DNA from: a virus
Taxonomy: Duplodnaviria > Caudoviricetes
Strand: one strand, 5' to 3'
Length of the DNA: 64,000 nucleotides
Virus record (IMG/VR): IMGVR_UViG_3300002839_000006
Coordinates: 17,703-81,702 of that record
Shown here: one piece after another, positions 1 to 64,000 of the stretch
Layout: every line of letters begins with the position of its first letter
How positions within the stretch are numbered: position 1 is the first letter of the stretch
Notes under the pieces: generated by a model
The model's database searches: none
The model's input: only the letters and a program-made list of their open reading frames with translations
What the model was told of the DNA's origin: nothing
Program-made: the position numbers and the translations under genes

Positions 1-268
1 TATGTCCGCTTGCCACTAAATCTATTTTAGGAATCCATTGGTTGTCGGTAAATGCACTTAAATATGAAGTATTTAAATCCAAATAATACAAAGCAGCCTG
101 TTTTGTCATCCAATTAATTCCGCTGGGCATTGGAACTTTTTGATATAACCCACTGCCCTGAGCATCTGCAAAACTCACCCACTGGTCAGAAGTCAAATTA
201 CTCCATCCAATCTGAGCCTGACCAAACGAGCATAAAAACAGTAGGGTTATTAATAGTAACTTTCTCAT
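1..268 (-). CDS. Signal-peptide-bearing protein, partial (runs off the left edge)
   Basis: Manual translation from ATG 268, open to position 1: MRKLLLITLLFLCSFGQAQIGWSNLTSDQWVSFADAQGSGLYQKVPMPSGINW... It starts 2 nt after the stop of the upstream gene; Sec-type signal ending AQA|Q. Confidence 0.8.
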   Translation of the reverse strand, partial: MRKLLLITLLFLCSFGQAQIGWSNLTSDQWVSFADAQGSGLYQKVPMPSGINWMTKQAALYYLDLNTSYLSAFTDNQWIPKIDLVASGH

Positions 269-270
269 AG

Positions 271-924
271 TTAAAAGAATAAAAATCTGTGATGTTTCTT
301 AATTCCGTTTAGTTTTTCCAAATATTCAACCCTCGCTGTAAGTTCCTGAATAGCTTTAATCTCTAATCCGTGTAAGGAATAAAGATTTATAGCATCTTTT
401 TTTTCACCCATTAAAATATACCTAGAAACACTTGCTGGAATTTCATCAATGATAAATCCTAATGTTTCATTGATAGTTGGTTTAGTCTTGTAGTTAAAAT
501 CCCTTAGTTGAAATTTACTTAACTCAAATGTTGCCGAACCTGTCCAGTCTTTATGAACATTTTTTAAACTTCTGAGTGAGTTAAAACCACCCCCTGCTGC
601 TGTAATTGAACCACCTAAAACTCCGTTTCCTGTTATGTTAAAATTAGCAGGTTGGGCAGAGGTTCCATTGTTTATGAATTTATTGATACCACCTATTAAG
701 ATTACATCGGAATTTAATGTACAGGTGTTTAGGGTTTTGGTTGAAGCTAGTCCTAGAAATGCAGAATACACATTACCGTTATTGGCATTGGTTATAATCT
801 TTCCTCTTGGAATTGTCTCTCCGAAAGTAGTCACACTGTCAGCAACCCTTACATTACCCGAAGGCGTGACTTGTGCAAATGAAATTGTGCTAATAAATAG
901 CAATAATATTAAAATCTTTTTCAT
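271..924 (-). CDS. Tail fibre/spike-like protein with N-terminal signal peptide and C-terminal Peptidase_S74-like intramolecular chaperone
   Basis: Signal MKKILILLLFISTISFA|Q. C-terminus SLRSLKN...GFIIDEIP...INLYSLHGLEIKAIQELTARVEYLE resembles the S74 autocleaving chaperone ending in a coiled coil. Confidence 0.7.
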   Translation of the reverse strand: MKKILILLLFISTISFAQVTPSGNVRVADSVTTFGETIPRGKIITNANNGNVYSAFLGLASTKTLNTCTLNSDVILIGGINKFINNGTSAQPANFNITGNGVLGGSITAAGGGFNSLRSLKNVHKDWTGSATFELSKFQLRDFNYKTKPTINETLGFIIDEIPASVSRYILMGEKKDAINLYSLHGLEIKAIQELTARVEYLEKLNGIKKHHRFLFF

Positions 925-928
925 GTTA

Positions 929-2887
929 TTAATATAAGAATGAGATAGTTACGACATCATAAGCATATACAGGAAGTGTAACTTGAACTGTTGCGCCACT
1001 TACAGTATAATTTGCAGGGTCAAGTGTTGAACCATTTAGGGAAACCCTTACGCCTGTTGCATCTTTTGGTGTATTTGAAAGCGTGTTTACTTGACCTGTT
1101 GAACCACTTGCAGCTTCTGCAAATTTCTGAGTTTTGAGATGGTCGTTGTAAAGTGTAGGTTTGTTTTGAATAAAAGTACCTCCCGAAGTTGCATTCCAAT
1201 CAATATAGGCTGCCGCTAAACCTGTTGATGTTCCAGTTAATGCACCTGTAAATCCAGTTGATGTAACAGAAGTTAGTCCTGCAATAGTTGTTGCTGTTGC
1301 ACCTAATGCAATATTAGTTGAACCAATAGTAAGACTTGAATTAGTTAACCTTGCATTTGCTAAAGTTCCTGTCCATCCAACTGTTATACTTGCTGCATTT
1401 AATAGCGAAGTTGAAGCCGAACCTCCTAAAGTTAAAGTTACATTTGTATCGTCTGTTTTTGTCAAGGCATTACCTGTAATTACTGCGGCAGGTATTCTCT
1501 CCCAAATAGTACCATTGTAACTTGCGTCATCACCTACATTAAAGGCTATTCCACCTGCACCAAAATTTGTAGTACCTGCTGTTGTACACCTATAAAACCA
1601 TCCTGCCGTTCCTGTGCCATTTGCAAGTGTCGGAGTGTTCGTATTTGCATTCCATGTTCCTTTATAAACTTGACTTGTTGCTACTGCCGCCCATGTTGCA
1701 ACCCCTGAACCGTTTGTTTTTAGAAAGTATCCATCTACTGCACCTGTTGTTATAGTGATTACAGGTGTACTAATTGAGCTCGAAGCATTAAACTGACTAG
1801 CTGCAACGGTTGATGAAAAGGTGGCAACAACTCCATAAAGCATACCAGTCAAAGCCTGACCACTACCTGCTGATAGGGGGAGATAACCACCACTTACAGC
1901 AGGAGCAGCACCAATATATGATAAAACCGCAGTAGAATTAAACCTATAAACAGTTCCATCGGCAGCTTCCCCTAATATTCCATCTGTTAATCCTGATGCT
2001 TGAAGTCCTGTGAAATTACCCGCTACACCCTGCCATTGACCTGAATTATCAGCAACTCCGTGCAAAGCAAGAGCCCCAATACTATTATATGAAATAGTCT
2101 TAGCTGCTGAACCATTAAAAGTACCACCACTTGCATCACCTGAACCTGAATTGTTAAAGGTTAGGGAATTAGGAGTGTTAAAAGCAGGTAAAGCAGCACT
2201 AGTCCAAGCTGAACCATCTGAAGTTAATACGTTGCCACTTGTCGAGGGTGTTACGGCTGCAATAAAATCAGTTGTTGCCGAATTTGCAGCACTACCAAAA
2301 GTTCTGTAATTTAGTTTTGTGGCTAAAGATGAAGTTAGTCTGTCCCTACGAACATACCCATCAGTGCCTATACTGTCAGATTTATCCTTTTTTGATAATG
2401 CTTTAAAGTTGGTGTAAAACCCATAACCCGCTGTACTATCATTGCTTAGCTTGTAGCTACCTGCTGCTTGTTTATTATTAAATGTAGTCCAGTCGGCAGC
2501 ACTTAAAGCACCTCTATTAGAAGCACTTGCAGTAGGTACTTGTAGGGTAATTACAGGTGTTGTAGTTCCCGTTGCTACTGTACTACTTAAATCTGTTCCT
2601 GTTGTACCTAAGGTTAAAGCAGCTACAGAAGTTACCGTACCACCACCATTAACTAAATCTATATACCCTGCTGCCAAAGCTGTAGTTATGGTATAAGAAG
2701 AAGTCAATGCAGTATTCACCCTCCATATTTTCTTAGTTGCTACATCATAAATTTCATTCCCTACCGAGAAGTTCTGATTTAGTGCAGTAGTAGCATTGGC
2801 TATTCTTACTGAGATAATAGGTGAAGTTTGAGCGTAAATGTTAACACTCAGTAAAACTGCTATTAAAAAACTTAGTATTTTTTTCAT
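929..2887 (-). CDS. Thr/Ala/Gly-rich fibre-like protein with signal peptide
   Basis: Signal MKKILSFLIAVLLSVNIYA|Q. Contains the YKGTWNANTNTPTL...GWFY...VGD...NG..W module typical of phage tail/baseplate fibres and a C-terminal small beta domain (VSLNG...YTVSG..V). Confidence 0.65.
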   Translation of the reverse strand: MKKILSFLIAVLLSVNIYAQTSPIISVRIANATTALNQNFSVGNEIYDVATKKIWRVNTALTSSYTITTALAAGYIDLVNGGGTVTSVAALTLGTTGTDLSSTVATGTTTPVITLQVPTASASNRGALSAADWTTFNNKQAAGSYKLSNDSTAGYGFYTNFKALSKKDKSDSIGTDGYVRRDRLTSSLATKLNYRTFGSAANSATTDFIAAVTPSTSGNVLTSDGSAWTSAALPAFNTPNSLTFNNSGSGDASGGTFNGSAAKTISYNSIGALALHGVADNSGQWQGVAGNFTGLQASGLTDGILGEAADGTVYRFNSTAVLSYIGAAPAVSGGYLPLSAGSGQALTGMLYGVVATFSSTVAASQFNASSSISTPVITITTGAVDGYFLKTNGSGVATWAAVATSQVYKGTWNANTNTPTLANGTGTAGWFYRCTTAGTTNFGAGGIAFNVGDDASYNGTIWERIPAAVITGNALTKTDDTNVTLTLGGSASTSLLNAASITVGWTGTLANARLTNSSLTIGSTNIALGATATTIAGLTSVTSTGFTGALTGTSTGLAAAYIDWNATSGGTFIQNKPTLYNDHLKTQKFAEAASGSTGQVNTLSNTPKDATGVRVSLNGSTLDPANYTVSGATVQVTLPVYAYDVVTISFLY

Positions 2888-2888
2888 C

Positions 2889-4292
2889 TTAGTTCTGTAT
2901 TTTTATTTTATCGTAAGTCCTTGTATCTGCCTGTAAGGTAATTGAGGTAGTGCCTACCCCTGACCAAATATCACTCGAAATTGAATTGCCATTGTAAAAA
3001 ACGTTGGAAATATCTGTGAGTGGAAATGGGATCATAAAAGTAGTCACCCCAGAAGTTGTGACTGAGATTTCATACATTATTGAATAGGCTGTGGTTTTTA
3101 CTCTCCCCCATTGAACTCCATTTGAGATAATCCAGTCACCTACCCCATAAGTTAGTCCTGATTGAGTTCCTGCCGTGTTTACAATATAGTACCAACCTTT
3201 AGTTGTGTCTGCGTTTGGGATAGAGGGTGTATTTGTAGCTGCATTGTAAACTCCTTGATATTTGACTGCACCTATTAAAGCTGCATTCATTTGAGATAGA
3301 GGTACTTTACCATTTACGAGTGAAGCCACACCGTTTAAAGCACCCCTGTCAGAAGTATTTATTTTGCTTAATGCCTTGAAATTGGTGTAAAAGCCTTTGT
3401 CTAACACACTATCGTTAGCTGCCTTATATAAAGTGCTATCTTTGCTTCCATCTGCCTTTAGAAACTCTGTATTTAAACCGTTTTCTGCTATGAAAGTTTT
3501 CCCTCTCACATTTCCTTTTAAATAGGTGTCAGTAGTCAAATCTGTACCTATGGTTGTCGTATTCGAACCATTACCTACTCCATATGTCCCTATCACTATT
3601 TCATTCTCAATACTATCAAGTTTGGCTCTTGTGAATGCCCCTATATAAATACAGTTGTTTAAATTTCTTGCCCCAGTAATTCCATCTGTTATATGACTCC
3701 CTGCTTCTTGTCCTACTGATGTATTATAATTCCCATTCTGGTTATGATACAGAGCTGAGTATCCATTGGCAGTATTACCATTGGCATACTTAGCTGATCT
3801 TAATGCATATGCTCCAGAGCCTGTATTATTTACTCCATATATAGTTATTGAATCCAGTGCAGCTGAACCAAGTGTTGTATTGTAGTTCAAGTCACTCTTC
3901 AAACCCATTGCCCCATTGAAGAAATATCCCTGCCCTGAATTAATAGAACCTGCAATGTTTATATTAGCATTCTGAGGTACTGTTTTTTGATTCCATATAT
4001 AGAAGGTTGAACCTGTTGCTGGAGCTTTACCTGCTACCATTGCATCAACCTGTGCTTTCTTATATACAAGTAACATCACTGAATCAATATTGTGTTTCAA
4101 CTTATCCATTGAAGCAAGATCAGTCCATTTATAGGTGACTCCTTTATATATCCATACAACTGAATCTAATGTGTTATAGCCAAATGAAGGGTTACTTATA
4201 GTCTTAAAAGTTGACCCTACTGGAGGATTCTTTTGTGAAAAAGAAAACGTTACTACCAATGATAGTAATAACGTTAAAAGTATTTTCTTCAT
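2889..4292 (-). CDS. Fibre-like protein with signal peptide and trimeric-adhesin-head-like repeats
   Basis: Signal MKKILLTLLLSLVVTFSFS|Q. NTxxGxxAL repeats (NTTLGSAAL, NTGSGAYAL, NTANGYSAL, NTSVGQEA), a YQGVYNAATNTP...VGDW module and a C-terminal VFYNG beta domain. Confidence 0.65.
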   Translation of the reverse strand: MKKILLTLLLSLVVTFSFSQKNPPVGSTFKTISNPSFGYNTLDSVVWIYKGVTYKWTDLASMDKLKHNIDSVMLLVYKKAQVDAMVAGKAPATGSTFYIWNQKTVPQNANINIAGSINSGQGYFFNGAMGLKSDLNYNTTLGSAALDSITIYGVNNTGSGAYALRSAKYANGNTANGYSALYHNQNGNYNTSVGQEAGSHITDGITGARNLNNCIYIGAFTRAKLDSIENEIVIGTYGVGNGSNTTTIGTDLTTDTYLKGNVRGKTFIAENGLNTEFLKADGSKDSTLYKAANDSVLDKGFYTNFKALSKINTSDRGALNGVASLVNGKVPLSQMNAALIGAVKYQGVYNAATNTPSIPNADTTKGWYYIVNTAGTQSGLTYGVGDWIISNGVQWGRVKTTAYSIMYEISVTTSGVTTFMIPFPLTDISNVFYNGNSISSDIWSGVGTTSITLQADTRTYDKIKIQN

Positions 4293-4305
4293 ATATTAGT
4301 ATAGT

Positions 4306-4431
4306 TTAGTCTATTGTATTTCTTGTTTCAACCTTAGTCCACCCATCAGGCAAATCTTCGTATCTCAATGGATGCTTTAATTCCCATCCAATCCAAAGCC
4401 AACTTATTGCGAATATTATTAGTATTATCAT
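4306..4431 (-). CDS. Small single-pass membrane protein (41 aa)
   Basis: Manual translation MIILIIFAISWLWIGWELKHPLRYEDLPDGWTKVETRNTID*. The ATG directly abuts the upstream stop at 4432-4434. Confidence 0.55.
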   Translation of the reverse strand: MIILIIFAISWLWIGWELKHPLRYEDLPDGWTKVETRNTID

Positions 4432-6411
4432 TTAATAAGTTATTATTACCCCATTATGAAACAGGGGTGAACCATTGTGAAATACAGGACTAGCAAATGG
4501 ATGCTGATCAACCATTAGTACTACTGATGTATAAGGTTGCAAGGTCACAGATATGGCGTATTTAGTTCCTTTCACATCAATCATTGGACGACTTAATGTT
4601 ACTGTTTTTGCTGTTGTAGTGGCATTATATTCAAATTGCAAATCGTCTGTCATAGTAATTGCTTGAGGTGATTTGTGGGAATTGGCATCCTGACCTGAAT
4701 AGGCCTGCCATTGTGTAAGTGTGTAATGATATAGGGGATTACTCCACCCATTAGGCTGAAGATAAAACGTCTGATTATCATCTATTGGTCTTGCGTAATA
4801 ATTATTATCAAACGTACCCATCGTTGGAAGTGTCGCCTGTAAAGTTATTAAATTTACAACATACTGATTTGCATCTTTAGACAAAAATATATTGTTCGTA
4901 AGTAAACAATTTGTAATAGCATCATTAGTAGCATCATCCTGTGTGTAAAATTGTATCTTATTATTGTAAACAGTGTTACTAGTAATTGTGATATAACTTG
5001 CATTATGAAGCAAAATACCATTACCCGCACAATTAGCCATTGTGTTGTCCGTTATTTCTACATTTTTAGCATTGTCATCCATATAAATACCATTGGCAGG
5101 AGTGTAACTTGTACTATTGGTTCCTGCAAAAGCTCCAATCCCGTTTAATACAATATTTCCTGTTATTACGTTACCATAAGATAAACCGCCTGTATATATA
5201 CCGCCTCCATCTTGAAGAACTGTACAAAAAGTATCTATAAAGTTATTTTTTATAAGTGCGGAATCCCCTGAAAAATATATTCCATTATAGCCTGTTTTTA
5301 TGATTCTATTATATTCTATAATTAACCCCTTGTATGAATTTGCTTTCAAAATACCCACGCGACCGCTTACTCCAGTTTCACCCATTCCTGGATAAATTCC
5401 TGTATTTTGAATAGTATTATTTCTTATTGTAGAATATTCAACATCATAAATCAGATTAACGCCAGTACTATTTGAGTTTGATATGATACAATTTTCAATA
5501 GTACTATAAGGAGTACCTAATTGAATCCCTTCTATTCCACTAAAATTGACTGTGCAATTTTTTAAAATAATATCCCTCAACCCACCATATTCAGTAAGAA
5601 TAGAATATCTATTGGCGCCCGTAAACGAAAGTCCATCGATGGTAATAAACGCAGCATGAATAGTCGCCAAAACATCCTGAGAAGCTACCTGTATATTTGT
5701 TGGAATGCTTGTACTATAAACTCTTATCTTTTTAGTAGAAGGGTTGTAATACCATTCATTTTGCTGATCAAGAGTTCGGGTATCGTTTTGAATAAAAAAA
5801 CCAAAACCATCTGTTGGTGTAAAAGTACTTACGTATGGACTGTATGTTAATGTGTTTCCTGATTGAGATGTAACAAAAGATCTATCTAAAATCCATTGCA
5901 CAGTACGTACAACTACCTCTGCCCCTGTCCAGTCAGTCGTACCTGTTAAACTACTGCTTGTAATTGAGGTTTTTCCAGAATGAGATTGATACGTTAAATA
6001 TCCTCCATTAGCTGCATCAGCATTAGGATAACGCCCCATTGGAGTATTTACTCCATTTATAACAACCATATTGCAAGTTGAAAGCGTTGATACAGCTGAA
6101 GTGCTTTCCCAAATATTGCCACCTAAATTCGTCCAGGCAGTAACAGTAGTAAAACCTGTAATAATTGGATTTTCCCCCGTACCATAAGCTCCATAAATTA
6201 TTGGATGTCCTGATGTCCCTGAGTTATGGGGAATTATTGTACCGATAAATGTTTCACCACGATTAAATAAAATCTGATCATCAGGGGCAAAAGTGGCTGC
6301 GTTGACTGCTGCTATGGTAGAATAATCGCCACCACTCGCAGCGACATGGTAAACAGCTGTCTGGCCTATCAAGCTAAAGAAAATAAATAATATTGTTAGT
6401 ATCTTTTTCAT
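4432..6411 (-). CDS. Right-handed parallel beta-helix protein (pectin-lyase-like, possible depolymerase) with signal peptide
   Basis: Signal MKKILTILFIFFSLIG|Q. Repeated I.NN.I...G..GI motifs; YHV...GG...T...A...F.PDD.ILF.RG.TF start typical of Bacteroidota beta-helix proteins. Confidence 0.75.
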   Translation of the reverse strand: MKKILTILFIFFSLIGQTAVYHVAASGGDYSTIAAVNAATFAPDDQILFNRGETFIGTIIPHNSGTSGHPIIYGAYGTGENPIITGFTTVTAWTNLGGNIWESTSAVSTLSTCNMVVINGVNTPMGRYPNADAANGGYLTYQSHSGKTSITSSSLTGTTDWTGAEVVVRTVQWILDRSFVTSQSGNTLTYSPYVSTFTPTDGFGFFIQNDTRTLDQQNEWYYNPSTKKIRVYSTSIPTNIQVASQDVLATIHAAFITIDGLSFTGANRYSILTEYGGLRDIILKNCTVNFSGIEGIQLGTPYSTIENCIISNSNSTGVNLIYDVEYSTIRNNTIQNTGIYPGMGETGVSGRVGILKANSYKGLIIEYNRIIKTGYNGIYFSGDSALIKNNFIDTFCTVLQDGGGIYTGGLSYGNVITGNIVLNGIGAFAGTNSTSYTPANGIYMDDNAKNVEITDNTMANCAGNGILLHNASYITITSNTVYNNKIQFYTQDDATNDAITNCLLTNNIFLSKDANQYVVNLITLQATLPTMGTFDNNYYARPIDDNQTFYLQPNGWSNPLYHYTLTQWQAYSGQDANSHKSPQAITMTDDLQFEYNATTTAKTVTLSRPMIDVKGTKYAISVTLQPYTSVVLMVDQHPFASPVFHNGSPLFHNGVIITY

Positions 6412-6412
6412 G

Positions 6413-7600
6413 TTAATAATTTAGTATTTTTTTTACGGACACCTGATCAAAACATATTCCATTAGTATCATTAGTGACATCTACATTAGCCTGAAAATAA
6501 GGTGATATATGCGTACCGCTAGATTGAAAAATCACCGTATATAATGTCCATGATGAAGATGAAATTGTAAAAGGTGAGAATTGTGTCGAAGAGGCTTCAA
6601 ACAACGCCCCTCCAGTGGCTTTAATGTTTTTAGCATAAAAGGACAAAACGTACCAATCACCACTTGTGGTGGGTACCATCTGCCATATTTGTCCACTAAG
6701 ACCAGCAGCATTAGTTATACTTTGGCTTGAAGTTCCAGCGTATGGAGTGGCTGTGTTTTCAGAAAGATTACCGGCTATATAAGTCCAACTAGGAGCATTT
6801 CCTGCCACATACGTCCCTTCCACACTGCCATTAACTACTAATTCAGGGCCATAGAAGTAACCTGATGCAGAAACACTATCAGCAGCCCAAACAGGGCTTT
6901 TCCAGTAAGAATTAGATTTTACCCAAAGTCTTCCAGAAGTACTATCAATATATATATTTCCTGTAGCTGGTGGAGAGGCAAGAACACTTAAAGAATCAGC
7001 AAAACTACTACCATAACCTGCATGATCCAGTACATACTTAGGAGTGGCGTAACCACTACCATCAGTCTTGTTGCTATCGGCCTTTAGTGGAACCAAGCCT
7101 GATAGCTCAGTACCACTTGCAAGCGTGACCTCAATCAAGCCTACTCTGTGATTTGTAGCATATTTAGTACTGTCTTTTCTATTTAATTTTGTAAGTAAAC
7201 TATCAGATAGATTTGTTATAGTTGATTGTGCCTGATTATGTGCTGTCGGAGTTCTTGAATCGCTTAGCCTGCTATCATTCCCTACAGCAGCGGTTGAAGA
7301 AGTTGTTCCAAATCCAGGAAAAGAAACCTTTGAATTAATGCGATTTGACAAAGATATTGTATCTATTGCATTTCCTGTAGCTAAATTATAAGCTACTCCT
7401 GCTTTATAGAAAAGAAAAACACCCCCAACTATACCCGTAGAATCAATTTGTGGGCCATGTACCCCTATCTGAAAAGAGCCAATTACTTTAACAGGTCCCA
7501 TAAATAATCTATACCCTTGTTGTTTAGAACTATTGGGAAATGTAATTTGGGATATACCAAACAGTGGGAATAATAAAAATAATAGAATTAGCTTTTTCAT
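6413..7600 (-). CDS. Signal-peptide protein with C-terminal carbohydrate-binding-like jelly-roll domain
   Basis: Signal MKKLILLFLLFPLFGIS|Q. C-terminal ELVVNGSVEG...WYVLSFYAK...WTLYTVIF...CFDQVSVK resembles CBM_4_9-type domains. Confidence 0.55.
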   Translation of the reverse strand: MKKLILLFLLFPLFGISQITFPNSSKQQGYRLFMGPVKVIGSFQIGVHGPQIDSTGIVGGVFLFYKAGVAYNLATGNAIDTISLSNRINSKVSFPGFGTTSSTAAVGNDSRLSDSRTPTAHNQAQSTITNLSDSLLTKLNRKDSTKYATNHRVGLIEVTLASGTELSGLVPLKADSNKTDGSGYATPKYVLDHAGYGSSFADSLSVLASPPATGNIYIDSTSGRLWVKSNSYWKSPVWAADSVSASGYFYGPELVVNGSVEGTYVAGNAPSWTYIAGNLSENTATPYAGTSSQSITNAAGLSGQIWQMVPTTSGDWYVLSFYAKNIKATGGALFEASSTQFSPFTISSSSWTLYTVIFQSSGTHISPYFQANVDVTNDTNGICFDQVSVKKILNY

Positions 7601-7604
7601 ATCA

Positions 7605-8066
7605 CTAAAGTGTTACATTGATTTTTGCATTAACAATTTCTTCAGTTGTGCCTATAATTACGTCATAAACACTTCCGTTTAAGACATAAGCTACTGATCC
7701 TACGTTCTGTTTTACTCCCCCAAGGAATACCACAATATTACTAGGTTCTGTATTGATAGGTGGTGTAAAGTCGTTACCTGAAATAGTTGTATCACTATTA
7801 GCAACAAGGGTAGCAGTAGCTGTACATATTCCTCCTCCACTACCTGCCCCAGCACCTAACCAACTTGTATTCCAATAATTCACAAATGCTGCAACTGATG
7901 CAAACCCTGTAAGTGTACTATCTAAACAATTTCTATAATCAGTCTCTATGAATGGTGTACTCTCATCAGCGAATCTTATTCTTATGGTATTCCCACAAGT
8001 TGTCAATATAGGGTTAGCTCTGTTATATAGTATCCCATCTATCTTTCCTGTATCGAATGTGTACAT
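7605..8066 (-). CDS. Hypothetical, probably structural protein
   Basis: 153-aa ORF between the fibre cluster and the head module; beta-rich C-terminus; no signal peptide. Confidence 0.55.
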   Translation of the reverse strand: MYTFDTGKIDGILYNRANPILTTCGNTIRIRFADESTPFIETDYRNCLDSTLTGFASVAAFVNYWNTSWLGAGAGSGGGICTATATLVANSDTTISGNDFTPPINTEPSNIVVFLGGVKQNVGSVAYVLNGSVYDVIIGTTEEIVNAKINVTL

Positions 8067-8097
8067 GTTGGCCTATGTGTTGTTGTATTATCGGAAT

Positions 8098-8895
8098 TTA
8101 TTTGTTATTCACAGTATGACCTCTAACTTCTGATCTTTTAGAATCTTCATGTTGAGAAATATCTTCTGAAGTTATACCACCATATTCATTTCCATTTCTT
8201 TTAGATTTTATTCTGTATATAAAATCACCATCTTTAGTCTCAGTAACTTTTGTGACAGTACCCTTTAGATCAACCCCATTTGATTTAAATGATACTACAT
8301 TATCAATTTCATATTCTGCCTTCTTAGCTTTCTTCTCAACAGGTTTCTCTTCTTTCTTTTTCTCACTGCTTGTTCCAGCTGTTGGACCTTCTGTAGGTTC
8401 TGTCACTTTACTTTTATCTTTATTATCCCAAGTTGACATTTTATCTTTCTCACCTTCTGGTGCCTTGAATGTGTCCTGTGCTTCCTCTGACTTCCTACGC
8501 TGTAGTTCTTTATGTGCTGCCTCTCTTACTGCAGGATCAGTAGATACCTTAGTAGCATTCATTAGGGCTGCCTCGGATGCCGTCTTAGCAGCTGTCCCCA
8601 GATCTTGTGGTTGTGCTGTAGCTTTACCCTGTTCAGCTCTCTTATCAAGTGCTGCTTTAGCTTCTGGGTTCTCAGGTTTACCTGGTGCATCGCCACTTTT
8701 TACTGGCACCCATCCTGTAGCTTCTTTTCTCATTTTAACACCACTCCACTCCCTTATCTCACCCATCTGAGCTAATTTGCCTTTTATAATGTCCTCTTTC
8801 ATTTCATTGAATGTAGGTGCAAGATTTTTCTTAATTTGATCTTCTTGTTGTTGTTGTCCTTTTCTTATTTCGTCTTGGATATTCATTTTAATCAA
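8098..8895 (-). CDS. Head-associated family protein 1 (shared N-terminal module, SH3-like C-terminus)
   Basis: EDIIKGKLAQMGEIREWSGVKMRKEATGWVPVK is a divergent copy of the module found in four other proteins. Overlaps the portal stop. Confidence 0.65.
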   Translation of the reverse strand: MIKMNIQDEIRKGQQQQEDQIKKNLAPTFNEMKEDIIKGKLAQMGEIREWSGVKMRKEATGWVPVKSGDAPGKPENPEAKAALDKRAEQGKATAQPQDLGTAAKTASEAALMNATKVSTDPAVREAAHKELQRRKSEEAQDTFKAPEGEKDKMSTWDNKDKSKVTEPTEGPTAGTSSEKKKEEKPVEKKAKKAEYEIDNVVSFKSNGVDLKGTVTKVTETKDGDFIYRIKSKRNGNEYGGITSEDISQHEDSKRSEVRGHTVNNK

Positions 8896-10585
8896 TATTT
8901 ACGTTTTCTTCGATATATTTTAGACACTGCATAGTCAATGGATCGTCTTTACTCATCAGTGACTTCTTGAATGCCTGTGCTGGTGCACCTGATTGATCTT
9001 CCTGGTTGAACTTATCAAATGGATTTTGAGCACCTGCTTCTGGTTCACCTGTCATCTCATCTACTGCCTCGTTACTTCCCTGCCCACCCATCATCTTCAT
9101 TTGTTGTGCCTGTAGATAAACTGGATTCAATATAGTGTCAGTCTTTTCATTGAAAGGTCTTCCCATCTCAGCTTCAAATGCTGCTTCAAATGGCATCTGA
9201 CCTGAAGCTATCTTCTTAGCTATAAGGTCAACCAACTCCATCTCGTCCTGTGTATCAATACCAGTAAACACCAATTCATAGTCTGAATCTATCTCTGATA
9301 CCAACCACTTGGTCAATACCTTTTCCCAGAATAGGAGTATTGGCTTCAACCCTTTCTTTTTACTATGCTGTATTCTTTCTTTCTGTCCTGCCTGACCAAA
9401 TAACTGTGCTGACTTCTGGAACTGATAACCTAACTCTGAAGGATCAATAGTGAATACTGAGCATAACATAATAATAAGAAATTCCATCCATTGTTGGAAC
9501 TCCATATCCTTATTTGTTCCCTGTAAATCTATCCATTCTAAGTCTATCCCACTGAAGATCGGTAATTTATGAGAATTTCCGACACCAGCTATCATCTGTC
9601 TCCATGTCTGTCTAAAATCATTCAGAACATCCATATTGACACCACCATCCTTAATATTTATGAATCCCTTAGGGTTACTACCCTGCTTAAAGAAGTTACC
9701 GTTGTATTGCATTCCCCACAACGACCAAGTGATAATATCCAGCAGCACCTCTACCTCAGATGTACCATATCCATTCTTATCAATAGATGTGGCTTTATTG
9801 CGTTGAGCATACATCAGCTCCCAAGGATAGTAAACTATCTCCTGTTTGGTTACTGGGTTGACCATCACGTTGCTCTGGTATACCTGAGCGTACCGTGGAT
9901 ACTGGCCAAACTGTTCTGTATACTTCTGCTTAGTCTGCTCTCTGAAACGTGGATCTATCGTCTCTAATATCCTTATAGTTGAAGCATCTATTGCTGTGTG
10001 TCCTATTAATTCAAATCTTCTGTTACGTTCACATTCAGCTGCCAACTGGTCATAGGTCATTGAATCTCTTAATGCTTTGCGGGTGAAATCTGCTAAGTCA
10101 TCAGTAGTATCCCATTTACCTTTTAGTCCACCATTCTCTAAATAGTTGACTATATATTCTATTTTCTTCTTGTCTTCCCTGTTTTCTTTTTGTTTCCCAG
10201 TATCAAAAATAGATCTCTTCTTACGTATAGTATATCCCTCTGATTTATTGTCATTGGTGAAACGTAGGAAGTTCTGTACCTGGAATATTCTTGTATTTAT
10301 GATAGACCCTACAATAGGTGTATCACCTACCTTCTTCAATACATCAAATGATACTCGCTTCCGTTGTTGCTTATACCCATTAGTTGAATAGTAAGCTTCA
10401 AAAGGATCGAATACGAATGACTTGATGTCCTTCTTCTTTTTATTCTTTTCTAACTCCTGTAGATAATTTTGAGCCTTGTAGATGTCATTAACATCAGTTG
10501 ACATTAACTGCTTCTCCAGAAGGAGACTTTTCTCTATCTGGAGCTTAGCAGTTTGTTCGTCTATTTGTTCTATTTCTCTATTCAT
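8888..10585 (-). CDS. Phage portal protein (SPO1/Herelleviridae-like)
   Basis: Motifs IINTR..QV..F, RDSMTYDQ...E, IDASTIR, YG.SEVE, YNGNFFKQGS.PKG, F...WRQ...G..NS.K.P are typical of large-myovirus portals. Confidence 0.9.
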   Translation of the reverse strand: MNREIEQIDEQTAKLQIEKSLLLEKQLMSTDVNDIYKAQNYLQELEKNKKKKDIKSFVFDPFEAYYSTNGYKQQRKRVSFDVLKKVGDTPIVGSIINTRIFQVQNFLRFTNDNKSEGYTIRKKRSIFDTGKQKENREDKKKIEYIVNYLENGGLKGKWDTTDDLADFTRKALRDSMTYDQLAAECERNRRFELIGHTAIDASTIRILETIDPRFREQTKQKYTEQFGQYPRYAQVYQSNVMVNPVTKQEIVYYPWELMYAQRNKATSIDKNGYGTSEVEVLLDIITWSLWGMQYNGNFFKQGSNPKGFINIKDGGVNMDVLNDFRQTWRQMIAGVGNSHKLPIFSGIDLEWIDLQGTNKDMEFQQWMEFLIIMLCSVFTIDPSELGYQFQKSAQLFGQAGQKERIQHSKKKGLKPILLFWEKVLTKWLVSEIDSDYELVFTGIDTQDEMELVDLIAKKIASGQMPFEAAFEAEMGRPFNEKTDTILNPVYLQAQQMKMMGGQGSNEAVDEMTGEPEAGAQNPFDKFNQEDQSGAPAQAFKKSLMSKDDPLTMQCLKYIEENVNID

Positions 10586-10642
10586 AATCTATCGATATCA
10601 CTGACCATTCCTTCCTCGAAACTCGAAATTAGTGATATTCTT

Positions 10643-11194
10643 TTACGATGCTAATACAGTTACTGTGACTACATAACTCTTAGCTGCACCATTTGTTCCA
10701 GTCAATGCATAAGTTACTGGACTTGTGAAGTTGTTTGCAGTAGAAGCTGATGTTTGAGTGTCATTACCTATTTTAACAGTTGTGTTGGCTGTCTTAGTAA
10801 ACGTTGCTATCAATGATGCTGGATTAGTTCCAAAAGGTACACTCAATGTAATAGTGCCTGCAGCTTGATCAATTACAATTGCTGTTGCTGAAGGTAATGT
10901 GAATGTCAATAACTGGATAGCAAGGTTATCTACAACTGCAGCTGCTCTGTCTGTGTAGGAAGTCAGTGTCAGGTTTAATGCTACTGCTTTTGCTTTGAAC
11001 AGAGTTACTGTTGATTCCAGATAATCATGGAATAATCCTATTGCTTGTCCTGCTGAAAGTAGTCCTGGAGTTACTACTCCTGCTACTTCTGATTTAATCT
11101 CATTAATAAATAGGCGATCATTTGTACTGATGCCATTTGTCAAATAGGAAACTTTGAAGCTCTTGTCTATTGGACTAAATACGTATTGTTTCAT
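10643..11194 (-). CDS. Protein with C-terminal DUF5018/cadherin-like Ig domain (possible capsid decoration)
   Basis: LLTFTL...IDQAAGTITLSVPFGT..ASLIATFT...NNFTSPVTYAL..NG..KSYVVTVTV. Confidence 0.65.
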   Translation of the reverse strand: MKQYVFSPIDKSFKVSYLTNGISTNDRLFINEIKSEVAGVVTPGLLSAGQAIGLFHDYLESTVTLFKAKAVALNLTLTSYTDRAAAVVDNLAIQLLTFTLPSATAIVIDQAAGTITLSVPFGTNPASLIATFTKTANTTVKIGNDTQTSASTANNFTSPVTYALTGTNGAAKSYVVTVTVLAS

Positions 11195-11235
11195 TGTTTA
11201 TATGTCTTTTAAATTATTGGTTGCGGAATTATTCT

Positions 11236-12270
11236 TTACTCGTCTGAAATACCTTTATCAAAGCCCTCTTTCTCTAAATCTTCCCAACTTTTAAATATAA
11301 CAGGAGCACCTCTATTTGCTCTAAAATTTGCTCCGTCTTCATCCACACTTCTTACTTCATACTCTTTACCATCTTTATCAACAATAAAATCTCCAGCTTC
11401 AACATCGTCTAATTTATTGGTTGGATTTGTTTCTTTTTTATTTTCTACAGCATATAAATCATCATCGTCTCCAGAAGGAACTCTTCTCTCATCTTTTTTA
11501 TCTTCTTTCTTAGTCCCAAACTTCTGCCCTACTCTCCCCAACTTCATATTCTCAGGAGTGTTCATGTAGGTTCCGCCTCTTGACTTCTGGATCTCTCCCT
11601 CCTTTGGTTCATCCCAAAGTATCTGAGCAGCCCTTACAAACATAAAGTCTTCTTGTAGATGACCCCCTGCATTAGCTGAGATAACTTTAATAGGTGAGAA
11701 AGATTTGATTTCATCAGCTACTGCCTTCATGATCTTATCTTTGTTCATAGCTTTATTATTATAGCCATGTTTTGCGTTAAAATTCTTCACATTAGCGCTA
11801 TGCTCTTCAGATAATGCATCAAGCTCTTTTCTAAGAAGAACTTTCTTAGATTCTTCTGGTTCTGCTTTGATCTTATCTAAAACAACTCTTCTTTTTGCTT
11901 CGTGTTCTGTATTCAGCTTCTCGCCTTCACTAGCGTACTTGTCTCTATCACTTACTGCATCAAGTTCATCTTTATCTTTAGTCTTATTAGCTTTTACTTC
12001 AACCCAATCTTTATGGGAATTTCCTGTCTCAGACACTTTTCGCCAGATCACTCCCGAAGGCGAAGTGTGAATAGTTCCAATAGGGGATTTCTTGCCCTTT
12101 TCGATATCATTATCCAAACTCTTTGTGATCTCGTTCATGTTCTCCTCAGCAAATAGCTTTACTTGTTCGTAGGTGAATGCTTCTACCTCATTGAGTTTGA
12201 TCTTTCTGTCAAGATCGTCTTTATGGATTGTTTCCATTAAATTGTCTGTTATTGAATTAACAAAATACAT
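11236..12270 (-). CDS. Head-associated family protein 2
   Basis: DIEKGKKSPIGTIHTSPSGVIWRKVSETGNSHKDWVEVK; second internal motif EIQKSRGGTYMNTPENMKLGRVGQKFG; SH3-like C-terminus. Confidence 0.7.
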   Translation of the reverse strand: MYFVNSITDNLMETIHKDDLDRKIKLNEVEAFTYEQVKLFAEENMNEITKSLDNDIEKGKKSPIGTIHTSPSGVIWRKVSETGNSHKDWVEVKANKTKDKDELDAVSDRDKYASEGEKLNTEHEAKRRVVLDKIKAEPEESKKVLLRKELDALSEEHSANVKNFNAKHGYNNKAMNKDKIMKAVADEIKSFSPIKVISANAGGHLQEDFMFVRAAQILWDEPKEGEIQKSRGGTYMNTPENMKLGRVGQKFGTKKEDKKDERRVPSGDDDDLYAVENKKETNPTNKLDDVEAGDFIVDKDGKEYEVRSVDEDGANFRANRGAPVIFKSWEDLEKEGFDKGISDE

Positions 12271-12320
12271 TTTGAGTTTATAAAATTAAATAAATTAATT
12301 GTAAAAATAAAATTTATCAT

Positions 12321-12358
12321 AAAATAAAGAAAGGGAACCAATCCTTGACTGATTCCCC
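12321..12358 (-). terminator. Rho-independent terminator after the tmRNA coding piece
   Basis: Minus strand GGGAATCAGT-CAAGG-ATTGGTTCCC followed by TTTCTTTATTTT. Confidence 0.8.
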
Positions 12359-12683
12359 ATTCCCGAATTTAAGCTACTGCTTTCAACTCTTGAAACATTG
12401 GTATTGTTTTGCCTTTTATGGCCTAGCAACTTCTTTTTGTTATCCTCTCATATGCAATCGAAAATTCTTTATGCCCCTAGTATTAATTAATATTTGAGGG
12501 AAACAATCGTTAGTTAATCTTCCCTCGATCATGGCAACTGATCTCGTGGAGCATCTGGGATTCAAACCCAGGTCTTGCATTTAAGCCAATAATCTCACTG
12601 CTAGTATTTTTAAATAACTTTAAGCAGATCCATCTTGGAAGCCTTTGCTTTCTCACTGTGTTGTGTGATACCTACTTAATGTG
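12333..12683 (-). ncRNA. ssrA: Circularly permuted (two-piece) tmRNA
   Basis: In transcript order the acceptor piece ends ...TGCAA-GAC-CTGGG TTTGAAT CCCAG-ATGCTCC-A (12579-12547). A 69-nt intervening segment follows, then the coding piece starting GGGGCAT (12477), which pairs with ATGCTCC including the G3:U70 Ala determinant. Tag ORF 12413-12369 reads GKTIPMFQELKAVA*. Outer limits are approximate. Confidence 0.85.
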
Positions 12684-12756
12684 TATAAGCAATAGGACTC
12701 GAACCTATGATCTCTACATCCCAAATGTAGCGGGTTACCAACTCCCCTATGCCTAT
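12684..12756 (-). tRNA. tRNA-Pro (TGG)
   Basis: Acceptor ATAGGCA/TGCTTAT, D arm GGGG-AGTTGGTA-ACCC, anticodon arm CTACA-TTTGGGA-TGTAG, T arm ATAGG-TTCGAGT-CCTAT; CCA not encoded. Confidence 0.9.
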
Positions 12757-12762
12757 ATTTGT

Positions 12763-12803
12763 AAATGGAGTAGCTGATTGCTATCGTTTGTTCTACTCCA
12801 TTT
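12763..12803. repeat. 11-bp perfect inverted repeat upstream of tRNA-Pro
   Basis: AAATGGAGTAG (12763-12773) / CTACTCCATTT (12793-12803), 19-nt loop. Confidence 0.75.
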
Positions 12804-12921
12804 ATTTTTGTTCATAAATCCTGTGAATTAATTGTTCTTATTTATAAAAGCTAAACACTTTAAGAAGGCATAAAATTAAATAAAATATCTTTCACTTTTA
12901 TATTTTATTTAAAATTTATCC

Positions 12922-12944
12922 TTATTTATAATAGTTTTAACTAA
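12922..12944. promoter_or_regulatory. 23-bp palindromic site, 51 bp from TAAAATT box at 12871 (upstream of tRNA-Pro/tmRNA)
   Basis: TTATTTATAA-TAG-TTTTAACTAA. Confidence 0.6.
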
Positions 12945-13974
12945 AGAATGGGTAGAAGCAGCCCTGTGACTTAGTTATTCCTCTTTCACCTACCCAAATG
13001 TCTATAATCCAAAAACCTGTATGTGCTGAAATTCTCTTTGCCCTCATCCACTTACTTTGTTTTTCTATACACCCTGCACCGTAGCAATGTATGTTCCGTT
13101 CAAACACATATACTGCCTTGTGAACATGACCTAATAGTAGTAGACTTGGCTTCTCCCCACCTGTAAAACTTTCAACCACCTTTTGTATCCGGTAAGATGT
13201 TGCGTAGGAGGAGCTATCCTCTCCATGCCATAATTTAATTATTGCTCTCCCACCCAGATTTATATCTCCTTCATCATGACCTAAAAAAGTAGCATTAGGT
13301 AACATCTCGCATATATCTTTTACGATCAATGCACCATTGGATTTTATAAACCATCTGTCGTGGTTGCCATCTATCATATAAATTTTACCATCCCACTTAC
13401 TGAAGATGTCTACTGCCTCTCTTCTTTGTTGGTCATAACCCAGTTGGTCTAACTCGTATATCTGACCAGGTCGATTTGACATACCCTCAGTTACATCTCC
13501 TGCATGGCATATGAAATCTACTTTCTCCTTCTTAAATTCTTCAAATGCTTGGAATAGTTCTTGTTTATTGAAATACTTGCTCCCTATATGTGTATCTGCA
13601 AGTAAACCTATCCTTATATGATCACCCTCAAAGTCTACCAGTGTAGCATTCTGCTTAGCTGTTATCCCTGTACCATTTGCTATTGACTGTAGCTCGGCAG
13701 GTGTATACATCTCTGATATCTTCTTCAGTAAAGGATGCTTGTCAAGACTAAATTGACTTTCTAACATCCCTGTTTCTACTTTCTCTTCTTGTTTCTCTCT
13801 TTTCTCTCTATCATCTGACCCATTACAACCTTGATAATATTGAATGAGTTTTCTTACTCCATTCAAAGTATCCCAAACATTAGGGTTCTCTTTAAATATA
13901 AGTTTTGCTACTCCATTCTTACTTAAATCTGGATAATCTTTTAAATATTTCTTAATTATGTCTGATTTACTCAT
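12937..13974 (-). CDS. Calcineurin-like metallophosphoesterase with N-terminal extension
   Basis: DTHIGS, GDVTEG, GNHD, HG and GHVHK motifs. Confidence 0.9.
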   Translation of the reverse strand: MSKSDIIKKYLKDYPDLSKNGVAKLIFKENPNVWDTLNGVRKLIQYYQGCNGSDDREKREKQEEKVETGMLESQFSLDKHPLLKKISEMYTPAELQSIANGTGITAKQNATLVDFEGDHIRIGLLADTHIGSKYFNKQELFQAFEEFKKEKVDFICHAGDVTEGMSNRPGQIYELDQLGYDQQRREAVDIFSKWDGKIYMIDGNHDRWFIKSNGALIVKDICEMLPNATFLGHDEGDINLGGRAIIKLWHGEDSSSYATSYRIQKVVESFTGGEKPSLLLLGHVHKAVYVFERNIHCYGAGCIEKQSKWMRAKRISAHTGFWIIDIWVGERGITKSQGCFYPFFS

Positions 13975-14077
13975 TACTTTTATTTAATAATCTATCGAAA
14001 TAAACATGTCTAACAGTGTTAAATCTATTATTGGTATATTTATATTGATATACTCTTAACCTTTGTTAGACCTCATT

Positions 14078-14126
14078 AAAAACAAAAAGAGATACAGTTA
14101 CCATTGTCTATAGTCGCTGTATCTCT
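14078..14126 (-). terminator. Probable terminator (long-loop hairpin)
   Basis: AGAGATACAG (14088-14097) / CTGTATCTCT (14117-14126), followed on the minus strand by TTTTGTTTTT. Confidence 0.6.
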
Positions 14127-14223
14127 CTTAATTACTTCAGTTTCTTCATCTATTGTTGGTCTATTCCCAAAATTGATTTTATAAAATTAAATAAAATTAT
14201 TACATAACCAAAATTATTTTTAT

Positions 14224-14490
14224 TTATAGCAACTCATTCCCTTTCTTACTTAGTTTCTCATTCAATACCCTTACTGCATTGTCGTCGCCGAATATCTCTT
14301 TAAATCTGTCAATCATAACTACGACAGTTTGTATTTGTTCGTAATGAGTGCATGAAGCAATATTTCTCTCAATATATTCAAATATACTTAATAGTGTTAC
14401 AACTGGTTTAATAGGTACGTTCACTTCATCGTAAATACTGTATCCTTCAGTTATATCTCCCTTAATATGAATTGTTATCTTATCATTCAT
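14224..14490 (-). CDS. Hypothetical protein
   Basis: 88-aa ORF within a tightly packed minus-strand run. Confidence 0.55.
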   Translation of the reverse strand: MNDKITIHIKGDITEGYSIYDEVNVPIKPVVTLLSIFEYIERNIASCTHYEQIQTVVVMIDRFKEIFGDDNAVRVLNEKLSKKGNELL

Positions 14491-14622
14491 TATCTGCTCT
14501 TTTTATTTTGTTCATGTAACTCATCTTCTTTCTGTTTCTCTGCCATCTTAATAATGAACTCTTTCAACTCCCTATACTGTTTAATAGATAAACTGGATAT
14601 AGTGGCTTGCCTGTCAGGTTTA

Positions 14623-14820
14623 CTAAATAATGCTGTCATCTTCTCCCTTTCTTTTTATTTCATCATCATTACTTACACTTATCAATAGGAATACAAATAC
14701 CAGAAACATATAAATCCATACTATTTCCTTATCTGCACCCTGAAAATACAAATATACTTCCTTAATACAACAAAGTATTGCTAATGCTAAACTTATCCAT
14801 TTAATAATTATCCTTTTCAT
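14623..14820 (-). CDS. Small two-TM membrane protein
   Basis: Two hydrophobic stretches; ATGA overlap with the upstream gene. Confidence 0.6.
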   Translation of the reverse strand: MKRIIIKWISLALAILCCIKEVYLYFQGADKEIVWIYMFLVFVFLLISVSNDDEIKRKGEDDSII

Positions 14821-15020
14821 CTCTTCACTCTCTTTCTTATTAGTGTTACTGGTTTATCCACATTTAACATAAATTCTTTATTCCAACAAGCGTTTGTCTT
14901 TTCATCCCTAATTAGGATAAACTTAGTCTCAGTCACAACCAGTAGTGAATTGTCTTTGCCTTCATATGTTTTTCCACCTGATAATTGAATATCAGCTAAT
15001 CTCCAGAACTTAGTCTTCAT
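14817..15020 (-). CDS. Hypothetical protein (MKTKFW paralogue B)
   Basis: Starts MKTKFW and ends LIRKRVKR; ATGA-coupled. Confidence 0.65.
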   Translation of the reverse strand: MKTKFWRLADIQLSGGKTYEGKDNSLLVVTETKFILIRDEKTNACWNKEFMLNVDKPVTLIRKRVKR

Positions 15021-15178
15021 ACTCTTCTCTTTCTTATTAACAAGTTAGATCTTTTTAGTGTACCACAATAAAGATAAAAACCTGACTTAGCGACAACCAT
15101 TGTACTATCATCTTTAGTGTAAACTTTGTTCCCATCAAGATTACACGTTAATATCAAATTCCAAAACTTAGTTTTCAT
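15017..15178 (-). CDS. Hypothetical protein (MKTKFW paralogue A, 53 aa, absent from the ORF track)
   Basis: Manual translation MKTKFWNLILTCNLDGNKVYTKDDSTMVVAKSGFYLYCGTLKRSNLLIRKRRV*; ATGA overlaps at both ends. Confidence 0.7.
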   Translation of the reverse strand: MKTKFWNLILTCNLDGNKVYTKDDSTMVVAKSGFYLYCGTLKRSNLLIRKRRV

Positions 15179-15417
15179 GTTGTACCATTAAATAGTCGTT
15201 CCAAATCTTCATCCTCTTGATGTGGTTCATCCTTCTTTATTATTTCTTTAAAGATGTAAGAATGTTCATTGTGTTCACATCTTTTCATTCTCCCCGATAG
15301 ACTGCAAGTTGAGATTAAATAACCCTCATAATAACATCCAATACAAGAATCTATAATCTGTGTTGGAACTAATTCAAATGTCATAATTCCATCTTTCACT
15401 ATTTTATTCTTTTTCAT
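15175..15417 (-). CDS. Small Cys4 (CxxC..C..C) protein
   Basis: SCIGCYY...TCS...RC...YIFKE. Confidence 0.6.
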   Translation of the reverse strand: MKKNKIVKDGIMTFELVPTQIIDSCIGCYYEGYLISTCSLSGRMKRCEHNEHSYIFKEIIKKDEPHQEDEDLERLFNGTT

Positions 15418-15812
15418 CCTCTCTGTTCCTCCAACCGTTTTATAAATGCCTCGAAGTCCCTCTTTACTTTCCTTATAGCATTCTTTTCATTCAATGCCCA
15501 GATATATATAGCATTGGGATCATAGTCTGCCTTATGTGTTATTTCAGCTCCTAACCTTGCTTCTTTACTTTGATTTGGGTATAGGAATGGATTAATATAG
15601 TTCTTGACCTTAGCTGCCTTTACAAAGGACATAGTTGCCTTAGATTTAATTGGCACCTGATATGCTGTCCAGTCGCTTGGATTCACCCCAAATAGGATCA
15701 GTCCTGGTTTCTTTATGATGCTCTGCTTTAGGGTGTACTCTTTGTTCATCTCAGCTACAAGGTGTGTAGTGTAGTGATGAAGTACTGGTAATGGTGTCTC
15801 TAGTTCTAACAT
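15414..15812 (-). CDS. Hypothetical protein
   Basis: ORF 15414-15863; likely start at the second Met (15812), which avoids overlap with the upstream gene. Confidence 0.55.
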   Translation of the reverse strand: MLELETPLPVLHHYTTHLVAEMNKEYTLKQSIIKKPGLILFGVNPSDWTAYQVPIKSKATMSFVKAAKVKNYINPFLYPNQSKEARLGAEITHKADYDPNAIYIWALNEKNAIRKVKRDFEAFIKRLEEQRG

Positions 15813-15823
15813 TTTCTTCTCTT

Positions 15824-16135
15824 TTATTTTAAGATCCAGTAATAAAGAAATGCAAATCCCCATGCTACTAAGTATATAAATACATTAGATAGAATAGCAG
15901 TTAAAGATTCTTCAATTGCATCTTTGAACTCTTTGTTCTCTGTCTTTTTATAAGTGAACTTCAATAACTGCAGAATCAATACTACTCCTAGAATTTGAAG
16001 GAAGGAGAATTGTGTGATAAAATTCAATTGATAAAGTGTAGCAATTGAAATAATGATGTGAACTCCTAATAGGGTCACAAGTGCTGACAAAATTATTGTC
16101 AAAATAAATGCTGTTAATTGTCCTAATGATTTCAT
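15824..16135 (-). CDS. Multi-pass membrane protein
   Basis: Three hydrophobic segments; follows the promoter-like box at 16164. Confidence 0.65.
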   Translation of the reverse strand: MKSLGQLTAFILTIILSALVTLLGVHIIISIATLYQLNFITQFSFLQILGVVLILQLLKFTYKKTENKEFKDAIEESLTAILSNVFIYLVAWGFAFLYYWILK

Positions 16136-16203
16136 TTTCTCTTCTCTTTTTATTTTGAATGCTTAAAATTAAATATAATTCTGATACCTTTTATTTTTAG
16201 TGC

Positions 16204-16226
16204 TTATTTATAAACGTTTTAGTTAA
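16204..16226. promoter_or_regulatory. 23-bp palindromic site, 40 bp from TAAAATT box at 16164
   Basis: TTATTTATAA-ACG-TTTTAGTTAA. Confidence 0.55.
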
Positions 16227-16227
16227 C

Positions 16228-16464
16228 CTACATCCATCGGAATCCACAATCCTTACAAGTACAAGTCCCATAATTATCTTCTTTAGTACGATCACTCTTA
16301 CACTCAGGACACTTTTGATTTTCCTCTTCCAATTTATATTCTCTCTTCTCTTTATCTTCCAAGTACCCATTCACTTGGCTTGTACTCAATTGAAATAAAG
16401 AACGATCATTTAGCCACCTTGTATAATCATCCAACAACTCCATTGCTTCTACTTTCTTTATCAT
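16228..16464 (-). CDS. Small zinc-ribbon protein
   Basis: C-terminal CPECKS...CTCKDCG. Confidence 0.65.
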   Translation of the reverse strand: MIKKVEAMELLDDYTRWLNDRSLFQLSTSQVNGYLEDKEKREYKLEEENQKCPECKSDRTKEDNYGTCTCKDCGFRWM

Positions 16465-16616
16465 CTTGCTCTCTTTTTAGATTTACGTTTTGCTTTTAGT
16501 TTACTGAATGTTTCTTTGGCTTTGTTATGATTTACTTCAGCTTCCTTATCAGTCATACAAACTTGATTATCGTCTTTGTATCCTTTGGGACAGGTTAATT
16601 TATATGACTTCATCTA

Positions 16617-17462
16617 TTATTCTCCTTTCTGATAGTCAACAAGTATAGATACACCACTTTGTCTTAATTCAATATACTTGTCAGTGATTACATAACTAAA
16701 TGATAAGTGTCTATCAAAAATGTTTGTTATAATAGAAATTAACTTATTTTTTAGTTCTATTGTTTCATATAGAGACTTACAGCTGACTATGTCTTTACCA
16801 AATATAAGTTTACTTCCATAATCTTTCACTGATATAACTTTCTGAATTTTATACAATGAAACAATGAATCCCTTTGCTTGAATATCACTGTCTGCTTTTT
16901 GGCTCTCCTTCTTCTCTTCTTTCTTGACACGATATTTACAACCGTCCCAACTCCAAAGTGGTGTATCAGTTATCCAATTATCTTCATCGTCAAAAGTCCA
17001 TTCAATATTACTTTCACTTTTCAGTTTTCCATTCCAAGCTCTTTTAATAGTAAGTCTTCTTTGATATTCAGATTTATCTGGCAGCTCTTCTTCTTTTACT
17101 CTGTAATCACATACATCCCATTCCCAACTAGGATAGCTTTGTCCTCCTACAAAATGATAATCTAACCACTCAATCTTTGTATGATGTAGGAATCTGAATT
17201 CAATATTGCATTCTTTCCCTTTCTTTTTATTCCACTTCTCTTCAATCTTTCTTCTTCTGGTAAACTCTTCTACTGTCTGAGATACTTCCTCCTGCAGTTT
17301 ATCTAATACCCTTTGAAATTGATCGTCGATAACACATTTACAATTCATTGAAAGATCAATAGGTGGCTGGCTATTCATTAATGCTTCTGCATACGAATCC
17401 AGTTTGCTCTCTTCTTTCTCTTCTGTGATCTCAATGTTGATCCCTTTGTACTTTATTTTCAT
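16617..17462 (-). CDS. Hypothetical protein with two NIE...P.W.W..C.YRVK repeats
   Basis: SWEWDVCDYRVKEE and LWSWDGCKYRVKKEE. Confidence 0.65.
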   Translation of the reverse strand: MKIKYKGINIEITEEKEESKLDSYAEALMNSQPPIDLSMNCKCVIDDQFQRVLDKLQEEVSQTVEEFTRRRKIEEKWNKKKGKECNIEFRFLHHTKIEWLDYHFVGGQSYPSWEWDVCDYRVKEEELPDKSEYQRRLTIKRAWNGKLKSESNIEWTFDDEDNWITDTPLWSWDGCKYRVKKEEKKESQKADSDIQAKGFIVSLYKIQKVISVKDYGSKLIFGKDIVSCKSLYETIELKNKLISIITNIFDRHLSFSYVITDKYIELRQSGVSILVDYQKGE

Positions 17463-17465
17463 GGC

Positions 17466-17666
17466 TTATTTCTTTATAAAAATTGAATATCCTTTATCCC
17501 ACCACTCATTCTCTCTGTAACTCCAAAACTTAATAGAAGGTACTGAATACCCTTCTTCAGTAACAATGTTATTGTCTTGCATTGTTATCCATTCATTATC
17601 ATCAAAGTTTTCATGTGTTATCTTTTTGCCTTGTTGCATAAGATAAATTGCTTGCTCTTTTGTCAT
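17466..17666 (-). CDS. Hypothetical phage protein
   Basis: 66 aa; MT..QA...M..G.KITH..F...EWI pattern. Confidence 0.6.
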   Translation of the reverse strand: MTKEQAIYLMQQGKKITHENFDDNEWITMQDNNIVTEEGYSVPSIKFWSYRENEWWDKGYSIFIKK

Positions 17667-17755
17667 TTCATTTTCTCCTTTTTCTTTTGTCTTGTCCTAC
17701 AGGGAAAATCCTGACTCGGCGATTGATTATTAATTAGATACAGTTCTATTATATA

Positions 17756-17989
17756 TTAAGATTTTGGTAAATAGTATCGCCTTGAGAAGTAACCTGGAGT
17801 GTCAAATTCCATATTGTCACTATTTAAGAAACGAAATCCTTCGTATCCGTTGCACGTATGCAATACTTTTTGAATCATTTCACATATCCCTGCTTTATAA
17901 TCCTTTGTTGCATCATCATCTGTTCTTTCAAGTTGTTTATTTGCGTAATCCAACAACAACTGCACTGAAACTGTTTTATTTGCTGCCAT
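17756..17989 (-). CDS. Hypothetical protein
   Basis: 77 aa; first gene after the box at 18015. Confidence 0.6.
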   Translation of the reverse strand: MAANKTVSVQLLLDYANKQLERTDDDATKDYKAGICEMIQKVLHTCNGYEGFRFLNSDNMEFDTPGYFSRRYYLPKS

Positions 17990-18065
17990 GATATTCTTGT
18001 TTTAAATTATGGCTTAAAATTAATATAAAAACCATTACAAACTTAACTATTAATAAAAATAATCA

Positions 18066-18088
18066 TAATTTATAATGGTTTTAAATAA
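18066..18088. promoter_or_regulatory. 23-bp palindromic site, 51 bp from TAAAATT box at 18015
   Basis: TAATTTATAA-TGG-TTTTAAATAA. Confidence 0.65.
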
Positions 18089-18112
18089 GAAACATGGTTA
18101 ACTCATTAATTA

Positions 18113-19282
18113 TCACTTAGTCTTCTTTCCCTCTTCTAATTCGCCTTGTATCATTTTAATTAATTGCTCCCGTTTAGTCTTGACCAACTCAGCTTGTTTG
18201 AATGGTATCTCCTCATATTCTACCAGGTCATCTGTCCTCTCTGCGGGTTTAGTTGATTGGTAGGTGCTTATCTCATTCCAGTCATAGTTCCTTATTAAAT
18301 CCATAGTCTGAGGTGGCTGACCATGATTATTTAGCTTCTTAAACCCATTAAAGTCCTTATAGAAACTATTGACCAGTGATGTCATTATCATATTGGGATT
18401 CAGGTTCATCTTAGCTGCTACAAGATATACTGGTATCATATTAATAGGTATCTTCCTACTTATCTCTTGTATAGTTTGGCTTGCCTGTATAGAAGCATTA
18501 ATATCTATCTTACCATCTATAGTTAATAGGATCTGGTCACCCTTTATTTCTTTCCTTGCCTGTTCTACTATTGCCCTTATCTCCCTACTATAAGCTAATA
18601 GGTCATCTTTTTTAATGTCTGGAAGGTTTGATATATCGGTGAATAGTTTTACGAACTTAGCATGTAGCATAGCTAATGTCTCCATACGTCCCGCATCTGT
18701 AGCCAAGTAATGGTTCTTACTACTGCTTATGAACTCTGTCCTCTTCTTTTCTATTATGTCTTTATTGCGTAGGAAGAACTTATATAATGCTTGTATATCA
18801 GCCGAGTAACCCCAATCTAATACCTTCTGGTGTACCTCTTCATGTGTCATATACTTACCATACAAGTCGATAAGATCAGCCTGTCTCCACTCGTATATGT
18901 TTTTACCAGCCCTTGGTCGGATGTATTGCAACCATTTAAATTTTAGTCTTGATTTTTGGAGTTTCCTATCCATCATAACCACACATATCTCCTTCAATCT
19001 TACCAGGTCTGTCTCACATATATTTGCCTCCTTTGCTCGTTTAACGGGAACTCCATTAAGCATCATACAATCAATGTGTACTATTTCCTTATTCACCTGA
19101 TTTATAAAGCTAAAATACCTGCTTTTATCCTCTACTATCAATTTACTGATCTCTAACCACTTGATATACACCTCTTTAATATCATCAGGTGCGTCCTTCA
19201 TCTCCTCAGGAATTACCATAATAATCCCCTCGCTCCCATTAACTGTGTCAAATTCTTCCTTCTCTATATCTTCTATACTCAT
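18113..19282 (-). CDS. Hypothetical helical protein
   Basis: 389-aa ORF; no motif I can assign. Confidence 0.7.
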   Translation of the reverse strand: MSIEDIEKEEFDTVNGSEGIIMVIPEEMKDAPDDIKEVYIKWLEISKLIVEDKSRYFSFINQVNKEIVHIDCMMLNGVPVKRAKEANICETDLVRLKEICVVMMDRKLQKSRLKFKWLQYIRPRAGKNIYEWRQADLIDLYGKYMTHEEVHQKVLDWGYSADIQALYKFFLRNKDIIEKKRTEFISSSKNHYLATDAGRMETLAMLHAKFVKLFTDISNLPDIKKDDLLAYSREIRAIVEQARKEIKGDQILLTIDGKIDINASIQASQTIQEISRKIPINMIPVYLVAAKMNLNPNMIMTSLVNSFYKDFNGFKKLNNHGQPPQTMDLIRNYDWNEISTYQSTKPAERTDDLVEYEEIPFKQAELVKTKREQLIKMIQGELEEGKKTK

Positions 19283-19326
19283 CTATTATGTTTTTGACTT
19301 AGTTTATTGTGTTTTAGTTTACCCTT

Positions 19327-19833
19327 TTATTCTTTTACAGTATTTAAAATAGTTACTGCAATTGCTACTTGTTCTTCGGTTAATCCTTCCATAGAATTAC
19401 ACTGTATGAAGTGATCTTTGTGTTCTAATAACATATCTGTGTCATCATCCAATATTATATAATTCCACTCTTTCCCTATTTCTTTTCTTTTCCAATCCTT
19501 ACCATTATTTGAATGTATGTTTGTATCTATCCACTGTTTTATTTCTACTCCTCTTGGAATAGATAAATGAACACCCTTCTCAATATAGTGGTAAGCTCTT
19601 ATTGTTATCCCTATTATTCTTTTACTGAATAAGAAGCCTTTCTTGGTCATGTATTCTCTTGTCTCTTCTAAATCAGACTTTCTCCAACAAGAAGTTAATA
19701 CAATCTCAGCATCTGTAGCAGCTAAAATATCTGATAATAATTCTTGTTTTTTATCTGATAATCCCCATAATCCACCGCTGTCATCTGCTATTGCAATTAC
19801 CCCATCAATATCAAGAAATATTATCTTTCTCAT
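19327..19833 (-). CDS. HAD-superfamily phosphatase (HAD_SAK_2-like)
   Basis: IIFLDIDGV, IVLTSCWR, YIILDDD.DML, GLT motifs; start moved to MRKII (19833). Confidence 0.85.
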   Translation of the reverse strand: MRKIIFLDIDGVIAIADDSGGLWGLSDKKQELLSDILAATDAEIVLTSCWRKSDLEETREYMTKKGFLFSKRIIGITIRAYHYIEKGVHLSIPRGVEIKQWIDTNIHSNNGKDWKRKEIGKEWNYIILDDDTDMLLEHKDHFIQCNSMEGLTEEQVAIAVTILNTVKE

Positions 19834-19840
19834 CCTCTTT

Positions 19841-20077
19841 TTATTTTTCTTGTGGTTCATCAAATGGTGTGCCAAAATCACTTACCTTTGTTATCTTTAT
19901 TCCTCTTTCTACTTCTTTCTTAATGAATAGTTCTTTATACTTCTGATATTCCCTAACCCAACCAGTTAATCCACATTCCTTTAACTTCATAAAGGTTATT
20001 ATCCTATACACAGTTTCAAGCAGCTTATCTGCAGCACTTATCTGATCATTCATCTTCTTTAGTTGTTCTTCACTCAT
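19841..20077 (-). CDS. Hypothetical protein
   Basis: 78-aa ORF within the minus-strand run. Confidence 0.5.
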   Translation of the reverse strand: MSEEQLKKMNDQISAADKLLETVYRIITFMKLKECGLTGWVREYQKYKELFIKKEVERGIKITKVSDFGTPFDEPQEK

Positions 20078-20129
20078 ATTCTTTTATTTTTATTCATCTT
20101 CATCATTATCAAACAAATCAATTGAAAAT

Positions 20130-20369
20130 TCATTCACCTTCACTCTTTTCATTTTCTCTGAAATATTCCATCAAATTTGGTCCCAACTTTTCAATAGCTA
20201 TATTAATCTTTGGTCTATAACACTTTTCAAGATCATAAATCATTGATTCAATAAAACACAATACATTGTATATCTCTTCATTTGATGATTTGTTATTTAC
20301 TTTAAATCGCTTTATACTGCCTGACTCTTCAACTTCCCTAATCAGCTTTATTATTTCTTTCTTATCCAT
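20130..20369 (-). CDS. Hypothetical protein
   Basis: 79-aa ORF within the minus-strand run. Confidence 0.5.
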   Translation of the reverse strand: MDKKEIIKLIREVEESGSIKRFKVNNKSSNEEIYNVLCFIESMIYDLEKCYRPKINIAIEKLGPNLMEYFRENEKSEGE

Positions 20370-20512
20370 CTCCCTACCCTTTATTTATTTTCTCCAACTC
20401 AGCCCTTAATTCTTGATCAACCAATAGATACTCTTCATATGTAATGATATTGTTTAGATATCTAATACAATTGTACATTGTTTTAAAGTCCAACCCTATC
20501 CTCTTGAACCCA

Positions 20513-20875
20513 TTAGTTATTCTCTTCATAGTCGTATGTCTTTGGTATCATGTACGAGTTACTCTTCTCTTCTATCTCTCTTCTTAGTTCTTCTTCATAT
20601 GCCAATCTTTGTTCCAGACTTCCCTTCCCCAGATGCTCTTCCTTTAATTCAGTAGAGCCCATCTCTTTCTGTGTTTCAATGTCAAGCTGTTTCATAAGAT
20701 AAGTTTTAAATTCTAACTGCTCTGATATTCTGTTATCATAATCGTTTAAAAGATTCAATGATTCAAGAAACTCTTTATTTGGTTTCCGCTTTATAATGTT
20801 TTTACATCCATCAAATATATCTATATTTATCTCTGCTCTCCTTAATAATCTTTCTACTATTTGTCTATCTGTCAT
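20513..20875 (-). CDS. Hypothetical protein
   Basis: 120-aa ORF directly downstream of tRNA-Ile. Confidence 0.55.
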   Translation of the reverse strand: MTDRQIVERLLRRAEINIDIFDGCKNIIKRKPNKEFLESLNLLNDYDNRISEQLEFKTYLMKQLDIETQKEMGSTELKEEHLGKGSLEQRLAYEEELRREIEEKSNSYMIPKTYDYEENN

Positions 20876-20897
20876 CCCTGTTTGTTTTTAATTGTTG

Positions 20898-20971
20898 TAG
20901 TGAATAATGGACTCGAACCATTGACCTTCTGTGTATCGGACAGATACTCTAACCAACTGAGTTAATTCACT
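20898..20971 (-). tRNA. tRNA-Ile (GAT), atypical C33
   Basis: Acceptor AGTGAAT/ATTCACT, D arm ACTC-AGTTGGTTA-GAGT, anticodon arm TCTGT-CCGATAC-ACAGA, T arm AATGG-TTCGAGT-CCATT; CCA not encoded. Confidence 0.88.
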
Positions 20972-21167
20972 TCTTCTTTAATTGTTTTCTTTCCCGCTCT
21001 CTTCTTTCTCTTCTAGACTCCTTTATACCTTGTTTAAAATTACTTGCACTTATTGTTAGTGTGCTCTCTGTAATAGGTTTTATATCATCAAGATTTTGTA
21101 GAAATCCATATGGTACACCACTTTCAATATTCTCTATGGTTTCTTTAGATAGTTCTGTTTCTTTCAT
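20967..21167 (-). CDS. Hypothetical protein
   Basis: 66 aa; its stop codon lies inside the tRNA-Ile acceptor stem. Confidence 0.5.
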   Translation of the reverse strand: MKETELSKETIENIESGVPYGFLQNLDDIKPITESTLTISASNFKQGIKESRRERRERERKQLKKK

Positions 21168-21397
21168 ATTGATTTTCCTTTATAATTTTCCAAAAACTTC
21201 CTTTTCTCTTCTTCAATATCGCAACCCTTATCTCTAAGTATTACTAAGCTGCCAATTTGTATCTTAATCTTATCATCAATAGGTGGAGACATTGCAATTG
21301 CCTTCTCTCGTCCCTTCTTCCACTTTACTAATGCTTCATCAAACTTTACTGCTCCCCGAGTATCTTTCCTCCTCGACTTCCATGTTGAATCTTTCAT
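21164..21397 (-). CDS. Hypothetical protein
   Basis: 77 aa; ATGA overlap. Confidence 0.5.
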   Translation of the reverse strand: MKDSTWKSRRKDTRGAVKFDEALVKWKKGREKAIAMSPPIDDKIKIQIGSLVILRDKGCDIEEEKRKFLENYKGKSI

Positions 21398-21614
21398 TTT
21401 TCTTCTCCCTTTCTATTTTTAACCTTAGTGAATTATTTTCACTCTCTATCATTCTTAATTTAACCTCTAATTGTTTGTTGACTAACTTTGAATATTCTTC
21501 CATTATATATCTTAACATTGAACCACTCATCCCAGAATTATCTTCAGCATACTCTAAATAGTTCTGTTCTATAAATTGCCTTGCTCTTATCATTGTTTTA
21601 AACGTGTTAGACAA
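21339..21614 (-). CDS. Hypothetical coiled-coil protein
   Basis: 91 aa; overlaps the next ORF by 59 nt, so boundaries are uncertain. Confidence 0.4.
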   Translation of the reverse strand: MSNTFKTMIRARQFIEQNYLEYAEDNSGMSGSMLRYIMEEYSKLVNKQLEVKLRMIESENNSLRLKIEREKKNERFNMEVEEERYSGSSKV

Positions 21615-21700
21615 AGTATTTTTATTTCTTAATGGATTATATCACTCTTTAAATAAAATGTATTAGAACTCTTTAGAATAAGTTTCTTGCATATAAATTG

Positions 21701-21904
21701 TTATATCACCTTACTCTTATTTAGAAGATAGTTCATTATTCGTTTTACTCTACTTGTCTTTTTCTCAACAAATATAAAGTACTTTCTGTCCCTTGCCTGT
21801 TTCATACATTCTCTTCTCTTTTCAGTAGGACATACGGAAGGCTTTCTATAGAAGCAACCAGTACATGAGAATTGCTCTACTTGTTTAAGTTCTATCTGTA
21901 CCAT
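21701..21904 (-). CDS. Small Cys4 (CxxC..C..C) protein
   Basis: FSCTGCFY...VCP...ECMK...YFIFVE. Confidence 0.6.
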   Translation of the reverse strand: MVQIELKQVEQFSCTGCFYRKPSVCPTEKRRECMKQARDRKYFIFVEKKTSRVKRIMNYLLNKSKVI

Positions 21905-22169
21905 AATGCTTATCTTTACTTACCATTTCAAAAACTTCTTTCTGAACTTCTGCCAGTTTCTCCATTGTTATATCTTTATCAAAGAAGATTCTCACCTCAT
22001 ATTCATCACAATTATTTGGCATGAATAAAAAGTAATAATCTTTAGATATTGCAGATTTATCAGTCCCCTTTACTATAGCATCATATTCTGCCATATTAGT
22101 TTTAGGTGGCAGCTTTACTACTATTACTGGTTTTCTCTCACCGTTTGGGTTGATTATTGTCTTTGTCAT
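21885..22169 (-). CDS. Hypothetical protein
   Basis: Likely start MTKTII at 22169. Confidence 0.5.
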   Translation of the reverse strand: MTKTIINPNGERKPVIVVKLPPKTNMAEYDAIVKGTDKSAISKDYYFLFMPNNCDEYEVRIFFDKDITMEKLAEVQKEVFEMVSKDKHYGTDRT

Positions 22170-22173
22170 CTTA

Positions 22174-22374
22174 TCAGTTTTTTGAGAACAATGCTGCAAT
22201 GATTACAAATACTACTAAAATGAATATTCCTAAAGACAATCCAATCCACAATGGACTTAATACCCACCACCATGACCAATCAATCTGGTGAAGTAATTTA
22301 AGAACTATAAAAACAATTGTTAACAAGCCTGTGAAGCCTATTCCTGAACTTGATGATGAACTTGATCCTGACAT
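22174..22374 (-). CDS. Small membrane protein (GIGF.GLL.IVFIVLKL...IDWSWWWVLSPLW family)
   Basis: Poly-Ser N-terminus and two TM segments; a widespread phage family. Confidence 0.75.
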   Translation of the reverse strand: MSGSSSSSSSGIGFTGLLTIVFIVLKLLHQIDWSWWWVLSPLWIGLSLGIFILVVFVIIAALFSKN

Positions 22375-22379
22375 ACTCT

Positions 22380-22640
22380 TTACTTTTTATAGGTGATTTT
22401 AAGTGATTTAGGACTGTATCCTTTATTTATATAATTCTTTTTCATTACTTGTAGCAGGGCAAACGGTTTGTTCTCTTCAAGAATATTTACTGCCCTTGGT
22501 TGTAATACTGATGAACCATTAATGACTACTGACTTGTATAATATCTCTACCAGATCACCATGTGTTGGCTTCTCCTTCTTTGGTTCTATACCATGAGCTT
22601 TGTGTAGTCCAAACTCTCTTTTTTGTTTTTCAGTTACCAT
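22380..22640 (-). CDS. Hypothetical protein
   Basis: 86-aa ORF. Confidence 0.55.
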   Translation of the reverse strand: MVTEKQKREFGLHKAHGIEPKKEKPTHGDLVEILYKSVVINGSSVLQPRAVNILEENKPFALLQVMKKNYINKGYSPKSLKITYKK

Positions 22641-22642
22641 GA

Positions 22643-22816
22643 TTATTCAGAATCAGATAAATCATCATCCCCAATCCACCACGTATCCAAATCACTATTT
22701 TCAGCCTTATAATGATCAGTATATAACTGTATAATAGTTACAATAGACCCTATTTTAAACTGATGGTGACAACTATTTGCTATCACTTTTACTTTGTCTC
22801 CTACTTTGTACTTCAT
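22643..22816 (-). CDS. Small SH3/KOW-like protein (57 aa, absent from the ORF track)
   Basis: Manual translation MKYKVGDKVKVIANSCHHQFKIGSIVTIIQLYTDHYKAENSDLDTWWIGDDDLSDSE*; follows the box at 22841. Confidence 0.65.
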   Translation of the reverse strand: MKYKVGDKVKVIANSCHHQFKIGSIVTIIQLYTDHYKAENSDLDTWWIGDDDLSDSE

Positions 22817-22892
22817 CTTCTGTTCTTTTAAATTATGGCTTAAAATTAAATAAAATATTAATCACTTTTATCTTTTGTGTTAAAAATAATTC

Positions 22893-22915
22893 TTATTTAT
22901 AAAGATTATTAATTA
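22893..22915. promoter_or_regulatory. 23-bp palindromic site, 52 bp from TAAAATT box at 22841
   Basis: TTATTTATAA-AGA-TTATTAATTA. Confidence 0.6.
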
Positions 22916-23221
22916 CTTACCACATCCATCACTATCATTAAATCTTACTCTTCTAAGTTCTTCTCTTAAGAATTTAAGATAAGTTAGTCTTGCATATTCA
23001 ACAGCATCTTCTACCTTTTTAAATTCCTTAGCAGGCACTTCCATATCTCCAGAGCGCATTGGATGATCTGTTACTAACCATCTACCAATAATAGAAGACT
23101 TGAATGATTTTGTGTCTTCATCATAATACTCAACTGGTTCTGATGAACAAAATACTTGTATAGGTAAAGCTACCTTGACATCCTGAAATCCCAATTCATC
23201 TGTAACTATTTCAAACTCCAT
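22913..23221 (-). CDS. Hypothetical protein
   Basis: 102-aa ORF. Confidence 0.55.
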   Translation of the reverse strand: MEFEIVTDELGFQDVKVALPIQVFCSSEPVEYYDEDTKSFKSSIIGRWLVTDHPMRSGDMEVPAKEFKKVEDAVEYARLTYLKFLREELRRVRFNDSDGCGK

Positions 23222-23396
23222 CTTCTTTCTTCTTTTTAGAATAAATGTGTCTTACTACTTCCTTACCATTAATCATCTCTCTCTTCATACTGATATAAAG
23301 ATTATATTCTCTCTCTTTAAGAATCTTTAATATTTCAGTAGCCTGTTTCCTGTTCTGATTGTTAATAAAATCTGTACCAATTTCAAAGTTAGCCAT
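23211..23396 (-). CDS. Hypothetical protein
   Basis: 61-aa ORF. Confidence 0.5.
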   Translation of the reverse strand: MANFEIGTDFINNQNRKQATEILKILKEREYNLYISMKREMINGKEVVRHIYSKKKKEDGV

Positions 23397-23430
23397 TAAT
23401 AAGATTTAAGTCTTAAACCAAAATTTAATA

Positions 23431-26013
23431 TTAAGAACATTTGCTCCAACCGCAGCTTTTGCAGGTGTTACAACCGTCGGTGTGAGTCAATTCTCCTCCG
23501 CATTCAGGGCAGACTCCTTTTTCTTGTTTTATATAATTCTTTAATACCCTTGAAACTACCTTATCAAAGGAAGTTACTATAGCATATGATTCAATATCTT
23601 CTATTATCCATTTAGGATCAATATGATGCCGTAACATCATAGAATACTTACGTGTACTTACCTGATCTATATTATCTATAAGATCAATGATATTTGGAAT
23701 AGTATATGCCTTATCAGAATCAGGATCATTACCTACTAACTTATATATCCTACTCTTTATCTTAGTTACTGTCCCTTTAGTTATCTTAGTAGGGAATAGA
23801 TGATTAGCTACCTCAGGGAATGCAAACACTTCGAAAGGCTTCCCGTTGTACTTACCTACCAATAGCATCCAATTCTGTTTTAGAGCTGTCTTATGGTATA
23901 TATCACACTCCAACTTCTCAGGTCTTTTAACTGCATCAATATAATTAAACTCCTTAGTAGGTTCTGTTTGTGATACCAATATCCCTGACCTGCTTCCTTC
24001 TCTATATATTGTCATACCCTTACAACCTGACTCGTATGCAGCAAGATATATTTGGTTAACTGTTTCAACAGTTGTATTCTCTGGTATGTTGCAAGTGGCT
24101 GATATTGAATGGTCTACCCACTTTTGTATGCTTCCTTGCATCTTAACTTTATTAACCCAATTAACATCGTCAGAAGTTGCCTTGTAGTAGGGGGACTTAG
24201 TTATAAGTAGGTCTAACTCTTCCCGAGTATACATGTCAAGTGGCTTCTTGAAGTCCAAATTAAATAGTTCTGGACTTGTTTTATACCAGTTCACATCATA
24301 CCACTCTTCAAACTTGTGGTGGAAAACATTATACTCAACAAACATTTCACCCTGTTCATCAGTGAAAGTTGCAAGAGCTTTATCGGTTGTTCTCCTTCTC
24401 CTTTTATAATATATTTTGAAGCAAGGTTCTACCCCTGAAGTAGTTTGGGTCATTAAAGAAACTGTACCTGCAGGTGCTATAGTGAGATTAGCAATATTCC
24501 TTCTCCCTGATTCTTTATATAGGCTACTTATAGTTATTGAATCTTGATTTATCTCATTCATTACTCTTTGTATGAATGGATTGTGCTTCTCTGCTTCTTC
24601 TGACCAATCCTTAAAACAACCTCTTTCACTTGCCATTACTATGGATGACATGTATGAGTTGACTGCTAAAGTTTTGTGCACGTTGGTTGAGAATTCAATA
24701 GCTCCTTCTGAACCATATACAAAATTCATAGCAGCCAACATATCTCCCTCTCCAGTTATACCTAACCCTGTTCTACGTCCCTCTACTGCTTGTTGTCTTA
24801 TCTTTCTCCAGAGGTTCATCTCAACAGACTTTATATTATCTGACTCTGGATCATTTGCTATTTTATCTGTTATCTTATCTATCTTTTCTATTTCAAGATC
24901 AACAAGATCATCCATCAACCTTTGCGCTATCCTAACGTGTTGTTCAAATTGATGATAATTAAATGCACAGTTATCTTGAAATGGGTTTATAACATATGAA
25001 TAAAGGTTTAAAAGGAGTAGTCTACAACTGTCGTATCTTGCCAAACTCAATTCAGAACATGGGTTAACACCTACTGTTTCGAACTGTTCATAACAATCTG
25101 CAGGGGACTCTGTGATAATTTTATCCCAAAACAAAATTCCTGGTTCTGCTGATTTCCAAGAATTATACATTAACTTATCCCACAGTTTCTTTGCCTTTAT
25201 TTTCTTTACATAAACTATATCCCCTCTATGACTAAACTCATCATTGTAAAACATATGCTCTTCAAGTTTGTCATATTCCATTCTTGACCTATCAGTATAT
25301 CCAGATATATCATAACCAATTGGAAATGTTTGGTAGAAATCAGCATCTCCCTTCACTGCATCCATAAACTCATCAGTAATACGTAAAGATATGTTAGCAT
25401 CATTTATATTGCCACCCTCCAACTTGGAATCAATAAACCTTTCTGCATCTGGATGTTGACATGACATACTCAACATTAATGCCCCTCTTCTGTCACCCTG
25501 CCTTACTTCCTTGGTTGAATTAGAATACCTCTGTGCATATAATATTGACCCTGCCATATCAGATAGTACCGAGTTATTTGCCATTGAACCATTAGGTCTC
25601 AGATGTGATAAATCGTGTCCTACTCCACCCCTTCTCTTTGCTATCTGTACTTGTTCCTCATCTGCTCTCATTATTGAACCGTAGGAGTCACCGTTCTCCC
25701 CTATAACAAAACAATTAGACAGAGAGATAATAAGATTATCATTCCCTATACCTGTCATTGGACTGCCTTGTGGTACTATATACTTGAAGTCTTTGAATAG
25801 TTGGTAAATCTCTTCTTCTGAAATAGGGTGGGGATAATTCTTTTCTATCCTTGCAAATTCTTTCGCTAAACGTCGATGTATATCGTCAGGTGTTGATTCT
25901 AAAATATTTCCATGTTTGTCCTTCATAAAATATTTATCAATACAAACCTGGGAAGCTAAATTGTCTCCTTTAAAATATTCTAAAACTTTGGGTAGTATTT
26001 CTTCTTTAGTCAT
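23431..26013 (-). CDS. nrdJ: Class II (adenosylcobalamin-dependent) ribonucleotide reductase
   Basis: SLSNCFVI, RRGGVG.DLS.LRP, RRGALM, NPCSEL, TIAPAGT.S; C-terminal zinc ribbon CPECG...C..CGWSKC; no class I beta subunit nearby. Confidence 0.92.
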   Translation of the reverse strand: MTKEEILPKVLEYFKGDNLASQVCIDKYFMKDKHGNILESTPDDIHRRLAKEFARIEKNYPHPISEEEIYQLFKDFKYIVPQGSPMTGIGNDNLIISLSNCFVIGENGDSYGSIMRADEEQVQIAKRRGGVGHDLSHLRPNGSMANNSVLSDMAGSILYAQRYSNSTKEVRQGDRRGALMLSMSCQHPDAERFIDSKLEGGNINDANISLRITDEFMDAVKGDADFYQTFPIGYDISGYTDRSRMEYDKLEEHMFYNDEFSHRGDIVYVKKIKAKKLWDKLMYNSWKSAEPGILFWDKIITESPADCYEQFETVGVNPCSELSLARYDSCRLLLLNLYSYVINPFQDNCAFNYHQFEQHVRIAQRLMDDLVDLEIEKIDKITDKIANDPESDNIKSVEMNLWRKIRQQAVEGRRTGLGITGEGDMLAAMNFVYGSEGAIEFSTNVHKTLAVNSYMSSIVMASERGCFKDWSEEAEKHNPFIQRVMNEINQDSITISSLYKESGRRNIANLTIAPAGTVSLMTQTTSGVEPCFKIYYKRRRRTTDKALATFTDEQGEMFVEYNVFHHKFEEWYDVNWYKTSPELFNLDFKKPLDMYTREELDLLITKSPYYKATSDDVNWVNKVKMQGSIQKWVDHSISATCNIPENTTVETVNQIYLAAYESGCKGMTIYREGSRSGILVSQTEPTKEFNYIDAVKRPEKLECDIYHKTALKQNWMLLVGKYNGKPFEVFAFPEVANHLFPTKITKGTVTKIKSRIYKLVGNDPDSDKAYTIPNIIDLIDNIDQVSTRKYSMMLRHHIDPKWIIEDIESYAIVTSFDKVVSRVLKNYIKQEKGVCPECGGELTHTDGCNTCKSCGWSKCS

Positions 26014-26015
26014 TC

Positions 26016-26477
26016 TTAGTTTTCTATTGGTTCAAACACTTCGACAGTTCTTATTCCATGATATATATCTTCATAATGAGGATATTTAATATTGATATTC
26101 ATTGGATTAGGATCATGAACAATATTAAAATCTTTATCTACAACTACAGCATGTAATATACCACTCAACTCTCCATTGGTGTTATATTTAGGACTACACA
26201 CTGTCGCATAAAATAAACCATTCACCCCATTAAACTCTTTTAATCTGTCAAGAGATGAATCTTTATGTGTCTTATCCCACATAATAGGGTTATAGAGTAC
26301 TGTCTTCCATTTATAACCCTTTGAAGCGAAATATTCTTCAAATTTCTCCCACCATTCTGTTCCTAATTCAACAAACGGTGGAACATTCTCATATTCCTCA
26401 TCAAACATACTTGCAATAGATGACTGCATACAATCTCCATGTCCAATGTCTACTATTCTTTGATATACTTTCTTCAT
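26016..26477 (-). CDS. Hypothetical phage protein (possible papain-like fold)
   Basis: GDCMQSSIAS...HAVVV...IVHDPNP: Cys/His/Asp spacing. Confidence 0.55.
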   Translation of the reverse strand: MKKVYQRIVDIGHGDCMQSSIASMFDEEYENVPPFVELGTEWWEKFEEYFASKGYKWKTVLYNPIMWDKTHKDSSLDRLKEFNGVNGLFYATVCSPKYNTNGELSGILHAVVVDKDFNIVHDPNPMNINIKYPHYEDIYHGIRTVEVFEPIEN

Positions 26478-26479
26478 TC

Positions 26480-26824
26480 TTAGTTCTGGTCTATCTTAGT
26501 TAATTTTTCTGAGTCTGTTATCCATATTACTGGCATACTTTGTGGTGCTACCTCTAACTGTATTGAATTTCTGTTCATGAAGTACTTCTTGCTGAATCCA
26601 CTGTACATCCTACATAATTTATCTACCAACTCTTGGAACTTATCTGATGTCATACCAACAATAATAGGTTGTAGTTTATACTCTGCATCGACCTCTTTTA
26701 TATGCTGTATCTGTGCCTGTAGATGTTCTTTAAGTGTTGCATCGCTTGGGAGATACTCTTGGAATGGTTCAAAGTCTGTTACATCCTTCCTATATCCCTT
26801 ACTATCATCTATGTAGTATTTCAT
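26480..26824 (-). CDS. Hypothetical protein
   Basis: 114-aa ORF. Confidence 0.55.
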   Translation of the reverse strand: MKYYIDDSKGYRKDVTDFEPFQEYLPSDATLKEHLQAQIQHIKEVDAEYKLQPIIVGMTSDKFQELVDKLCRMYSGFSKKYFMNRNSIQLEVAPQSMPVIWITDSEKLTKIDQN

Positions 26825-26827
26825 TCC

Positions 26828-27280
26828 TTATTTGAATTTATTGTTTATAGAATCCCGATATTTGTTTATCTTTTCCTTAAAATTCAAAAAGAATTCTTTA
26901 CTTGTTTCATTCAATATACGAATAGTATTCTCAGTATCTTTAATTATTTCATCTACATTGGGATCATTATGCACATTAACAATCTCTTTTCTTTTTCTTT
27001 CCACTAATTTTTGTATCTCATCTTCAGTGTAAAGAACACCTGCTTCATTCAATAGGTATCTTACCCTCTTCTCTGTTTCTTTAATAGTAGGTGGAACAAA
27101 CTCTTTTACTTTCTTCCATACGTTACCATTTTTGTCGTCTTTCAACATACTACAAATAGAATGTGTTAAATCTCCACATCTTTCTACACCATGTAAATCA
27201 CATAATGAACAAGGATGATTTATGAGTTCATACTCTTCTTTCCCTATCTTTATTTTTAAATTATTAATCAAAAGCTTCAT
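26828..27280 (-). CDS. Protein with N-terminal Cys4 domain
   Basis: Start MKLLINN at 27280 (ATGA overlap with the groEL stop); PCSLCDL...RC...IC. Confidence 0.6.
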   Translation of the reverse strand: MKLLINNLKIKIGKEEYELINHPCSLCDLHGVERCGDLTHSICSMLKDDKNGNVWKKVKEFVPPTIKETEKRVRYLLNEAGVLYTEDEIQKLVERKRKEIVNVHNDPNVDEIIKDTENTIRILNETSKEFFLNFKEKINKYRDSINNKFK

Positions 27281-28887
27281 TCCTTCTCTCCTTTTTCTTT
27301 TATGTTGTATACTACACATTCTGTAGTAAGTAGTAGACCTGCTACACTGGCTGCGTTCTCCAGAGCAACCCGAGTTACCTTAGTAGGATCAATCACCCCT
27401 GTGTCAAAGAACAATTCATATTCTTCTGTGGCTACATTATAACCATGATCGATCACAAGTTCATTTGGGACGTTGATAACATTGTTAAGAATCACATCTT
27501 CTGGTAGTCCTGCATTACGCATTATCTGTCGGAAGGGTTCCTCTATGGCTTTCTTTATAATTGATACACCGAGTTTCTCATCCTCATTCTTTACTTTGAC
27601 ATCTTCAAGAACTTTGATACATCTCAGTAAAGCAACACCACCACCAGGAACTATACCTTCAGTTATGGCAGCCCTTGTAGCATTAAGTGCATCGTCGAAA
27701 CGATCCTTACGCTCCTTCATATCAACCTCTGATGTTCCACCTACATATATTACTGCTACACCCCCTGCCATCTTAGCAAGACGTTCCTTGAACCGTTCTT
27801 CATCATATGGACTTGGTGCATGATCAATCTGTGATCTTATTTCTTCTACCCTCTTTTTTATTTCTTCTTTATTACCTTCACCACCTATAATAGTAGTACT
27901 GTTTGCTGAAATGATAGCCTTAGTTGCCGAACCTAATTGGTCGATGTTGATATCTTCTAACATCATCCCGAGGTTATCGTCTACCACTGTTCCACCTGTT
28001 AGTACTGCAATATCTGACATAGAGTCCTTACGACTTGAACCATATCCAGGAGCCTTCACTGCGCAAACTAATACATTACCCTTAACCTTATTTATGATAA
28101 GTATTTGTAGTGCTGTACTATCTATCTCGTCAGTTAGAATAAGTAATGGTCTCTTCAATTCCATACTTATTTCCAATGCCCTAATAAGCTCTTGTGCTAA
28201 TGAGATTCTCTTATTGTTAAGTAGGATTAAAGGCTTGTCTAAGACAGCTTCATTCCTTGATTGATCAGTTATGAAATAGGGGGATAAGAATCCCTTAGGA
28301 AACTGCATACCTTCTACTACTGATAACTCAGTTTCATATCCAGAAGCTTCTTCAATCGAAATTACGCCATCTTTTGAAACTTTCTTAATTGCCTCTGATA
28401 TATTTTTACCTATTTCCTCATCACCGTTTGCTGATATAGTGGCTACCCTTGCCATATCATCCAAATCAGTTAGTGGCTTAGAAATCTCTTTCAACTTCTC
28501 TACTACTACCTTTACTGCTTTATCTATTCCTCTTTTCAAATCCATTGGACTGGCACCTGAATTAAGGTGTTTCAATCCTGTAGTGAATATGATTTGAGCA
28601 AGTACTGTAGCAGTGGTTGTACCGTCTCCCGCATCTGAATTTGTTCGGTGTGCCACGGACTTGATCAATCTTGCCCCCATGTTTTCTATAGGATCATAAA
28701 GATCAATACTTCTCGCTACGGAGACGCCATCTTTTGTTATAATTGGTTCACCTCCATATTGTTCTATAATTACATTTCTACCCTTAGCTCCCAAAGTTAC
28801 TTTGACAGCATCAGAAACTTTTATGATGCCTGCCTTTAGTCTTTGTCTGGCATCATCTTGAAACAAAATATCTTGTGATTGATTCAT
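27277..28887 (-). CDS. groEL: Chaperonin GroEL (phage-encoded)
   Basis: VTLGAKGRNV, ITKDGVSVA, AGDGTTTATVLA, GIVPGGGVALLR, GVIDPTKVTR; lacks the GGM tail. Confidence 0.97.
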   Translation of the reverse strand: MNQSQDILFQDDARQRLKAGIIKVSDAVKVTLGAKGRNVIIEQYGGEPIITKDGVSVARSIDLYDPIENMGARLIKSVAHRTNSDAGDGTTTATVLAQIIFTTGLKHLNSGASPMDLKRGIDKAVKVVVEKLKEISKPLTDLDDMARVATISANGDEEIGKNISEAIKKVSKDGVISIEEASGYETELSVVEGMQFPKGFLSPYFITDQSRNEAVLDKPLILLNNKRISLAQELIRALEISMELKRPLLILTDEIDSTALQILIINKVKGNVLVCAVKAPGYGSSRKDSMSDIAVLTGGTVVDDNLGMMLEDINIDQLGSATKAIISANSTTIIGGEGNKEEIKKRVEEIRSQIDHAPSPYDEERFKERLAKMAGGVAVIYVGGTSEVDMKERKDRFDDALNATRAAITEGIVPGGGVALLRCIKVLEDVKVKNEDEKLGVSIIKKAIEEPFRQIMRNAGLPEDVILNNVINVPNELVIDHGYNVATEEYELFFDTGVIDPTKVTRVALENAASVAGLLLTTECVVYNIKEKGEKE

Positions 28888-29054
28888 ATATAAAATTAGT
28901 TGTTTTAGTTTAAAATCTGTCTTTCCAGATTGCCAGTCCTGATGTAATTAACTGTTTAATTTTAACTCTCTTCCGAGAACAAGTGCAGCACCAATTTCGC
29001 ATTACACCCTAAGTATCAGACAGGAACACTTTTTAGAATTACCACACCTGCTGT

Positions 29055-29360
29055 TTATTTCTTCTTTACTTCTGGTTTCTTTGGTGCATTTGGATTTACA
29101 ATATTAATCATTTTACCATTTGGAATATTCAGGTAATTTATGACACTTTCAAATAAAACAGAATCTGCATACGTTCCTGATTTGTCTTTAGGTCTGAATT
29201 TTCCAGATACTATCTTAATAGCTGCATCTATGCTTTGTGGTAACGCAGTTGTTTGATACACCTGTATACTGTCAGGTTGTTTCTGCTGTTGTGGTTGAAC
29301 CTGTGCTAATGAGATTAAACTCATTGCGAGTAATACTAATAAAATTGATACTTTTCTCAT
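29055..29360 (-). CDS. Small secreted protein
   Basis: Signal MRKVSILLVLLAMSLISLA|Q. Confidence 0.65.
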   Translation of the reverse strand: MRKVSILLVLLAMSLISLAQVQPQQQKQPDSIQVYQTTALPQSIDAAIKIVSGKFRPKDKSGTYADSVLFESVINYLNIPNGKMINIVNPNAPKKPEVKKK

Positions 29361-29370
29361 TTTTCTGCTT

Positions 29371-29736
29371 TTATCTACTTATATAAATTGTTGCTTCTGG
29401 ATACTCAATACATGCATTCAAATACTCTTCAACGAATGGAACAAAGTTCTCATACATACCCCATCCATTGTCTGAATTGAATTTCTTATAGATTTCTGGT
29501 TCTTCTTTTAGTCTCTTTAAACCTTCTGTTAATGGTTCAATCAACTGCTTAGCAGTAGTTATATCTACTTCTTCAGGTCTCCAAAGTGCATAATAAATTC
29601 CTGCCTTTGAAGCCATCTCACCAAGATTGTGAGTAATATTTGAAGTGAATACTTGTTCATCTTCATACTCAACTTCGCCACATTTTGCACATTTATGCAA
29701 TGCTACTTTGTCATACAAACTTACATCTAAACTCAT
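29371..29736 (-). CDS. Conserved phage hypothetical protein
   Basis: MSLDVSL...NITHNLGEMA..AGIY.ALWRP...NGWG.YE pattern. Confidence 0.7.
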   Translation of the reverse strand: MSLDVSLYDKVALHKCAKCGEVEYEDEQVFTSNITHNLGEMASKAGIYYALWRPEEVDITTAKQLIEPLTEGLKRLKEEPEIYKKFNSDNGWGMYENFVPFVEEYLNACIEYPEATIYISR

Positions 29737-29738
29737 GA

Positions 29739-30209
29739 TTAATTATATTTGTCGATTAAATATTCTTTCTGATCTTTATACGATGCTAAAAAATCTGCAA
29801 CATAATTTCCGATTTCTTGTTCTGAATTACCCTTCTGGTGTCCTCTTACATGATTGAACTTCAACTTTAGTAGTGGTCTTATCTCAATCTCTTTGAGTAT
29901 TGCTCTCCACATATCGGTATTTGCTACGCCATTAAAATCTGTCATCTGCCATCTTACCAGCCTCTTCTCTGTAAATGTTTTGATAATATACTCTGAGTCG
30001 CTAAAAATCTCTGCTTTGATAGGTTGGTCCTTACTGAGTGTCTGAAGCGCCATGTGAAGTGCTCTGCCTTCCATTCTGCTTATTGTGGTGTCTTTATAAC
30101 CTGCTTGGAAATAGTGTTCTGTTTCTCCTTCAAGTATATATACACCTGCACCACCCATCCTTGTTTTGTGGTAAGTTGATCCGTCAACGAAAATTTTTAC
30201 TTCTTGCAT
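29739..30209 (-). CDS. rnhA: Ribonuclease HI
   Basis: IFVDGS, TISRME..A, IFSDSEY, N.DMW, HVRGH, N.VADFLA. Confidence 0.92.
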   Translation of the reverse strand: MQEVKIFVDGSTYHKTRMGGAGVYILEGETEHYFQAGYKDTTISRMEGRALHMALQTLSKDQPIKAEIFSDSEYIIKTFTEKRLVRWQMTDFNGVANTDMWRAILKEIEIRPLLKLKFNHVRGHQKGNSEQEIGNYVADFLASYKDQKEYLIDKYN

Positions 30210-30628
30210 TACTCTTCTAATTTCTCTTCAAAGTGAGTAATCGACTTAATAAAATCTGGATCAAGTTTTACTTCTTCACGATCAACATCCTCATAACCAT
30301 CTCCATCACTTATCTTAGACCACTCGGTGGTTACGATTTCTGTATAAGTGACTTTTGTTCCATCCCTACGTTCAACCTTCTTGTTCTTCAGTCTGCCTAT
30401 GATGTGTACCACGTCTCCTTTGTGTAGGAGCTCAACTGCATTGTGGCATATACTGTTCCACATGATTATGTTGTGGAAGTTCTTGTCGACTTTCCTCTCT
30501 CCTATGTTGCCGTAGAAGTCTCTTGTCTTCAAAGAAAATTGGACTGACTTCTTGTTATTTGGAAATTCCTTTTCTACTGGATCATTGGCTACATAGCCGA
30601 GCATTATTACTAGATTTGTTGTTTGCAT
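30209..30628 (-). CDS. ssb: Bacterial-type single-stranded DNA-binding protein
   Basis: N.V.MLG.V..DP, FSL.T, FHNI..W, KGD.V.I.GRL, YTEIV. Confidence 0.88.
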   Translation of the reverse strand: MQTTNLVIMLGYVANDPVEKEFPNNKKSVQFSLKTRDFYGNIGERKVDKNFHNIIMWNSICHNAVELLHKGDVVHIIGRLKNKKVERRDGTKVTYTEIVTTEWSKISDGDGYEDVDREEVKLDPDFIKSITHFEEKLEE

Positions 30629-30637
30629 GTTCTATTC

Positions 30638-30847
30638 TTAGTTCAAATTTAGATTATATGGCAGTGGAATATACACTGATTTTTTAATAAAATCGTATTT
30701 ACTTGTAATATCAACAGAATATCTCACCTTAAATCCATTACAATATTTGCATATATTACTGGAAGTTACCCATCTATTCAATTTATTATCAAATATCTGG
30801 GATGTCCCCTTTCCATTACATGGTAAGCACTTACTAATATTTGCCAT
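30638..30847 (-). CDS. Small DnaJ-type zinc-finger protein
   Basis: CLPCNGKG...CKYCNG. Confidence 0.6.
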   Translation of the reverse strand: MANISKCLPCNGKGTSQIFDNKLNRWVTSSNICKYCNGFKVRYSVDITSKYDFIKKSVYIPLPYNLNLN

Positions 30848-31005
30848 TACTTTATTTTTTCAAATATAATATTATTTTCTTGATTCCTCAATGTTTTTGA
30901 ATGATCATTTTTCCCTAAACTTATTTGAGTGGGTATTATATTAAAAGCCTTGCATTTTAATAAACCGATATAATTATCACAGTTTAAACATCTTAAATTT
31001 TGCAT
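30847..31005 (-). CDS. Small Cys/His protein coupled to the zincin effector (52 aa, absent from the ORF track)
   Basis: Manual translation MQNLRCLNCDNYIGLLKCKAFNIIPTQISLGKNDHSKTLRNQENNIIFEKIK*; TAATG overlaps at both ends. Confidence 0.7.
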   Translation of the reverse strand: MQNLRCLNCDNYIGLLKCKAFNIIPTQISLGKNDHSKTLRNQENNIIFEKIK

Positions 31006-31970
31006 TACGCGAGTATTTTATTTTGTTTCTCGATAAGTCTTATCATTACAGCATCTTTTAATTTTTTATTTCTATAAAGAGCATTTGATTCTGCCCAAAA
31101 TTCGTTATATTCTGTCATGGCATAGTCGGTATATAATTTTTTAAGTGACACGTCAACCATTACTTCAGAATATCTTTTTGCTATTTCCTTGTTAATTTTA
31201 CTTTTTATTATTCTTGAATCAGCCTGTACTGCGTGTGTCCATTCATGCTCAATGACGTATTTTATTCTTTCTTCGTATGTCTCTGCATATTGAGAAGATG
31301 AAAAATATTCAGGTGATTCTCTTAACGCTTTCTGATATTCATGGAGTCTGTTTTTTAATTTCGGAATATCGCTATCCCATCCTAAATCTTTGTACTCCTT
31401 TATTTCTTTTTCAATATCAGATATATTTCTATTTATCCTAACATAGTTTGATGTGTTTTTATCAAACCCATTTTTGATTTCTTTTGTGTTTATACTCAAC
31501 TCGGCATCATCCCTTATTGCTAAAACGCCACCTTCAGTCCATGTCTTATTTAAGTACTCAAACTTTTTAAGCGTTATTCCTGTTTCTTTTTTTAACACAA
31601 TTAGCTCTTTATTTATAGTATTAATGTCATGTAACGTGAACCCATCAGCGTTTACAGATTTTGATATTGAATTATTCAAAATGAAATCTTCTGCTTTTAT
31701 CATGTTACCCGAAGGAACAAATTCAACTGTATTAATCTTCAATTCTGCCTTTGGATATTCTTTCTTCTCCTCAACTTTTGGCTTGTCTTCTTTTATCACC
31801 TGCCAGTCATTATTTGAGTCACCAGTGTCTGATATCTTCTTGTACTGTTTGTCTCCATAAGTTCTGATAGTTCCAATAGGTAGCTTTCTTCCCTTCTCTA
31901 TGTAGGAGTTGTCCACTCTTTCTCTTTGTGATGTGAATTCGTCCTGTATGTCCTTATGAATGTCAGTCAT
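31005..31970 (-). CDS. Head-associated family protein 3 with C-terminal zincin (HExxH) domain
   Basis: N-terminal YIEKGRKLPIGTIRTYGDKQYKKISDTGDSNNDWQVIK; C-terminal VIEHEWTH...YAMTEYNEFWAE. Confidence 0.75.
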   Translation of the reverse strand: MTDIHKDIQDEFTSQRERVDNSYIEKGRKLPIGTIRTYGDKQYKKISDTGDSNNDWQVIKEDKPKVEEKKEYPKAELKINTVEFVPSGNMIKAEDFILNNSISKSVNADGFTLHDINTINKELIVLKKETGITLKKFEYLNKTWTEGGVLAIRDDAELSINTKEIKNGFDKNTSNYVRINRNISDIEKEIKEYKDLGWDSDIPKLKNRLHEYQKALRESPEYFSSSQYAETYEERIKYVIEHEWTHAVQADSRIIKSKINKEIAKRYSEVMVDVSLKKLYTDYAMTEYNEFWAESNALYRNKKLKDAVMIRLIEKQNKILA

Positions 31971-31974
31971 CTTA

Positions 31975-32226
31975 TTAATTTAAACTCTGATTACAATCTT
32001 TACAAGGGTTCTCTTCATCTTCATAAAACTCTTCACATAATCTAAGATATTCTGTTTTGGCTACGTCTAAGATACCAATACCTTCATAAGTATTGTAGGA
32101 TCCAAAGATAGTTGCTTGAACAGCTATAAATTCTGCCATGTCAGCTTTCTCTCCTTTTGGTGTTTCTTGAATTGTCTTCTGTATGAAATCAGAGACCTTA
32201 TCTTTTAAACTTTTCTTTTCTGCCAT
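31975..32226 (-). CDS. Hypothetical protein
   Basis: 83-aa ORF. Confidence 0.55.
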   Translation of the reverse strand: MAEKKSLKDKVSDFIQKTIQETPKGEKADMAEFIAVQATIFGSYNTYEGIGILDVAKTEYLRLCEEFYEDEENPCKDCNQSLN

Positions 32227-32229
32227 ATT

Positions 32230-32658
32230 CTATTTTATTAATTCGTTTACGATTGAATTGATAGCTTGATAATCCTTTACACGGTTGTGAGCCTTCTTGT
32301 GATTGATAACTGACATCACCGTACCATATTTGATATAATTCATGTAGACAAAAGGACGTGTAAATTTCTCAACTACAAATGCATTGAATTTAACTCCTTT
32401 GTACATGAAATCAAATCTTGAACCTTCACTATAGTTTTTACATTCACTTGGTGAACCAATTGAAAGAAAAGCTAATCCTATAAGTACATTTGTGTTTGAC
32501 TTCTCAACTTCTATATCAATATCAGTGATAGGGAGATCAAAACCACCACACATAACTAATGCCATTGAACCACCTACGATGAAGTCTTTTACAAGATTAT
32601 TTCTAAAATCTATGATGACTTCTTCTAACTCTTGAAACTTTAACTGTCTTTCTTCCAT
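32230..32658 (-). CDS. Pol-beta-type nucleotidyltransferase-like protein
   Basis: IVGGS.AL...DIDI motif. Confidence 0.65.
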   Translation of the reverse strand: MEERQLKFQELEEVIIDFRNNLVKDFIVGGSMALVMCGGFDLPITDIDIEVEKSNTNVLIGLAFLSIGSPSECKNYSEGSRFDFMYKGVKFNAFVVEKFTRPFVYMNYIKYGTVMSVINHKKAHNRVKDYQAINSIVNELIK

Positions 32659-32735
32659 TTTCTTCTCGTTTTTGAATTATACCGTAAAATTAAATAAAAT
32701 TTCAATACAAACCATTTTTATTATAAAATAACTCT

Positions 32736-32758
32736 TAATTTATAATCGTTTTAAATAA
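32736..32758. promoter_or_regulatory. 23-bp palindromic site, 51 bp from TAAAATT box at 32685
   Basis: TAATTTATAA-TCG-TTTTAAATAA. Confidence 0.65.
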
Positions 32759-34457
32759 ATTCCTCAATCAAGTCTTGCATATACTTCTGAGTATAAACCT
32801 CTTGATGTGCATTTACTTGGTCTGTCACCTTTCTCTTTTTAAGTAGCATCTTCCACATTTTATCGTCTATTGAACAGTTACCCAATAAATAATAAATACT
32901 CATCTTGTGTTCCTGACCATCACGATCTATACGAGAAGTTAACTGGTCGACGTCCGTCCAACGCCATGGTAATTCATATACCATCATATTGGAACATATG
33001 AATTGCAGTCCATCTACACCTACACCACCTGTGAGCATATTCATGAATAGTATACGTTTGCTATTCACTTGGAAGTCATCTACTATCTCTTGTCTCTTCT
33101 TAGGGTTGACATCTCCGATAAGGTGATCACATTTATATTTCTTGGATAGGAGTTTGATATTCTCAACATACAACCCTGCTACCACTAATTTCTCCGTAGA
33201 GGACTCTAAGAAGTCATCCAACCACTCAATCAACTCATTCATCTTGCCATCGGCAGAAAGTTTCCTGAGGGTATTTATAAGGACTAATTGCTCAGCATTC
33301 TCTGCACTATCAGCTTTCAATTGCCCTTGCTTTCTTCTTATGTAGGAGATCAAATCAACTTCTGCTGATTTATATTCTTTCTCGTTACTTATATCTACAT
33401 TCAATATAGTTTCTTCCATGTCAGGAAGCTCAGTTAATACCTCTCTCTTTTGTACCCGGAAATAACATTGTTGTCTTAGTTTCTGATTTAGTTCAAGTGT
33501 GTTTGTCGCACCTGAAGTATCTATCCCATATTGGGTCTCTGTTGCTCCGCAGTATCTATATACAAAGTCTCTCCAATTACCAAATATAGAATCGAATTGG
33601 CTTATTATTCCGAGTGGTGTTATGATCTCTACAGGTCTGTTCATAATAGCAGTCCCTGTAAGTAGGAACCTGTAGTCTATCTTCTTTGAGAGCTTCTTAA
33701 TAGCCTTTGTTCTTATTGCTGTGTTATTCTTTAGATATTGTGATTCATCAGCTATAAAACTCTTAAATAGGAGTCCATCCATCTGCTCGTACTTGTAGAT
33801 TATCTTCTCTTTTTCCTCATCTTTTACTTTCTCAATGATCTTCTTACCTACAGCATTGTAAGTCATAATCAATACGTCAGCAGTGAAATCTGAGTCTTTG
33901 TTCTCTATTACTGATACCGATCTATTTGGGTTCACCCTCTTCCATTGTTTCTCCCAATTATACTTCACTGATGAGGGGACTACTGCTACGCAGGGAAATA
34001 GGTTCTCAAGCTCTATAGTGAATATAGTGGTGAATGTTTTGCCTGTTCCTTGCTCAGAGCCATTTATACATCTCTTGCTTATCAGATTGTATGCTATCCC
34101 TCTTATTTGATATGGTCTGGGATACAATAGTAATTGTTTAGATTGTTGTAAGGCTTCTAATTGTTCATTCAGTGATGGTATCCTTTGGTCTAACACCGTC
34201 TCTATATCATTTAATAGGATTATGTCGTTCTCTGGTGAACCTGTGTTAGACACGCTTAAATTAACTAATTCATATTTCTCAATAAGAGCTTTTACTTGTG
34301 TAGAAGAAGAAAAAGAAATAGGGGCATCCCAACACTTCTTATCCATATCATACTTCCTACCCACTATCTCTTTCACATCTGATATGAAATCTGAATTATA
34401 TCTGGTAGTGAAGTATATTCTCTCATTCTTTATTATGTAGGAGCCAAGTGAACTCAT
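32751..34457 (-). CDS. SNF2/SMARCAL1-like helicase with N-terminal HARP-like domain
   Basis: EQGTGKT, IADESQ, LLTGTAIMNRP, GGVGVDGLQ, DQ..SRI.R.GQ; likely start MSSLGSY at 34457. Confidence 0.9.
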   Translation of the reverse strand: MSSLGSYIIKNERIYFTTRYNSDFISDVKEIVGRKYDMDKKCWDAPISFSSSTQVKALIEKYELVNLSVSNTGSPENDIILLNDIETVLDQRIPSLNEQLEALQQSKQLLLYPRPYQIRGIAYNLISKRCINGSEQGTGKTFTTIFTIELENLFPCVAVVPSSVKYNWEKQWKRVNPNRSVSVIENKDSDFTADVLIMTYNAVGKKIIEKVKDEEKEKIIYKYEQMDGLLFKSFIADESQYLKNNTAIRTKAIKKLSKKIDYRFLLTGTAIMNRPVEIITPLGIISQFDSIFGNWRDFVYRYCGATETQYGIDTSGATNTLELNQKLRQQCYFRVQKREVLTELPDMEETILNVDISNEKEYKSAEVDLISYIRRKQGQLKADSAENAEQLVLINTLRKLSADGKMNELIEWLDDFLESSTEKLVVAGLYVENIKLLSKKYKCDHLIGDVNPKKRQEIVDDFQVNSKRILFMNMLTGGVGVDGLQFICSNMMVYELPWRWTDVDQLTSRIDRDGQEHKMSIYYLLGNCSIDDKMWKMLLKKRKVTDQVNAHQEVYTQKYMQDLIEEFI

Positions 34458-34494
34458 AATGTCGAAATTTAATGTTAAAAATAAAAAGATTTGT

Positions 34495-34667
34495 ACCGAC
34501 ATTTTTTGTCGGTCTACTTCCTACCCTTTAACTTATACTATAGAATATATAAATAATATATAATAATAATATAAGCATATATCCTAATAGTCTCTTATAT
34601 GGGGTATTTTGTATATTATAATACCTAATTAGTAGATTATAGGGGCAAATTAATCTATTATAAGGGG
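34495..34667. repeat. Iteron-like direct repeats, AT-rich tract and inverted repeat (candidate replication origin)
   Basis: AATAGTCTCTTATATGGGG (34586-34604), AATTAGTAGATTATAGGGG (34627-34645), AATTAATCTATTATAAGGGG (34648-34667); AT-rich tract ~34535-34580; ACCGACA-TTTTT-TGTCGGT (34495-34513). Confidence 0.55.
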
Positions 34668-34678
34668 TAATTAATATA

Positions 34679-35062
34679 TTAATTGCCAAACTCTTTCTTA
34701 AGTTCATCAAAAACTGACTTTCTATACTCTTTAGACTCATCAGTAAGAAAGACCTTTACATGATTAATAGTAATGTATCTCTTATCAACTTCTTTCGGAG
34801 AATGAGACTTATAAGAATAAGTAACATCAATATATTTAAGATCCCTCAACTTACTTAGAATTTGACTGACCCTACTCTTACTTAACCCCATAAAATCAGC
34901 CAGCCATGCATTAGAAGCAAAGAACCCAAATTTTGTTTTACTGAAAGAATTTATTTCTGCCAGAACAAACTTCTCAGCTATTAATAAATCTTCTGCATTC
35001 CATATAGCAGCTGGAATCCAAATCCCTACAAATCCTCTTTCATTATTTTTTATTTCTTCCAT
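34679..35062 (-). CDS. Short winged-HTH replication-initiator-like protein
   Basis: GFVGIWIP..IW...L...EKF.LAEI.SF...FASN..LA.F.GLS..RVSQI.SKL...YI, the typical N-terminus of phage O/DnaD-like initiators. Confidence 0.75.
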   Translation of the reverse strand: MEEIKNNERGFVGIWIPAAIWNAEDLLIAEKFVLAEINSFSKTKFGFFASNAWLADFMGLSKSRVSQILSKLRDLKYIDVTYSYKSHSPKEVDKRYITINHVKVFLTDESKEYRKSVFDELKKEFGN

Positions 35063-35081
35063 TTTTATTTAAATAAAGTCA

Positions 35082-35672
35082 TTAATTCTCGTCTTTTAAT
35101 ATTTTTAAATAGTTATCTTCATTAGTCCAACAAAGATCATTTAAAGGAACATTTTTTAATCTCTCATCACGTTTTTTACGCTTTTCATCATCTATAATTT
35201 TTTGTTTTTCCCACCTGTGTTGATCTTCAATAGAACTACAACTTGATTTATGACTATAATAAGATCTTATAAAAACAATTCCTTTAGAATCAACATAAGG
35301 GATATCACCTATAAAAACAACATTGAAACTTCTACCATGAACATTATTTCTGTATAAACCATCAAATGGTAAAAATCTTAAATTAGAAGATATCATTCTG
35401 TTGTATTTAGGTCTAAGAAAGAAAATTAAATATGATTCAAAGAATAGTGCTCTTTTCTTATTAACCTTTCTAATAAATATTTTATTGAAAATTTTGTTAC
35501 TTGAAATGTGATCAACAAGCCTATGATTTACTTTAAAAGTCTGACCTACATAAACTATATCTTCATCATTTACTAGTAAATAAATAAAATATTGCCCTGG
35601 ACAATCTATAAAGAATTCCTCTTTAGGGTTGATTTCAATGAATTTCTTTAAATTAATTTTACTGATGTTCAT
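35082..35672 (-). CDS. GIY-YIG nuclease-domain protein
   Basis: FIYLL...IVYVGQT...RL.DH...E..LI..L.PKYN. Confidence 0.8.
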   Translation of the reverse strand: MNISKINLKKFIEINPKEEFFIDCPGQYFIYLLVNDEDIVYVGQTFKVNHRLVDHISSNKIFNKIFIRKVNKKRALFFESYLIFFLRPKYNRMISSNLRFLPFDGLYRNNVHGRSFNVVFIGDIPYVDSKGIVFIRSYYSHKSSCSSIEDQHRWEKQKIIDDEKRKKRDERLKNVPLNDLCWTNEDNYLKILKDEN

Positions 35673-35809
35673 GTTTGATATTTTTAATTTATGTCACTAA
35701 ATAAAAACCTAAAGGGTAATCGAGACGTGTGACACCGAAGTCGAAAGAGAGCTACTCCTGTCCCCTGAAAGGAATTATAAAATTAATATAAATTTTTGAA
35801 TAATTAAAA

Positions 35810-36127
35810 TTACTTCTTTTCCGCCTCTTTTCTTTGTCTTAGATATCCAACTATATCTGAAATGTCCCAGCCATCTCTATCATCTTCAAATATAGATGAG
35901 AAGTCGATATAGGAATTATCGCATCCCATATCATCTCCAGCAGGACTATGTTCAAGCATGGCAGACACTTCTTCAAACTTGTCTTCTTTAATAAGTTCTA
36001 CTACTGTTTCTAGAATTTCAAGTGCTGCTTCTTTGCACTTTTCAAATTGAATCTTATAGATTTCTTTCTCTGAGACTCCGAATTGTTTCAGATATCTCTG
36101 CGTTTCTTCTTCAAATATTTTGTCCAT
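35810..36127 (-). CDS. Hypothetical protein
   Basis: 105-aa ORF. Confidence 0.55.
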   Translation of the reverse strand: MDKIFEEETQRYLKQFGVSEKEIYKIQFEKCKEAALEILETVVELIKEDKFEEVSAMLEHSPAGDDMGCDNSYIDFSSIFEDDRDGWDISDIVGYLRQRKEAEKK

Positions 36128-36133
36128 CGCTTT

Positions 36134-36454
36134 TTATTTTTTAACAGGTTTTTCAGTTTTATACTTCCCGATTATATGGCTTCCAAATGGTGTATCTTGA
36201 AAATCAAGTAGTGAGTATTTGTCAATATTTTTAGGTCTGTGCTCCATGATCATATCTATCACGCTGTTTGGTGACTTATATTTTCTGTAAACAACACCAT
36301 TTCTTTGCATTGATCTAATCTCTTCTTGATCGCAAGCATTCATCCACATTGTTGAAGTCTTTGGCTGGTAACAAACATAAACGGGATTAAGAAAACTGTG
36401 TGTAGATGAGAACTCAATATAATTATCTCCATATTGTATCTGGACGTAACTCAT
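36134..36454 (-). CDS. Hypothetical protein
   Basis: 106-aa ORF. Confidence 0.55.
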   Translation of the reverse strand: MSYVQIQYGDNYIEFSSTHSFLNPVYVCYQPKTSTMWMNACDQEEIRSMQRNGVVYRKYKSPNSVIDMIMEHRPKNIDKYSLLDFQDTPFGSHIIGKYKTEKPVKK

Positions 36455-36456
36455 TT

Positions 36457-38445
36457 CTATATCTTTTTAAATTGTTCGATAGTCATTATCTTACACCCTA
36501 CTTCTCTTGCTTTGACAGTCTTGGATGATTTTGAATTGAGATCTAAAACAACTAAATAAGTTGTGTTTTTAGATACACTGCTTACTATTTGACCACCCTG
36601 TGCAGTTATTTCATCCTCTAATTTTTTGTCACGCACTCCGGAAAAGCAGAAACTTAGATTCGCATATTTATTGCCTCTAACAACTTTTTCTGGTGTAGTG
36701 ATATAACTTATAGGGATAGAAGTTTCCATGTGGGAGAACTTATCTAAACCATTGAGATAACATTGCGCTGTGGTGTCTGATACTCCTTTTATTTTTATAA
36801 GATCATAGGAGTTGACTTCACCAAAAACATACTTAGTTTCATCCAATATCAGTTGAGCAGTCTTTTCGCCTATACCACCTTCAAATACATCACATGCATA
36901 CATCAGTCTTGCAAGTGGAACACCTGTTGACTTTAGTTTTTCAAACTGAGAAATAATAGTTTCAGCTGAAGTTTCACCTAACCCTGGGATGATAGAATAT
37001 TGGAGCCTGTCCATATTTAAAATAGAATAAGGAGAAGTATAATCATTATTGAAAAGTGTCTGAATAGTTGGTCTTCCCATTTCTTCTATCTCTAAGGCAG
37101 TGAAGAAGTGTTCTAGTTTTGATACCAGCATCTGTTCGCAATCAGGATTAGAACAAATTAGTTCAACTTTATTTTCATCCCATTGCATTAATTCACCACA
37201 GGAAGGACAATAACCAATAGCTTCGTTAAAGCATATTAAGTTTGGATTAGCTCCTACTACCGCTTCAATTGCGATACAAGTTGATTTATAATGACTTTCA
37301 TATAATTTCTGATCTTTGTATTCTGACTTAATAGGTAATTTGATACCTTCAACTTTTACTATCTTCGGTATTATCTCCCCAGATTTCTTTACTGTGATAT
37401 TTACTCTATCACAAAGACACATATCAAGAAGAAATTTAGCATTATAAAAAGAAGCCTGTTTCACTTCTGTACCATTTATGATGACTGGTTCAAATGTTAC
37501 TACACCCTTCAGTTTACCTTGTTTTGAGATAGTAAAATTATGACCAGTGATGACAGTATTAAACTCTTCTACCCACTTGTCAAGTTTCAATGCTCTTGCA
37601 TATGCAGGGTTACCATTCAGTTCCCTACCGAGTTTGTTCCTTAAAGTGAATCTGTCAATATCAATAACAAGACCATCAATAGGATAAACCTTGTTATTTT
37701 CTTCATAAAATGCATCAAGAAATTCTTCTGTGAGATCTCCAAGTTCAATTACTGAATATTCAACGTTTGAACCGTATTCATCTTCTAAAACATTAAGTTG
37801 GTTGTGTTTATTACCAAATTCTTCAATACCGTCAAATATACTGTATCTTACAAAATCAATGTAGGAGAGTTCTCCAGTGGCATCATCCATATTTAGAAGA
37901 CCTGACACTGTAGCATTGTTTAACTTGTAAACAGTTCCCCTTGGTGAAATCTTACCTTTGAAATGTTTATCCCAATTTTTTCTACTAATGATTGCTTCAC
38001 CTACAGTGACTTCGTCAGAAACAGGTTTCATCTCAATAAGATTGAAATGTTTATCACAATCTTGGCCATATTCACCATCACCTCTTGTAGAGTAGGACTG
38101 GTTTCTACAATCGTTGAGAATAGAGATACCATTGTATTTAGGAGTGATGACAATCAATTCATCATCTTTGCAGCCAAGTGAGGATAACCAGTCTTTGATC
38201 TCTTGAACAGATTTACACTTGTTCATTGACATCATAGGGATAGCCAATTTACGCATCCTTGGGTTAGACTTAACTGTTTCGATGATACCCTTTTTGAATA
38301 TAGGGTTGGTTGGATCAATCTCTTTTAGTTTGTCCAGTAGGAGATCATATTCTTGATCTGTGACTTGTTGGTTACCTGCTCGGTATTCTTCATTTAGGTA
38401 AGTGATCTCACCTACTAGTTCCGAAATTTGATTTGTGTCTTTCAT
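36457..38445 (-). CDS. ligA: NAD-dependent DNA ligase
   Basis: Y..G...V.D.EYD, PM.SM.K, K-Y-N-G adenylation motif, STRGDG..G.D, IDGLVI, V.KSGEIIPKI, Zn finger CPSCG...C...C, C-terminal BRCT (FCFSG, VSK.T.YLV). Confidence 0.93.
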   Translation of the reverse strand: MKDTNQISELVGEITYLNEEYRAGNQQVTDQEYDLLLDKLKEIDPTNPIFKKGIIETVKSNPRMRKLAIPMMSMNKCKSVQEIKDWLSSLGCKDDELIVITPKYNGISILNDCRNQSYSTRGDGEYGQDCDKHFNLIEMKPVSDEVTVGEAIISRKNWDKHFKGKISPRGTVYKLNNATVSGLLNMDDATGELSYIDFVRYSIFDGIEEFGNKHNQLNVLEDEYGSNVEYSVIELGDLTEEFLDAFYEENNKVYPIDGLVIDIDRFTLRNKLGRELNGNPAYARALKLDKWVEEFNTVITGHNFTISKQGKLKGVVTFEPVIINGTEVKQASFYNAKFLLDMCLCDRVNITVKKSGEIIPKIVKVEGIKLPIKSEYKDQKLYESHYKSTCIAIEAVVGANPNLICFNEAIGYCPSCGELMQWDENKVELICSNPDCEQMLVSKLEHFFTALEIEEMGRPTIQTLFNNDYTSPYSILNMDRLQYSIIPGLGETSAETIISQFEKLKSTGVPLARLMYACDVFEGGIGEKTAQLILDETKYVFGEVNSYDLIKIKGVSDTTAQCYLNGLDKFSHMETSIPISYITTPEKVVRGNKYANLSFCFSGVRDKKLEDEITAQGGQIVSSVSKNTTYLVVLDLNSKSSKTVKAREVGCKIMTIEQFKKI

Positions 38446-38448
38446 TTG

Positions 38449-38760
38449 TTATTTCTTTTTATTTATTCCCAAAGTATTGTTATCAAGATCATAACCGAAC
38501 TTTTTAGCTTCATCTTTTAATGGACTATAGTGATGATGATTATCACATTCTTTCCATAGTTTTTCAATTCTTTCAAAAATAACTTCTTTTGGTTCATCAA
38601 TTAATTCAATAGTAACTTTGAATTTTCTAACTGAAACGTCACCATTAAAACAAGATGCATTTTCTTTTTTAAATTGATTTAGATAATAAGATGAACCAAG
38701 TAGGTTTTGAAATGTTTCAAATTCTAACTTTGTTTTAATTTCTTTTTGTTTAGTTTTCAT
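38449..38760 (-). CDS. Hypothetical protein
   Basis: Likely start MKTKQK at 38760. Confidence 0.55.
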   Translation of the reverse strand: MKTKQKEIKTKLEFETFQNLLGSSYYLNQFKKENASCFNGDVSVRKFKVTIELIDEPKEVIFERIEKLWKECDNHHHYSPLKDEAKKFGYDLDNNTLGINKKK

Positions 38761-38971
38761 CTTCCAACTCTCCGTAAATTTTATCTTCTTCAATTTGAAT
38801 GTAGTGAGCAACTGCTTCTCTACTTGAATGTAAAGAGCCATCAATAATTCCAAAAATAAACTGTCTTACACTTCCGGCAGTGATCTTTGGTTTAATGTCT
38901 GAACTTGTTTCTTTAAGGTATGCCTTGATACCTTTAAGTTCTTCCTCTGTTAAGCTGAATGAGATTTTCAT
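38750..38971 (-). CDS. Hypothetical protein
   Basis: Likely start MKISFS at 38971 (ATGA overlap). Confidence 0.5.
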   Translation of the reverse strand: MKISFSLTEEELKGIKAYLKETSSDIKPKITAGSVRQFIFGIIDGSLHSSREAVAHYIQIEEDKIYGELEDEN

Positions 38972-39111
38972 TTGTTGTTTCCTTTCATTATGTTTTCGTT
39001 CTTGTTCCAAAAGTGTAGAGTGACATCGATAAACATCAGTACTGCTACAAATAATAAGACAGCAACTATATCTGTATTGTTGTCTGCCCAAGTGAATAGG
39101 TTGTGTATCAT
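38968..39111 (-). CDS. Small membrane protein (47 aa, absent from the ORF track)
   Basis: Manual translation MIHNLFTWADNNTDIVAVLLFVAVLMFIDVTLHFWNKNENIMKGNNK*. Confidence 0.5.
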   Translation of the reverse strand: MIHNLFTWADNNTDIVAVLLFVAVLMFIDVTLHFWNKNENIMKGNNK

Positions 39112-39117
39112 GATTGA

Positions 39118-39408
39118 TTAAAGATTAAAAGTTTCAACAAGTAAATCTTCAAAGTTTGAATCAGTAGGGATATCATTAATAAGTTCAGGATAAAATTCAT
39201 TAAAATAATTCCAAAAAGTATCAACCCCCCACTCGCCTTCCCCTTCACATCCGTCACAGTCAACATTCATTGTTTTATTGGTGCTTCTTAGTGCATATCT
39301 TACAATTCTCTTGATAGGGAATTTCTTTTCAATATCTGAATTCAAATAGACGATTTCATTATTATCTAGGATATTCCCTGCTTTGTCCTTTAATGTTATT
39401 GTTGCCAT
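39118..39408 (-). CDS. Hypothetical protein
   Basis: 96 aa; first gene after the box at 39446. Confidence 0.6.
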   Translation of the reverse strand: MATITLKDKAGNILDNNEIVYLNSDIEKKFPIKRIVRYALRSTNKTMNVDCDGCEGEGEWGVDTFWNYFNEFYPELINDIPTDSNFEDLLVETFNL

Positions 39409-39496
39409 GATGTTTAATTTTAAATTGTTTGAATTAATTATGCCATAAAATTAATATAAATATCGTTAGTTCTTATATCTTAATTAAAAATAAACT

Positions 39497-39519
39497 TAAT
39501 TTATAAACATTATAAATAA
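39497..39519. promoter_or_regulatory. 23-bp palindromic site, 51 bp from TAAAATT box at 39446
   Basis: TAATTTATAA-ACA-TTATAAATAA (9/10 symmetric). Confidence 0.7.
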
Positions 39520-39546
39520 TACTGATTGATTATTAAGTAGTTAACT

Positions 39547-39569
39547 TTATTTAAAAGAGTTATAAATAA
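39547..39569. promoter_or_regulatory. Second tandem 23-bp palindromic site, 50 bp from the first
   Basis: TTATTTAAAA-GAG-TTATAAATAA. Confidence 0.6.
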
Positions 39570-39572
39570 AAT

Positions 39573-39604
39573 AAAAGCCTATAATCTGGGAGAAAATAGG
39601 CTTT
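39573..39604 (-). terminator. Probable terminator
   Basis: AAAGCCTAT...ATAGGCTTT hairpin followed on the minus strand by TATTTTATTT. Confidence 0.55.
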
Positions 39605-39626
39605 AAAAAGTAACTAATAGACTATG

Positions 39627-40085
39627 TTAGAAGTTCTGCATCATCTTATAGGAAGCAACTTTGTGGTACATTTTGGCATTGCATTTCTCAAACTTGACTT
39701 TGTTGATCTTAGCAAATGCTCCACGCACCTCATCTCTGGTATATGATTTATCAAAATAGAGACGATTATTGTTCTCCAGACAAGTAACAACCCAGTCACC
39801 ATCTGCAGGGATACATTTGGGCAGAAGAACTTGAACACAATCACAATGCTTACACTCGGTAACCTGATCCCTCTTATCAGCTGCAGATTCTGTAGTTACA
39901 TATAACCTGCTGTGATCATATTCTGTTCGCCAACAGTTCTTAAGAATAAGTTGAGATATAGCATTAGAAATAGGTAGTAAATCATCTGCTGTGGCATTGA
40001 ATTCCTTTCTTATCTCTCTGAAAGTGACTCTACCTTTACCAATGATGAATTCTTCAATTTTCATTTCAAACATTTTGTAATCCAT
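39627..40085 (-). CDS. Hypothetical protein (N-terminal wHTH-like)
   Basis: 152-aa ORF. Confidence 0.55.
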   Translation of the reverse strand: MDYKMFEMKIEEFIIGKGRVTFREIRKEFNATADDLLPISNAISQLILKNCWRTEYDHSRLYVTTESAADKRDQVTECKHCDCVQVLLPKCIPADGDWVVTCLENNNRLYFDKSYTRDEVRGAFAKINKVKFEKCNAKMYHKVASYKMMQNF

Positions 40086-40115
40086 AGTGATGACTGTTTT
40101 AAATAGGTGTTAACA

Positions 40116-40149
40116 AAATAAAAGGGAGAGACCACAATGACCTCTCCCC
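40116..40149 (-). terminator. Rho-independent terminator
   Basis: Minus strand GGGGAGAGGTC-ATTGT-GGTCTCTCCC then TTTTATTTT. Confidence 0.8.
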
Positions 40150-40158
40150 GATTATAAA

Positions 40159-41148
40159 TTACTTCAATAATAATAATTGATTGAAAACTCTCTGTGCTGC
40201 TATGGATTCATCACCACCTAAGTTGATGCCAGCCATCTTCCTGTCTTCTGACTTGTAAGTCTTAACATTCTGGAAGTAGGAAGTAACACCATTATAAAGG
40301 TGTAGTGCTGAACCACGATGCAGATCTTGACCAGGAGCAGTCTCTATTGCCCTGAAAACGTCATCTAAGGTATTTCTCTTACGTGTTGAGATGCCATCAA
40401 CAGTATTCATCATCTCTATTTCTTCTGCCGTTAGAAACGTGTTATGGATTATATTCTTGGCTACTGTTTCATTCAGTTGAAACTTGACAAGATGATTGAG
40501 GATCTCTTCAAACTCAGCATTATATTTGTAGGAGAGATCAAGTAACTTAGCACCTTCTTTAAGCCTGTCCGACATATTAGCTGTGTGCTTCAGATTGATT
40601 CTGTTGGTGGCACCTTTAAAAGAGGCATTGAGTGTATTGTTACAGACAACTCTTACATCGGTGAAATATAAGGAAAGAGCACCACCTGCATGTGAGTTGG
40701 TGAATACTAAGAACTTCTCAATGATGTCATCTGAACCATTTATTCTCATATAACCTGGAAGTTTAGCAGTAACGAAAGTAGTCTCGCCTTTGCCAAGTGC
40801 TCCAGCAGTTTCATATATGATGTCTGACTTGGCATTCACCAGTGAGTCCATATATTTGAATGCCTCTATGTTCTGCATCACAGTGTATTTGGATTGTGCT
40901 ACTGAATAAAGGATGTCATGATTGTCGGTTCTAATTAAAGAGAAAGAAGAAGTAGGGATGAACTCATCATTGATATTGACAAAGTTTGGTATTTTCTCAA
41001 CCTGATAATCGAGGTGAGCTATTTTAAGAACTTCATCTGAGTTCTTTGCTGTTTCAACTACTTGACCTAAATTGTGCCAAGCCTTTTGTTTGAGGAGATA
41101 CAATGATGCTTCTCCTGTTTTTGAATCGATTGCTAAATTGTGTGCCAT
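40159..41148 (-). CDS. DUF932-family phage/plasmid protein (TIGR03299-like)
   Basis: MAHN...AWH.LG.V, Y.V.QN..AF, YETAG.L..G...F..AKLP, NSH.G, VRVVC.NTL, HT motifs. Confidence 0.88.
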   Translation of the reverse strand: MAHNLAIDSKTGEASLYLLKQKAWHNLGQVVETAKNSDEVLKIAHLDYQVEKIPNFVNINDEFIPTSSFSLIRTDNHDILYSVAQSKYTVMQNIEAFKYMDSLVNAKSDIIYETAGALGKGETTFVTAKLPGYMRINGSDDIIEKFLVFTNSHAGGALSLYFTDVRVVCNNTLNASFKGATNRINLKHTANMSDRLKEGAKLLDLSYKYNAEFEEILNHLVKFQLNETVAKNIIHNTFLTAEEIEMMNTVDGISTRKRNTLDDVFRAIETAPGQDLHRGSALHLYNGVTSYFQNVKTYKSEDRKMAGINLGGDESIAAQRVFNQLLLLK

Positions 41149-41172
41149 GATTACGAAATATTAAGTGAATGA

Positions 41173-41418
41173 TTAATTAGTTTCTGATAAAATAACAATT
41201 TCCAAGTCTTCATTAAAGAAATATTCATCACGACAATCAAAATCATTGTAAGCTACAAGAGGGTGATCATCATCTTTATATTTCTTTTGAACAATATATT
41301 CAATATCATTAAATTCAAATATGTCATTTTTATGTAAATCTTTTATAGTTGCCATAACGAAATTATTAGTATTTGCTTCTTTTTCTGTTTTTACCCTGAT
41401 CTGATTCTGGATCTTCAA
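41173..41418 (-). CDS. Hypothetical protein
   Basis: 81-aa ORF; the true start may be the internal MATIK. Confidence 0.5.
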   Translation of the reverse strand: MKIQNQIRVKTEKEANTNNFVMATIKDLHKNDIFEFNDIEYIVQKKYKDDDHPLVAYNDFDCRDEYFFNEDLEIVILSETN

Positions 41419-41713
41419 TCTCTTCTTTTGTTAATTCTGGAATAGATGTGAATGCATTCCAGAGACGTTTTATGAAGTTGAATATTGCTTTCATGATTAA
41501 TAGTGTAAGAGGTGTTCTAACTGTAAAGCATTTAATGATAATAGGTAAATTCCATATCCTATTGCAAGAACTGCAAGTGCAAGAATTGTTGCTACTGTTT
41601 CAGGATGATTTTGAGTAAAATTTTTCATGATTAATGGTTTTTAATTATGCCATAAAATTAATATAAAAAACATTAGATCTTATATCTTATTTAATTATTT
41701 TTAAGAAAAACCT

Positions 41714-41736
41714 TAATTTATAACGATTATAAATAA
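41714..41736. promoter_or_regulatory. 23-bp palindromic site, 61 bp from TAAAATT box at 41653
   Basis: TAATTTATAA-CGA-TTATAAATAA (9/10 symmetric). Confidence 0.7.
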
Positions 41737-41803
41737 TAATCTAAACAAAGAAAGCATTAATCCGTTAAGAATCAATGCAATAATTAAAGAAATACGAAAT
41801 ATA

Positions 41804-42112
41804 TTAATTTATCTTAATCCAACGAAATCCATTAAAAGTAAATTTGATTGAGACAAGTTCATTGATTTTTGATAGGATAGCTATCTCTCCTGAGTTATCA
41901 AAACCATGAGAGTACCCTCCAAGTGAAGTTAAGATACCAGAAAGGTCTTTACCGGAGACTGTGTTATCATAAATATGGTTGGAATGATTTGCTGGTGAAA
42001 ATGAGTCCAGCAAATATGTGTACCATTCTTCTTCCACATCGTTTCTGACTATTAATATGCTTTTACCAGATATTTCTGAGATATAGGATAATGTATTAGC
42101 ATTTTTAAGCAT
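41804..42112 (-). CDS. Hypothetical protein
   Basis: 102-aa ORF. Confidence 0.5.
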   Translation of the reverse strand: MLKNANTLSYISEISGKSILIVRNDVEEEWYTYLLDSFSPANHSNHIYDNTVSGKDLSGILTSLGGYSHGFDNSGEIAILSKINELVSIKFTFNGFRWIKIN

Positions 42113-42440
42113 GTCTGTTTTGATTAAATTTTTCTTTGATTTCGTTTATCATATCATTACGCTTGGAAGCAACTGCTTCTTTGTCGAATTGTTTAAAGTG
42201 CTTCTTTGCCCTCTTTTTAAGCTCAACTTTCTTATCAGATTCAGATAGGGATTTGAACCTCCCTGCAGACACAGCTATATCTTTAATCTCAATAGGTTCT
42301 AACAAGGTTTCAAGTGTAGAATGGCATAATATACAGTTATCGACTTTGGCTTTAAGAGAGCCATTTATATTAACGTATCTGACATCTGAGATATAAACAG
42401 TGTAGGAGCAGTCTGGATTAGTGCATTTGAATTGAGGCAT
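42105..42440 (-). CDS. Zinc-ribbon protein
   Basis: MP.FKC...C...CILC. Confidence 0.6.
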   Translation of the reverse strand: MPQFKCTNPDCSYTVYISDVRYVNINGSLKAKVDNCILCHSTLETLLEPIEIKDIAVSAGRFKSLSESDKKVELKKRAKKHFKQFDKEAVASKRNDMINEIKEKFNQNRHA

Positions 42441-42442
42441 GG

Positions 42443-42970
42443 TTAGTTCTTAAAGTTTCTGTAACAATAATAGGCTAGTAAACATGAATCCACGAGATTA
42501 TCGTCGTTCTTCTTACATTTAGGTGTTCTTCTAAAATCAAGTGTAGGGAAGAGTCTCTTAGCAGCCATTTCAGACATGAGCTTTGTATCGTTAACCATAG
42601 TAAGTCCAGAACCTGAAGGTTTTTTTTGAACAGGAATACCTTCCCAAAGAAGTTTTTGCCACTTCTTGGGTGCCACACGAGTGAAAGAAATTCTGTTAGC
42701 AACTAAGATAGCGTTCACTATACCAACAACATAGCCAAAATTAAACGTCGACTTCGAACTCGAGCCGAAAACGCTGTGCAGATCTTCGATAACACAGTGA
42801 ATTATTTCATATTCAGACTTTAGTGATTTAATTAGTCCATCCAAAACAAGTTCATCAATTTCATTACCAATCTTAGGTAAGGGGATAAACTCATATGTTT
42901 TAAGAGTATCATCATAAATAGTGATAAAACCCTGTTTCCCGATATCTATGCCCGCATATATTTTATTCAT
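42443..42970 (-). CDS. RuvC-like Holliday junction resolvase
   Basis: AGIDIG, VIEDLH, STFNFG, V.P.KWQK, N..DS.L.A. Confidence 0.85.
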   Translation of the reverse strand: MNKIYAGIDIGKQGFITIYDDTLKTYEFIPLPKIGNEIDELVLDGLIKSLKSEYEIIHCVIEDLHSVFGSSSKSTFNFGYVVGIVNAILVANRISFTRVAPKKWQKLLWEGIPVQKKPSGSGLTMVNDTKLMSEMAAKRLFPTLDFRRTPKCKKNDDNLVDSCLLAYYCYRNFKN

Positions 42971-43304
42971 CTTTCAGTTCTATGTTGTAAATACCTTTAC
43001 TTATTGAATATAGGTTACTATAACCAGGTTTTACATCACAAGTGATCCAAGGATAACGTCTTGGGTAAGGTAGTATGTCACCTTCATGATATGGCAGAGG
43101 TGTTCTGATGACTTCTGTCCAAGGTAGAATAGTAGGTTGAGGGATAATATTTGGTGACCAATTAACTATTGTAGAAGTCTCAAGAGTATATTCTTTCCAC
43201 TTATCATCTGGTAGTAATTGAGTAAGTAGATTGACTAAATCCTCAAGTTTTACATTCTCTGATAGGGTAATGGTTTTCTTTTCTGTATCAAGTTGTAGTT
43301 TCAT
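42963..43304 (-). CDS. Hypothetical protein
   Basis: 113-aa ORF. Confidence 0.55.
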   Translation of the reverse strand: MKLQLDTEKKTITLSENVKLEDLVNLLTQLLPDDKWKEYTLETSTIVNWSPNIIPQPTILPWTEVIRTPLPYHEGDILPYPRRYPWITCDVKPGYSNLYSISKGIYNIELKDE

Positions 43305-43327
43305 GCTATAAAATTAATATTTATTTT

Positions 43328-43681
43328 TTAATTATTAAAAGGTGTTATTGATATGTCAAGGTAGAATAGTTTATCTTCGTGGAAATTCCAATACCCTCCA
43401 CGATTAAGATTTATTACATAAGAGTGCCTGTTTCCTGGTAATATACTATACATATATTGTTCTTTTGTATTACGAACTAATCCTGTAAGATGAAGATCTA
43501 AAGCCTGTATTAATTCAAATTCATCTTTAGGATCATCAACCCATGGGATAGCAATTAAATCAAGGTCTCTATTCATACTACCATGTAGTACTAAATTATA
43601 CCCAAATTCTTTAGCTATTATTTTTATATCTTCAAAAATAAAAGAATAGAAGCTTGGTTTTACATGAATTGGTTTATCCAT
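43328..43681 (-). CDS. Minimal nucleotidyltransferase-like protein
   Basis: GY.L..HGS..RDLDLIA.PW. Confidence 0.65.
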   Translation of the reverse strand: MDKPIHVKPSFYSFIFEDIKIIAKEFGYNLVLHGSMNRDLDLIAIPWVDDPKDEFELIQALDLHLTGLVRNTKEQYMYSILPGNRHSYVINLNRGGYWNFHEDKLFYLDISITPFNN

Positions 43682-45699
43682 TAGTTAATATATTGTATAG
43701 AAGATACTCTGTTCTCTTTGGTGACTTTCAGCACCTGACATCCATATTGGTTATGTGGGACATGAGTAGTAATAAGGACATTCTTCTTTAATTCTAAATA
43801 GGAGTCTGTTAGTAATTTAATTCCAAGTCCATCTGACGAGTTAAAAATTTCGTCCAATGAAAGGAATGATAAGCCACCATATTTATGTGTAGAATTAATA
43901 GCGTGAGAAACACAATCTATCATAGCAGCTTCTAAGCGATCGTGCTCACCTCCAGAGAATGTACCAATACTATGCGCTTCGCCATCCCTTATAACTGTAG
44001 CAGTAATCTTATCTGAAAGAGTACCGTCACTTTTAATTTTATATCCCGACAGTTCTACTCTCAAATCCGAGTGTATATCGAATAGGAACTTGTTGGCATA
44101 ACCTTCGAGGATTTTGAGTGTCTTAGCACTGAGGAACTGGATAAACTCTTTAAAGGTAAAGCTCCACTTCTTAATCTCAAATATTTCATCATTGATAATA
44201 GAAGACTCTGTTTCAATTTGCTTGATTTTATTGTTACACGAAATTATATTCTCTTTGATAGAAGCAATTCGTGCTTTGTTATCAAACTTATCAACAGTTA
44301 CAGTTACTTTAGAAAGTTCAAGTTCTTCGATCTTAGCTTTGCAGTCTTTAATATAAGACTTGGTAGTCTCATTCTTATCTTTACATAGTTGTATGTTATT
44401 CTCCAGTGACCCTTTTTCTCTTTCCAGATTAATAATAGAATTTTGGATGTTTCTCTTCTGAGTTCTCAATTCATTCTCTTCAGTTTCTATAACCACCCTG
44501 TCCCTACGTAAATTCCTTAGTGTAGGATCAAAAGCTTCAATAGTTACCTTAACTTCAGCCAATGACTTATTAAGTTCCTCTAAGATAGCCGAAGTCTGTT
44601 TATGAGCTACTTTCTCCTCTTCAATATCAATGTCTTCTTTACCTACAATAAACTGGTGTTGACACTTAGGACATGTAACTGATCCTCTGATGTTGAGATC
44701 AATCTCGGTAAGTATCTGGGAGACTTCTGAATAGTCCTTAGATAAGGTTGATTTCTTTAGTTCATACTTCTCCTTCTCTTCCTTAGTTTGGACAACCTTA
44801 TCATCAACCGCTTTAAACCTTGTTTCGAAGTCAGTGGTATCCTTGTTTAGCTTCTGGATTTCCAGGTTGGCTTTCTGTAGGGATGATAATTGATCGAGTA
44901 ACTTGTCTTCGTAAGTAGTGATGAGAGTAATATTGTCTAATACTTTCTTATCAAAATTACCGATTTTTTCACCTTCATCAATTATTAAATAGTCAATTCT
45001 TCTAATTTCATTCTCAACTAATTCTTTCTTATCAGTGGTAAGTTCAATATTGAGATTTTCTTCATGGACTTTAATCATACCAAATATCTCATTCTTCTCA
45101 TCGTTCTTTTTTAGTAACACTTTCTCTTTCTCTTCAGTCTCTTTGATGATGTCTTTATCAATACCATCTATAATAGAAGAGTTGGAAAAGCGACCTATTA
45201 GCTGGACAAGTTGAGTATTAGAAGCATCAAAGAATGATTTATACTTGAACTTAGAAAGTATGAAGAAGTTTTGTAAGTCCTCTGCAGAAATACCTATCCA
45301 ATCTATGATACTTTTATCGATTTCTCTTACCATATTATCCTCAAAAGCATATTTGATTATGCCATTAATAGATAGTTGAGATTGACCACCATTCTTGACA
45401 GAAATGATTCTCTCAATAAGCATGGTTTCTTTACGTATAGGACAGTGAATAGTAAGAGAAACATTTGATTGAGTCTCTCCCCACATGACAAGTTCTTTAT
45501 CATTAGCTTTCTTGGAAGTGGTATGTAAGAGGCACATCTCAATGACTGACACCATTACGGACTTCCCGCTCCCGTTGGATTCCTGCCCGGTATCACTCTT
45601 ATTCTCACCAAGTATAAGCACAGGCTCTCCGCTTAGGAAAGTGTATTCAAGTTCTTGAAAGGACTGGAAGTTTTTGGCTGTTATCGAAATTAATTCCAT
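43681..45699 (-). CDS. SbcC/Rad50/gp46-like SMC ATPase
   Basis: Walker A G.N...ESNGSGKS, coiled coil with CPKC zinc hook, signature FSGGE, Walker B LSLDE. Confidence 0.92.
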   Translation of the reverse strand: MELISITAKNFQSFQELEYTFLSGEPVLILGENKSDTGQESNGSGKSVMVSVIEMCLLHTTSKKANDKELVMWGETQSNVSLTIHCPIRKETMLIERIISVKNGGQSQLSINGIIKYAFEDNMVREIDKSIIDWIGISAEDLQNFFILSKFKYKSFFDASNTQLVQLIGRFSNSSIIDGIDKDIIKETEEKEKVLLKKNDEKNEIFGMIKVHEENLNIELTTDKKELVENEIRRIDYLIIDEGEKIGNFDKKVLDNITLITTYEDKLLDQLSSLQKANLEIQKLNKDTTDFETRFKAVDDKVVQTKEEKEKYELKKSTLSKDYSEVSQILTEIDLNIRGSVTCPKCQHQFIVGKEDIDIEEEKVAHKQTSAILEELNKSLAEVKVTIEAFDPTLRNLRRDRVVIETEENELRTQKRNIQNSIINLEREKGSLENNIQLCKDKNETTKSYIKDCKAKIEELELSKVTVTVDKFDNKARIASIKENIISCNNKIKQIETESSIINDEIFEIKKWSFTFKEFIQFLSAKTLKILEGYANKFLFDIHSDLRVELSGYKIKSDGTLSDKITATVIRDGEAHSIGTFSGGEHDRLEAAMIDCVSHAINSTHKYGGLSFLSLDEIFNSSDGLGIKLLTDSYLELKKNVLITTHVPHNQYGCQVLKVTKENRVSSIQYIN

Positions 45700-46464
45700 T
45701 TATATTTGATTTAAAGGATTATTAGGCGATTTGCATCTAGGACCATGATATCTTATCATATTACTAGCGTTTTTGCTTTCAAGCCCACAGTATTCACAAG
45801 TTATAACTTTTCTTCTGGTCCAAGCCTCTTTATAGCGCTGACACGCTTCGGGGCTCTTCTTTGTCCCTTTGAGAGGGTTACCAAATTCTTCAAATCTTTT
45901 TCTTTTAGATTCTTTAATCTGATCCATTTTTTCTTTTGAATGCGTTTTGCCAAAGAAAGGATTATTTTCGCCAGCAAATCTTCCCGTCATGGCATTATGT
46001 TGTTTCAACTTTGACTCTTCTGATCTGGTTGTTCCAAAGAGTGGGTTGTCTTTACCTAGTTTATGAACACCATACATGGGATTTAATTCTCCAGTTCTTC
46101 CAAACATTGGATTATTTTCCCCTGAAATATCTGGACGGTTCAATTTCATCTTTTCTTTAGAATCTTCTCTATGTTTATACCCAACTTTCTGTCCAGTGCC
46201 TTTGATATGGACATTATAACCCACTAAAGGATTAGTGCAATCTAATTCAACTTGCCAAAATTTTTCTTTACTCGATAAATCTTCATAATTGCAATATTCT
46301 AATACAATGCGGACAAAATTTTCTTTCCCTAGATCTTTAATTGCTTTTTTAAATTTAGCTCCACCGCCTAAGTATTTATCGTTTAGATTATTGGTAGAAT
46401 GATGACCAACGTATATCAACCCATTTATTAAACAAGTTACTTTATAAATAAAATGATATTTCAT
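45700..46464 (-). CDS. Free-standing GIY-YIG homing endonuclease with NUMOD3 repeats
   Basis: FIYKVT..ING.IYVG.H...YLG.G; repeated GENNP(M/F)FG..(H/R)S.E.K; C-terminal C..C...H..C. Confidence 0.88.
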
Positions 46465-47459
46465 AATTCGAGTTGTTTTTTTACTCTAACTTCTATTTCA
46501 GATAATAGTTCGTCGTTGTCATTCAAAAGATCTTTAACTTTTTCAGATCCCTGACCCAACTTGATATCTCCCTCAGCAGAGGGATAACTAAACCAACTTC
46601 CAGATTTTTTTATAATTGTTAATTCCACAGCTAAGTCAATTAACTCTGACAATCTATCAATCCCTTTTGAAAATACAATATCAAATTCTGCAGTTCTAAG
46701 TGGTGGAGCTACTTTGTTTTTTACAACTTTAACTCTAACATGATTAGAAACTGATTCGTCGCCAATCTTGTTTGTAGCGAGTCTTCTTATATCAAGTCTC
46801 TGAGAAGCATAGAACTTTAATGCGTTTCCACCTGTTGTGACTTCTCCAGAACCCCATGTAATTCCGATATTTTGACGAATCTGATTTATAAAGATAACTA
46901 TAGTGTGTGTCTTATTAACACAACCTACAAGCTTTCTCATTGCCTGTCCCATCAGTCTTGCATGAAGACCCATCTTAGAGTCCCCCATCTCCCCATCAAT
47001 CTCAGCTTTGGGAACTAATGCTGCTACTGAATCAATAACAATAATGTCAATCTCACCAGTTCTTATCAGGGTCTCTGTAATTTCAAGTGCCTGCTCTCCA
47101 TTATCTGGTTGGCAGAATAGGAATGCTTCCTTTGAAAGATCAACTCCTAAGTTCTTAGCATACACTTTATCAAAAGCATTTTCGGCATCAATATAGGCAG
47201 CTACGCCTCCATTCTTATGCACTTCTGCAATAGCATGTAGAGCTAAAGTTGACTTTCCACTTGATTCTGGACCATAGATTTCAATGATTCTTCCCTTTGG
47301 GAAACCTCCGCCCAGAGCATAATCAAGTCCCAAGGAGCCAGTAGAAGAAAATTCAACTCCTTCTACATTCTCTTCAAAGTTTACGATACTTCCTCGTCCG
47401 AATTTCTTCTCAATACTGTCAATAGCAGTAGAGATTATTTTCTGTGCTTTTTCATCCAT
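46461..47459 (-). CDS. recA: Recombinase RecA
   Basis: [58 protein letters not shown]. Confidence 0.97.
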
Positions 47460-48505
47460 TATACTGCTAATTTCTTTTGTAAGTAAATTACTCCCTTATC
47501 ATAGTCCTTTTCTTTTTCCTTGCAGAACTCAGCAAATTCATCTATGATGTTGGTGCTGTTGAATTCTTTGATTTCTTGTTCTGCATATTCAATAGTGTCC
47601 TCGATTTCTTTTACCTTAATAGATACTGATATACCAAGTGCGCCAAGTTCCTCTTTGTTGATTGATTTTACTTTATCGGTAGAGCCAATCAGTTCGAACC
47701 TGATATTCTTGTCACTATTTGAATGTGTTTTGATAAGTGTATTAAAATCAGTCTTTGATATAGTGTCCAAGTTGATAGTGATCTTCTCAAATTCTTTGAA
47801 GTCAGATTTAACAAGCTCAGTAGAGCAGTCGTCATATACAACTGTGAAGCCTTTTTCTGGATTCTCGCCAAAGTTGTTTTGTTGAATAGAAGGTATATGA
47901 AAGACGTTGACTCCTACCTGTTGTGCATTATGATAGTGACCGAGAAGTACTAGATCCCATTCTCTAAAGTCGCCTACTGATATGTTACAAGCAACTTTGG
48001 AACCATCGTTGTTGACTGATCCATTCATAGCAATATGAGAAAGGAATATGTTTTTTTTGCCTTTTCGCATTAATGATACTTCTGGAAGAGTTAATTTCTT
48101 ATATTTCTCCAACCAAAGATTTTCTTTAAAATAAGGTAAAAGACAAAAATTCACATCTTCAATTGCAAAATCCATTGATTCGCTTACTAAGTGAAAATAA
48201 GGGTGATGTTTGTAAGGAATTAAATAACTCTTGGCACTTGTATAAAAATTTTTGTCATGATTTCCGGGTATAGCAATGAGTTGAATCTGATATTCTTCAA
48301 ATATTTCAAGTATCTCACTTAATGAAGCAAGTGTCTCCTGTTGTTGCCCTGTTCTGCTCTCAAATATATCCCCTAAACAGAATACTGTTTTAACTCCTAA
48401 TTCTTGAGCTAATTCACATTTCTGGGTAATGAGGAACTTGAGTTGTTTAATGTTATCTTGTTTCAGGTGCCAATCTGTCGAAATGATTGTAATAGGATGT
48501 TTCAT
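47459..48505 (-). CDS. SbcD/Mre11/gp47-like nuclease
   Basis: TDWH, LGDIF, PGNHD, LSH, LGHYH. Confidence 0.9.
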
Positions 48506-48514
48506 AATAATTGT

Positions 48515-48712
48515 TTATTCTATTATTTTTATTCCATTTTCATCAGAAACAAAATTATATCCATTTTTATCTCTAAACGATAAGACATTTTTGACTGTAG
48601 AATCATTCCGATATTTATGTGGAGCTGATTCTATAGCATTTATATATTTCTTATATCGTTTAACATCTTCTTTTATATCGCTACGAGTTATTTCTTTTGT
48701 TTCTTTGTTCAT
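48515..48712 (-). CDS. Hypothetical protein
   Basis: 65-aa ORF. Confidence 0.45.
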   Translation of the reverse strand: MNKETKEITRSDIKEDVKRYKKYINAIESAPHKYRNDSTVKNVLSFRDKNGYNFVSDENGIKIIE

Positions 48713-48721
48713 AATGAAGAT

Positions 48722-48754
48722 TAAAATTAAGGGAGAGTTGTTCTACCTCTCCCT
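48722..48754 (-). terminator. Probable terminator
   Basis: Minus strand AGGGAGAG-GTAGAACAA-CTCTCCCT then TAATTTT. Confidence 0.65.
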
Positions 48755-48771
48755 TTGTGTTTGCGAAATGT

Positions 48772-50169
48772 CTATCCTCTACGTTTTCTTAATGCAGCTA
48801 TCTGAGCAGCCAGTTCATCGTTCTCAGGAACATTGACTACAGATTTAGGTTCAGGTTTCACTTCTTCTTTCTTTACCTCTTTTGCAGCAATATCCTGATA
48901 TGCTTTCTCTACTTTTTGAGTAGCTTGCTCTTCAAGTTTCTCTTCTGATTGATCAAGATCAAAAGGTAATTCTTCACCTTGTTGTACTAAATCATACCAT
49001 ACTATTAGGTCTTCCTTAGAAAGTTCAGGTAATGAATAATCAGCACCATAATTCTCAGCAATGTATTCTTTGATGATACGTTTCATAGCTGGAACAGGTG
49101 TAGAGCTTACTGGAGAAGCATTATTAGTAGGAGCAGGAACATTAGTGTTGGAAGCAGGAGCAGGTTTGTTAGATTTAGTCTCTGCAGGTTTCTCTTTAAT
49201 CATCTCACCTACTTCTTTCTCATCTCTACTTTTATATTCAGGGACAAGTTTTTTAAGTTCAGTAAGTTTCTCAAGGAACTCTTCATTCTCAAAGATCTCA
49301 AACTTGTATTGCTTATCAAATCTCTGTAGACCATCTAAAGCAAGACTGAAGTCCCTGGTAGTATAGACATCTTTGTAAAGCTCAGCAAGTGTTTCTTTAG
49401 TTAGAAATTCAATTAATTGGTCATCGTTAAGCTGTGTCCTCTTGAAGAAGTCATCCCAGGATTCTTTCTTAGTAGGAAGTTCACAAGACACATTATATTC
49501 CATCTTATCTTTATCGTTCTTCTCTTTGATAATAATAAGTGGATATCCCTCATCGGGTGCAGTAAAGATATCAGGAATAATCTCAGCATCATCATCTGCT
49601 TGTGCTACTGATACTTTCTTCATATCATCTAAGATAGAAGGGTAAAGTTCAAGACGTCCAAGCTCACCCTTTGAGTTCCATACATAGCATACGTATGTCA
49701 CAGAGGGTTTGATGCCCCAGTTCCACTTCTTGTCTTTACCTCTCCATCCTGTGATAGGCGATAAGAACTTTGATCTCTCATCTTTATCTTGGATCTCATC
49801 GGTAGCTCTCTTGTTGACGAACTCAATGTAGAGCAGGATAGGGTCACTCTGAAGTGTAGTAGAATGTTGGGTAGCTATGAAGATGTTTTTCCTCTTCATC
49901 TCTTTCTTGCCAGTCTCTTTGCCATCATTGTCAATCTCGGAAACTTCACACTCTAAGATGACTGTTGACTTAGCACGATAGGCTGGCTCATTTGTGTTGT
50001 GTGATGGAGCAATGCGAAATACGTTCTTGCCATCCTCGATGTTGAAGAATCCTGCTCGTCCCGAGTAATTGCCGGACTGAGGGATAGCAGCCTCTGCTCT
50101 CTTCTCCTCTTCCTTGATTGAATTGATCGTCCCACCTTGGAACCTATTTCTGTTAAAAACTTCTGCCAT
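48772..50169 (-). CDS. Phage gp32-like single-stranded DNA-binding protein (probable)
   Basis: FF.I.DG.N.FRI.P, DPI..Y, P..GY.LII.K...Y.V pattern, long acidic/low-complexity tail, and position between SbcD and the UvsY-like gene. Confidence 0.6.
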   Translation of the reverse strand: MAEVFNRNRFQGGTINSIKEEEKRAEAAIPQSGNYSGRAGFFNIEDGKNVFRIAPSHNTNEPAYRAKSTVILECEVSEIDNDGKETGKKEMKRKNIFIATQHSTTLQSDPILLYIEFVNKRATDEIQDKDERSKFLSPITGWRGKDKKWNWGIKPSVTYVCYVWNSKGELGRLELYPSILDDMKKVSVAQADDDAEIIPDIFTAPDEGYPLIIIKEKNDKDKMEYNVSCELPTKKESWDDFFKRTQLNDDQLIEFLTKETLAELYKDVYTTRDFSLALDGLQRFDKQYKFEIFENEEFLEKLTELKKLVPEYKSRDEKEVGEMIKEKPAETKSNKPAPASNTNVPAPTNNASPVSSTPVPAMKRIIKEYIAENYGADYSLPELSKEDLIVWYDLVQQGEELPFDLDQSEEKLEEQATQKVEKAYQDIAAKEVKKEEVKPEPKSVVNVPENDELAAQIAALRKRRG

Positions 50170-50223
50170 TTTAATTATATTAAATTGTTTATTAATTATA
50201 TTTGTTTACTCGTCTGAGTCTCT

Positions 50224-50430
50224 TTATTCGCTAATATCCCAATCTTCTAGTGCGCCTTGCATTATTTTAGATATACTGATTTCTGGATTTTCTTGTGCTT
50301 CATATAAAGCCATAAGAACGACTTCTACGGTTAGACCGTATTTCAATGCAATATTTAATGCATTCATAACAGCGCTTCCATCTTCATCTGTTTGTTCTGA
50401 ACTTCTTTCTTTTATTGTCATTTTATTCAA
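50224..50430 (-). CDS. Hypothetical protein
   Basis: 68-aa ORF. Confidence 0.5.
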   Translation of the reverse strand: MNKMTIKERSSEQTDEDGSAVMNALNIALKYGLTVEVVLMALYEAQENPEISISKIMQGALEDWDISE

Positions 50431-50971
50431 GTGTTACTTTCTTAATCATTATACCATTAACTGATCCCTCAATTATCTCATTGCAAAAATCAGCAGGGGT
50501 AGTAGGTTTCATTATGACTGATAGCTTCTTATCCTTAGATTGTATTGACCAATATAGGGAATCCATGAAAGCAAGATTCTTCTGTGCTTCTATCACTCCC
50601 TTTTTCTTATTCTGGTAGGCTATATCAAGCAATATAGCTGATTTGAGTGACTCCTCTGTAAGTTTTATAGAAGTCTCACCAATACCATCGGGTATAGTAA
50701 ACTTCCCCGAGTTAATATTTGCTTCCCTACGGTACTGTTTTGCAAGGTTAGCTTCATATATATCACACTCAAGTTTCTTATGTGAATAAGCTGCTTCAGT
50801 TTCTGCCTTTAGAATACCTATACGATTGAGGAGTGCTGATACTGTGACTATCTCTCCAAAGAGATTATCATATTGGATAGATGTCAGTTCATCAACATCT
50901 ATTTCTTCATCAAAATCACCGAATGAAAGAATCACTGCTTTACCCCCGAAGGGAACTACTACTTTGCTCAT
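50423..50971 (-). CDS. UvsY-like recombination mediator (probable)
   Basis: Helical protein with LTE...KS.I..D..Y...K...I.A......L....K...L pattern, located beside the SSB/RecA genes. Confidence 0.5.
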   Translation of the reverse strand: MSKVVVPFGGKAVILSFGDFDEEIDVDELTSIQYDNLFGEIVTVSALLNRIGILKAETEAAYSHKKLECDIYEANLAKQYRREANINSGKFTIPDGIGETSIKLTEESLKSAILLDIAYQNKKKGVIEAQKNLAFMDSLYWSIQSKDKKLSVIMKPTTPADFCNEIIEGSVNGIMIKKVTLE

Positions 50972-51125
50972 TTTTTCTATTTTTATACCTGCTCCAATAA
51001 TCGATGGCTATGTCTTTCATAGCTATCTCAATTAGAACTGCTGATTCTGGGAATTTGTTTTTGAACGTATCCCAGTCTATTCCTTTATTAAGATACTTTT
51101 GAACTTTACTTTCTAAATCTTTCAT
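50940..51125 (-). CDS. Hypothetical protein
   Basis: 61 aa; first gene after the box at 51145. Confidence 0.45.
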   Translation of the reverse strand: MKDLESKVQKYLNKGIDWDTFKNKFPESAVLIEIAMKDIAIDYWSRYKNRKNEQSSSSLRG

Positions 51126-51194
51126 TTAAATTATTTTTACGATGTAAAATTACAAATTAAATCCTTACGAAAATATAAATTTTATACTTCTAGA

Positions 51195-51217
51195 TTATTT
51201 ATATAGAGTATAAACTA
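51195..51217. promoter_or_regulatory. Degenerate 23-bp palindromic site, 50 bp from TAAAATT box at 51145
   Basis: TTATTTATAT-AGA-GTATAAACTA. Confidence 0.45.
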
Positions 51218-51232
51218 TCGCTTAAGACGAAG

Positions 51233-51949
51233 TTAATAAGTTATATCGTCAAATAAGATAGAGATTCTATTCTGGAACTCTTTCAATAGAGGTCTCATCA
51301 GTTCTTGCATCTGTGGATGAGCAGCGTTGGCAGTTCTTTGTCTGAATATTTCTCTCCACTCCCGGATATTGGCTGACATATTAATCTCAGTCTTTAGAGA
51401 GTTAGGTAATACTGCTCTAGCCTGCTGAGGAGTCCAGCCAGTATTAACCATCATTTTATAAGAACTTTCACATTGATCTAATGCAACTAAAAATGAATTA
51501 AGCTTAGTGTCTTCTTTCATTTGTTCATTTGACACCATTATCTCCATTTTTGATACGTCGCAATAGTCGCCATCCCACCAGACATATTGTCCTTCTGGAA
51601 TATTTAGCCAACATGGAATGATAAAAGTAACTTCCCCATTACTGAACTTATCATCTGTATAATTGCAGAATCTTGTGCTTTCTTGAGCAAAAGAAGCTAA
51701 TCTATGCCGAACTAATTCATGTGATACGCCTCTGTCGCAGACAAATTTGACTGTAATCATTCCACCGAATTCAAGCATGGCATTATGTCCTCTAGCCATT
51801 AAAACATTCTTGATAAGTTTTTCAGCAGAACCAGGAGCTATTCTATCTTCTGACTTATAACAGGTTCTTGCTGCTAGTTCAATTTGATTCAGAATCTGTT
51901 CTCCATTAATAGGAGTGATGATCTCGAAATATGGTTTTATTAGTCTCAT
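51233..51949 (-). CDS. thyX: Flavin-dependent thymidylate synthase
   Basis: GH.A.LE, DRGVSHELVRHR.ASFAQESTR, QQAR.VLP, N.REW..I..QR, AHPQM. Confidence 0.93.
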   Translation of the reverse strand: MRLIKPYFEIITPINGEQILNQIELAARTCYKSEDRIAPGSAEKLIKNVLMARGHNAMLEFGGMITVKFVCDRGVSHELVRHRLASFAQESTRFCNYTDDKFSNGEVTFIIPCWLNIPEGQYVWWDGDYCDVSKMEIMVSNEQMKEDTKLNSFLVALDQCESSYKMMVNTGWTPQQARAVLPNSLKTEINMSANIREWREIFRQRTANAAHPQMQELMRPLLKEFQNRISILFDDITY

Positions 51950-52275
51950 TCTTTTATGTAGTAGATTGGTTTATTATAAACATCTGCTAGAGTCAATTCT
52001 CCAGCAATTCCTTGACTATTTCTAACTCTCTCCTCGCCCTGATTCTTCATTATGACTACGGCCAATTGGTCGCACCACTCGATAAATGATTCATCGAAAG
52101 TCTTCCAGTACTGCCATCCTTTGGGAAGATCTCCCGATAAAGCAATGGGATGAGTGTGCGAGATGGGAGAGAAGACGATGTGACCCTCTAGCATGAGTTC
52201 TGCTGCGATCTTATTGGCTACTGAGAAGCTCTCCTCTTCGAAGCCACTATAGGGTATTGCTAGATAGATCTTCAT
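51946..52275 (-). CDS. DUF1937 / nucleoside-deoxyribosyltransferase-like protein
   Basis: IYLA.PYS...A..L...G..VFSPISH.H...W...D..F...CD...S.G...E. Confidence 0.75.
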   Translation of the reverse strand: MKIYLAIPYSGFEEESFSVANKIAAELMLEGHIVFSPISHTHPIALSGDLPKGWQYWKTFDESFIEWCDQLAVVIMKNQGEERVRNSQGIAGELTLADVYNKPIYYIKE

Positions 52276-52595
52276 ATTCCCTCTTTCTTTGATTTGATAT
52301 AGCCAGCCATCAATATCGAGTAGTTTGCGAGGTCCAACAATGTGTCCTCGATCTTCTCGTCTGCTACGTTAAGCACGCCCTGCTGGACGAACGAATTGAC
52401 TCGAGACACCTTATCCATCATCCGAGTCAGGAAGCCCTGTTCTGCGGACGCTATACCGATATTCTCGACCAGCTTGAAATTGGCGAAACAGTCGTCCTTG
52501 CTGAAGCCAGCATAGTCGTGATTCTTGGACGCCACGATAGATTTGAGTTTATCTAAACACTCTTGGTGATAGGTTAGAAATTCTTGATTTGTCAT
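52272..52595 (-). CDS. DUF1599 / nucleotide-modification-associated domain 1 protein
   Basis: KNHDY...NF...RM.DK..R...E..EDTL.DLANY.I. Confidence 0.8.
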   Translation of the reverse strand: MTNQEFLTYHQECLDKLKSIVASKNHDYAGFSKDDCFANFKLVENIGIASAEQGFLTRMMDKVSRVNSFVQQGVLNVADEKIEDTLLDLANYSILMAGYIKSKKEGI

Positions 52596-52599
52596 ATAT

Positions 52600-55500
52600 T
52601 TATTTTAAGATTACTAATTCGCTGTTGTCCCAGAACTTGCATGCGTTCTCTTTCTTGTAGGTGTCGAGTTTGATCATCCCTGTGAGCAGTAGGATGTTGC
52701 CCTCCTGTCCTATCAGCTCGATGCCAGATTTTGTGAGCTGCTGATACTGGCAGGGAAATATAGACACCCAGATGAATGTGTAGTTGCTCTCAATCCTGAT
52801 CGAGCAGTATTTGCCACTCTTCTTGGATGTCCGCTCAATCACCTCTACTATGTAGCCGCCTATCGAGTAGTAGATGTTACTTAGCGACTCTGACTGCCAC
52901 TCATCCTGATCGAGATACTTTCCATCTGTCAGATACTTGTCGCACATAGTCTTGTAGTCGAAGAATGCTATGCCAGTCAGCCTCTTCTGCCTGAGGTCCC
53001 ACCACCAGTCATCGGAGATGTCCTTCTCGCTCAGCGTCATGAGATCCTTCTCGGCATCTATCTTAGTCTTCTTCTCAGTCCGGTAGAAGTCTATCAGTCG
53101 CTTGCGCTTGAGAGAGTCCTCTATCTCCTCGACCTTGTCGAATGCACCTGAGAATATGAGATTCTCTACATGAGTCTTGTTGACCTTGCTGCCCTTGAAA
53201 GTGTGCCTGCTCAGGAACTCCTCGAAGCTGAAATATGGTCCATTCTCATCCCTATCTTTCATGATCTGCTCAGCAGCAACTCCACCGACTGACTTGATGC
53301 TCGTGAGCGCCCAGTAGATGGTGTTCTTCTTGAAGTTCGAAGTCATATCGAACAGCGACTCATTGATGTCGGGTGGAGATATCTTTATGGCTCCAGTGGC
53401 ATGGATCTCAGATATGAAATCAGCTACCAATTCATCTTTAGCAAACTTGAATGCTGTGGTCCAGAATTCGATTGGGTGATTGACCTTAAACCACTGACTA
53501 ATATACCCAGTTATCGCATAGGCAGCCGCATGGCTGGCATTAAACCCGTAACCCGCAAACGCTTCTAGCTTATCCCAGATCTTTTCTGCAACACTTGCTT
53601 CGCATCCATTTGCTACAGCTCCCAAAACAAATTTATCATGATAGATATAGAACTGATCTCTAAACTGTTTCTTTCCCCTGCCAAGCATCACTTTTCTCAT
53701 CATGTCTGCCTCAACTAAAGTGAATCCGCCAAGTACCTGAGCAGCCCTCATTGTCTGTTCTTGGTAGATATATAGACCGTAAGTCTTTTTAGTCACACTT
53801 TCAAGCATATAGTCGTATTCAGGCTCTTTCATACCCCATTTAATCATCACAAAGTCATTGTGAGCATTAGATTTCATGGCGCCAGGACGATATAATGCAT
53901 TGGTTGCGCTGAGCTCTTCCATCGAATCAGGCTTCAATTCTTTAGTATATTTCTTCAGTCCCTGAGTCCCGAACTGGAACACATCAGAGTTCCACCCCTT
54001 TCCAAAGTACCTATATACAGCATCGTCATCTAATGGTATCTTCTTGAAGTCGATCTTTATCCCCTTGTTCTCCTCTATGAGCTTTATGCAGCTGGCGAAC
54101 TTATCCAATTGTTGAATACCTAATATATCTTCTTTTAAGAATCCTGCTTTGTCCAGCTGAATGCCCTCCCACTCGCTGACGAGCAGCTCCTCTCCATCTT
54201 TAGATAGGACCTTCTTGACTGGGAACCAGTGATAGATGTCCTTGTCTGCTGGAGTGATGATGGTGGCGCATGCATGGACTGATCCAGATCTAGGCTGCAT
54301 CAGACACAATTTAGCGTCGTGAACTATGTCTGGATTGCGCATCACAAAGTCCTTCAGTTTCTGAGACTTAGATGCAAGATGGAATATCTCAGACCAATCG
54401 GTGCCGTCCTTCTCTCCCTCTCCGAGTATGCTTGTCATCATCTTGACCTCCTGAATAGGAATGTTGCTACGTTTTGCAAGGTCTGTGAATATCATCTTCA
54501 GTTTCAGGTTGCCGTATGTCCCTACAGAGCACACCTGATCGTATCCGAATCTCTGCTCCATATAGTGCTTTACCTCATCCCTTCTCAGTCCCTCAAAGTC
54601 TGAGTCAATGTCAGGGATTGATTTCTTGACCCTATTCTCATTCAAGAACCTCTCGAACAGGAGGTCGTACTCGAATGGATCGATGTTGGTTATCCCCAAT
54701 AGGTATGCGATGAGACTTCCAGCAGATGATCCTCGGCCATATCCGACTAATATGTTCTGTTTGCCGCACCAGTCTATGATATCCCATAGGATGAGGAAGT
54801 AATCAATCAGATTCTGGCCCTTCATGATGACTGAATACTCTATCTCAATCCTGTCCAGATATTTCTCTCTGTCCTCGTCCGAGCATTTCTCATCCATCCC
54901 CTCGCCTATGAGGCCCCAGAATAGGTCTATCTTATCCTTATACTTCGTTAACTGCTCCTCTGTTAGTACATAGTCAGGCAGATAGAAGTGCTCTGTATCG
55001 ATCTGGAAGTTGCAGATCTCAGACAGTGTGTTGGCATTCTTGATGGCTTTTGATGCTATATCGTAGAACGACTCATCCTCTGTAGAGAATAACAGCTCTA
55101 ACTCTGCCAGATAGTCATCGGCGTCTTTGAAATACTGGTTGGATGACTCATACTCCCTGACTCCAGATATCCCATTCAGCGTCTTCTTTATGTGGCTGTG
55201 ATCCCTATCTAGGTAGAATGCATCGCATATGAATATCGGCTTCAGGCTGCCATCTCTGACAAACGCCTTTAGATTCAGAAGATACTCCTGATCTTTGGAC
55301 TGATCATTATATATGACAGTATCCAGCTGATAGTACTTCATGTAGCTCCTCATCCTGCCCAATTTATCATATGATCCACTCTTTGGATCTACGATCACTA
55401 TCACATCCTCCAAGAGCTCTATGAACCTATCCTCGTATATGAACTTGTTGTTGATGACATTGACCTCTTTGTTGATCATCAGTAGGTTGGTCCAGCCAGT

Positions 55501-56040
55501 CTCTGACTTTGCGAAGCACTTGATATCCTGCTTGTAATCTTCGCCCTTCCTGACGACAGTGTAAGTCGCTCCAAGTATCGGCTTGATATCGAGGTTCTTG
55601 CACTCAATCTGAAACTTGAGAGCTCCAGCCAATGTGTTCTTCTCTATGATGCCGAGAGATTTGACTCCCAAGAACTTTGCTTTAGCGCACCAGTCCTCAT
55701 AGATTCTAGAGCCATTGAGTATCTCATACGCCCCTCTGACTCCAAGAAAAGCATCAGTCTCTATCTCTCTCTTCGACTGGCCAATATATCTGAGCTCTTT
55801 GAATGTCGGTTTATCCTTGTCTGCTTTGTTTATGTAGTAGTAGTCCCCACCGAATCTAAATGCATAATTGTCGCAGTCTGTATCATCTGCTTGTAGATGC
55901 AGGTCATCATCGAATAGCCTGCCAGTGGAGTCTGGCCAGATGAACTCGAAAGTCTGATCTGCTATCTTGAACTTGCTCTTGATCTCGAGAGTCTCATAGT
56001 CCAGCTTGTTGTCCTCTAGATGTCTTATCAGTTTCTCCAT
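52600..56040 (-). CDS. dnaE: DNA polymerase III alpha subunit (phage DnaE)
   Basis: GRGSSAGSLIAYLLGIT..DP, FERFLN, PDIDSDF, K.DILG, GVFQF-like VFQFG, IYQEQ, YGFN.SHA.AY; start moved to MEKLIRH (56040). Confidence 0.95.
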   Translation of the reverse strand: MEKLIRHLEDNKLDYETLEIKSKFKIADQTFEFIWPDSTGRLFDDDLHLQADDTDCDNYAFRFGGDYYYINKADKDKPTFKELRYIGQSKREIETDAFLGVRGAYEILNGSRIYEDWCAKAKFLGVKSLGIIEKNTLAGALKFQIECKNLDIKPILGATYTVVRKGEDYKQDIKCFAKSETGWTNLLMINKEVNVINNKFIYEDRFIELLEDVIVIVDPKSGSYDKLGRMRSYMKYYQLDTVIYNDQSKDQEYLLNLKAFVRDGSLKPIFICDAFYLDRDHSHIKKTLNGISGVREYESSNQYFKDADDYLAELELLFSTEDESFYDIASKAIKNANTLSEICNFQIDTEHFYLPDYVLTEEQLTKYKDKIDLFWGLIGEGMDEKCSDEDREKYLDRIEIEYSVIMKGQNLIDYFLILWDIIDWCGKQNILVGYGRGSSAGSLIAYLLGITNIDPFEYDLLFERFLNENRVKKSIPDIDSDFEGLRRDEVKHYMEQRFGYDQVCSVGTYGNLKLKMIFTDLAKRSNIPIQEVKMMTSILGEGEKDGTDWSEIFHLASKSQKLKDFVMRNPDIVHDAKLCLMQPRSGSVHACATIITPADKDIYHWFPVKKVLSKDGEELLVSEWEGIQLDKAGFLKEDILGIQQLDKFASCIKLIEENKGIKIDFKKIPLDDDAVYRYFGKGWNSDVFQFGTQGLKKYTKELKPDSMEELSATNALYRPGAMKSNAHNDFVMIKWGMKEPEYDYMLESVTKKTYGLYIYQEQTMRAAQVLGGFTLVEADMMRKVMLGRGKKQFRDQFYIYHDKFVLGAVANGCEASVAEKIWDKLEAFAGYGFNASHAAAYAITGYISQWFKVNHPIEFWTTAFKFAKDELVADFISEIHATGAIKISPPDINESLFDMTSNFKKNTIYWALTSIKSVGGVAAEQIMKDRDENGPYFSFEEFLSRHTFKGSKVNKTHVENLIFSGAFDKVEEIEDSLKRKRLIDFYRTEKKTKIDAEKDLMTLSEKDISDDWWWDLRQKRLTGIAFFDYKTMCDKYLTDGKYLDQDEWQSESLSNIYYSIGGYIVEVIERTSKKSGKYCSIRIESNYTFIWVSIFPCQYQQLTKSGIELIGQEGNILLLTGMIKLDTYKKENACKFWDNSELVILK

Positions 56041-56041
56041 C

Positions 56042-56899
56042 CTATAGATATAGATGAAAGTTTCCAACAAATACTGCAACTCGATAATCATCAACGCCCT
56101 CAATAGCTTTTATGACTTCGAGAGACATGAGAGCGAATATCTCGCAGTCCATCTCCACTTTATCAATGTCCTGAGACCTCTGGTAGACTGTGGTGAATAG
56201 GATGTCGTCTTTGATCTGGAACTGAATAGATACTGTGCAGTTTGGCAATGGATCGCTCTGATCGAACTGAATGATCGCCTGTCGACTCGTATTGTCTCTC
56301 TCAAGTCGCTTTATGGCGTCTCTTAGAGCAGTTCTATACATGATCAACTTATCCTTCACATAGGGAAGTCTATCATCTGTGATGCGCCAGAATACGTTGG
56401 AGAAGAAATGATACGAGTGGTTCAGTATCTCTTTGACTCTACAACCAACAGTGACTCTCTCGACTCCGCATAATTCTAGATACTTTCTCATTCCCTCTAC
56501 GAACACATCTCCCGTCTCAATCTTTGAGAGATAGGATGAGATCTCTTTGTCTTCTGGCTTGACATCATTATTCCTGCATATGAAGACATCTGCTGATTCG
56601 CAAGCATAGCTCCCTAGTCCAGGATACCCTATGACTGAGTCCTTCATAACATCTACATCTTCAGTGAAAGATGCTACGAAAGCTTTTATTCTCTTTGCCT
56701 TCACATTCTGCATCCCCAAACTCTCAATCTCTCCTGCCAGAGTATTCTCATCTATGTCCCTTAAGTCATTGAGAGTAGGAAACGTCCTGAAGAACTCTCT
56801 CATCATCTTCTTGACTTGCACTCCAGTAGTCTGGTTGAGCAGGATGCAGCAGACGAGCATCTTCCATGGCTCGCGCCTGTATATGTCTTGTATCATCAT
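56042..56899 (-). CDS. Fusion of an MBD4-like HhH-GPD glycosylase (N) and a compact thymidylate-synthase-like domain (C)
   Basis: N: PWKMLVCCILLNQT...FP...LG....KAK.I...PGLG.YA..S..F...PED. C: SRQAII...PNCT...QFQI...VYQRSQD...D...GNFHLY. Confidence 0.8.
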   Translation of the reverse strand: MMIQDIYRREPWKMLVCCILLNQTTGVQVKKMMREFFRTFPTLNDLRDIDENTLAGEIESLGMQNVKAKRIKAFVASFTEDVDVMKDSVIGYPGLGSYACESADVFICRNNDVKPEDKEISSYLSKIETGDVFVEGMRKYLELCGVERVTVGCRVKEILNHSYHFFSNVFWRITDDRLPYVKDKLIMYRTALRDAIKRLERDNTSRQAIIQFDQSDPLPNCTVSIQFQIKDDILFTTVYQRSQDIDKVEMDCEIFALMSLEVIKAIEGVDDYRVAVFVGNFHLYL

Positions 56900-57780
56900 A
56901 TCTTATCACCTCCTATGTAGTATGAGCCCTTATACTTCTCGCAGTCGAGCATGAGCTCCTGCTTAGTCTTATCGTGTAATGTCCACTCATCTGTATATCC
57001 CTCGATAGCGTGATCCTCATCTCGTTTGAAGATGCAGTTTGCGGCGTACCCCTTTCTAAGATGCAGGCACTTGCCATTGTCATCGTGCGACACGAAATAG
57101 GACGCCATGTATGGGAATTTATCTACTATCAGATTCCTCATCTGCTCAGCCATGGCATTCATCTCTGGGTGCTCCTCTTGGGAGTCGGTACGCTTGCCAT
57201 AGATCGACAGTAGGGTGGGCAGAGCGACTGCTACGTATATCCAAGAAGGTATCGTCTTAGGGAGGCAGAACCTTGCGTCAGTGTTTGCTATCTCTCCAGA
57301 GTCGAGCATGTCGGCGTACAGCCTCTTTCCCTGTTGGACCCATTCTTCGTATCGTTTGAGCATGTCGGGTAGCTTGGTGAATGCCCTCGGGACAAGCACA
57401 TCTGAGTGCCTAAAATCCTTCACAGCCTGTGACTGCTGCATGTATGCTATGCCTATCCTGTTCCTGACTAGGGCGTGCGTTCCGTGCAGGGAGAGTCCCT
57501 TGACTATGAAGCAGAACTGAGGGTGCTCCATGCCCTGGCCGAGTATCTTTCCCGAGAATAGGTCATTGACCACTTCGTCCCTGTCTTCTGGAGTAGCATT
57601 GTCGTAGAAGTTCTCAAACCAAGATGCCTGGCTCATGTTCACGAATACTCGTTTCAATCTCTCTGGATCTGGCCAGTCGATCATGTCCACTTGGACTGCA
57701 GATAGGTTGTCGATGAACTTAGTCTTCGGTATCTCTCCTTGTTTAATCTCAAACATTCTCTTTATCTTCTCTATTTTCAT
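56896..57780 (-). CDS. Divergent ThyX-like flavoprotein
   Basis: MEH..F.F...G.S...TH.LVRNR.G..Y.QQSQA, DAR.CLP, R......PE...MA..M: ThyX layout with the RHR and S.R motifs altered. Confidence 0.75.
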   Translation of the reverse strand: MKIEKIKRMFEIKQGEIPKTKFIDNLSAVQVDMIDWPDPERLKRVFVNMSQASWFENFYDNATPEDRDEVVNDLFSGKILGQGMEHPQFCFIVKGLSLHGTHALVRNRIGIAYMQQSQAVKDFRHSDVLVPRAFTKLPDMLKRYEEWVQQGKRLYADMLDSGEIANTDARFCLPKTIPSWIYVAVALPTLLSIYGKRTDSQEEHPEMNAMAEQMRNLIVDKFPYMASYFVSHDDNGKCLHLRKGYAANCIFKRDEDHAIEGYTDEWTLHDKTKQELMLDCEKYKGSYYIGGDKI

Positions 57781-57782
57781 TT

Positions 57783-59024
57783 TTACTGCTGTTTTTGTTT
57801 CTCATATCTCTCTGTGACTTTCTTTGATTTCATCTCGAATAACTCAATGAACTTCTGGGGAGTTATGTCCCACATCAGGCAGATGTTGACGAAGTACTTG
57901 AACGCATCTATGAGCTCTTCGGATAATAGATCTATGTCCACCGTCTTCTTCGGCTTGTGCTGCTTGTAGTTAATCTCATTCATCACTTCGGATAGCTCTA
58001 TGATCATGGCTGTGAAGTAGTCCTTCGTGAGCGATTCCCTCTGATGAGTCTCGGTCAGGCTGTTGAAGTCCACGAAATTGGAAGTGAATCTCTTCTGCAT
58101 GTTCCAGATGTTGGACATATCGAATGATGATAGAGCCTTCTCAATGACATCCTGCTGCTTGAATGAGTGGTCCCAAGTGGCGAACCTGCCCACAAACTCC
58201 ACTCTGTTAGGAGGTATGTTATTGCTGTCAGAGAATATGAGTCCATCGATCTCGTGATAGAAGTCCAACACTGCTGCTCCAGTAGGGAGATGCTCTACGC
58301 AGTCCTCTTGAGATAGCCTCCCTGAGAACTCATATAGGAATGCGTCAGACTGGTCCCTCCTACGCTTTGATATTCTGGTGTACTTGACATCTGCGTCCAC
58401 AAAATAAGCGAGGTCGAACTTCTCTTTCGAGAGGCAATCAGGTAGCTTATCGCACAATAGGAAGGTTATCGTCTCAGATTTCAGCTCCTCGGTCCTCTGC
58501 TGGTAGTACATGCCCCAGAATGCTCTGGCGCTGATAGTCGAGACCAGCTTGTCATATTTGTATCGAGTGTCGTGAGTGATGATCTCTGTCTCAGTTATCT
58601 TGATGACCGTCTCATTTATGACCTCTACTCCCTCTCTCAGTCTGGATAGGATGTCCTGGAACGATACTTCGAAGACTGAGATGAAGTTGTCGCTGGTGCT
58701 GAGCGAGAGGTCTTTAGCGTCGAACTCAGGGTCGTTGAGCTTCTTCGATATGAACTTCTTCTTGTCCTCTATCGTGAGCTTTGTCAATATCTTGTCAGAC
58801 TTGACATATTTTATGAGCTGCGTCTTCTTTACTATTGGGAGCTTGAGGTCCTCGAGCAGCCTCTCGGTGAATGGAGTGGCGTGTAGGTAGAATATGTTCT
58901 CGAAGAATTTGTTGTTGAGCTTGCCCCCGATATCTGGGGATATGATCGTGAAATCTCTGTTGTAGTAAGCGTATATTAGGCCGCTTATGCCTGCGCCGAG
59001 GATATAGTTATCTCTCACTCTCAT
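57783..59024 (-). CDS. Fusion of an FAD-dependent oxidoreductase (Glf/amine-oxidase-like) and an all-alpha dUTPase/dCTPase-like domain
   Basis: N: ILGAGISGL...IGG, LVSTI, VGRFATW.H....DVI. C: ELSEV.NE..YKQHK...EELID..KY. Confidence 0.75.
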   Translation of the reverse strand: MRVRDNYILGAGISGLIYAYYNRDFTIISPDIGGKLNNKFFENIFYLHATPFTERLLEDLKLPIVKKTQLIKYVKSDKILTKLTIEDKKKFISKKLNDPEFDAKDLSLSTSDNFISVFEVSFQDILSRLREGVEVINETVIKITETEIITHDTRYKYDKLVSTISARAFWGMYYQQRTEELKSETITFLLCDKLPDCLSKEKFDLAYFVDADVKYTRISKRRRDQSDAFLYEFSGRLSQEDCVEHLPTGAAVLDFYHEIDGLIFSDSNNIPPNRVEFVGRFATWDHSFKQQDVIEKALSSFDMSNIWNMQKRFTSNFVDFNSLTETHQRESLTKDYFTAMIIELSEVMNEINYKQHKPKKTVDIDLLSEELIDAFKYFVNICLMWDITPQKFIELFEMKSKKVTERYEKQKQQ

Positions 59025-59325
59025 CTTTCAGAATCTTTGCTATTATGAATATTGCATAGTTTGCGCAATCGATGGCTGAGTCCAGAGCCACCTCTCTGTT
59101 GATTATCTGCTCTTGTCCGCTCTCCATGCTCATCTGGAGCTTGAATCGCTTCATCTTGTTGAGCACCTGATAGTAGAGGAACATATAGTCGTCTCCGAGA
59201 TAGGTGTCTCCATACTGATCTGCTCTATCTGCTCTGGTGATGAGCACTCTATCGAGAGCATCTAGGAACTCCTGGCCCAGTTTGGATGAGTCAGGAGTCA
59301 CCGTGATCTGATTTACTTCTGGCAT
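59008..59325 (-). CDS. Second DUF1599/Nmad1-like protein
   Basis: R..QYGD...NK.KR...E..LDS.ID.ANYAI. Confidence 0.65.
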   Translation of the reverse strand: MPEVNQITVTPDSSKLGQEFLDALDRVLITRADRADQYGDTYLGDDYMFLYYQVLNKMKRFKLQMSMESGQEQIINREVALDSAIDCANYAIFIIAKILKDESER

Positions 59326-60149
59326 TTAGATGCCTCTTTCATGAAGTGTCCCAAGCCCTCTACTTTGATGGACAGCCAGTACTTGCCCTTATCAGTCTTG
59401 ACAGATACAACTTTGCCCTTCAGCTCCTGATTAGAAGCCAGCTTGGAGTTCTTGGCAGATGTGAATGTCACATCATCGCCCTTGGCGAAAATACATGCAA
59501 GCATGTCATCTGACGATGCTGCAGGAGCTTTCTTGTCTTTGGCAATGTTCTTATCAGCCTCTTTCGTCTTGATGACTGGAGCGTCTGCTTTTGCGATCTT
59601 CATGGATGCTGGAGGCAGCGAGGTACGAGTAGATGTTTTTACTTCAATAGGGGCAACTTCTTGCTCTTCTACCTGTTCTACTTCCTGTTCTTCAACTGAT
59701 GGCTGCTCAAGGAGCTCAGCGAGCACTGCCTTCTTTGATTCTTTCTTTACTTCCTCAACTTGCTCCTGAGGAACTTCTTTCTTCTTCATATTGCTTTTAG
59801 ATTTTGCGTTCTTGTCCAATTCGACGTCCATAGTGTGGAACATCTTTACTTTTTCGCTTCCGTCCAGCAGAGCATACGCATACTGGTCGTCCTCGATTGA
59901 TTTGAATTTTGTAATTGTGCCAGGGAACCACTTGCCCCCTACCCTGAAATTTGCCCTGTCATCTGCTGCGATGATATCGCTGTTGCGATCAGTGTATTCA
60001 TCAGATGCTGGCGTTGCAGCCTGAGCTACTTTGATCTTCTCGATTAATTTAACTTTATCCATTATTCCTGTTTTTGTTATTCCTAATAGTGTTGCTTCTT
60101 TCCCCAACTGGATGGTGGTCATGTTTCTCAATTCTCTGTCAGTTCTCAT
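59313..60149 (-). CDS. Hypothetical protein with short N-terminal helical motif and two SH3-like domains
   Basis: LR.M...QL...A..LGI...K..LI; beta-rich domains separated by an E/K/A/P linker. Confidence 0.6.
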   Translation of the reverse strand: MRTDRELRNMTTIQLGKEATLLGITKTGIMDKVKLIEKIKVAQAATPASDEYTDRNSDIIAADDRANFRVGGKWFPGTITKFKSIEDDQYAYALLDGSEKVKMFHTMDVELDKNAKSKSNMKKKEVPQEQVEEVKKESKKAVLAELLEQPSVEEQEVEQVEEQEVAPIEVKTSTRTSLPPASMKIAKADAPVIKTKEADKNIAKDKKAPAASSDDMLACIFAKGDDVTFTSAKNSKLASNQELKGKVVSVKTDKGKYWLSIKVEGLGHFMKEASKCQK

Positions 60150-60228
60150 GGTTGATATCTTATAGTTGTGACTCTGTAAAAGTATAACATTTATACTTCT
60201 ATTTTACAAATGATATAAAATAAAAGTG

Positions 60229-60251
60229 AAATTTGTAAAGATTATAGATAA
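60229..60251. promoter_or_regulatory. Degenerate 23-bp palindromic site, 52 bp from TAAAAGT variant box at 60177
   Basis: AAATTTGTAA-AGA-TTATAGATAA; lies upstream of the base-modification operon. Confidence 0.45.
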
Positions 60252-60256
60252 TAGTT

Positions 60257-60282
60257 GAAATGAGCAGAAGAGTATCTGCTCA
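60257..60282 (-). terminator. Probable terminator
   Basis: TGAGCAGA-6nt-TCTGCTCA (60261-60282) followed by TTTC on the minus strand. Confidence 0.55.
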
Positions 60283-60377
60283 TGTGACGTTCAGTATCAA
60301 ATGCTTTTTAGGTAAGACAAAACCTTCACGAAGTTCTTTGAATTTTACGAGCATATTGCGAAATTGGGTTTGATTAT

Positions 60378-61637
60378 TTATTTAATATCTCCATTCTTAT
60401 CCCACCCTTTATCTCCTTCAAGATTATTATCAGGAGTTTTGGTTTTAAGAATGTCTTGATATCTGATTTTGAATTTCTTTGCTACTTCTTTAGCTGCCTT
60501 GATACTGCATTGATTAGATGACATTGCAGCAAATGTTTTATAAAGAGATTTCTTACGATCTCTAAATTCCCTGTTAGCTTCTTCAAGTGAATTGTCTTCC
60601 TTCTTCTCTTCTACTGGTTTTACTTCTTCTTTCTTGGGTTCAGGCTTAGCTTTACTATCAGCTAATAATGCAATGAATCTTTTAACTCTTAAATCATTAT
60701 ATTTAACTCTCAACTCATCAATTTTATCTTTAGCTTTCACTCCTTCACTTGTCATAAAATAATCATAATCACTCTTAATATTTTTTGCTTTAAATTCTTT
60801 ATCTAATGCGTTAATTTTATTTAATAAAACAATTTCTTCCTTGGGAACTTCAACTTTGAATTCTTCTTCTTTCTTGGGTTCAGACTTAGCATACCTAGAC
60901 TGTTTTTCTTGAATTAATGAACGCAACATTTTTGAAGCTGAAGCATTAAGAATTGTATGTCTGGATATAGAAGTAAGGGTGTCTAAACGATATTTTAAAT
61001 CTCTATCTGAAAGTTCTGAAACTTTTTCATGTTCTGAATTATCTATAGAAGATATTAATTCCCTTTTCATATAAAATTCATCTTTCTCTTCTTTACTTTT
61101 CTCTTCCTTCTCATCAAACTTCTTCAGATAGTCTGGACTAAATGACTTTACTTCACCATCAGGAAGTTTAACTTTAATAAAAGTAGGTTGACTAATCAAA
61201 TCTGTTTTCTCTTCCCCAACTACTTCTAATGTTTTTCCTTTTAAATCAGATAAAGACACTAGATTAATATCATCGCCTAATTTAACCTTATCTCCAACTT
61301 TAAAATCATATGTAGGTTTCTCTTCAGGAGCAGTTCTAGCAGCCCAATCAATTTTCTTAGGTTCTTCTTTCTTTTCTTCAGTCTTAGGTGTTTCAGGATG
61401 ATCTTTGTCACCTTTCTTAACTCTTACCCAGTCTTTATGGCCATCGCCAGTGTCTGTCATCTTCTTCCATGTCCCGGCTGAGTTCACGTGGATCGTCCCG
61501 ATGGGAGATTTCTTAGCCTTCTCGATATCAGTCTCTACTCTCTTCACAAGATCGGGAGTGGCCTCACTGCCATAAAAAGATTTTAGTATCTCTTTCTGTT
61601 GTTCTTGTGCTTTGCGGATGTCGTCTTCTATGCTCAT
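60378..61637 (-). CDS. Head-associated family protein 4
   Basis: DIEKAKKSPIGTIHVNSAGTWKKMTDTGDGHKDWVRVK; KOW/SH3-like domain; EPKKEE linkers. Confidence 0.7.
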   Translation of the reverse strand: MSIEDDIRKAQEQQKEILKSFYGSEATPDLVKRVETDIEKAKKSPIGTIHVNSAGTWKKMTDTGDGHKDWVRVKKGDKDHPETPKTEEKKEEPKKIDWAARTAPEEKPTYDFKVGDKVKLGDDINLVSLSDLKGKTLEVVGEEKTDLISQPTFIKVKLPDGEVKSFSPDYLKKFDEKEEKSKEEKDEFYMKRELISSIDNSEHEKVSELSDRDLKYRLDTLTSISRHTILNASASKMLRSLIQEKQSRYAKSEPKKEEEFKVEVPKEEIVLLNKINALDKEFKAKNIKSDYDYFMTSEGVKAKDKIDELRVKYNDLRVKRFIALLADSKAKPEPKKEEVKPVEEKKEDNSLEEANREFRDRKKSLYKTFAAMSSNQCSIKAAKEVAKKFKIRYQDILKTKTPDNNLEGDKGWDKNGDIK

Positions 61638-61681
61638 TTTGTTGAATATTTTGTAGCGTTAAAATTATTAATTAAAATTCA

Positions 61682-61858
61682 TTACACTTCGTTTACATCA
61701 ATGTTTTTCTTTTTATCAGGCCAGCTTTTACTAATAAGTTTAGTGGGATTAATTTTACTCAACTTTAATAGAGCTTTCTTTTTGGCTTCAGTTTTATTTT
61801 TGGCAAAAAGTTTAATTGTAACAGTTTCCAATTCAATATCAATTTCAAATGGTTTCAT
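61682..61858 (-). CDS. Small basic protein (58 aa, absent from the ORF track)
   Basis: Manual translation MKPFEIDIELETVTIKLFAKNKTEAKKKALLKLSKINPTKLISKSWPDKKKNIDVNEV*; follows the box at 61882. Confidence 0.6.
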   Translation of the reverse strand: MKPFEIDIELETVTIKLFAKNKTEAKKKALLKLSKINPTKLISKSWPDKKKNIDVNEV

Positions 61859-61931
61859 GATCTTCTCTTTTTAATTTGCCATAAAATTAATAATTAAACT
61901 GATACGAAAAATATAAATCTTATATTTCTCA

Positions 61932-61954
61932 TAATTTATAATCGTTATTGATTA
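61932..61954. promoter_or_regulatory. 23-bp palindromic site, 50 bp from TAAAATT box at 61882
   Basis: TAATTTATAA-TCG-TTATTGATTA. Confidence 0.55.
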
Positions 61955-62452
61955 GATGTCCCAATCGACCAACGAGTCAGTCAGTATTCTAGATACATAG
62001 GAGTAATTGAACTGCTCCAATTCTCCCTTTACTTTTACTGTGACGCTATTATCTGAGAACATATTCTTAATGACGGGCAGGTCGAGATATTCACTGTCGA
62101 GTTTGATCCTCACTTTCACTCCCTCTCGGAAGAAATAGATTGAGTCCCAACGTCCCATTATAGACTTTGACTTCTCATCTCTATACTCAAAATTAGGGAG
62201 GCCATACTCAGCAAAAAACTCTCTGATACATCGTTCTTTTGTGCTGTTGCTGTTGAAGATAGAAGGCAAGTTATTCTTCTCACTTATCTTCTCAATCTTG
62301 TCCCTCTTGCAGATACAATAGTTCTTATACTTCTCTGAGAAAGGTTTCGGGTAGATCTTCGAACGTACATAATAGGAGATGAATTCTTGTTGAAGTACAG
62401 AATAGAAGTCTATTAACGAAAGATCCCTTGACTTGGTTACTGGTTGTTCCAT
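61952..62452 (-). CDS. Hypothetical protein
   Basis: 166-aa ORF. Confidence 0.65.
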   Translation of the reverse strand: MEQPVTKSRDLSLIDFYSVLQQEFISYYVRSKIYPKPFSEKYKNYCICKRDKIEKISEKNNLPSIFNSNSTKERCIREFFAEYGLPNFEYRDEKSKSIMGRWDSIYFFREGVKVRIKLDSEYLDLPVIKNMFSDNSVTVKVKGELEQFNYSYVSRILTDSLVDWDI

Positions 62453-62480
62453 TTTATTTATCTATGTTCGTCTAATCATT

Positions 62481-63992
62481 TTATTTATATTTTATCAATA
62501 GTTTCTTATTCATCACATCATCAGTGAATCCTCCTATTGTTTTTCTATAATCTTCACGCCAAAAGAAAGGCATTCCTCCATCATCTCCATTAGACATTAG
62601 TTCGTAGAATTTCTTAAGCCAATTTCTTTTGTCTTCCATACTTATATCTGAATGAATTCTTACCTTACGACCTTGCTCATCTTTAGTAAACTGATTATAT
62701 TTTTTAGCAAGTAAAACTAGTCCAGAGGGTAATGCATTATGCTTAACTTCAACTTCTGACTCAGCAAGCCATTTATTAGCTAATATATCTATGTAATAAT
62801 CGCCAAGATTATCAATATCACTTGGATTTAATGAAGCGCGATATCTAGGACCATCCCCTCTATGATAACCACCCACAAGATTGTTTAATCTATTATCAAA
62901 TTTACAAGGCAAAACTTTTATTTCTCTACCTGCCTTTTTCAACGCTGCGTTAAAAGAATCTGCTTCCTTTATAGAACTTACAAAAATGCTATCAACATCA
63001 TCTATAGACAGCTTCCCATATATTTGAGCTTCCATATATGAAGAAACAGATGCTTCTGTAAATTCATCAATATTTTTAGCTTCATTTATTTTATTCCACA
63101 TATCTGAGTTAGGATCATTATTATTAATGCCCCAAATGAGTTTATCATCTACATCATTTAATTTAGTAGGGGGCGCTACAGAAGTTAAATCTATTTGACC
63201 TTTATACGAGATAGAACCATTATCATTGAACGAATCTCCCAAAGTAATACTAGTTCTATCTTTGACAGCAGATGTCTTAAATTTTACATATGCATTTCCA
63301 TAATTTCCTTCGGAGATAGGTTCATAACTCATCTCTTCTTTTGAAGAAATAAATCCGTATTTTGGAAAATTATCTGCTTCGCTTGAATTAGCTTCTGTAT
63401 CTATGCCAAAAATAAACTTCTCTTTCAGCGTTCTCTCTTCTCCAATCGTTTTAAAAGACCCTTTTCCCGTTTCAAGACTATTTTTAAATGCGTCTGATTT
63501 ATTAATAATCTCTCTAATAAGCGTTCCACTCTTAATAGCCATATAAACGGCACTGTCATTAATAAAACTTTTTAATTTTTTCTCTAAATTCTCTTTGCCT
63601 CCTAATTTATCATATAGTTCATTTTGATCTTTAAATTTTCCTTTTGATGTTTTTTGAAACATTTCTGATGTCGTCAGATTCTCCCTAGCAATATTAAAAT
63701 TTTTCGGGAAACTCTCATTCATTTTAATTTTCTCTGATTTTAATTCTGATTTTGAACACTCTTCCTTCTCTTCGATTTTAGATTCAGACTTAACTTTTTT
63801 CTCCAAAACCCAATCCTTGTGACCATTACCAGTATCAGATACTTTGACCCAAGTTCCTTGTTTATTAACGTGAATAGCTCCAATAGGAGACTTCTTTCCC
63901 TTTTCGATATCAATATTGATCGTAAACGACTTCGCGATCCACTCTCTCTGTAAATTAATACCCTCTTGAATCGATTTAAAAATATCTTCCAT
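62481..63992 (-). CDS. Head-associated family protein 5 with DUF3626-like (possible ADP-ribosyltransferase-fold) domain
   Basis: N-terminal DIEKGKKSPIGAIHVNKQGTWVKVSDTGNGHKDWVLEK; internal PKYGF...YG...F...VKDRTSIT.GDS...YMEAQIYG.L...DV..I. Confidence 0.7.
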   Translation of the reverse strand: MEDIFKSIQEGINLQREWIAKSFTINIDIEKGKKSPIGAIHVNKQGTWVKVSDTGNGHKDWVLEKKVKSESKIEEKEECSKSELKSEKIKMNESFPKNFNIARENLTTSEMFQKTSKGKFKDQNELYDKLGGKENLEKKLKSFINDSAVYMAIKSGTLIREIINKSDAFKNSLETGKGSFKTIGEERTLKEKFIFGIDTEANSSEADNFPKYGFISSKEEMSYEPISEGNYGNAYVKFKTSAVKDRTSITLGDSFNDNGSISYKGQIDLTSVAPPTKLNDVDDKLIWGINNNDPNSDMWNKINEAKNIDEFTEASVSSYMEAQIYGKLSIDDVDSIFVSSIKEADSFNAALKKAGREIKVLPCKFDNRLNNLVGGYHRGDGPRYRASLNPSDIDNLGDYYIDILANKWLAESEVEVKHNALPSGLVLLAKKYNQFTKDEQGRKVRIHSDISMEDKRNWLKKFYELMSNGDDGGMPFFWREDYRKTIGGFTDDVMNKKLLIKYK

Positions 63993-64000
63993 CTAAATTG

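Follow-up and report, generated by a model that had tools for sequence, protein, structure and literature searches.

A recurrent nucleotide-enzyme module beside a phage DnaE gene is a candidate pathway for pyrimidine base modification

Described base-modification systems

The hydroxymethylcytosine pathway of T-even phages comprises gp56 dCTPase, gp42 dCMP hydroxymethylase, gp1 dNMP kinase and cd dCMP deaminase, together with td thymidylate synthase and glucosyltransferases. The module described here resembles it in logic and, when all relatives are pooled, in gene set: an all-alpha NTP pyrophosphatase, a thymidylate synthase (TS) fold that has a Cys and, at the N177 position, Asp, an additional canonical thymidylate synthase and, in relatives, a kinase, a dCMP deaminase and glycosyltransferases of the glucosyl-HMC type. 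It differs in that the TS-fold domain (mini-TS) is just 160 residues long and lacks the folate-closing C-terminal segment of ThyA, in the presence of a fused or adjacent DNA glycosylase, and in the lack of a kinase or glycosyltransferase in the record of the phage itself. The ThyX paralogue and the UGM-like flavoprotein, both obligatory partners, have no T-even counterpart.

The 5-hydroxy-dCMP synthases of RB69, DLP3 and HY126 (AfhB; PDB codes 9iqc/9iqu) also display a shortened TS fold with a catalytic Cys, a C-T motif, RSQ and Asp at the N177 position, in pathways that use flavin chemistry and in which the base is glycosylated later (PMC13326640). However, the mini-TS lacks their D169N signature, has no acidic residue at the L143 position and is shorter still, 160 as opposed to 234 residues, and those systems possess neither a ThyX paralogue nor an FAD::MazG fusion. 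With 5-hydroxymethyluracil synthesis in SPO1 and phi-e, and thymidine hypermodification, the module shares a dUTPase/dTTPase-like pyrophosphatase, a dCMP deaminase, a predicted C5 one-carbon transfer at the mononucleotide stage, a dedicated kinase and accompanying HhH glycosylase-like proteins (PMC8989533). The difference is that those pathways rely on a ThyA-family dUMP hydroxymethylase, the 5-HMUDK kinase and aGPT-Pplases, none of which was detected here. The first-pass annotation of this DNA had not recognised the gene combination from described pathways and we concur; we found no described pathway with such a combination, and no paper or record, out of 50,697 deposited phage records, with the module. 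It represents a tightly linked set of nucleotide enzymes beside DnaE, shared by many phages known only from uncultured sources and by a small number of tiny bacteria, that probably produces a modified C or T precursor for DNA.

The locus and its relatives

The window, that is the whole stretch of phage DNA analysed, is 64,000 nucleotides long. All eight genes listed in the first-pass annotation are intact minus-strand ORFs with the coordinates and domains it gave (Table 1), although the Nmad1-like assignment at 59008 is borne out only weakly. Neighbouring genes overlap or abut, with start/stop overlaps and short gaps, and P0004, the FAD::MazG gene, the ThyX paralogue and the mini-TS gene form a core of four translationally coupled genes. 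The DnaE ORF as called covers 52600-56103, but relatives align from residue 22 only and the true start is therefore probably the ATG at 56040.

Table 1. Features of the locus.
Feature	Coordinates	Strand	Remarks
P0005, 278 aa	59313..60149	-	low-complexity; first gene of the GC-rich island
P0004, 105 aa	59008..59325	-	small helical DUF1599/Nmad1-like; conserved core member
P0002, 413 aa	57783..59024	-	FAD domain::MazG-type NTP pyrophosphatase
P0003, 294 aa	56896..57780	-	ThyX paralogue; Pfam Thy1 8.7e-23
P0001, 285 aa	56042..56899	-	MBD4-like HhH-GPD::mini thymidylate-synthase fold
DnaE	52600..56040	-	DnaE-type replicative polymerase alpha subunit (PHP, NTPase, finger, HHH)
DUF1599 (Nmad1), 107 aa	52272..52595	-	variable accessory; Pfam 1.3e-5, just over the Pfam cut-off; phrog_1485 2.7e-15
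DUF1937 / nucleoside 2-deoxyribosyltransferase-like, 109 aa	51946..52275	-	variable accessory; 5.4e-12; phrog_355 2.6e-12
Canonical ThyX, 238 aa	51233..51949	-	Pfam Thy1 3.3e-37; motif VRHRL-ASFAQESTRF
Compositional island	51950..60150		P0005 to DUF1937, including DnaE

The core, in the same order, occurs in approximately 13 independent loci, some in uncultured phages whose polymerase is DnaE or PolB and others in Patescibacteria MAGs (the window, L004, L005/6, L007/8, L011, L012, L014, L015, L016, L013/L020, L017/L019, L022, one ENA contig and L024). Co-occurrence of the genes in other phages, which the first-pass annotation had made a test of its proposal, is therefore present and, since the genes also overlap or abut, the run is beyond chance. 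The pathway had been pictured as wrapped around the polymerase. The core does adjoin DnaE, but the phrase is overstated: the conserved part lies upstream, the downstream DUF1599, DUF1937 and canonical ThyX genes are variable accessories, and elsewhere the core is found beside PolB or without any polymerase. The DUF1599 gene has an 83% identical copy in L012 and the DUF1937 gene a homologue in L005. P0005, whose N-terminus is weakly Rho_N/SAP-like in relatives and whose 60-residue C-terminus is conserved (67% identical in L004), is of uncertain membership in the pathway.

The island has a GC content of 45.3% (GC3 46-66%) compared to 34.3% (GC3 23-35%) for the phage. The GC fraction of its genes is 0.43-0.49, whilst canonical ThyX, at 0.367, matches the background. 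The module and DnaE share this foreign composition and so were transferred together. The GC steps are sharp at both ends, as if the genes had come together by chance or as a chimera of the assembly. Against this, contigs from three runs span the two borders at even depth, so the island is not a chimera, and the gene order is repeated across many independent contigs; we regard that explanation as refuted by the bridging contigs and the neighbourhood data.

Relatives extend the gene set. Their TAGT and GT2 glycosyltransferases resemble phrog_842, a glucosyl-HMC glucosyltransferase (2.5e-22 and 6.9e-6), with GT2 carried by CPR operons (in L022 by position), and a thymidylate-kinase-like gene lies within the operon (5.2e-11). 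A dCMP deaminase gene is present in three loci (L007, L014 and L015), an NAD epimerase (sugar epimerase) gene in L005 and L007, NT5C in L012 and a trimeric dUTPase in four relatives. The record of the phage itself, 74% complete, has no glycosyltransferase (phrog_842, TAGT, GT2), thymidylate kinase or dCMP deaminase, in agreement with the earlier remark that no kinase or glycosyltransferase is evident. The glycosyltransferase and kinase missed in the window are found, then, in relatives.

Classic TS and ThyX are reportedly anticorrelated in phages (PMC7824862). Here, canonical ThyX, presumed to be an ordinary dTMP synthase, accompanies the paralogue in the window and L011, a ThyA-like gene is present in L012, and cellular carriers of the paralogue have another TS candidate in five cases out of five. 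Because phage and cellular carriers alike have an ordinary thymidylate synthase as well, the housekeeping enzyme is not the paralogue, and the earlier view that the extra ThyX- and TS-fold proteins serve something other than dTMP supply stands.

Remodelled enzymes of the core

P0004 has no Pfam match. Its resemblance to Nmad1 is suggested, weakly, by a score of 0.0026 to phrog_1485, also the PHROG of the downstream DUF1599 gene, and by an Atlas feature score of 0.94 and a structure TM of 0.65 against DUF1599 clusters. Homologues are positioned directly upstream of the FAD::MazG gene in L004, L011 and L014, and upstream with the epimerase gene in between in L005 and L007; by position alone, a 98-residue gene in L016 and a 108-residue gene in L015 occupy the same slot.

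In P0002, residues 1 to about 300 form an FAD domain of the UGM/PPOX/amine-oxidase class with a GxGxxG motif, and residues from about 300 to 413 a MazG/dimeric-dUTPase-type all-alpha NTP pyrophosphatase (Pfam dUTPase_2 4.8e-6, over the cut-off). The structure model (pLDDT 89.9) gives Foldseek matches to renalase and UGM at 5e-12, and comparison with UGM (PDB code 4dsg) a VIA Z of 22.5 with an RMSD of 3.5 over 307 aligned positions. Across 26 homologues G10, G12 and G15 are conserved, as is the acidic motif Glu343, Glu346, Glu370 and Asp373.

P0003 shares with canonical ThyX (PF02511; PDB codes 3gwc, 1o26) the fold and Arg106, Arg108, Arg170 and Arg197. A single-sequence phmmer search yields no PDB ThyX, and a profile search reaches them at 2.6e-9. 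In contrast to canonical ThyX, the nucleotide loop is remodelled, RNR...QQSQAV replacing RHR...SxR[Y/F]: Asn takes the place of the RHR histidine and Ser-x-Arg-Tyr becomes Ser-Gln-Ala-Val with a one-residue insertion. There are also extensions of approximately 35 residues at the N-terminus and 70 at the C-terminus, and the paralogue occurs together with a MazG-type gene and in addition to a canonical TS. All paralogues have RNR for RHR and SQAV, CSGD or STAV for SxR[Y/F]; canonical copies in the same alignment retain both motifs. The paralogue is 76-83% identical across Cbastvirus-like phages, more conserved than DnaE at 53-62%. A MazG-type gene lies upstream on the same strand in 48 of 65 usable IMG/VR loci with the paralogue, directly adjacent in 30 of the 48. 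A distant clade has a fusion of MazG with NT5C, a deoxypyrimidine 5'-nucleotidase, directly upstream and a Nuc_deoxyrib_tr gene directly after the paralogue (L065).

Residues 1-125 of P0001 constitute an MBD4-like HhH-GPD glycosylase domain. Matches to MBD4 (PDB codes 4ofa, 4evv, 1ngn) show 23-26% identity at 7.5e-10, and for residues 1-134 the VIA Z is 18.3 (RMSD 2.2 over 131 aligned positions); the HhH GxG and the catalytic aspartate of the C-terminal P-E-D are conserved. Unlike MBD4, P0001 has no methyl-CpG-binding domain and is joined to a TS-fold domain. At the position we take to be the Arg finger of MBD4 (LNR), the glycosylase domain has Gln or Lys. Residues 127-285, the mini-TS, match TS-fold enzymes with VIA Z of 14.3-14.6, retain Cys221, Arg206, Gln240-Arg241-Ser242 and Asp244, and terminate directly after an H-L-Y motif. 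Asp251 is invariant and placed at or near the N177 position, where dCMP-specific enzymes carry N177D. With a hydrophobic residue at the L143 position and D169 retained, the mini-TS matches neither the hydroxymethylase nor the hydroxylase signatures (PMC13326640). In L016 the mini-TS is fused instead to a family-4 UDG, so that its partners are two unrelated uracil/thymine glycosylase folds.

A predicted pathway and its alternatives

We favour the reading, with a probability of roughly 0.55, that the core operon encodes a pre-replicative pathway, centred on the ThyX paralogue, that puts a C5-substituted pyrimidine into phage DNA in place of a canonical one. What we observe is which genes and domains are present, their active-site residues, the conserved gene order, the fusions and the redundancy with canonical TS; from this we infer five steps. 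The MazG-type domain would convert a canonical pyrimidine dNTP by hydrolysis into its dNMP, removing the competitor and feeding the pathway. The ThyX paralogue, with reduced flavin and methylene-tetrahydrofolate, would then bring a one-carbon unit to C5 of a pyrimidine held and activated by the cysteine-bearing mini-TS, the latter being without the folate-closing segment of ThyA and the former without the SxR[Y/F] nucleotide loop, to give a 5-hydroxymethyl-type (or 5-methyl) dNMP. The FAD domain may keep the flavin reduced or carry out one further step. Host enzymes or, in other lineages, the operon-encoded thymidylate-kinase-like ones would re-phosphorylate the product for incorporation by the co-transferred DnaE, after which TAGT/GT2 may glycosylate the base in DNA in some relatives, and the fused or neighbouring uracil/thymine-DNA glycosylase would excise unmodified or deaminated bases.

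Conserved order and coupling, remodelled active sites, glycosylase fusions and accessory genes typical of base-replacement pathways support modification; the lack of a glycosyltransferase, dNMP kinase and dCMP deaminase in the 74% complete record speaks against it, as does the mismatch of the mini-TS to the hydroxymethylase and hydroxylase signatures. Could the operon simply supply thymidylate and exclude uracil, with no modified base? Nearly all parts can be mapped that way: MazG as a dUTPase yielding dUMP, the paralogue as a variant dTMP synthase, the kinase as a TMP kinase, the FAD domain perhaps as a dedicated flavin reductase and the UDG/MBD4-like domain clearing uracil from DNA. In Pfam the pyrophosphatase matches dUTPase_2 best, the ThyX fold keeps Arg170 and Arg197, relatives encode a thymidylate-kinase-like protein, dCMP deaminase and UDG family proteins, and both family-4 UDG and MBD4 excise uracil. 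We nevertheless think this unlikely. Such a supply would be redundant with the canonical ThyX or ThyA of the same operon, the trimeric dUTPase of four relatives and the separate TS of every cellular carrier, the paralogue has lost the SxR[Y/F] loop and the RHR histidine, and there would be no explanation for the hmC-type glycosyltransferases, the sugar epimerase or a mini-TS with Asp at the N177 position. A 5-hydroxy-pyrimidine pathway as in RB69, DLP3 and HY126 appears very doubtful. There the mini-TS would be a flavin-dependent dCMP 5-hydroxylase served with reduced flavin by neighbouring flavoproteins, the 5-OH being glycosylated in some lineages. The best TS-fold structure match is indeed the HY126 flavin-dependent dCMP monooxygenase 9iqc (Z 14.6, RMSD 2.9, 158 aligned), local motifs are common to both (P-C-T, IRD..LYT, RSQ and the Asp), the operon has two flavoproteins, and UGM, the fold seen here, serves the RL38JI 5hoC glycosylation cluster (PMC13326640). 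That Z value is, however, tied with ordinary ThyA at 14.3, the diagnostic D169N is missing, Asp244 being invariant, the L143 position is hydrophobic and the highly conserved ThyX paralogue would be left unexplained; some carriers, moreover, are Patescibacteria or come from peat samples, settings in which O2-dependent chemistry is presumably less likely.

Within the favoured C5-modification reading, is the base derived from cytosine or uracil? The uracil variant, SPO1-type replacement of thymine by 5-hydroxymethyluracil made by a flavin route, would have MazG as dTTPase/dUTPase, the paralogue as dUMP hydroxymethylase and the kinase as hmdUMP kinase. The dUTPase_2-type pyrophosphatase, the MazG::NT5C fusion that immediately precedes the paralogue in the distant clade, NT5C again in L012, the thymidylate-kinase-like gene, the three loci with dCMP deaminase, the retained ThyX arginines, the uracil-type glycosylases and dUMP as the ancestral ThyX substrate all point towards it. 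We consider it improbable, since canonical ThyX or ThyA of the same operon would furnish competing dTMP. In favour of cytosine are the Asp that the mini-TS has at the N177 position and the likeness of the gene set to that of T4, and MBD4-type enzymes classically repair deaminated 5mC/5hmC. We would put the earlier choice of dCMP as the most likely substrate no higher than a leaning, a cytosine-derived base being somewhat more likely than a uracil-derived one.

The enzymes of the core genes

The four core genes, upstream of the gene for the DNA polymerase DnaE, encode P0004, an FAD oxidoreductase fused to MazG (P0002), a ThyX paralogue (P0003) and an MBD4-like glycosylase fused to a minimal thymidylate synthase (TS) domain, or mini-TS (P0001). 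On sequence grounds they are classed as a candidate pre-replicative pyrimidine replacement pathway, a known type of pathway with new enzymes. All the genes named in the first-pass annotation are intact open reading frames at the positions it gave and carry the domains it assigned, the label of P0004 excepted.

P0003 has the ThyX fold, scoring 81.5 bits against PF02511 (Thy1; Pfam cut-off 24.8), and its profile matches ThyX structures in the PDB at 2.6e-9; a phmmer search of the PDB with P0003 gave no match. There are N- and C-terminal extensions. The ThyX motif RHRxxSxxxxSxR(Y/F) reads RHRH-FSYSQLSQRY in the Mycobacterium tuberculosis enzyme, RHRL-ASFAQESTRF in the canonical ThyX of the window and RNRIGIAYMQQSQAV in the paralogue, which does not conform to it. 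RHR has become RNR and the Ser-x-Arg-Tyr/Phe loop is replaced by SQAV with one inserted residue, both elements being kept in co-aligned canonical copies. The motif arginine is absent from all eight paralogues aligned; this residue and the lost tyrosine reportedly contact dUMP in ThyX. Another TS candidate accompanies the paralogue in three phage loci (canonical ThyX within the same gene run in the window and in contig L011, a ThyA-like gene in contig L012) and in all five cellular carriers, as canonical ThyX, ThyA, tandem ThyX or a TS::pterin-binding protein. These coexisting candidates and the remodelled RHR/SxR loop indicate that the paralogue is probably not the thymidylate synthase, and the earlier suggestion of an extra ThyX-like enzyme set apart from dTMP supply is probably right. 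Some paralogues of 359-362 aa (P0056, P0057, P0059, P0061) are extended at the C-terminus by a further domain of about 65 residues.

The mini-TS, residues 127-285 of P0001, scores 24.8 bits against PF00303 (Pfam cut-off 24.3). In the predicted model (pLDDT 92) this segment aligns with TS-fold enzymes at Z 14.3-14.6. The best neighbour is 9iqc, the flavin-dependent dCMP 5-hydroxylase of phage HY126 (Z 14.6), which is tied with ThyA (6auj, Z 14.3, RMSD 2.3, 152 residues aligned). The nucleophile Cys221 (Cys146 in Escherichia coli), Arg206 and the combination Q240-R241-S242-x-D244 (R166-S167-x-D169 in E. coli) are kept, with Cys221, Arg241, Ser242 and Asp244 invariant in 21 sequences. The fold is not full length. 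It ends two to three residues past an H-L-Y sequence and is therefore without the C-terminal stretch by which ThyA closes over folate, 158 residues aligning to about 210 of the targets. The position of E. coli Asn177 is occupied by Asp251, also invariant, as it is by Asp in the dCMP-specific TS homologues T4 gp42, MilA and the 5hodCMP synthases. Asp251 aligns with the Asp of dCMP-specific HY126 AfhB with a one-residue gap, and the Asp of phage contig L016 comes exactly eight residues past the Asp169 equivalent, the spacing of Asn177 in ThyA. The adjacent Cys252 is not conserved. The signature of 5-hydroxy-dCMP synthases is a D169N substitution with an acidic residue at Leu143 (PMC13326640), whereas in the mini-TS Asp244 is invariant and the Leu143 position is Leu, Phe, Met or Ile. 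Library searches gave 58 representatives at E <=1e-10, and most among the matches listed are of 150-170 aa. The domain stands alone in L011, L012, L014 and most of those 58 representatives among the matches listed; on a 1.1-kb contig a distant stand-alone copy is preceded by a ThyX paralogue. A 624-aa TS-like protein of one cellular carrier (G005) was considered as a mini-TS fusion and rejected, being a TS::pterin-binding protein of a folate operon.

For P0001 the match to MBD4 glycosylase domains (PDB) is 7.5e-10 and that to the HhH-GPD family (Pfam) 2.4e-10, and the model superposes on MBD4 with Z 18.3 and RMSD 2.2 over 131 residues. The catalytic Asp of this fold lies in a P-E-D motif (VKPEDKEI aligned with VHPEDHKL) and is nearly invariant in the P0001 family; in human MBD4 it is Asp560. 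A placement of the MBD4 catalytic Asp in a GNDS stretch, which would make the residue Glu in P0001, was rejected because the P-E-D Asp fits the alignment ranges. The mini-TS is fused behind the MBD4-like domain here and in front of a family-4 UDG in L016 (TS part, hhalign 2.8e-20; UDG part, PDB 4zbx, 1.6e-8), and this repeated fusion argues for a tight functional link. A separate UDG-family gene occurs in L013, L014, L017 and L022. The glycosylases belong to two unrelated folds, each excising bases of the uracil type, and their role may be to clear away bases that are unmodified or deaminated.

The N-terminal domain of P0002 (model pLDDT 90) has a UGM-class FAD Rossmann fold with a conserved GxGxxG, and Foldseek places it among UGM, PPOX, amine oxidases and renalase (5e-12). 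Structure alignment (VIA) gives Z values of 22.5 for UGM 4dsg (RMSD 3.5, 307 aligned), 20.3 for PPOX and 18.5 for bacterial UGM, with renalase, amine oxidases and PPOX scoring nearly as high as UGM. The domain has about 300 residues compared with 370-500 in UGMs, and the UGM alignment runs on into the fused MazG helices. The C-terminal domain scores 27.4 bits against dUTPase_2 (PF08761, cut-off 22.9), identifying a four-helix, all-alpha NTP pyrophosphatase, and the metal-binding acidic residues of ExxE...ExxD (Glu343, Glu346, Glu370, Asp373) are kept in at least 90% of 26 homologues. For P0004 the earlier label Nmad1-like survives only as a lead. There is a weak match to phrog_1485, the PHROG of the true DUF1599 gene of the window, and the Atlas feature and structure neighbours carry DUF1599; however, no Pfam family, PF07659 included, matches at 0.01. 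BLASTP of P0004 against the DUF1599 protein of the window gives E 3.4, and that protein had no phmmer match in the PDB.

Occurrence in other phages and in Patescibacteria

The families are rare, with 22 clusters for P0001 among 5.8 billion proteins, 27 for P0002 and 70 for the ThyX paralogue. No match to a P0001 peptide pattern turned up in IMG/VR; a protein database search then gave 21 relatives. The common order in the neighbourhoods retrieved is a helical protein of about 100 residues, FAD::MazG, the ThyX paralogue and the mini-TS, and in the window these genes overlap or stand only a few bases apart. Do they travel together in other phages, as the first-pass annotation required of its proposal? 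The core order is seen in the phage loci L004, L005/6, L007/8, L011, L012, L014, L015 and L016, and among the Cbastvirus-like phages identity is 76-83% for the paralogue and 53-62% for DnaE.

Features of the window and of the comparison loci (L-numbers; phage contigs and cellular genomes)
Feature	Location	Details
P0004 gene	59008..59325 (-)	105 aa
FAD::MazG gene (P0002)	57783..59024 (-)	core gene
ThyX paralogue gene (P0003)	56896..57780 (-)	core gene
MBD4-like::mini-TS gene (P0001)	56042..56899 (-)	core gene
DnaE gene	52600..56040 (-)	1146 aa
DUF1599 gene	52272..52595 (-)	
Canonical ThyX gene	51233..51949 (-)	
GC island	51950-60150	8.2 kb; 45% GC (GC3 46-66%) vs 34% (GC3 23-35%) in rest of window
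GIY-YIG (NUMOD3) genes	45700-46464; 35082-35672	homing-endonuclease-like
503-aa protein	62481-63992	
419-aa neighbour	60378-61637	
Core order, Cbastvirus-like contigs	L004, L005/6, L007/8, L011, L012	
Core order, other phages	L014, L015, L016	L014, PolB phage
Core order, cellular carriers		Patescibacteria genomes incl. Saccharimonadales, Shapirobacteria; two small MAGs labelled Gammaproteobacteria
Patescibacteria MAG operons	L017:6124-11832; L022:6721-12412; L013:10001-14236	chromosomal
Genes by distant-clade paralogue	L065:2416-7406	
Paralogue with extra domain	L012:3-947	
Split and/or intein-bearing DnaE	L004:10856-16373; L007:12094-16374; L012:3378-8486	Intein_splicing matches
Slot upstream of DnaE, phi13:1	L002, 4195-6860	

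Relatives carry further genes of interest. Both a TAGT in L011 and a GT2 in L014 have matches to phrog_842, the family of T-even glucosyl-HMC glucosyltransferases, an NAD-dependent sugar epimerase/dehydratase is encoded in L005 and L007, and dCMP deaminase in L007, L014 and L015. The earlier remark that no kinase or glycosyltransferase is evident in the window extends to the whole 81.7-kb IMG/VR source record (74% complete), where neither a dNMP kinase nor a DNA glycosyltransferase was found. A complete T4-like pathway has both in one genome; here it is the relatives that have them.

Scanning IMG/VR for the remodelled-loop pattern gave 71 loci, 65 with usable upstream sequence. A MazG-type gene lies upstream on the same strand in 48 of the 65, directly adjacent in 30, and an MBD4-like gene occurs in 11. 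In a distant clade (L029-L095) and in the Patescibacteria copies the loop is Q-C-[TS]-G-D, with Cys in place of the ThyX Ser. The sole annotated locus of that clade, L065 (115-kb contig), encodes phage DnaK, DnaJ and DnaE with MBD4-like and Fpg-type glycosylases, and beside its paralogue MazG::NT5C and a nucleoside deoxyribosyltransferase-like protein. Several distant-clade contigs exceed 100 kb.

The Patescibacteria operons consist of FAD::MazG, the ThyX paralogue, a thymidylate-kinase-like gene (5.2e-11) placed between the paralogue and a divergent mini-TS, a UDG gene and, last, a NUDIX gene. A GT2 gene is identified directly in L017 and assigned by its position in L022, with none in L013; upstream lies a 160-aa gene in the first two (in L022 CYTH-like, a weak match), likewise missing from L013, where housekeeping genes (TrmD, S16) stand on both sides of the operon. 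With hhalign the mini-TS profile gave no match to the 143-aa gene, which is the kinase-like one, and only a weak match to the 182-aa gene (E 6.7e-4, probability 27%). The cellular DNA of these carriers may itself be modified.

Proposed chemistry, the candidate modified base and significance

In the literature searched ThyA-family enzymes underlie pre-replicative pyrimidine pathways (PMC8989533, PMC13326640, PMC7824862). Comparative study of jumbo phages finds classic TS and ThyX anticorrelated, and unmodified NTPs may be removed by MazG/CYTH enzymes (PMC7824862). The genes resemble in kind those of known base-replacement pathways, with a pyrophosphatase for the canonical dNTP, a C5-modifying dNMP enzyme, a kinase, a phage polymerase and glycosyltransferases. 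The losses in the two synthase-like proteins appear complementary, the paralogue lacking the nucleotide loop and the mini-TS the folate-closing C-terminus. In the mechanism we propose, the paralogue would contribute flavin-borne one-carbon chemistry and the mini-TS would activate the pyrimidine through its cysteine. A bolder reading, to which we give about one chance in four, joins the two in a composite flavin/folate enzyme, with the carbon delivered by flavin bound to the ThyX paralogue. That would be the first case of a modified DNA base made through ThyX-type chemistry, at work in many uncultured phages and in Patescibacteria; the chromosomal DNA of the latter would then contain a glycosylated, C5-modified pyrimidine. 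Complex prediction for the paralogue with the mini-TS scored 0.00, which is no verdict and was weighed neither way.

Which base would be replaced? The first-pass annotation considered dCMP most likely, and the evidence leaves cytosine slightly ahead of uracil. Cytosine is favoured by the Asp at the Asn177 position of the mini-TS, a T4-like gene set that includes an extra canonical TS, MBD4-type repair and the hmC-type glycosyltransferases of relatives. On the other side, uracil is suggested by the dUTPase_2 match of the pyrophosphatase, the thymidylate-kinase-like gene, dCMP deaminase and the ThyX arginines that are retained, as well as by the MazG::NT5C deoxypyrimidine-nucleotidase fusion and the nucleoside deoxyribosyltransferase-like gene beside the distant-clade paralogue.

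Modified bases protect phages from restriction and from CRISPR nucleases, and they also yield new DNA-chemistry enzymes. Neither megablast with the region nor tblastn with P0001 and P0002 detected a relative in 50,697 deposited phage records, where P0003 matched only canonical ThyX at <=28% identity. Neither the FAD::MazG fusion nor a close ThyX paralogue is present in that set, and a cultured carrier is not known. A literature search found no paper describing a ThyX-paralogue modification module, in keeping with the earlier view that the combination is unlike described pathways. A pathway resting on the ThyX paralogue, the minimal TS fold of 160 aa and a fusion of UGM-like flavoprotein to MazG would bring new enzymology. 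A remodelled ThyX loop by a MazG gene (71 IMG/VR loci, 70 protein clusters) would serve as a signature in metagenomes, 'ThyX' annotations in viromes would hide a functionally distinct family, and some Patescibacteria would possibly modify their own DNA by this route.

Genomic setting of the module

The window corresponds to bases 17703-81702 of the 81.7-kb IMG/VR record, and its DNA was found as contigs in peat metagenome runs. All its genes are on the minus strand, and the nearest named relatives by DnaE (41% identity) are Cbastvirus phages of Flavobacteriia, namely Cellulophaga phiST, Cellulophaga phi13:1 and Tenacibaculum Larrie. DnaE, a single uninterrupted gene in the window, probably starts two bases past the P0001 stop; in some relatives it is split in two and/or bears inteins. 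The nucleotide module and DnaE make up an island of raised GC. Their shared composition, the absence of the contrast in relatives and the bridging of both borders by contigs from three runs, at even depth, point to acquisition together, probably from a higher-GC relative.

Immediately upstream of DnaE, phi13:1 carries 7-deazaguanine genes (QueD, QueE, GTP cyclohydrolase I) along with a MazG-like pyrophosphatase, so that this slot looks like a site for differing DNA-modification cassettes in related phages. The cassette of the window is surrounded by a replication and recombination module of NAD ligase, SNF2 helicase, DUF932, RecA, an SbcD-like phosphoesterase and GIY-YIG endonucleases, one of the latter genes sitting between recA and an SbcC-like gene. 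The 503-aa protein matches DUF3626 only below threshold (2.8e-5, 23.7 bits; cut-off 27); homologues of it and of its 419-aa neighbour are absent from the related loci, and the GC content of both is as low as the background.

Follow-up and report, generated by a model that had tools for sequence, protein, structure and literature searches.

A peat phage gene joining an MBD4-type glycosylase domain to a compact thymidylate synthase-like domain

An established rule for thymidylate synthase (TS) and dCMP hydroxymethylase enzymes, restated in PMC13326640, is that Asn at residue 177 selects dUMP and Asp selects dCMP. The same source describes AfhB (phage HY126; PDB 9iqu/9iqc), RB69 gp48 and DLP3 gp80, which are phage TS homologues that function as flavin-dependent 5-hydroxy-dCMP synthases and whose products are glycosylated in DNA (PMC13326640). 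These enzymes are 217-238 aa in length, bind flavin themselves, and carry the changes D169N and L143E. Among phages with C5-modified pyrimidines, family-A DNA polymerases of the SP-15/YerA41 type are known that are fused to a UDG (PMC13697223).

The gene analyzed here, from an uncultivated peat phage, resembles the SP-15/YerA41 arrangement in that uracil excision would be physically tied to the replication or precursor machinery of a phage with a C5-modified pyrimidine. The arrangement differs in that the glycosylase is carried by a predicted pyrimidine-modifying enzyme rather than by a polymerase, the neighboring polymerases are DnaE or PolB, and the glycosylase fold is of the MBD4 type or, in a related protein (P0151), that of a family-4 UDG.

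Organization of the fusion locus

The window is the whole 64,000-nucleotide stretch of phage DNA that was analyzed, whose source sequencing runs are 2016 peat metagenomes kept as contigs. A reading made from the sequence alone (hereafter the sequence-only reading) had assigned a two-domain layout to one minus-strand open reading frame, and Pfam, PDB profile and AlphaFold2 fold searches agree with this assignment. The AlphaFold2 model of the complete fusion has a pLDDT of 96.9 and a pTM of 0.92. The gene and its surroundings are as follows.

51233-51949, minus strand, canonical ThyX
51946-52275, minus strand, DUF1937 (nucleoside deoxyribosyltransferase-like) gene
52000..60150, no strand, GC island with 42-53% GC in a genome of ~33% GC
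52272..52595, minus strand, second Nmad1 (DUF1599) gene
52600..56040, minus strand, DnaE-type replicative polymerase, directly downstream of the fusion
56042..56899, minus strand, whole fusion gene (P0001), 285 aa, stop codon at 56042-56044
56045..56524, minus strand, compact TS-like domain, aa 126-285, 160 aa
56147..56149, minus strand, codon of D251, which occupies the position of the ThyA specificity residue Asn177
56237..56239, minus strand, codon of C221, equivalent of the ThyA Cys146 nucleophile
56525..56899, minus strand, MBD4-type HhH-GPD glycosylase domain, aa 1-125
56549..56551, minus strand, codon of D117, predicted glycosylase catalytic Asp
56896..57780, minus strand, divergent ThyX-like gene, 294 aa
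57783..59024, minus strand, FAD Rossmann domain (amine-oxidase/PPO-like) fused to an all-alpha NTP pyrophosphatase (dUTPase_2/MazG-like), 413 aa
59008..59325, minus strand, small Nmad1-like (DUF1599-like) protein whose gene opens the conserved module

The start codon (ATG) of the fusion gene and the stop codon (TGA) of the ThyX-like gene upstream share the sequence ATGA, and the two genes are translationally coupled. On the other side, the DnaE start at 56038-56040 is the ATG chosen by the gene caller in L008, which is a contig from an independent sequencing run.

The GC island takes in the module, the DnaE and second Nmad1 genes, and the greater part of the DUF1937 gene. An assembly chimera was rejected as its cause, as the same island with both of its boundaries is present in L008. 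Recent import of the island from a phage resembling L003 (45% GC) is not clearly supported, because the island proteins are no nearer to those of L003 than the flank proteins are.

A compact TS-like family with Asp at the specificity position

The C-terminal domain matches Pfam Thymidylat_synt (PF00303) at aa 192-284 (profile positions 112-211 of 266, E value 1.5e-5, 24.8 bits against a cut-off of 24.3). When a profile of the compact family is compared with TS chains in the PDB, the match reaches 6e-10 and the sequence aligns with ThyA residues 110-209. The AlphaFold2 model of the isolated domain (pLDDT 96.6) aligns over 150 to 158 of its 160 residues with TS-family chains in the structure search (VIA), with Z values of 15.3-16.5. 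Structural comparison with ThyA, T4 gp42 and MBD4, which the sequence-only reading had proposed as a check, recovers a TS core together with the MBD4 fold.

The top structural neighbor of the domain is AfhB (9iqu; 157 residues at Z 16.5 and rmsd 2.1 A), but MilA and classical TS chains tie with it. The fold core is shared with E. coli ThyA (Z 15.4, 154 residues) and with T4 gp42, whose chains are recovered by both Foldseek and HMM searches and which, like the compact domain, carries Asp at the 177 position. In contrast to these two proteins, which are 246-264 aa in length, the 160-aa domain has no recognizable folate site, is encoded together with a ThyX-like partner, and frequently carries a glycosylase fusion. 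The best TS-type model in NCBIfam is the short archaeal TS (TIGR03283, 201 positions), with E values of 2.4e-4 for the window protein and 2.6e-8 for P0151, wherein the scores of 20.7 and 33.6 bits lie far under the cut-off of 174.55. The compact family is shorter than this archaeal TS and is restricted to phages.

The sequence-only reading had noted three TS motifs in a domain far shorter than ThyA. These are indeed present as PNC (C221), YQRSQD (R241, S242 and D244) and GNFHLY (H282). Conservation was counted among 69 non-identical TS-like sequences, which extend down to about 25% identity. The nucleophile C221 is found in 66/66, R241 in 65/68, S242 in 66/68, D244 in 65/68 and H282 in 65/66, where the last four correspond to ThyA Arg166, Ser167, Asp169 and His207. 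The equivalent of Arg126' (R206) is kept in 66 of 67. The same residues are retained in ~18 full-length fusion homologues with 46-59% identity, and their retention in both sets excludes chance as an explanation for the features of the fusion. Most members of the family are stand-alone proteins of 155-190 aa that have no DNA-binding domain, and the compact TS-like protein constitutes a separate family.

The segment corresponding to ThyA ~35-110, which includes Glu58, Trp80, Trp83 and Tyr94, is absent, as are the C-terminal ~55 residues, and what remains corresponds to ThyA ~1-35 and ~110-210. Indeed, the protein stops at the His207/Tyr209 motif, and the structural alignment comprises 154 residues within ThyA 1-210. 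Every folate-binding segment is missing from the TS-like core. Because these regions are absent, the domain is no self-sufficient CH2-THF enzyme like T4 gp42. Given the loss of Glu58, Tyr94, Trp80/83 and the C-terminus, catalysis may fail or may differ from known TS reactions.

Of the four phosphate-binding arginines, those equivalent to Arg126' and Arg166 are kept. At the Arg127 position, 49 of 67 sequences have Gln, 13 have Arg and 4 have Lys, and no conserved counterpart of Arg21 was found. The core has its own conserved residues (E157, Y180, K184 and an Arg at position 230), of which the family-specific Arg at 230 (64/69) may compensate for the lost arginines.

The loss of Glu58, Tyr94 and the folate-binding parts could mean that the TS-like domain is a dead nucleotide-binding module that senses dCMP or dUMP or tethers the glycosylase to a nucleotide-synthesis complex, and the Pfam score hardly above its cut-off is in keeping with such a role. 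We consider this quite improbable, since the Cys is present in 66/66 sequences and the Arg, Ser, Asp and His remain near-invariant down to about 25% identity, and since E157, Y180, K184 and Arg 230 suggest an active site that has been remodeled and not decayed.

The prediction that Asp occupies the Asn177 position is borne out. The compact-family profile places D251 in the TS Asn177 column without a gap, and the Asp is present in 67/68 sequences. A one-residue gap before D251 is seen only with the window sequence and its closest relatives. By the established rule for TS and dCMP hydroxymethylase, D251 therefore points to dCMP, which is most likely the nucleotide bound by the TS-like core. Of the changes typical of AfhB-type enzymes, the equivalent of N177D is present, whereas Asp244 is kept and Leu predominates at the ThyA 143 position (position 218), where a few sequences have Lys, Glu or Phe.

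The glycosylase domain and its alternative fusion partner

The N-terminal ~125 aa had been read as following the MBD4 layout, with the Asp of a PED motif as the catalytic residue, and each search made here supports that assignment. Pfam HhH-GPD (PF00730) matches aa 16-109 (2.4e-10, 41.1 bits against a cut-off of 26.2), and the family profile matches MBD4 glycosylase-domain chains in the PDB at 2.7e-17 over aa 3-125. With the predicted structure, Foldseek aligns MBD4 with a TM score of 0.77-0.79 and an rmsd of 2.0 A over 124-125 residues, at 25-26% identity.

Individual MBD4 residues were mapped by hand from the alignment of the family profile to PDB chains. The Asp of PEDKEI (D117) aligns with the catalytic Asp560 that is mutated in entry 4evv, and is kept in 32/33 fused domains. 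The base-pocket residues Gln449 and Tyr540 correspond to Q4 (Gln in 29/29) and Y98 (30 Tyr and 3 Phe), respectively. The Leu508 wedge corresponds to M63, a position occupied by Leu, Met or Phe. Thus, the domain resembles MBD4 (4e9e, 4ew0) in its fold and in the equivalents of the catalytic Asp, Gln449, Tyr540 and Leu508. The resemblance does not extend to its setting, as the domain belongs to a phage protein joined to a nucleotide-metabolism domain, and the fusion begins directly with the glycosylase domain, lacking the N-terminal methyl-CpG-binding domain of true MBD4 orthologues.

A further difference lies at the position of the MBD4 Arg468 finger, which in MBD4 occupies the space vacated when the base flips out. 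The window protein has Q23 at this site, and the fused domains have Gln (20), Arg (9) or Lys (3). Endonuclease III uses a Gln plug, and so Gln23 is not an argument against activity. Judged by its predicted residues, the MBD4-type active site of the fusion is intact.

The sequence-only reading had also raised the alternative that the HhH domain is a base modifier of the aGPT-Pplase or amino-acid:DNA-transferase type and not a repair glycosylase. The Arg468-to-Gln change fits this idea, and the nearby FAD amine-oxidase-like domain recalls the gp46/gp47 pair of phage PaMx11, although gp46 itself resembles glycosylases with a Z of only ~6 and ~10% identity (PMC11472151). The 2.7e-17 profile match, the 25-26% identity and the 2.0 A rmsd to MBD4 disfavor the transferase proposal, as do the conserved catalytic Asp and pocket Gln and Tyr. 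Moreover, no aGPT-Pplase Pfam match was found for the fusion at E <= 1, no match to the 5-hmU DNA kinase family was found among the neighbors scanned, and the partner in another lineage is a UDG-fold domain. We therefore regard a transferase as highly unlikely.

That other lineage is represented by P0151 (from L005), in which a family-4-like UDG is joined to the compact TS-like core, and in L007 a UDG gene adjoins the TS-like gene. The MBD4-like fusion in some lineages and the UDG fusion in another arose independently, which indicates that a glycosylase is a true functional partner of the TS-like core. Family-4 UDGs act mainly on plain uracil, and thus the UDG fusion is not a specific sign of a deamination product of modified C.

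Repeated fusion to domains that bind DNA and flip bases could instead indicate that the TS-like domain acts on pyrimidines in DNA, wherein the site left open by the loss of ThyA ~35-110, the C-terminus, and the Arg21 and Arg127 equivalents would receive a base flipped by the DNA-bound glycosylase fold. This is very improbable in our estimation. The stand-alone form of most family members argues against it, as do the NTP pyrophosphatase and, in some loci, dNMP-kinase-like genes, which are hallmarks of pool-level pathways. ThyA His207 contacts the free 3'-OH of its substrate, and the equivalent residue His282 is retained. To our knowledge, no TS-fold enzyme acts on DNA.

A conserved gene module and a proposed pathway

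The order Nmad1-like, FAD-oxidase::NTP pyrophosphatase, ThyX-like and TS-like is found in 23 of ~24 informative loci, and in the same proportion the ThyX-like gene precedes the compact TS-like gene. The next large gene is DnaE in the five loci checked that include the window (with L001, L003, L004 and L005) and PolB in the six others checked (L023, L027, L028, L029, L033 and L042). The FAD-fold assignment of the FAD::NTP-pyrophosphatase rests on Atlas leads, and a PDB profile search with this protein gave only weak matches to small MazG-like chains.

Within the module, conservation is highest for the ThyX-like protein (76-83% identity among related phages). Its RHR and SxR motifs have become RNR and SQA, such that part of its own nucleotide-binding motif (the SxR Arg) is missing, and it has gained a Cys/His-rich C-terminal extension. 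Complex prediction for the ThyX-like protein and the TS-like domain scored 0.00, which is below the mark and speaks neither for nor against binding.

Additional genes are present in certain relatives. In L007, L023 and L033, the gene for a small dTMP-kinase-like P-loop kinase separates the ThyX-like gene from the TS-like gene, and a zinc dCMP deaminase is inside the module in L006/L013. Sugar genes also occur, including TAGT in L004, an NDP-sugar epimerase/dehydratase in L001 and L030, and GT2/GT1 in L007, which are a hint of a hydroxylated product.

Searches of GenBank phages with the region by megablast gave no match. With tblastn, the fusion gave only weak single-domain matches, the ThyX-like protein gave one match at 24.5%, and the FAD::NTP-pyrophosphatase gave none, indicating that no cultured phage in this collection has the system. 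A scan of viral contigs with the fusion alignment returned one locus, and a scan of genome contigs yielded only one 1.6-kb MAG contig. A literature search that covered MBD4/TS fusions, ThyX paralogues in DNA modification and Nmad1/DUF1599, though not the 2013 comparative-genomics paper naming Nmad, yielded no account of this system. The gene set is conserved, situated beside a replicative polymerase, and apparently undescribed.

The fusion may be a bifunctional enzyme in a pre-replicative pathway to modified deoxycytidine, a reading for which we find belief and doubt about evenly balanced. In this pathway, the pyrophosphatase domain of the FAD::NTP-pyrophosphatase would supply dCMP from dCTP. 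The TS-like core would then grip dCMP, with Asp251 replacing Asn177, with Arg241, Ser242 and His282 as nucleotide ligands, and with Arg206 contributed by the dimer partner. Attack of Cys221 on C6 would render C5 nucleophilic. Because the domain has no folate-binding elements, the C5 group would probably be delivered by the upstream flavoproteins, namely the ThyX-like protein, the FAD-oxidase::NTP pyrophosphatase, or both, to yield 5-hydroxymethyl-, 5-hydroxy- or 5-methyl-dC. Phosphorylation of the modified dCMP would then provide a substrate for the neighboring replicative polymerase. The N-terminal domain, as a putatively active monofunctional MBD4-type glycosylase, would remove U or 5-substituted U opposite G that arises from deamination or misincorporation. 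There is precedent both for flavin chemistry in the TS fold (PMC13326640) and for replication-coupled uracil excision in phages with C5-modified pyrimidines (PMC13697223).

A polypeptide that both modifies dCMP and repairs the deamination product had been proposed in the sequence-only reading. Asp at position 177 and the glycosylase link favor that part of the proposal, whereas folate-dependent action of the T4 gp42 kind by this domain alone does not fit the data. Several observations count against the proposed pathway. The retention of D244 means that the D169N signature of 5-hydroxy-dCMP synthases is absent, and conservation is lacking for two of the four arginines that bind phosphate. The dCMP deaminase of L006 and the kinases of L007, L023 and L033 would also suit a product derived from dUMP. 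In addition, no kinase, glycosyltransferase, dUTPase or deaminase was found in the 74%-complete record of the window phage.

Some of these same observations suit a pathway that modifies the thymidine position, wherein dUMP made by deamination of dCMP is converted by the ThyX-like protein to a 5-substituted dUMP and the glycosylase removes unmodified uracil, as in SP-15-like phages. The TS-like core would be auxiliary, for example in covalent-adduct-assisted deamination of dCMP or modified dCMP. The deaminase and the dTMP-kinase-like kinases within the module are consistent with this scheme, as are the high conservation of the ThyX-like protein and the association of UDGs documented for T-modified phage genomes (PMC13697223). 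However, known dUMP-specific TS enzymes have Asn rather than the Asp found in 67/68 of these sequences, and in the ThyX-like protein the nucleotide-binding SxR motif no longer has its Arg. Moreover, the window and L004 each retain a canonical ThyX, so that synthesis of dTMP apparently continues, which argues that ordinary dTMP is still needed. On this evidence, modification of the thymidine position is unlikely.

For the modified-dC pathway, we tentatively offer a more specific and somewhat doubtful version, wherein the TS-like core and the ThyX-like protein form a hybrid machine for flavin-dependent C5 functionalization of dCMP that neither enzyme class carries out alone. The ThyX-like flavoprotein would carry the electrophile as a flavin N5-methylene (one-carbon) or a flavin hydroperoxide (oxygen), and the TS core would add two things that ThyX chemistry is unable to offer cytosine, namely the Cys nucleophile at C6 and, through its Asp, recognition of the 4-amino group. 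The glycosylase would police the deamination by-products to which covalent C6 adducts of cytosine are prone.

Hypermodification of phage DNA is a source of new nucleotide chemistry, counter-defense mechanisms, and DNA-labeling enzymes. The locus described here defines a compact TS-like family that has no folate site, that has repeatedly been joined to uracil-type glycosylases of two unrelated folds, and that is tied to a ThyX paralogue, a FAD-oxidase::NTP-pyrophosphatase, and a replicative polymerase. If modified dC is indeed made, C5-modified cytidylate would be reached by a third route, alongside hydroxymethylation with folate and the flavin-dependent hydroxylation carried out by full-length TS homologues. 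The system would also be the first case of cooperation between ThyA-type and ThyX-type scaffolds. In addition, it would provide an example from nature of an enzyme of precursor synthesis that is physically coupled to the repair enzyme for its own error product.

A glycosylase domain fused to a compact TS-like core

The sequence-only reading placed an MBD4-like glycosylase and a TS-like domain in one polypeptide, and this ORF is indeed present:

56042–56899, minus strand, fusion of MBD4-like glycosylase domain (aa 1–125) and TS-like core (aa 126–285), 285 aa

Its start codon shares bases with the stop codon of the gene upstream (ATGA), and a DnaE gene begins 1 nt past the stop codon of the fusion. 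Pfam assigns HhH-GPD to residues 16 to 109 (2.4e-10) and Thymidylat_synt to residues 192 to 284, the latter barely over the gathering cut-off and covering only profile positions 112 to 211 of 266; the same C-terminal stretch also matches thymidylate-synthase families in PHROGs. The source IMG/VR record is 81.7 kb long, with a completeness estimate of 74%, and identical DNA is also present in peat metagenomes. About 18 full-length homologues of the fusion share 46 to 59% identity, and stand-alone compact TS-like proteins, roughly 155 to 190 aa in length, are numerous.

A family profile search matches residues 3 to 125 to the MBD4 glycosylase domain (2.7e-17), and the Asp of the PEDKEI motif aligns with the MBD4 catalytic Asp, the residue replaced in mutant entry 4evv. 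With the AlphaFold2 model of the fusion (pLDDT 96.9, pTM 0.92), Foldseek retrieves MBD4 chains at TM 0.77 to 0.79, rmsd 2.0 Å, and 25 to 26% identity. These matches bear out the MBD4 layout and PED catalytic Asp originally proposed. The methyl-CpG-binding domain of MBD4 is absent from the fusion. Other MBD4 residues were mapped by counting from the catalytic Asp in the aligned mouse/human sequence. Judged from the aligned residues, the conservation pattern is that of a working glycosylase.

Table. MBD4 residues in the fused glycosylase domains (33 nonidentical domains)
Gln449, window Q4: 29/29
Arg468, window Q23: Gln 20, Arg 9, Lys 3
Leu508, window M63: Leu, Met, or Phe
Tyr540, window Y98: 30 Tyr, 3 Phe
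Asp560, window D117: 32/33

Modeled alone (pLDDT 96.6), the TS-like domain superposes near-completely on TS-family chains, including the phage HY126 dCMP hydroxylase AfhB (9iqu; Z 16.5, rmsd 2.1 Å, 157 residues aligned), the CMP hydroxymethylase MilA (Z 16.3), L. casei TS (Z 16.2), and E. coli ThyA (Z 15.4, 154 residues aligned inside ThyA 1–210). Because the structural match lies within ThyA 1–210 and the sequence-level match is limited to ThyA 110–209, the domain is a reduced TS core, wherein an N-terminal helix and hairpin are joined to the equivalent of ThyA ~110–210. Missing are the ThyA ~35–110 segment, which bears Glu58, Trp80, Trp83, and Tyr94, and the C-terminal ~55 residues of ThyA. 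Together, the two missing parts form the folate site, general acid/base residues included.

Table. ThyA residues in the TS-like core (69 nonidentical sequences)
Cys146, window C221: 66/66
Arg166, window R241: 65/68
Ser167, window S242: 66/68
Asp169, window D244: 65/68
His207, window H282: 65/66
Arg126′, window R206: 66/67
Asn177, window D251: 67/68

As had been anticipated, an Asp occupies the ThyA Asn177 position. The one-residue gap before it is present in the window sequence and its nearest relatives, but not in the family profile, where D251 aligns on Asn177 without a gap. Conserved residues peculiar to the family (E157, Y180, K184, and an Arg at position 230) suggest an active site that has been rebuilt rather than one that has decayed.

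Two glycosylase folds with one TS-like partner

The fusion of MBD4-like and TS-like domains is found in the window phage, including its independent contigs L008/L009, and in the related loci L001, L003, L006, L010, L012, L019, and L024. At another locus, the protein P0151 (L005:8001–9041) carries a TS-like core with a C-terminal family-4-like UDG in place of the MBD4-like domain (Pfam UDG 9.5e-15; PDB 4zbx 1.8e-6), and the stand-alone TS-like gene of L007 has a UDG gene as its immediate downstream neighbor. That two unrelated glycosylase folds have been joined to one TS-like partner argues that uracil-type base excision is the function under selection. The same recruitment of both folds disfavors an alternative raised earlier, wherein the HhH domain is a base-modifying transferase; the glycosylase resemblance of such an enzyme, PaMx11 gp46, reaches only Z ~6 and ~10% identity. 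As a precedent, some phages that carry C5-modified pyrimidines couple uracil excision to replication through UDG fused to family-A polymerases (PMC13697223).

The P0151 gene, too, is preceded by a ThyX-like gene, with a DnaE nearby.

A conserved module beside DNA polymerase genes

Gene neighborhoods were compared over 42 loci from assemblies with local HMMs. Module order is invariant, with the TS-like gene preceded by the equivalents of three window genes:

59008–59325, minus strand, Nmad1-like gene
57783–59024, minus strand, FAD-oxidase-like::all-alpha NTP pyrophosphatase (FAD::NTP-PPase)
56896–57780, minus strand, ThyX-like gene

Where a true ThyX-like gene has sufficient flanking sequence (~24 distinct loci), the TS-like gene is directly downstream of it in 23, the exception being L025. 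Pfam, alignment, and synteny bear out the module, the altered ThyX motifs, and the FAD::NTP-PPase fusion. The ThyX-like protein tops regional conservation (76–83% identity; fusion and DnaE, 51–58%). Its RHR motif has become RNR and the Arg of SxR is lost; a canonical ThyX coexists with it in the window (51233–51949) and in L004. In L007, L023, and L033, the ThyX-like and TS-like genes are separated by a small dTMP-kinase-like P-loop kinase gene. DnaE is the next large gene after the module in the window lineage, whereas in L023, L027, L028, L029, L033, and L042 the module lies immediately ahead of a gene for a family-B DNA polymerase. Some relatives have sugar genes (TAGT in L004; GT2/GT1 in L007; NDP-sugar epimerase/dehydratase in L001 and L030).

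The fusion, ThyX-like, and FAD::NTP-PPase proteins were not found in any record of the GenBank phage collection, only one small MAG contig matched in the species-representative genome collection, and literature searches within the paper library used found no publication on the system.

Several other features were observed. The ThyX-like protein has its canonical insertion deleted, an N-terminal extension, and a Cys/His-rich C-terminal extension of ~70 aa whose conserved C238, H240, C249, H257, and H269 may form a metal site. The FAD Rossmann domain of FAD::NTP-PPase resembles amine-oxidase/protoporphyrinogen-oxidase/UGM proteins (Atlas structure leads) and has stand-alone viral relatives of 250 to 314 aa; its fusion to the pyrophosphatase is kept at 37 to 63% identity in all module-bearing loci. 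Lineages with the family-B polymerase are mostly aquatic and groundwater phages. A distant module version (ThyX-like protein 35% identical) at L007:2481–16312, on a 135-kb contig of GCA_022837635.1, sits in a large nucleotide-metabolism island with a Tmk-like kinase, UDG, GT2, GT1, an APH-type kinase, NDK, three NUDIX genes, Ham1, an HD protein, and Dam-type methylases.

Window positions 52000 to 60150 form a sharp GC island (42–53% versus ~33% for the genome), also seen in the contig of an independent run (L008), that covers a 278-aa Rho_N-like gene, the module, DnaE, a second Nmad1 gene, and most of a DUF1937 gene. Among relatives, GC content is ~45% throughout L003 and ~34% in L001. Polymerase and modification genes may thus have been gained together as one unit, although island proteins are not closer to L003 than flank proteins. 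In L003:10856–16373, DnaE is split into ORFs of 520 and 934 aa around a 349-aa ORF with no family match, and the second piece gives a weak intein-splicing match; the split may reflect an intein or homing-element insertion. Two further window genes are:

45700–46464, minus strand, GIY-YIG/NUMOD3 homing-endonuclease-like gene between the RecA gene (46461–47459) and a 672-aa gene (43681–45699)
60378–61637, minus strand, 419-aa ORF with no Pfam match, at the position that a trimeric dUTPase and a small ORF occupy in L003

A search of the whole 74%-complete record for a dUTPase (PF00692) found none.

A possible pyrimidine modification pathway

The folds, the conserved residues, the gene linkage, and the alternative fusions are shown directly; the mechanism proposed from them is inferred. 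An Asp at position 177 is established to select dCMP in N177D mutants, T4 gp42, and MilA (restated in PMC13326640), and by analogy D251 points to dCMP as the probable substrate. Because it lacks a folate site, the TS-like core cannot act like gp42 alone. Flavin-using TS homologues hydroxylate dCMP (PMC13326640; PDB 9iqu, 9iqc), but their D169N signature is absent from the compact family. Given that the ThyX-like and FAD-domain genes are obligatory neighbors, the most economical hypothesis would be that an electrophile is delivered by flavin.

A serious rival is a pathway that targets thymidine instead of cytosine, which the dCMP deaminase of L006, the Tmk-like kinases in the module, and the UDG precedent all favor. 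Under the cytosine-directed hypothesis, dCMP would come from the all-alpha pyrophosphatase, which would deplete dCTP, as in T-even phages. The fused glycosylase would excise U or 5-substituted U, bases that could arise from easily deaminated C6 adducts of cytosine or from ordinary DNA deamination. With its fixed module order, kinase, adjacent polymerase, and sugar genes, the neighborhood has the hallmarks of a putative pre-replicative nucleotide-pool pathway, the product of which would be glycosylatable in some lineages.

What the first reader, a model, noticed from the sequence alone, without database searches (positions are those of the whole stretch)
56896..57780. Second ThyX-fold protein with remodelled active-site motifs
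Seen: THALVRNRIGIAYMQQSQAVKD versus SHELVRHRLASFAQESTRFCNY in the canonical ThyX of the same window. RHR becomes RNR, S-x-R becomes S-Q-A, and the GH preceding EH is lost (GQGMEH versus GHNAMLE), while DAR..LP is kept. Established: these His/Arg residues bind FAD, folate and dUMP in ThyX. Inference: a neofunctionalised flavoenzyme acting on a non-dUMP nucleotide or performing folate-independent chemistry.
Basis: partly seen in the sequence, partly recalled or inferred. Interest (0 to 1): 0.7.

Follow-up and report, generated by a model that had tools for sequence, protein, structure and literature searches.

The report
Rewired second ThyX in phage operon
An uncultured phage carries, beside a normal flavin-type thymidylate synthase, a second copy whose substrate-holding residues have been replaced; this form is conserved in about 70 related phage proteins and is always wired to the same odd partner enzymes, so it probably makes an unusual DNA pyrimidine, although no chemistry has been measured.

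Summary
ORF 56896-57780 (-) is a full ThyX-fold protein: Pfam Thy1 81.5 bits, AF2 pLDDT 92, Z 15.4 to M. tuberculosis ThyX. It reads RNR for RHR and S-Q-A-V for S-x-R-Y. It has no His before the conserved Glu and Leu where a dUMP-binding Arg sits, but keeps both RxR arginines, the Ser and the DAR arginine. It fails the thyX equivalog cut-off (59.8 vs 87.9 bits); the canonical copy at 51233-51949 passes.

This is not decay. The "S-x-A-V" form is a monophyletic phage clade of 71 sequences, nested in a larger "C-[ST]-G-[DE]" clade that also lacks Arg90 and Tyr91. It has gained its own invariant polar residues. It lies in a tight operon: FAD amine-oxidase/UGM-fold::MazG fusion, ThyX-like, then HhH-GPD::mini-ThyA. 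That order holds in 5 of 5 class-A loci.

My best reading (about 0.45) is a flavin-dependent pyrimidine C5 one-carbon transferase with a non-dTMP outcome. The rival, a divergent but ordinary dTMP synthase, stays alive at about 0.3, because relatives, including two complete genomes, carry it as their only Thy1 gene.

This scan has flagged similar divergent-ThyX modules on other DNA, in Pbunavirus-like phages. Function is untested.

The parts
56896..57780 (-). Divergent ThyX-fold protein, 294 aa, class A 'S-x-A-V'. It keeps Arg106/Arg108, Ser117, Arg170, Arg197 and Glu85. The canonical His53, His79, Arg87(Mtb), Arg90 and Tyr91 are replaced by Leu80, Asn107, Leu98, Ala119 and Val120. There are family-specific N-terminal (1-24) and C-terminal (~238-294) extensions, with invariant His240, Asn248, Arg253, His269 and Lys271.
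57783..59024 (-). Fusion protein, 413 aa. The N-terminal ~300 aa are an FAD Rossmann domain (GAGISG) of the amine-oxidase / protoporphyrinogen-oxidase / UDP-galactopyranose-mutase / renalase fold. The C-terminal ~110 aa are an all-alpha MazG/dUTPase_2-type NTP pyrophosphatase with the metal motif E343-x2-E346...E370-x2-D373. Its stop lies 2 nt before the ThyX-like ATG.
   Evidence: conserved directly upstream of the ThyX-like gene in class A and most class B loci
56042..56899 (-). HhH-GPD glycosylase-like domain fused to a ~160-aa mini-ThyA domain. The mini-ThyA keeps the SR, N-C (Cys146 equivalent), YQRSQD and GN-H motifs and has Asp where ThyA has Asn177. It lacks the N-terminal ~110 residues of ThyA. 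Its ATG overlaps the ThyX-like stop (ATGA), with GGAGG upstream.
   Evidence: present directly downstream in 5 of 5 class A loci
59008..59325 (-). 105-aa protein with no Pfam hit. Homologues lie upstream of the FAD::MazG gene in all four class A loci (39-59% identity). Pairwise BLAST to the window's true Nmad1 was not significant.
52600..56103 (-). DnaE-type DNA polymerase III alpha (PHP, NTPase, finger and HHH_6 domains), directly downstream of the three-enzyme core.
52272..52595 (-). Nmad1 protein (Pfam PF07659, 'Nucleotide modification associated domain 1').
51946..52275 (-). DUF1937 / nucleoside 2-deoxyribosyltransferase-like protein. It is the last gene of the GC-rich block. Its stop overlaps the canonical ThyX start (ATGA).
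51233..51949 (-). Canonical ThyX (RHR, S-T-R-F, G-H...E), outside the GC-rich block. It passes the TIGR02170 cut-off.
59313..60149 (-). 278-aa Lys/Glu-rich protein of unknown function. It is the first gene of the GC-rich block. Promoter-like sites cluster just upstream (60181-60300), though not above chance.
51946..60149 (.). Compositional island: about 45% G+C against about 33% in the rest of the window. The edges are sharp, near 52000 and 60150.

Best explanation
The gene encodes a folded, selected member of a phage-only subfamily of the ThyX (Thy1) fold. It most likely still binds a flavin and still moves a one-carbon unit onto C5 of a pyrimidine, but with a different substrate pose or product from ordinary dUMP-to-dTMP synthesis.

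Shown: the fold; retention of the two flavin-phosphate arginines, the Ser and the base-contacting Arg; replacement of the residues that hold dUMP and help discharge the flavin carbinolamine (Arg87Mtb, Arg90, Tyr91) and of His53 and His79; gain of a conserved C-terminal extension with invariant His, Asn, Arg, His and Lys; and a fixed operon.

Inferred mechanism: the MazG domain of the upstream fusion hydrolyses a dNTP (dUTP or dCTP) to the dNMP, which both feeds the pathway and drains the canonical pool. The fused FAD domain supplies or recycles reduced flavin, or oxidises the product. The ThyX-like enzyme forms the flavin-N5 methylene or carbinolamine adduct and transfers the carbon to C5. Because the acid/lid pair Arg90-Tyr91 is gone, the exocyclic-methylene intermediate is captured by water or another nucleophile instead of being reduced. 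That would give a 5-hydroxymethyl-type or otherwise substituted pyrimidine nucleotide. The phage's own DnaE, encoded next door, would then incorporate it. The translationally coupled HhH-GPD::mini-ThyA protein acts in the same pathway.
For: Fold and integrity: Pfam Thy1 81.5 bits over the full profile; AF2 pLDDT 92.2, pTM 0.88; Foldseek E about 1e-11 and TM 0.75 to T. maritima ThyX, with PolB also matched; VIA Z 15.4, rmsd 3.4, 210 residues aligned to Mtb ThyX.

Selection: 70 homologues at 35-83% identity. Class A comprises 71 sequences and is monophyletic (support 99). Arg106, Arg108, Ser117, Ala119, Arg170, Arg197, Glu202, Glu203, His240 and Asn248 are invariant.

Departure from ThyX: 59.8 bits against the TIGR02170 cut-off of 87.9. 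The literature shows that S88A, R90A and Y91A slow carbinolamine consumption (PMC8316439), that His53 stacks on flavin and folate (PMC11940539), and that Arg87, Arg107 and Tyr108 of Mtb ThyX hold and cover dUMP (PMC6514825).

Context: the FAD::MazG fusion lies directly upstream in 5 of 5 class A loci and in 6 of 7 class B loci (one of them, L008, with the FAD domain alone). The mini-ThyA lies directly downstream in 5 of 5 class A loci. The junctions are an ATGA overlap and a 2-nt spacer. Nmad1, DUF1937 and DnaE lie in the same block.

Chemistry is plausible: ThyX forms an exocyclic methylene that is then reduced (PMC8989533), and can use formaldehyde directly (PMC8316439).

Related leads: a class B member is fused to a GT-A-like domain. 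Geobacillus phage GR1 has a glycosyltransferase and a nitroreductase beside its class B gene. Pbunavirus F8 gp059 shares the C-terminal Cys extension, and Pbunavirus DNA carries a sugar-type hypermodified thymine whose genes are unknown (PMC12191111).
Against: No assay exists and no modified base is known for any phage carrying class A or B.

In all nine related records searched the divergent gene is the only Thy1 gene, and the two complete genomes among them also lack ThyA. This is what one expects if it simply makes dTMP.

A dUTPase-like MazG plus a flavin reductase next to a ThyX is also the logical kit for ordinary dTMP synthesis.

Tyr91 is not universal: the window's own canonical copy and many phage ThyX have Phe there.

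The base-contacting Arg170 is kept, which argues for a uracil-type substrate.

No dNMP kinase, glycosyltransferase or dCMP deaminase was found in the 74%-complete genome.

The pairing with a canonical ThyX may be an accident of module exchange (GC island).
Confidence: 0.45

Rival explanations
1. It is a divergent but functionally ordinary thymidylate synthase. The lost His, Arg and Tyr residues are compensated by the new C-terminal residues (Arg253, Lys271, His240, His269). The fused FAD domain, or the nitroreductase in GR1, is a dedicated reductase, and the MazG domain is a dUTPase feeding dUMP.
For: It is the sole Thy1 gene in nine of nine related records, including a complete DTR genome and the complete GR1 genome, and these two lack ThyA. 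Arg106, Arg108, Ser117 and Arg170 are retained. The MazG domain matches the dUTPase_2 model. GR1 has an NAD(P)H nitroreductase immediately upstream. Phe replaces Tyr91 in apparently normal phage ThyX. The middle residue of RxR varies freely across the clade.
Against: It is below the thyX equivalog cut-off. Arg90, Tyr91, His53 and Arg87Mtb are lost together, and single mutants of the first two are already strongly impaired (PMC8316439). This genome already has a canonical ThyX 5 kb away. There is constant linkage to a mini-ThyA with Asp at the Asn177 position and to an HhH-GPD domain, which dTMP synthesis does not need.
Confidence: 0.3
2. It is a non-nucleotide-binding flavin/one-carbon carrier subunit that works only together with the mini-ThyA protein. 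ThyX-like keeps the flavin chemistry and mini-ThyA keeps the nucleotide pocket and the Cys nucleophile (complementary losses).
For: ThyX-like lost dUMP-contacting residues but kept the flavin-binding arginines. Mini-ThyA kept the SR, Cys, YQRSQD and GN-H motifs but lacks the N-terminal ~110 residues of ThyA. The two genes overlap by ATGA and are adjacent in 5 of 5 class A loci. Class B has Cys at the Ser88 position in 62 of 70 sequences, whereas class A, which always has the mini-ThyA, has Ser in 71 of 71.
Against: This is purely inferential and no complex was modelled. One class B locus with Cys (L008) also has a ThyA-like hit next door. Arg170, the base-contacting Arg, is still invariant in ThyX-like.
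Confidence: 0.12
3. It acts after replication on a base flipped out of DNA (as TrmFO does on tRNA), and not on a free nucleotide. This would explain the loss of the 5'-phosphate-binding arginines.
For: Arg87Mtb and Arg90 equivalents are lost. A DNA-binding, base-flipping HhH-GPD domain is encoded in the coupled downstream gene. Hypermodified thymine in Pbunavirus is sequence-context specific (PMC12191111).
Against: No DNA-binding domain or basic surface was identified in ThyX-like itself. The upstream MazG domain points to nucleotide-pool chemistry. In L004 the downstream protein lacks the HhH-GPD domain.
Confidence: 0.08
4. It is a decaying or non-functional duplicate.
For: Several canonical catalytic residues are missing.
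Against: The frame is intact and the model is confident. There are 71 class A sequences down to 45% identity with invariant active-site and extension residues. The operon is conserved.
Confidence: 0.02

Closest known systems
Flavin-dependent thymidylate synthase ThyX/FDTS (EC 2.1.1.148; T. maritima TM0449, PDB 1o26; M. tuberculosis ThyX, PDB 3gwc)
   Same: Same fold over residues ~20-238 (Z 14.9-15.4). It hits Pfam Thy1. It has both arginines of the RxR flavin-phosphate motif, the Ser88 equivalent, the Arg174 equivalent (DAR..LP) and the conserved Glu of the helix-3 motif.
   Different: His79 is Asn, Arg90 is Ala, Tyr91 is Val, Arg87(Mtb) is Leu, and there is no His53. There is a one-residue insertion (Gly110) after RxR, an extra N-terminal ~24 aa, and a C-terminal ~55 aa with its own invariant residues. 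It scores below the TIGR02170 cut-off.
PolB, the UMP/dUMP C5-methylase ThyX paralogue of polyoxin biosynthesis (Streptomyces cacaoi, PDB 4p5a/4p5b)
   Same: It is a precedent for a second, neofunctionalised ThyX paralogue (PMC5954106). The structural match equals that of ThyX proper (Z 14.6-14.7).
   Different: The sequence match is weak (profile E 0.0058). PolB is a bacterial secondary-metabolism enzyme with no FAD::MazG or mini-ThyA partners. PolB still methylates (d)UMP, and its motif state was not compared here.
Class B 'C-[ST]-G-[DE]' phage ThyX-like proteins, including Geobacillus phage GR1 UDY80709.1
   Same: This is the clade within which class A is nested. It shares the N- and C-terminal extensions, the loss of Arg90 and Tyr91, and the upstream FAD::MazG fusion in metagenomic members.
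   Different: Class B has Cys instead of Ser at position 88, Gly-Asp instead of Ala-Val, and mostly keeps the Arg87Mtb equivalent. It usually has no adjacent mini-ThyA. GR1 keeps RHR and has a nitroreductase instead of the fusion.
Pbunavirus (PB1/F8-like) ThyX-like gp059 with orphan flavoprotein gp065 beside DnaE
   Same: 26% identity, including the C-terminal Cys-containing extension, and RTR instead of RHR. The orphan flavoprotein aligns with the N-terminal part of the FAD domain here (hhalign 94%, E 1.4e-7, 104 columns). It lies next to DnaE and has a MazG in the module. The phage group has hypermodified thymine of unknown genetic origin (PMC12191111).
   Different: F8 gp059 keeps the Arg90 equivalent (T-S-R-A). 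The flavoprotein and MazG are separate genes, a HAD/PNKP-type phosphatase is present, and there is no mini-ThyA::HhH-GPD. No experiment links these genes to the modification.
ThyA-family dUMP/dCMP hydroxymethylases with dNTP pyrophosphatase (T4 gp42 with gp56; SPO1-type dUMP hydroxymethylase)
   Same: The logic is analogous: an NTP pyrophosphatase makes the dNMP and drains the canonical dNTP, and a thymidylate-synthase relative adds a C1 unit that is not reduced (PMC8989533 for hydroxymethyl-dUMP in thymidine hypermodification; the T4 pathway is from general knowledge).
   Different: The fold (ThyA) and chemistry (Cys nucleophile, no flavin) are unrelated. Here the resemblance is in how it may work, not in membership.

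Membership tests
ThyX / FDTS (thymidylate synthase, flavin-dependent) | Thy1 fold and Pfam PF02511 match above the gathering score | tested here: met
   81.5 bits against a cut-off of 24.8, profile positions 6-190 of 191; Z 15.4 to PDB 3gwc and 14.9 to 1o26
ThyX / FDTS (thymidylate synthase, flavin-dependent) | Score above the curated equivalog cut-off (TIGR02170 thyX) | tested here: not met
   59.8 bits against a cut-off of 87.9; the window's canonical copy scores 98.8
ThyX / FDTS (thymidylate synthase, flavin-dependent) | RHR flavin-binding motif | tested here: not met
   The motif reads RNR. Both Arg are invariant, but the middle residue in class A is Asn 47, Thr 13, Ser 8 and His 2 of 71
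ThyX / FDTS (thymidylate synthase, flavin-dependent) | S-x-R-Y active-site loop (Ser88, Arg90, Tyr91 of T. maritima) | tested here: not met
   S-Q-A-V: the Ser is kept (71 of 71), Arg is Ala (71 of 71) and Tyr is Val (68 of 71)
ThyX / FDTS (thymidylate synthase, flavin-dependent) | His53 (G-H...E-H motif) that stacks on flavin and folate | tested here: not met
   There is no His in residues 70-84. Leu80 occupies the position five residues before Glu85 (68 of 71)
ThyX / FDTS (thymidylate synthase, flavin-dependent) | Base-contacting Arg174 (Arg199 in Mtb) in the A-R..L-P motif | tested here: met
   Arg170 is invariant within D-A-R-x-x-L-P
ThyX / FDTS (thymidylate synthase, flavin-dependent) | dUMP-contacting Arg eight residues before RHR (Arg87 in Mtb) | tested here: not met
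   Leu98 in 66 of 71 class A sequences; class B mostly keeps Arg
ThyX / FDTS (thymidylate synthase, flavin-dependent) | Binds FAD, forms a homotetramer, and converts dUMP to dTMP with CH2H4folate and NADPH | not testable with these tools
   No ligand or oligomer modelling and no assay were available
PolB-type UMP/dUMP methylase | Structural and sequence kinship closer to PolB than to ThyX proper | tested here: inconclusive
   The Z score for PolB (14.6-14.7) is tied with ThyX chains. Profile E for 4p5a is 0.0058, weaker than for Mtb, C. glutamicum and T. maritima ThyX
Phage 'long' ThyX-like clade lacking Arg90/Tyr91 (classes A and B, defined here) | Shared N- and C-terminal extensions, loss of R-Y after Ser/Cys88, and a monophyletic grouping | tested here: met
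   Class A forms a clade of 73 rows with support 99, nested among class B. Extension residues are conserved
Phage 'long' ThyX-like clade lacking Arg90/Tyr91 (classes A and B, defined here) | An amine-oxidase-fold FAD protein fused to MazG is encoded directly upstream | tested here: met
   Window plus L003-L006 (class A) and L007, L010, L011, L012 and L015 (class B). L008 has the FAD domain alone, and L009 had no hit

The most novel reading that the evidence does not exclude
The ThyX-like protein and the translationally coupled mini-ThyA domain form a split hybrid enzyme that merges the two unrelated thymidylate-synthase chemistries. ThyX-like builds the flavin-N5 methylene/carbinolamine donor, possibly without folate. 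The mini-ThyA lacks the N-terminal ~110 residues of ThyA (where its folate site would be expected) but keeps the Cys nucleophile and has Asp at the Asn177 position. It would bind and activate dCMP, or a cytosine flipped out by its HhH-GPD domain, to accept that carbon. The result would be a 5-substituted cytosine in phage DNA.
Probability: 0.1. Interest if true: 0.9.

Novelty: new variant of a known kind. Interest (0 to 1): 0.6.

Why it matters
ThyX is one of only two known ways to make thymidylate, and it is an antibiotic target. Its only characterised neofunctionalised paralogue is PolB. The A+B clade of phage ThyX-fold enzymes is large (141 sequences among the proteins classified) and has dropped the residues that hold dUMP and discharge the flavin adduct, while staying under strong selection. 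It is hard-wired to a phage-only flavoprotein::MazG fusion and, in class A, to a mini-ThyA. Together these would define a new flavin-dependent route to non-canonical DNA pyrimidines. All known thymidine hypermodification pathways start from a ThyA-type hydroxymethylase. A ThyX-type entry point would explain why some phages with modified DNA, such as Pbunavirus, lack recognisable modification genes. It would also give a sequence marker (S-x-A-V or C-[ST]-G-[DE] after RxR) for finding more such phages. If instead the enzyme turns out to be an ordinary dTMP synthase, it would show that Arg90, Tyr91 and His53 are dispensable, which matters for mechanism and inhibitor design.

Tried and rejected
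- Degeneration or pseudogene: rejected, because of family-wide conservation and a confident model.
- Close relatives in cultured phages: none. tblastn found identities of at most 28% (only Geobacillus phage GR1 covers more than 80% of the query), and the DNA search of the 8.5-kb block found nothing.
- FAD::MazG in cultured phages: only one weak dUTPase hit.
- Close relatives in 185,579 species-representative prokaryote genomes: none with single-protein patterns. No host could therefore be assigned.
An assembly chimera cannot be formally excluded. However, it would need two switch points, and the left junction is a clean ATGA gene overlap.
- Nmad1 identity of the 105-aa ORF 59008-59325: not supported by Pfam or by pairwise BLAST to the window's true Nmad1.
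- Glycosyltransferase GT2, thymidylate kinase and dCMP deaminase in the phage record: none found in the 74%-complete record.
- Promoter and terminator scans: not above shuffled expectation.
- Literature: searches for a characterised ThyX-like phage enzyme found only PolB and annotation-level mentions.
Full report
**Observation**

A canonical ThyX lies at 51233..51949 (minus strand, 238 aa) with RHR, S-T-R-F and G-H...E.

- Both proteins match Pfam Thy1. The candidate scores 81.5 bits over profile positions 6-190 of 191; the canonical copy scores 128.6 bits.
- The two copies are only about 24% identical over 97 residues.
- On NCBI's thyX equivalog model (TIGR02170, cut-off 87.9 bits) the canonical copy passes at 98.8 bits and the candidate fails at 59.8.

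**Fold**

An AlphaFold2 model built on 28 homologues is confident (pLDDT 92.2, pTM 0.88).

- Foldseek finds only ThyX-family chains at the top: T. maritima, M. tuberculosis and PolB, with E about 1e-11 and target TM 0.65-0.76.
- The VIA-align second look gives Z 15.4 (rmsd 3.4, 210 residues) to Mtb ThyX and 14.9 to T. maritima ThyX. Unrelated chains score below Z 3.
- The core is residues ~20-238. The first ~24 and last ~55 residues are family-specific extensions.

**Residue mapping**

A profile of the family aligns without gaps to Mtb ThyX across [25 protein letters not shown]. This gives the following correspondences.

| Candidate residue | Canonical residue |
|---|---|
| Leu98 | Arg87 (Mtb) |
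| Arg106-Asn107-Arg108 | Arg95-His96-Arg97 (Mtb); Arg78-His79-Arg80 (T. maritima) |
| Ser117 | Ser105 (Mtb); Ser88 (T. maritima) |
| Ala119 | Arg107 (Mtb); Arg90 (T. maritima) |
| Val120 | Tyr108 (Mtb); Tyr91 (T. maritima) |
| Arg170 | Arg199 (Mtb); Arg174 (T. maritima) |

There is one inserted residue, Gly110, after RxR. No His occurs in the 15 residues before the conserved Glu85, where canonical enzymes have the G-H motif (His53 of T. maritima). Leu80 sits at that offset.

What the literature says about these positions:

- The RHR motif hydrogen-bonds the FAD phosphates and ribityl. dUMP is held by Arg95, Arg199, Arg87, Ser105 and Arg107 and is covered by Tyr108 (PMC6514825).
- S88A, R90A and Y91A mutants strongly slow dUMP-triggered consumption of the flavin carbinolamine (PMC8316439).
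- His53 stacks on the reduced flavin or on folate and hydrogen-bonds Tyr91 (PMC11940539).

The protein therefore keeps what binds the flavin and the base edge. It has replaced what grips the nucleotide and helps discharge the one-carbon adduct.

One caveat: the window's canonical copy and many phage ThyX have Phe at the Tyr91 position. That single change is therefore not diagnostic.

**Family**

The word-indexed search found 70 proteins at 35-100% identity, all predicted as Thy1 and almost all from metagenomes. The exhaustive profile search over 1.84 billion representatives found 3415 hits at E below 1e-3 and 83 at E below 1e-30.

I classified 205 of the retrieved proteins by the four residues after the RxR loop:

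- 71 "S-x-A-[VIT]" (class A, which includes the query)
- 70 "C/G/A-x-G/A-D/E/N", mostly C-[ST]-G-[DE] (class B)
- 12 "G-G-R-D/N"
- 17 canonical "S-x-R-Y/F"

On a FastTree of 215 rows, class A forms one clade (73 rows, local support 99). It is nested among class B lineages.

Within class A the following are invariant or nearly so: Arg106, Arg108, Ser117, Ala119, Arg170, Arg197, Lys152, Glu202, Glu203, His240 and Asn248. Arg253, His269, Lys271, Leu98 and His99 are conserved in at least 62 of 71 sequences. The last group is specific to class A and lies partly in the C-terminal extension.

This pattern is remodelling under selection, not decay.

The middle residue of RxR is free across the wider clade (Ala, His, Gln, Asn, Thr, Ser, ...). 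Loss of the His is therefore a clade-wide trait.

**Neighbourhood in this window**

Read on the minus strand, the block is:

- a 278-aa unknown protein (59313-60149)
- a 105-aa unknown protein (59008-59325)
- the FAD::MazG fusion (57783-59024)
- ThyX-like (56896-57780)
- HhH-GPD::mini-ThyA (56042-56899)
- DnaE (52600-56103)
- Nmad1 (52272-52595)
- DUF1937, nucleoside-deoxyribosyltransferase-like (51946-52275)
- canonical ThyX (51233-51949)

The fusion's stop lies 2 nt before the ThyX-like ATG. The ThyX-like stop overlaps the next ATG as ATGA, with GGAGG upstream.

*The FAD::MazG fusion.* Its model (pLDDT 81.6) matches amine oxidases, protoporphyrinogen oxidase, UDP-galactopyranose mutases and renalase. 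The ESM Atlas places its first 300 residues among phage-only ~300-aa "hypothetical" flavoprotein clusters (structural TM 0.81-0.85). The C-terminal part matches dUTPase_2/MazG and keeps the E-x2-E...E-x2-D motif.

*The mini-ThyA.* It covers only ThyA profile positions ~112-211 of 266. It keeps the S-R, N-C, YQRSQD and GN-H motifs. By one-gap inspection it has Asp where ThyA has Asn177.

**Neighbourhood elsewhere**

Of 53 viral-contig loci found with the family patterns:

- All four class A loci show the same order: 105-aa protein, FAD::MazG, ThyX-like, mini-ThyA.
- Five of seven class B loci have the full-length FAD::MazG fusion directly upstream. One has the FAD domain alone, and one has no hit.
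- More distant RTR-type loci have a ~320-aa protein carrying only the MazG part.

The polymerase next door varies. It is DnaE here and PolA in the complete genome behind L011, where a SAM methyltransferase sits between the fusion and ThyX-like.

The only cultured carrier is Geobacillus phage GR1. It is class B (Q-C-T-G-D) and keeps RHR. There the gene is preceded by an NAD(P)H nitroreductase. A nucleoside deoxyribosyltransferase and a glycosyltransferase lie upstream, and DnaE and a dUTPase lie downstream.

One class B protein, P0120, is fused to a GT-A-like domain (Glycos_transf_2, 22.1 bits, just under the cut-off).

**Is it a second ThyX in general?**

No. In all nine related records searched the divergent gene is the only Thy1 hit.

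- The five metagenomic records are estimated 43-88% complete.
- The other four include one complete DTR genome of 36.9 kb and the complete GR1 genome.
- The two complete genomes also lack any ThyA-family hit.

This keeps the ordinary-thymidylate-synthase rival alive.

**Compositional island**

In this window the block 51946-60149 has about 45% G+C. The rest has about 33%, and the edges are sharp, near 52000 and 60150.

- Related phages have uniform composition across the same genes.
- The nearest backbone relative (L059) has canonical ThyX, DnaE and the downstream genes but no ThyX-like module within 10 kb.

The simplest reading is that the module was imported by recombination. The co-occurrence with the resident canonical ThyX would then be a consequence of that import.

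I could not confirm the junctions independently. A chimeric assembly would need two switch points, and the left junction is a clean ATGA overlap.

**Link to known biology**

Earlier notes from this scan pointed to Pbunavirus. I checked what I could.

- F8 gp059 is 26% identical to the query, including the C-terminal Cys-containing stretch. It reads R-T-R ... T-S-R-A, so it keeps the Arg90 equivalent.
- It lies beside DnaE, with a HAD/PNKP-type phosphatase and a MazG in the module.
- The orphan flavoprotein gp065 aligns with the N-terminal 104 columns of the FAD domain (hhalign 94%, E 1.4e-7).
- A 2025 preprint reports that F8 and 14-1 DNA carry sugar-type hypermodified thymine in TG context, and notes that these phages lack the gene homologues usually used to predict hypermodification (PMC12191111).

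No experiment ties ThyX-like genes to that base.

Known thymidine hypermodifications start from a ThyA-type dUMP hydroxymethylase. The same paper notes that ThyX passes through an exocyclic methylene that is normally reduced by FADH2 (PMC8989533). T. maritima ThyX can also take its carbon directly from formaldehyde (PMC8316439).

These facts make a non-reducing or folate-independent ThyX variant chemically reasonable. They do not demonstrate one.

**Verdict**

This is a conserved, monophyletic, phage-only subfamily of the ThyX fold with a rebuilt active site and a fixed set of partner genes.

| Reading | Weight |
|---|---|
| Flavin-dependent pyrimidine C5 one-carbon transferase with a non-dTMP outcome, fed by the fused MazG domain | 0.45 |
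| Divergent but ordinary dTMP synthase | 0.30 |
| Obligate partner of the mini-ThyA | 0.12 |
| Acts on DNA after replication | 0.08 |
| Decaying duplicate | 0.02 |

I class it as a new variant of a known kind. Its function is untested, and similar divergent-ThyX modules have already been flagged by this scan in other phages.

Noticed in passing
window 51946-60149: An 8.2-kb block (DUF1937, Nmad1, DnaE, mini-ThyA fusion, ThyX-like, FAD::MazG, and two unknown proteins) has about 45% G+C against about 33% elsewhere, with sharp edges. Related phages are uniform in composition. It looks like an imported replication and nucleotide module. The left edge is a clean ATGA overlap with the low-GC canonical ThyX.
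   Followed up: partly
window 56042-56899 (-): An HhH-GPD glycosylase-like domain is fused to a ~160-aa mini-ThyA. The mini-ThyA keeps the Cys nucleophile and the YQRSQD and GN-H motifs and has Asp at the Asn177 position. It lacks the N-terminal ~110 residues of ThyA. In L004 the homologue has no HhH-GPD domain.
   Followed up: partly
window 57783-59024 (-): The FAD domain belongs to a set of phage-only ~300-aa 'hypothetical' flavoprotein clusters with a compact amine-oxidase/PPO/UGM fold. Here it is fused to a MazG pyrophosphatase. The fusion has no detectable homologue in 50,697 cultured phage records.
   Followed up: partly
window 51233-51949 (-): The canonical ThyX of this phage has Phe, not Tyr, at the position of the 'strictly conserved' Tyr91 (Q-E-S-T-R-F). 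Many RTR-type phage ThyX share this.
   Followed up: no
L056 (Geobacillus phage GR1, OK896991.1, 21752-36570): The only cultured phage with a class B ThyX-like gene. An NAD(P)H nitroreductase lies immediately upstream, with a glycosyltransferase, a nucleoside deoxyribosyltransferase, an HD protein, DnaE, a dUTPase and a NUDIX protein nearby. It has no other Thy1 or ThyA gene. It is a practical system for testing whether this clade modifies DNA.
   Followed up: partly
proteins P0120, P0146, P0080: P0120 is a GT-A/GT2-like domain fused to a class B ThyX-like protein. P0146 is a ThyX-like protein carrying an HNH homing-endonuclease domain. P0080 is a 2635-aa repetitive ORF with 45 copies of a short ThyX-like motif and is probably an artefact.
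   Followed up: partly
window 45700-46464 (-) and 35082-35672 (-): GIY-YIG homing-endonuclease-like genes lie among the replication genes. The first carries NUMOD3 repeats and sits between RecA and a 672-aa ORF.
   Followed up: no
window 27277-28887, 36457-38445, 32751-34502, 40159-41148, 62481-63992 (all -): The phage encodes a Cpn60/GroEL-type chaperonin, an NAD-dependent DNA ligase with BRCT, an SNF2 helicase, a DUF932 protein, and a 503-aa protein with a weak DUF3626 match.
   Followed up: no
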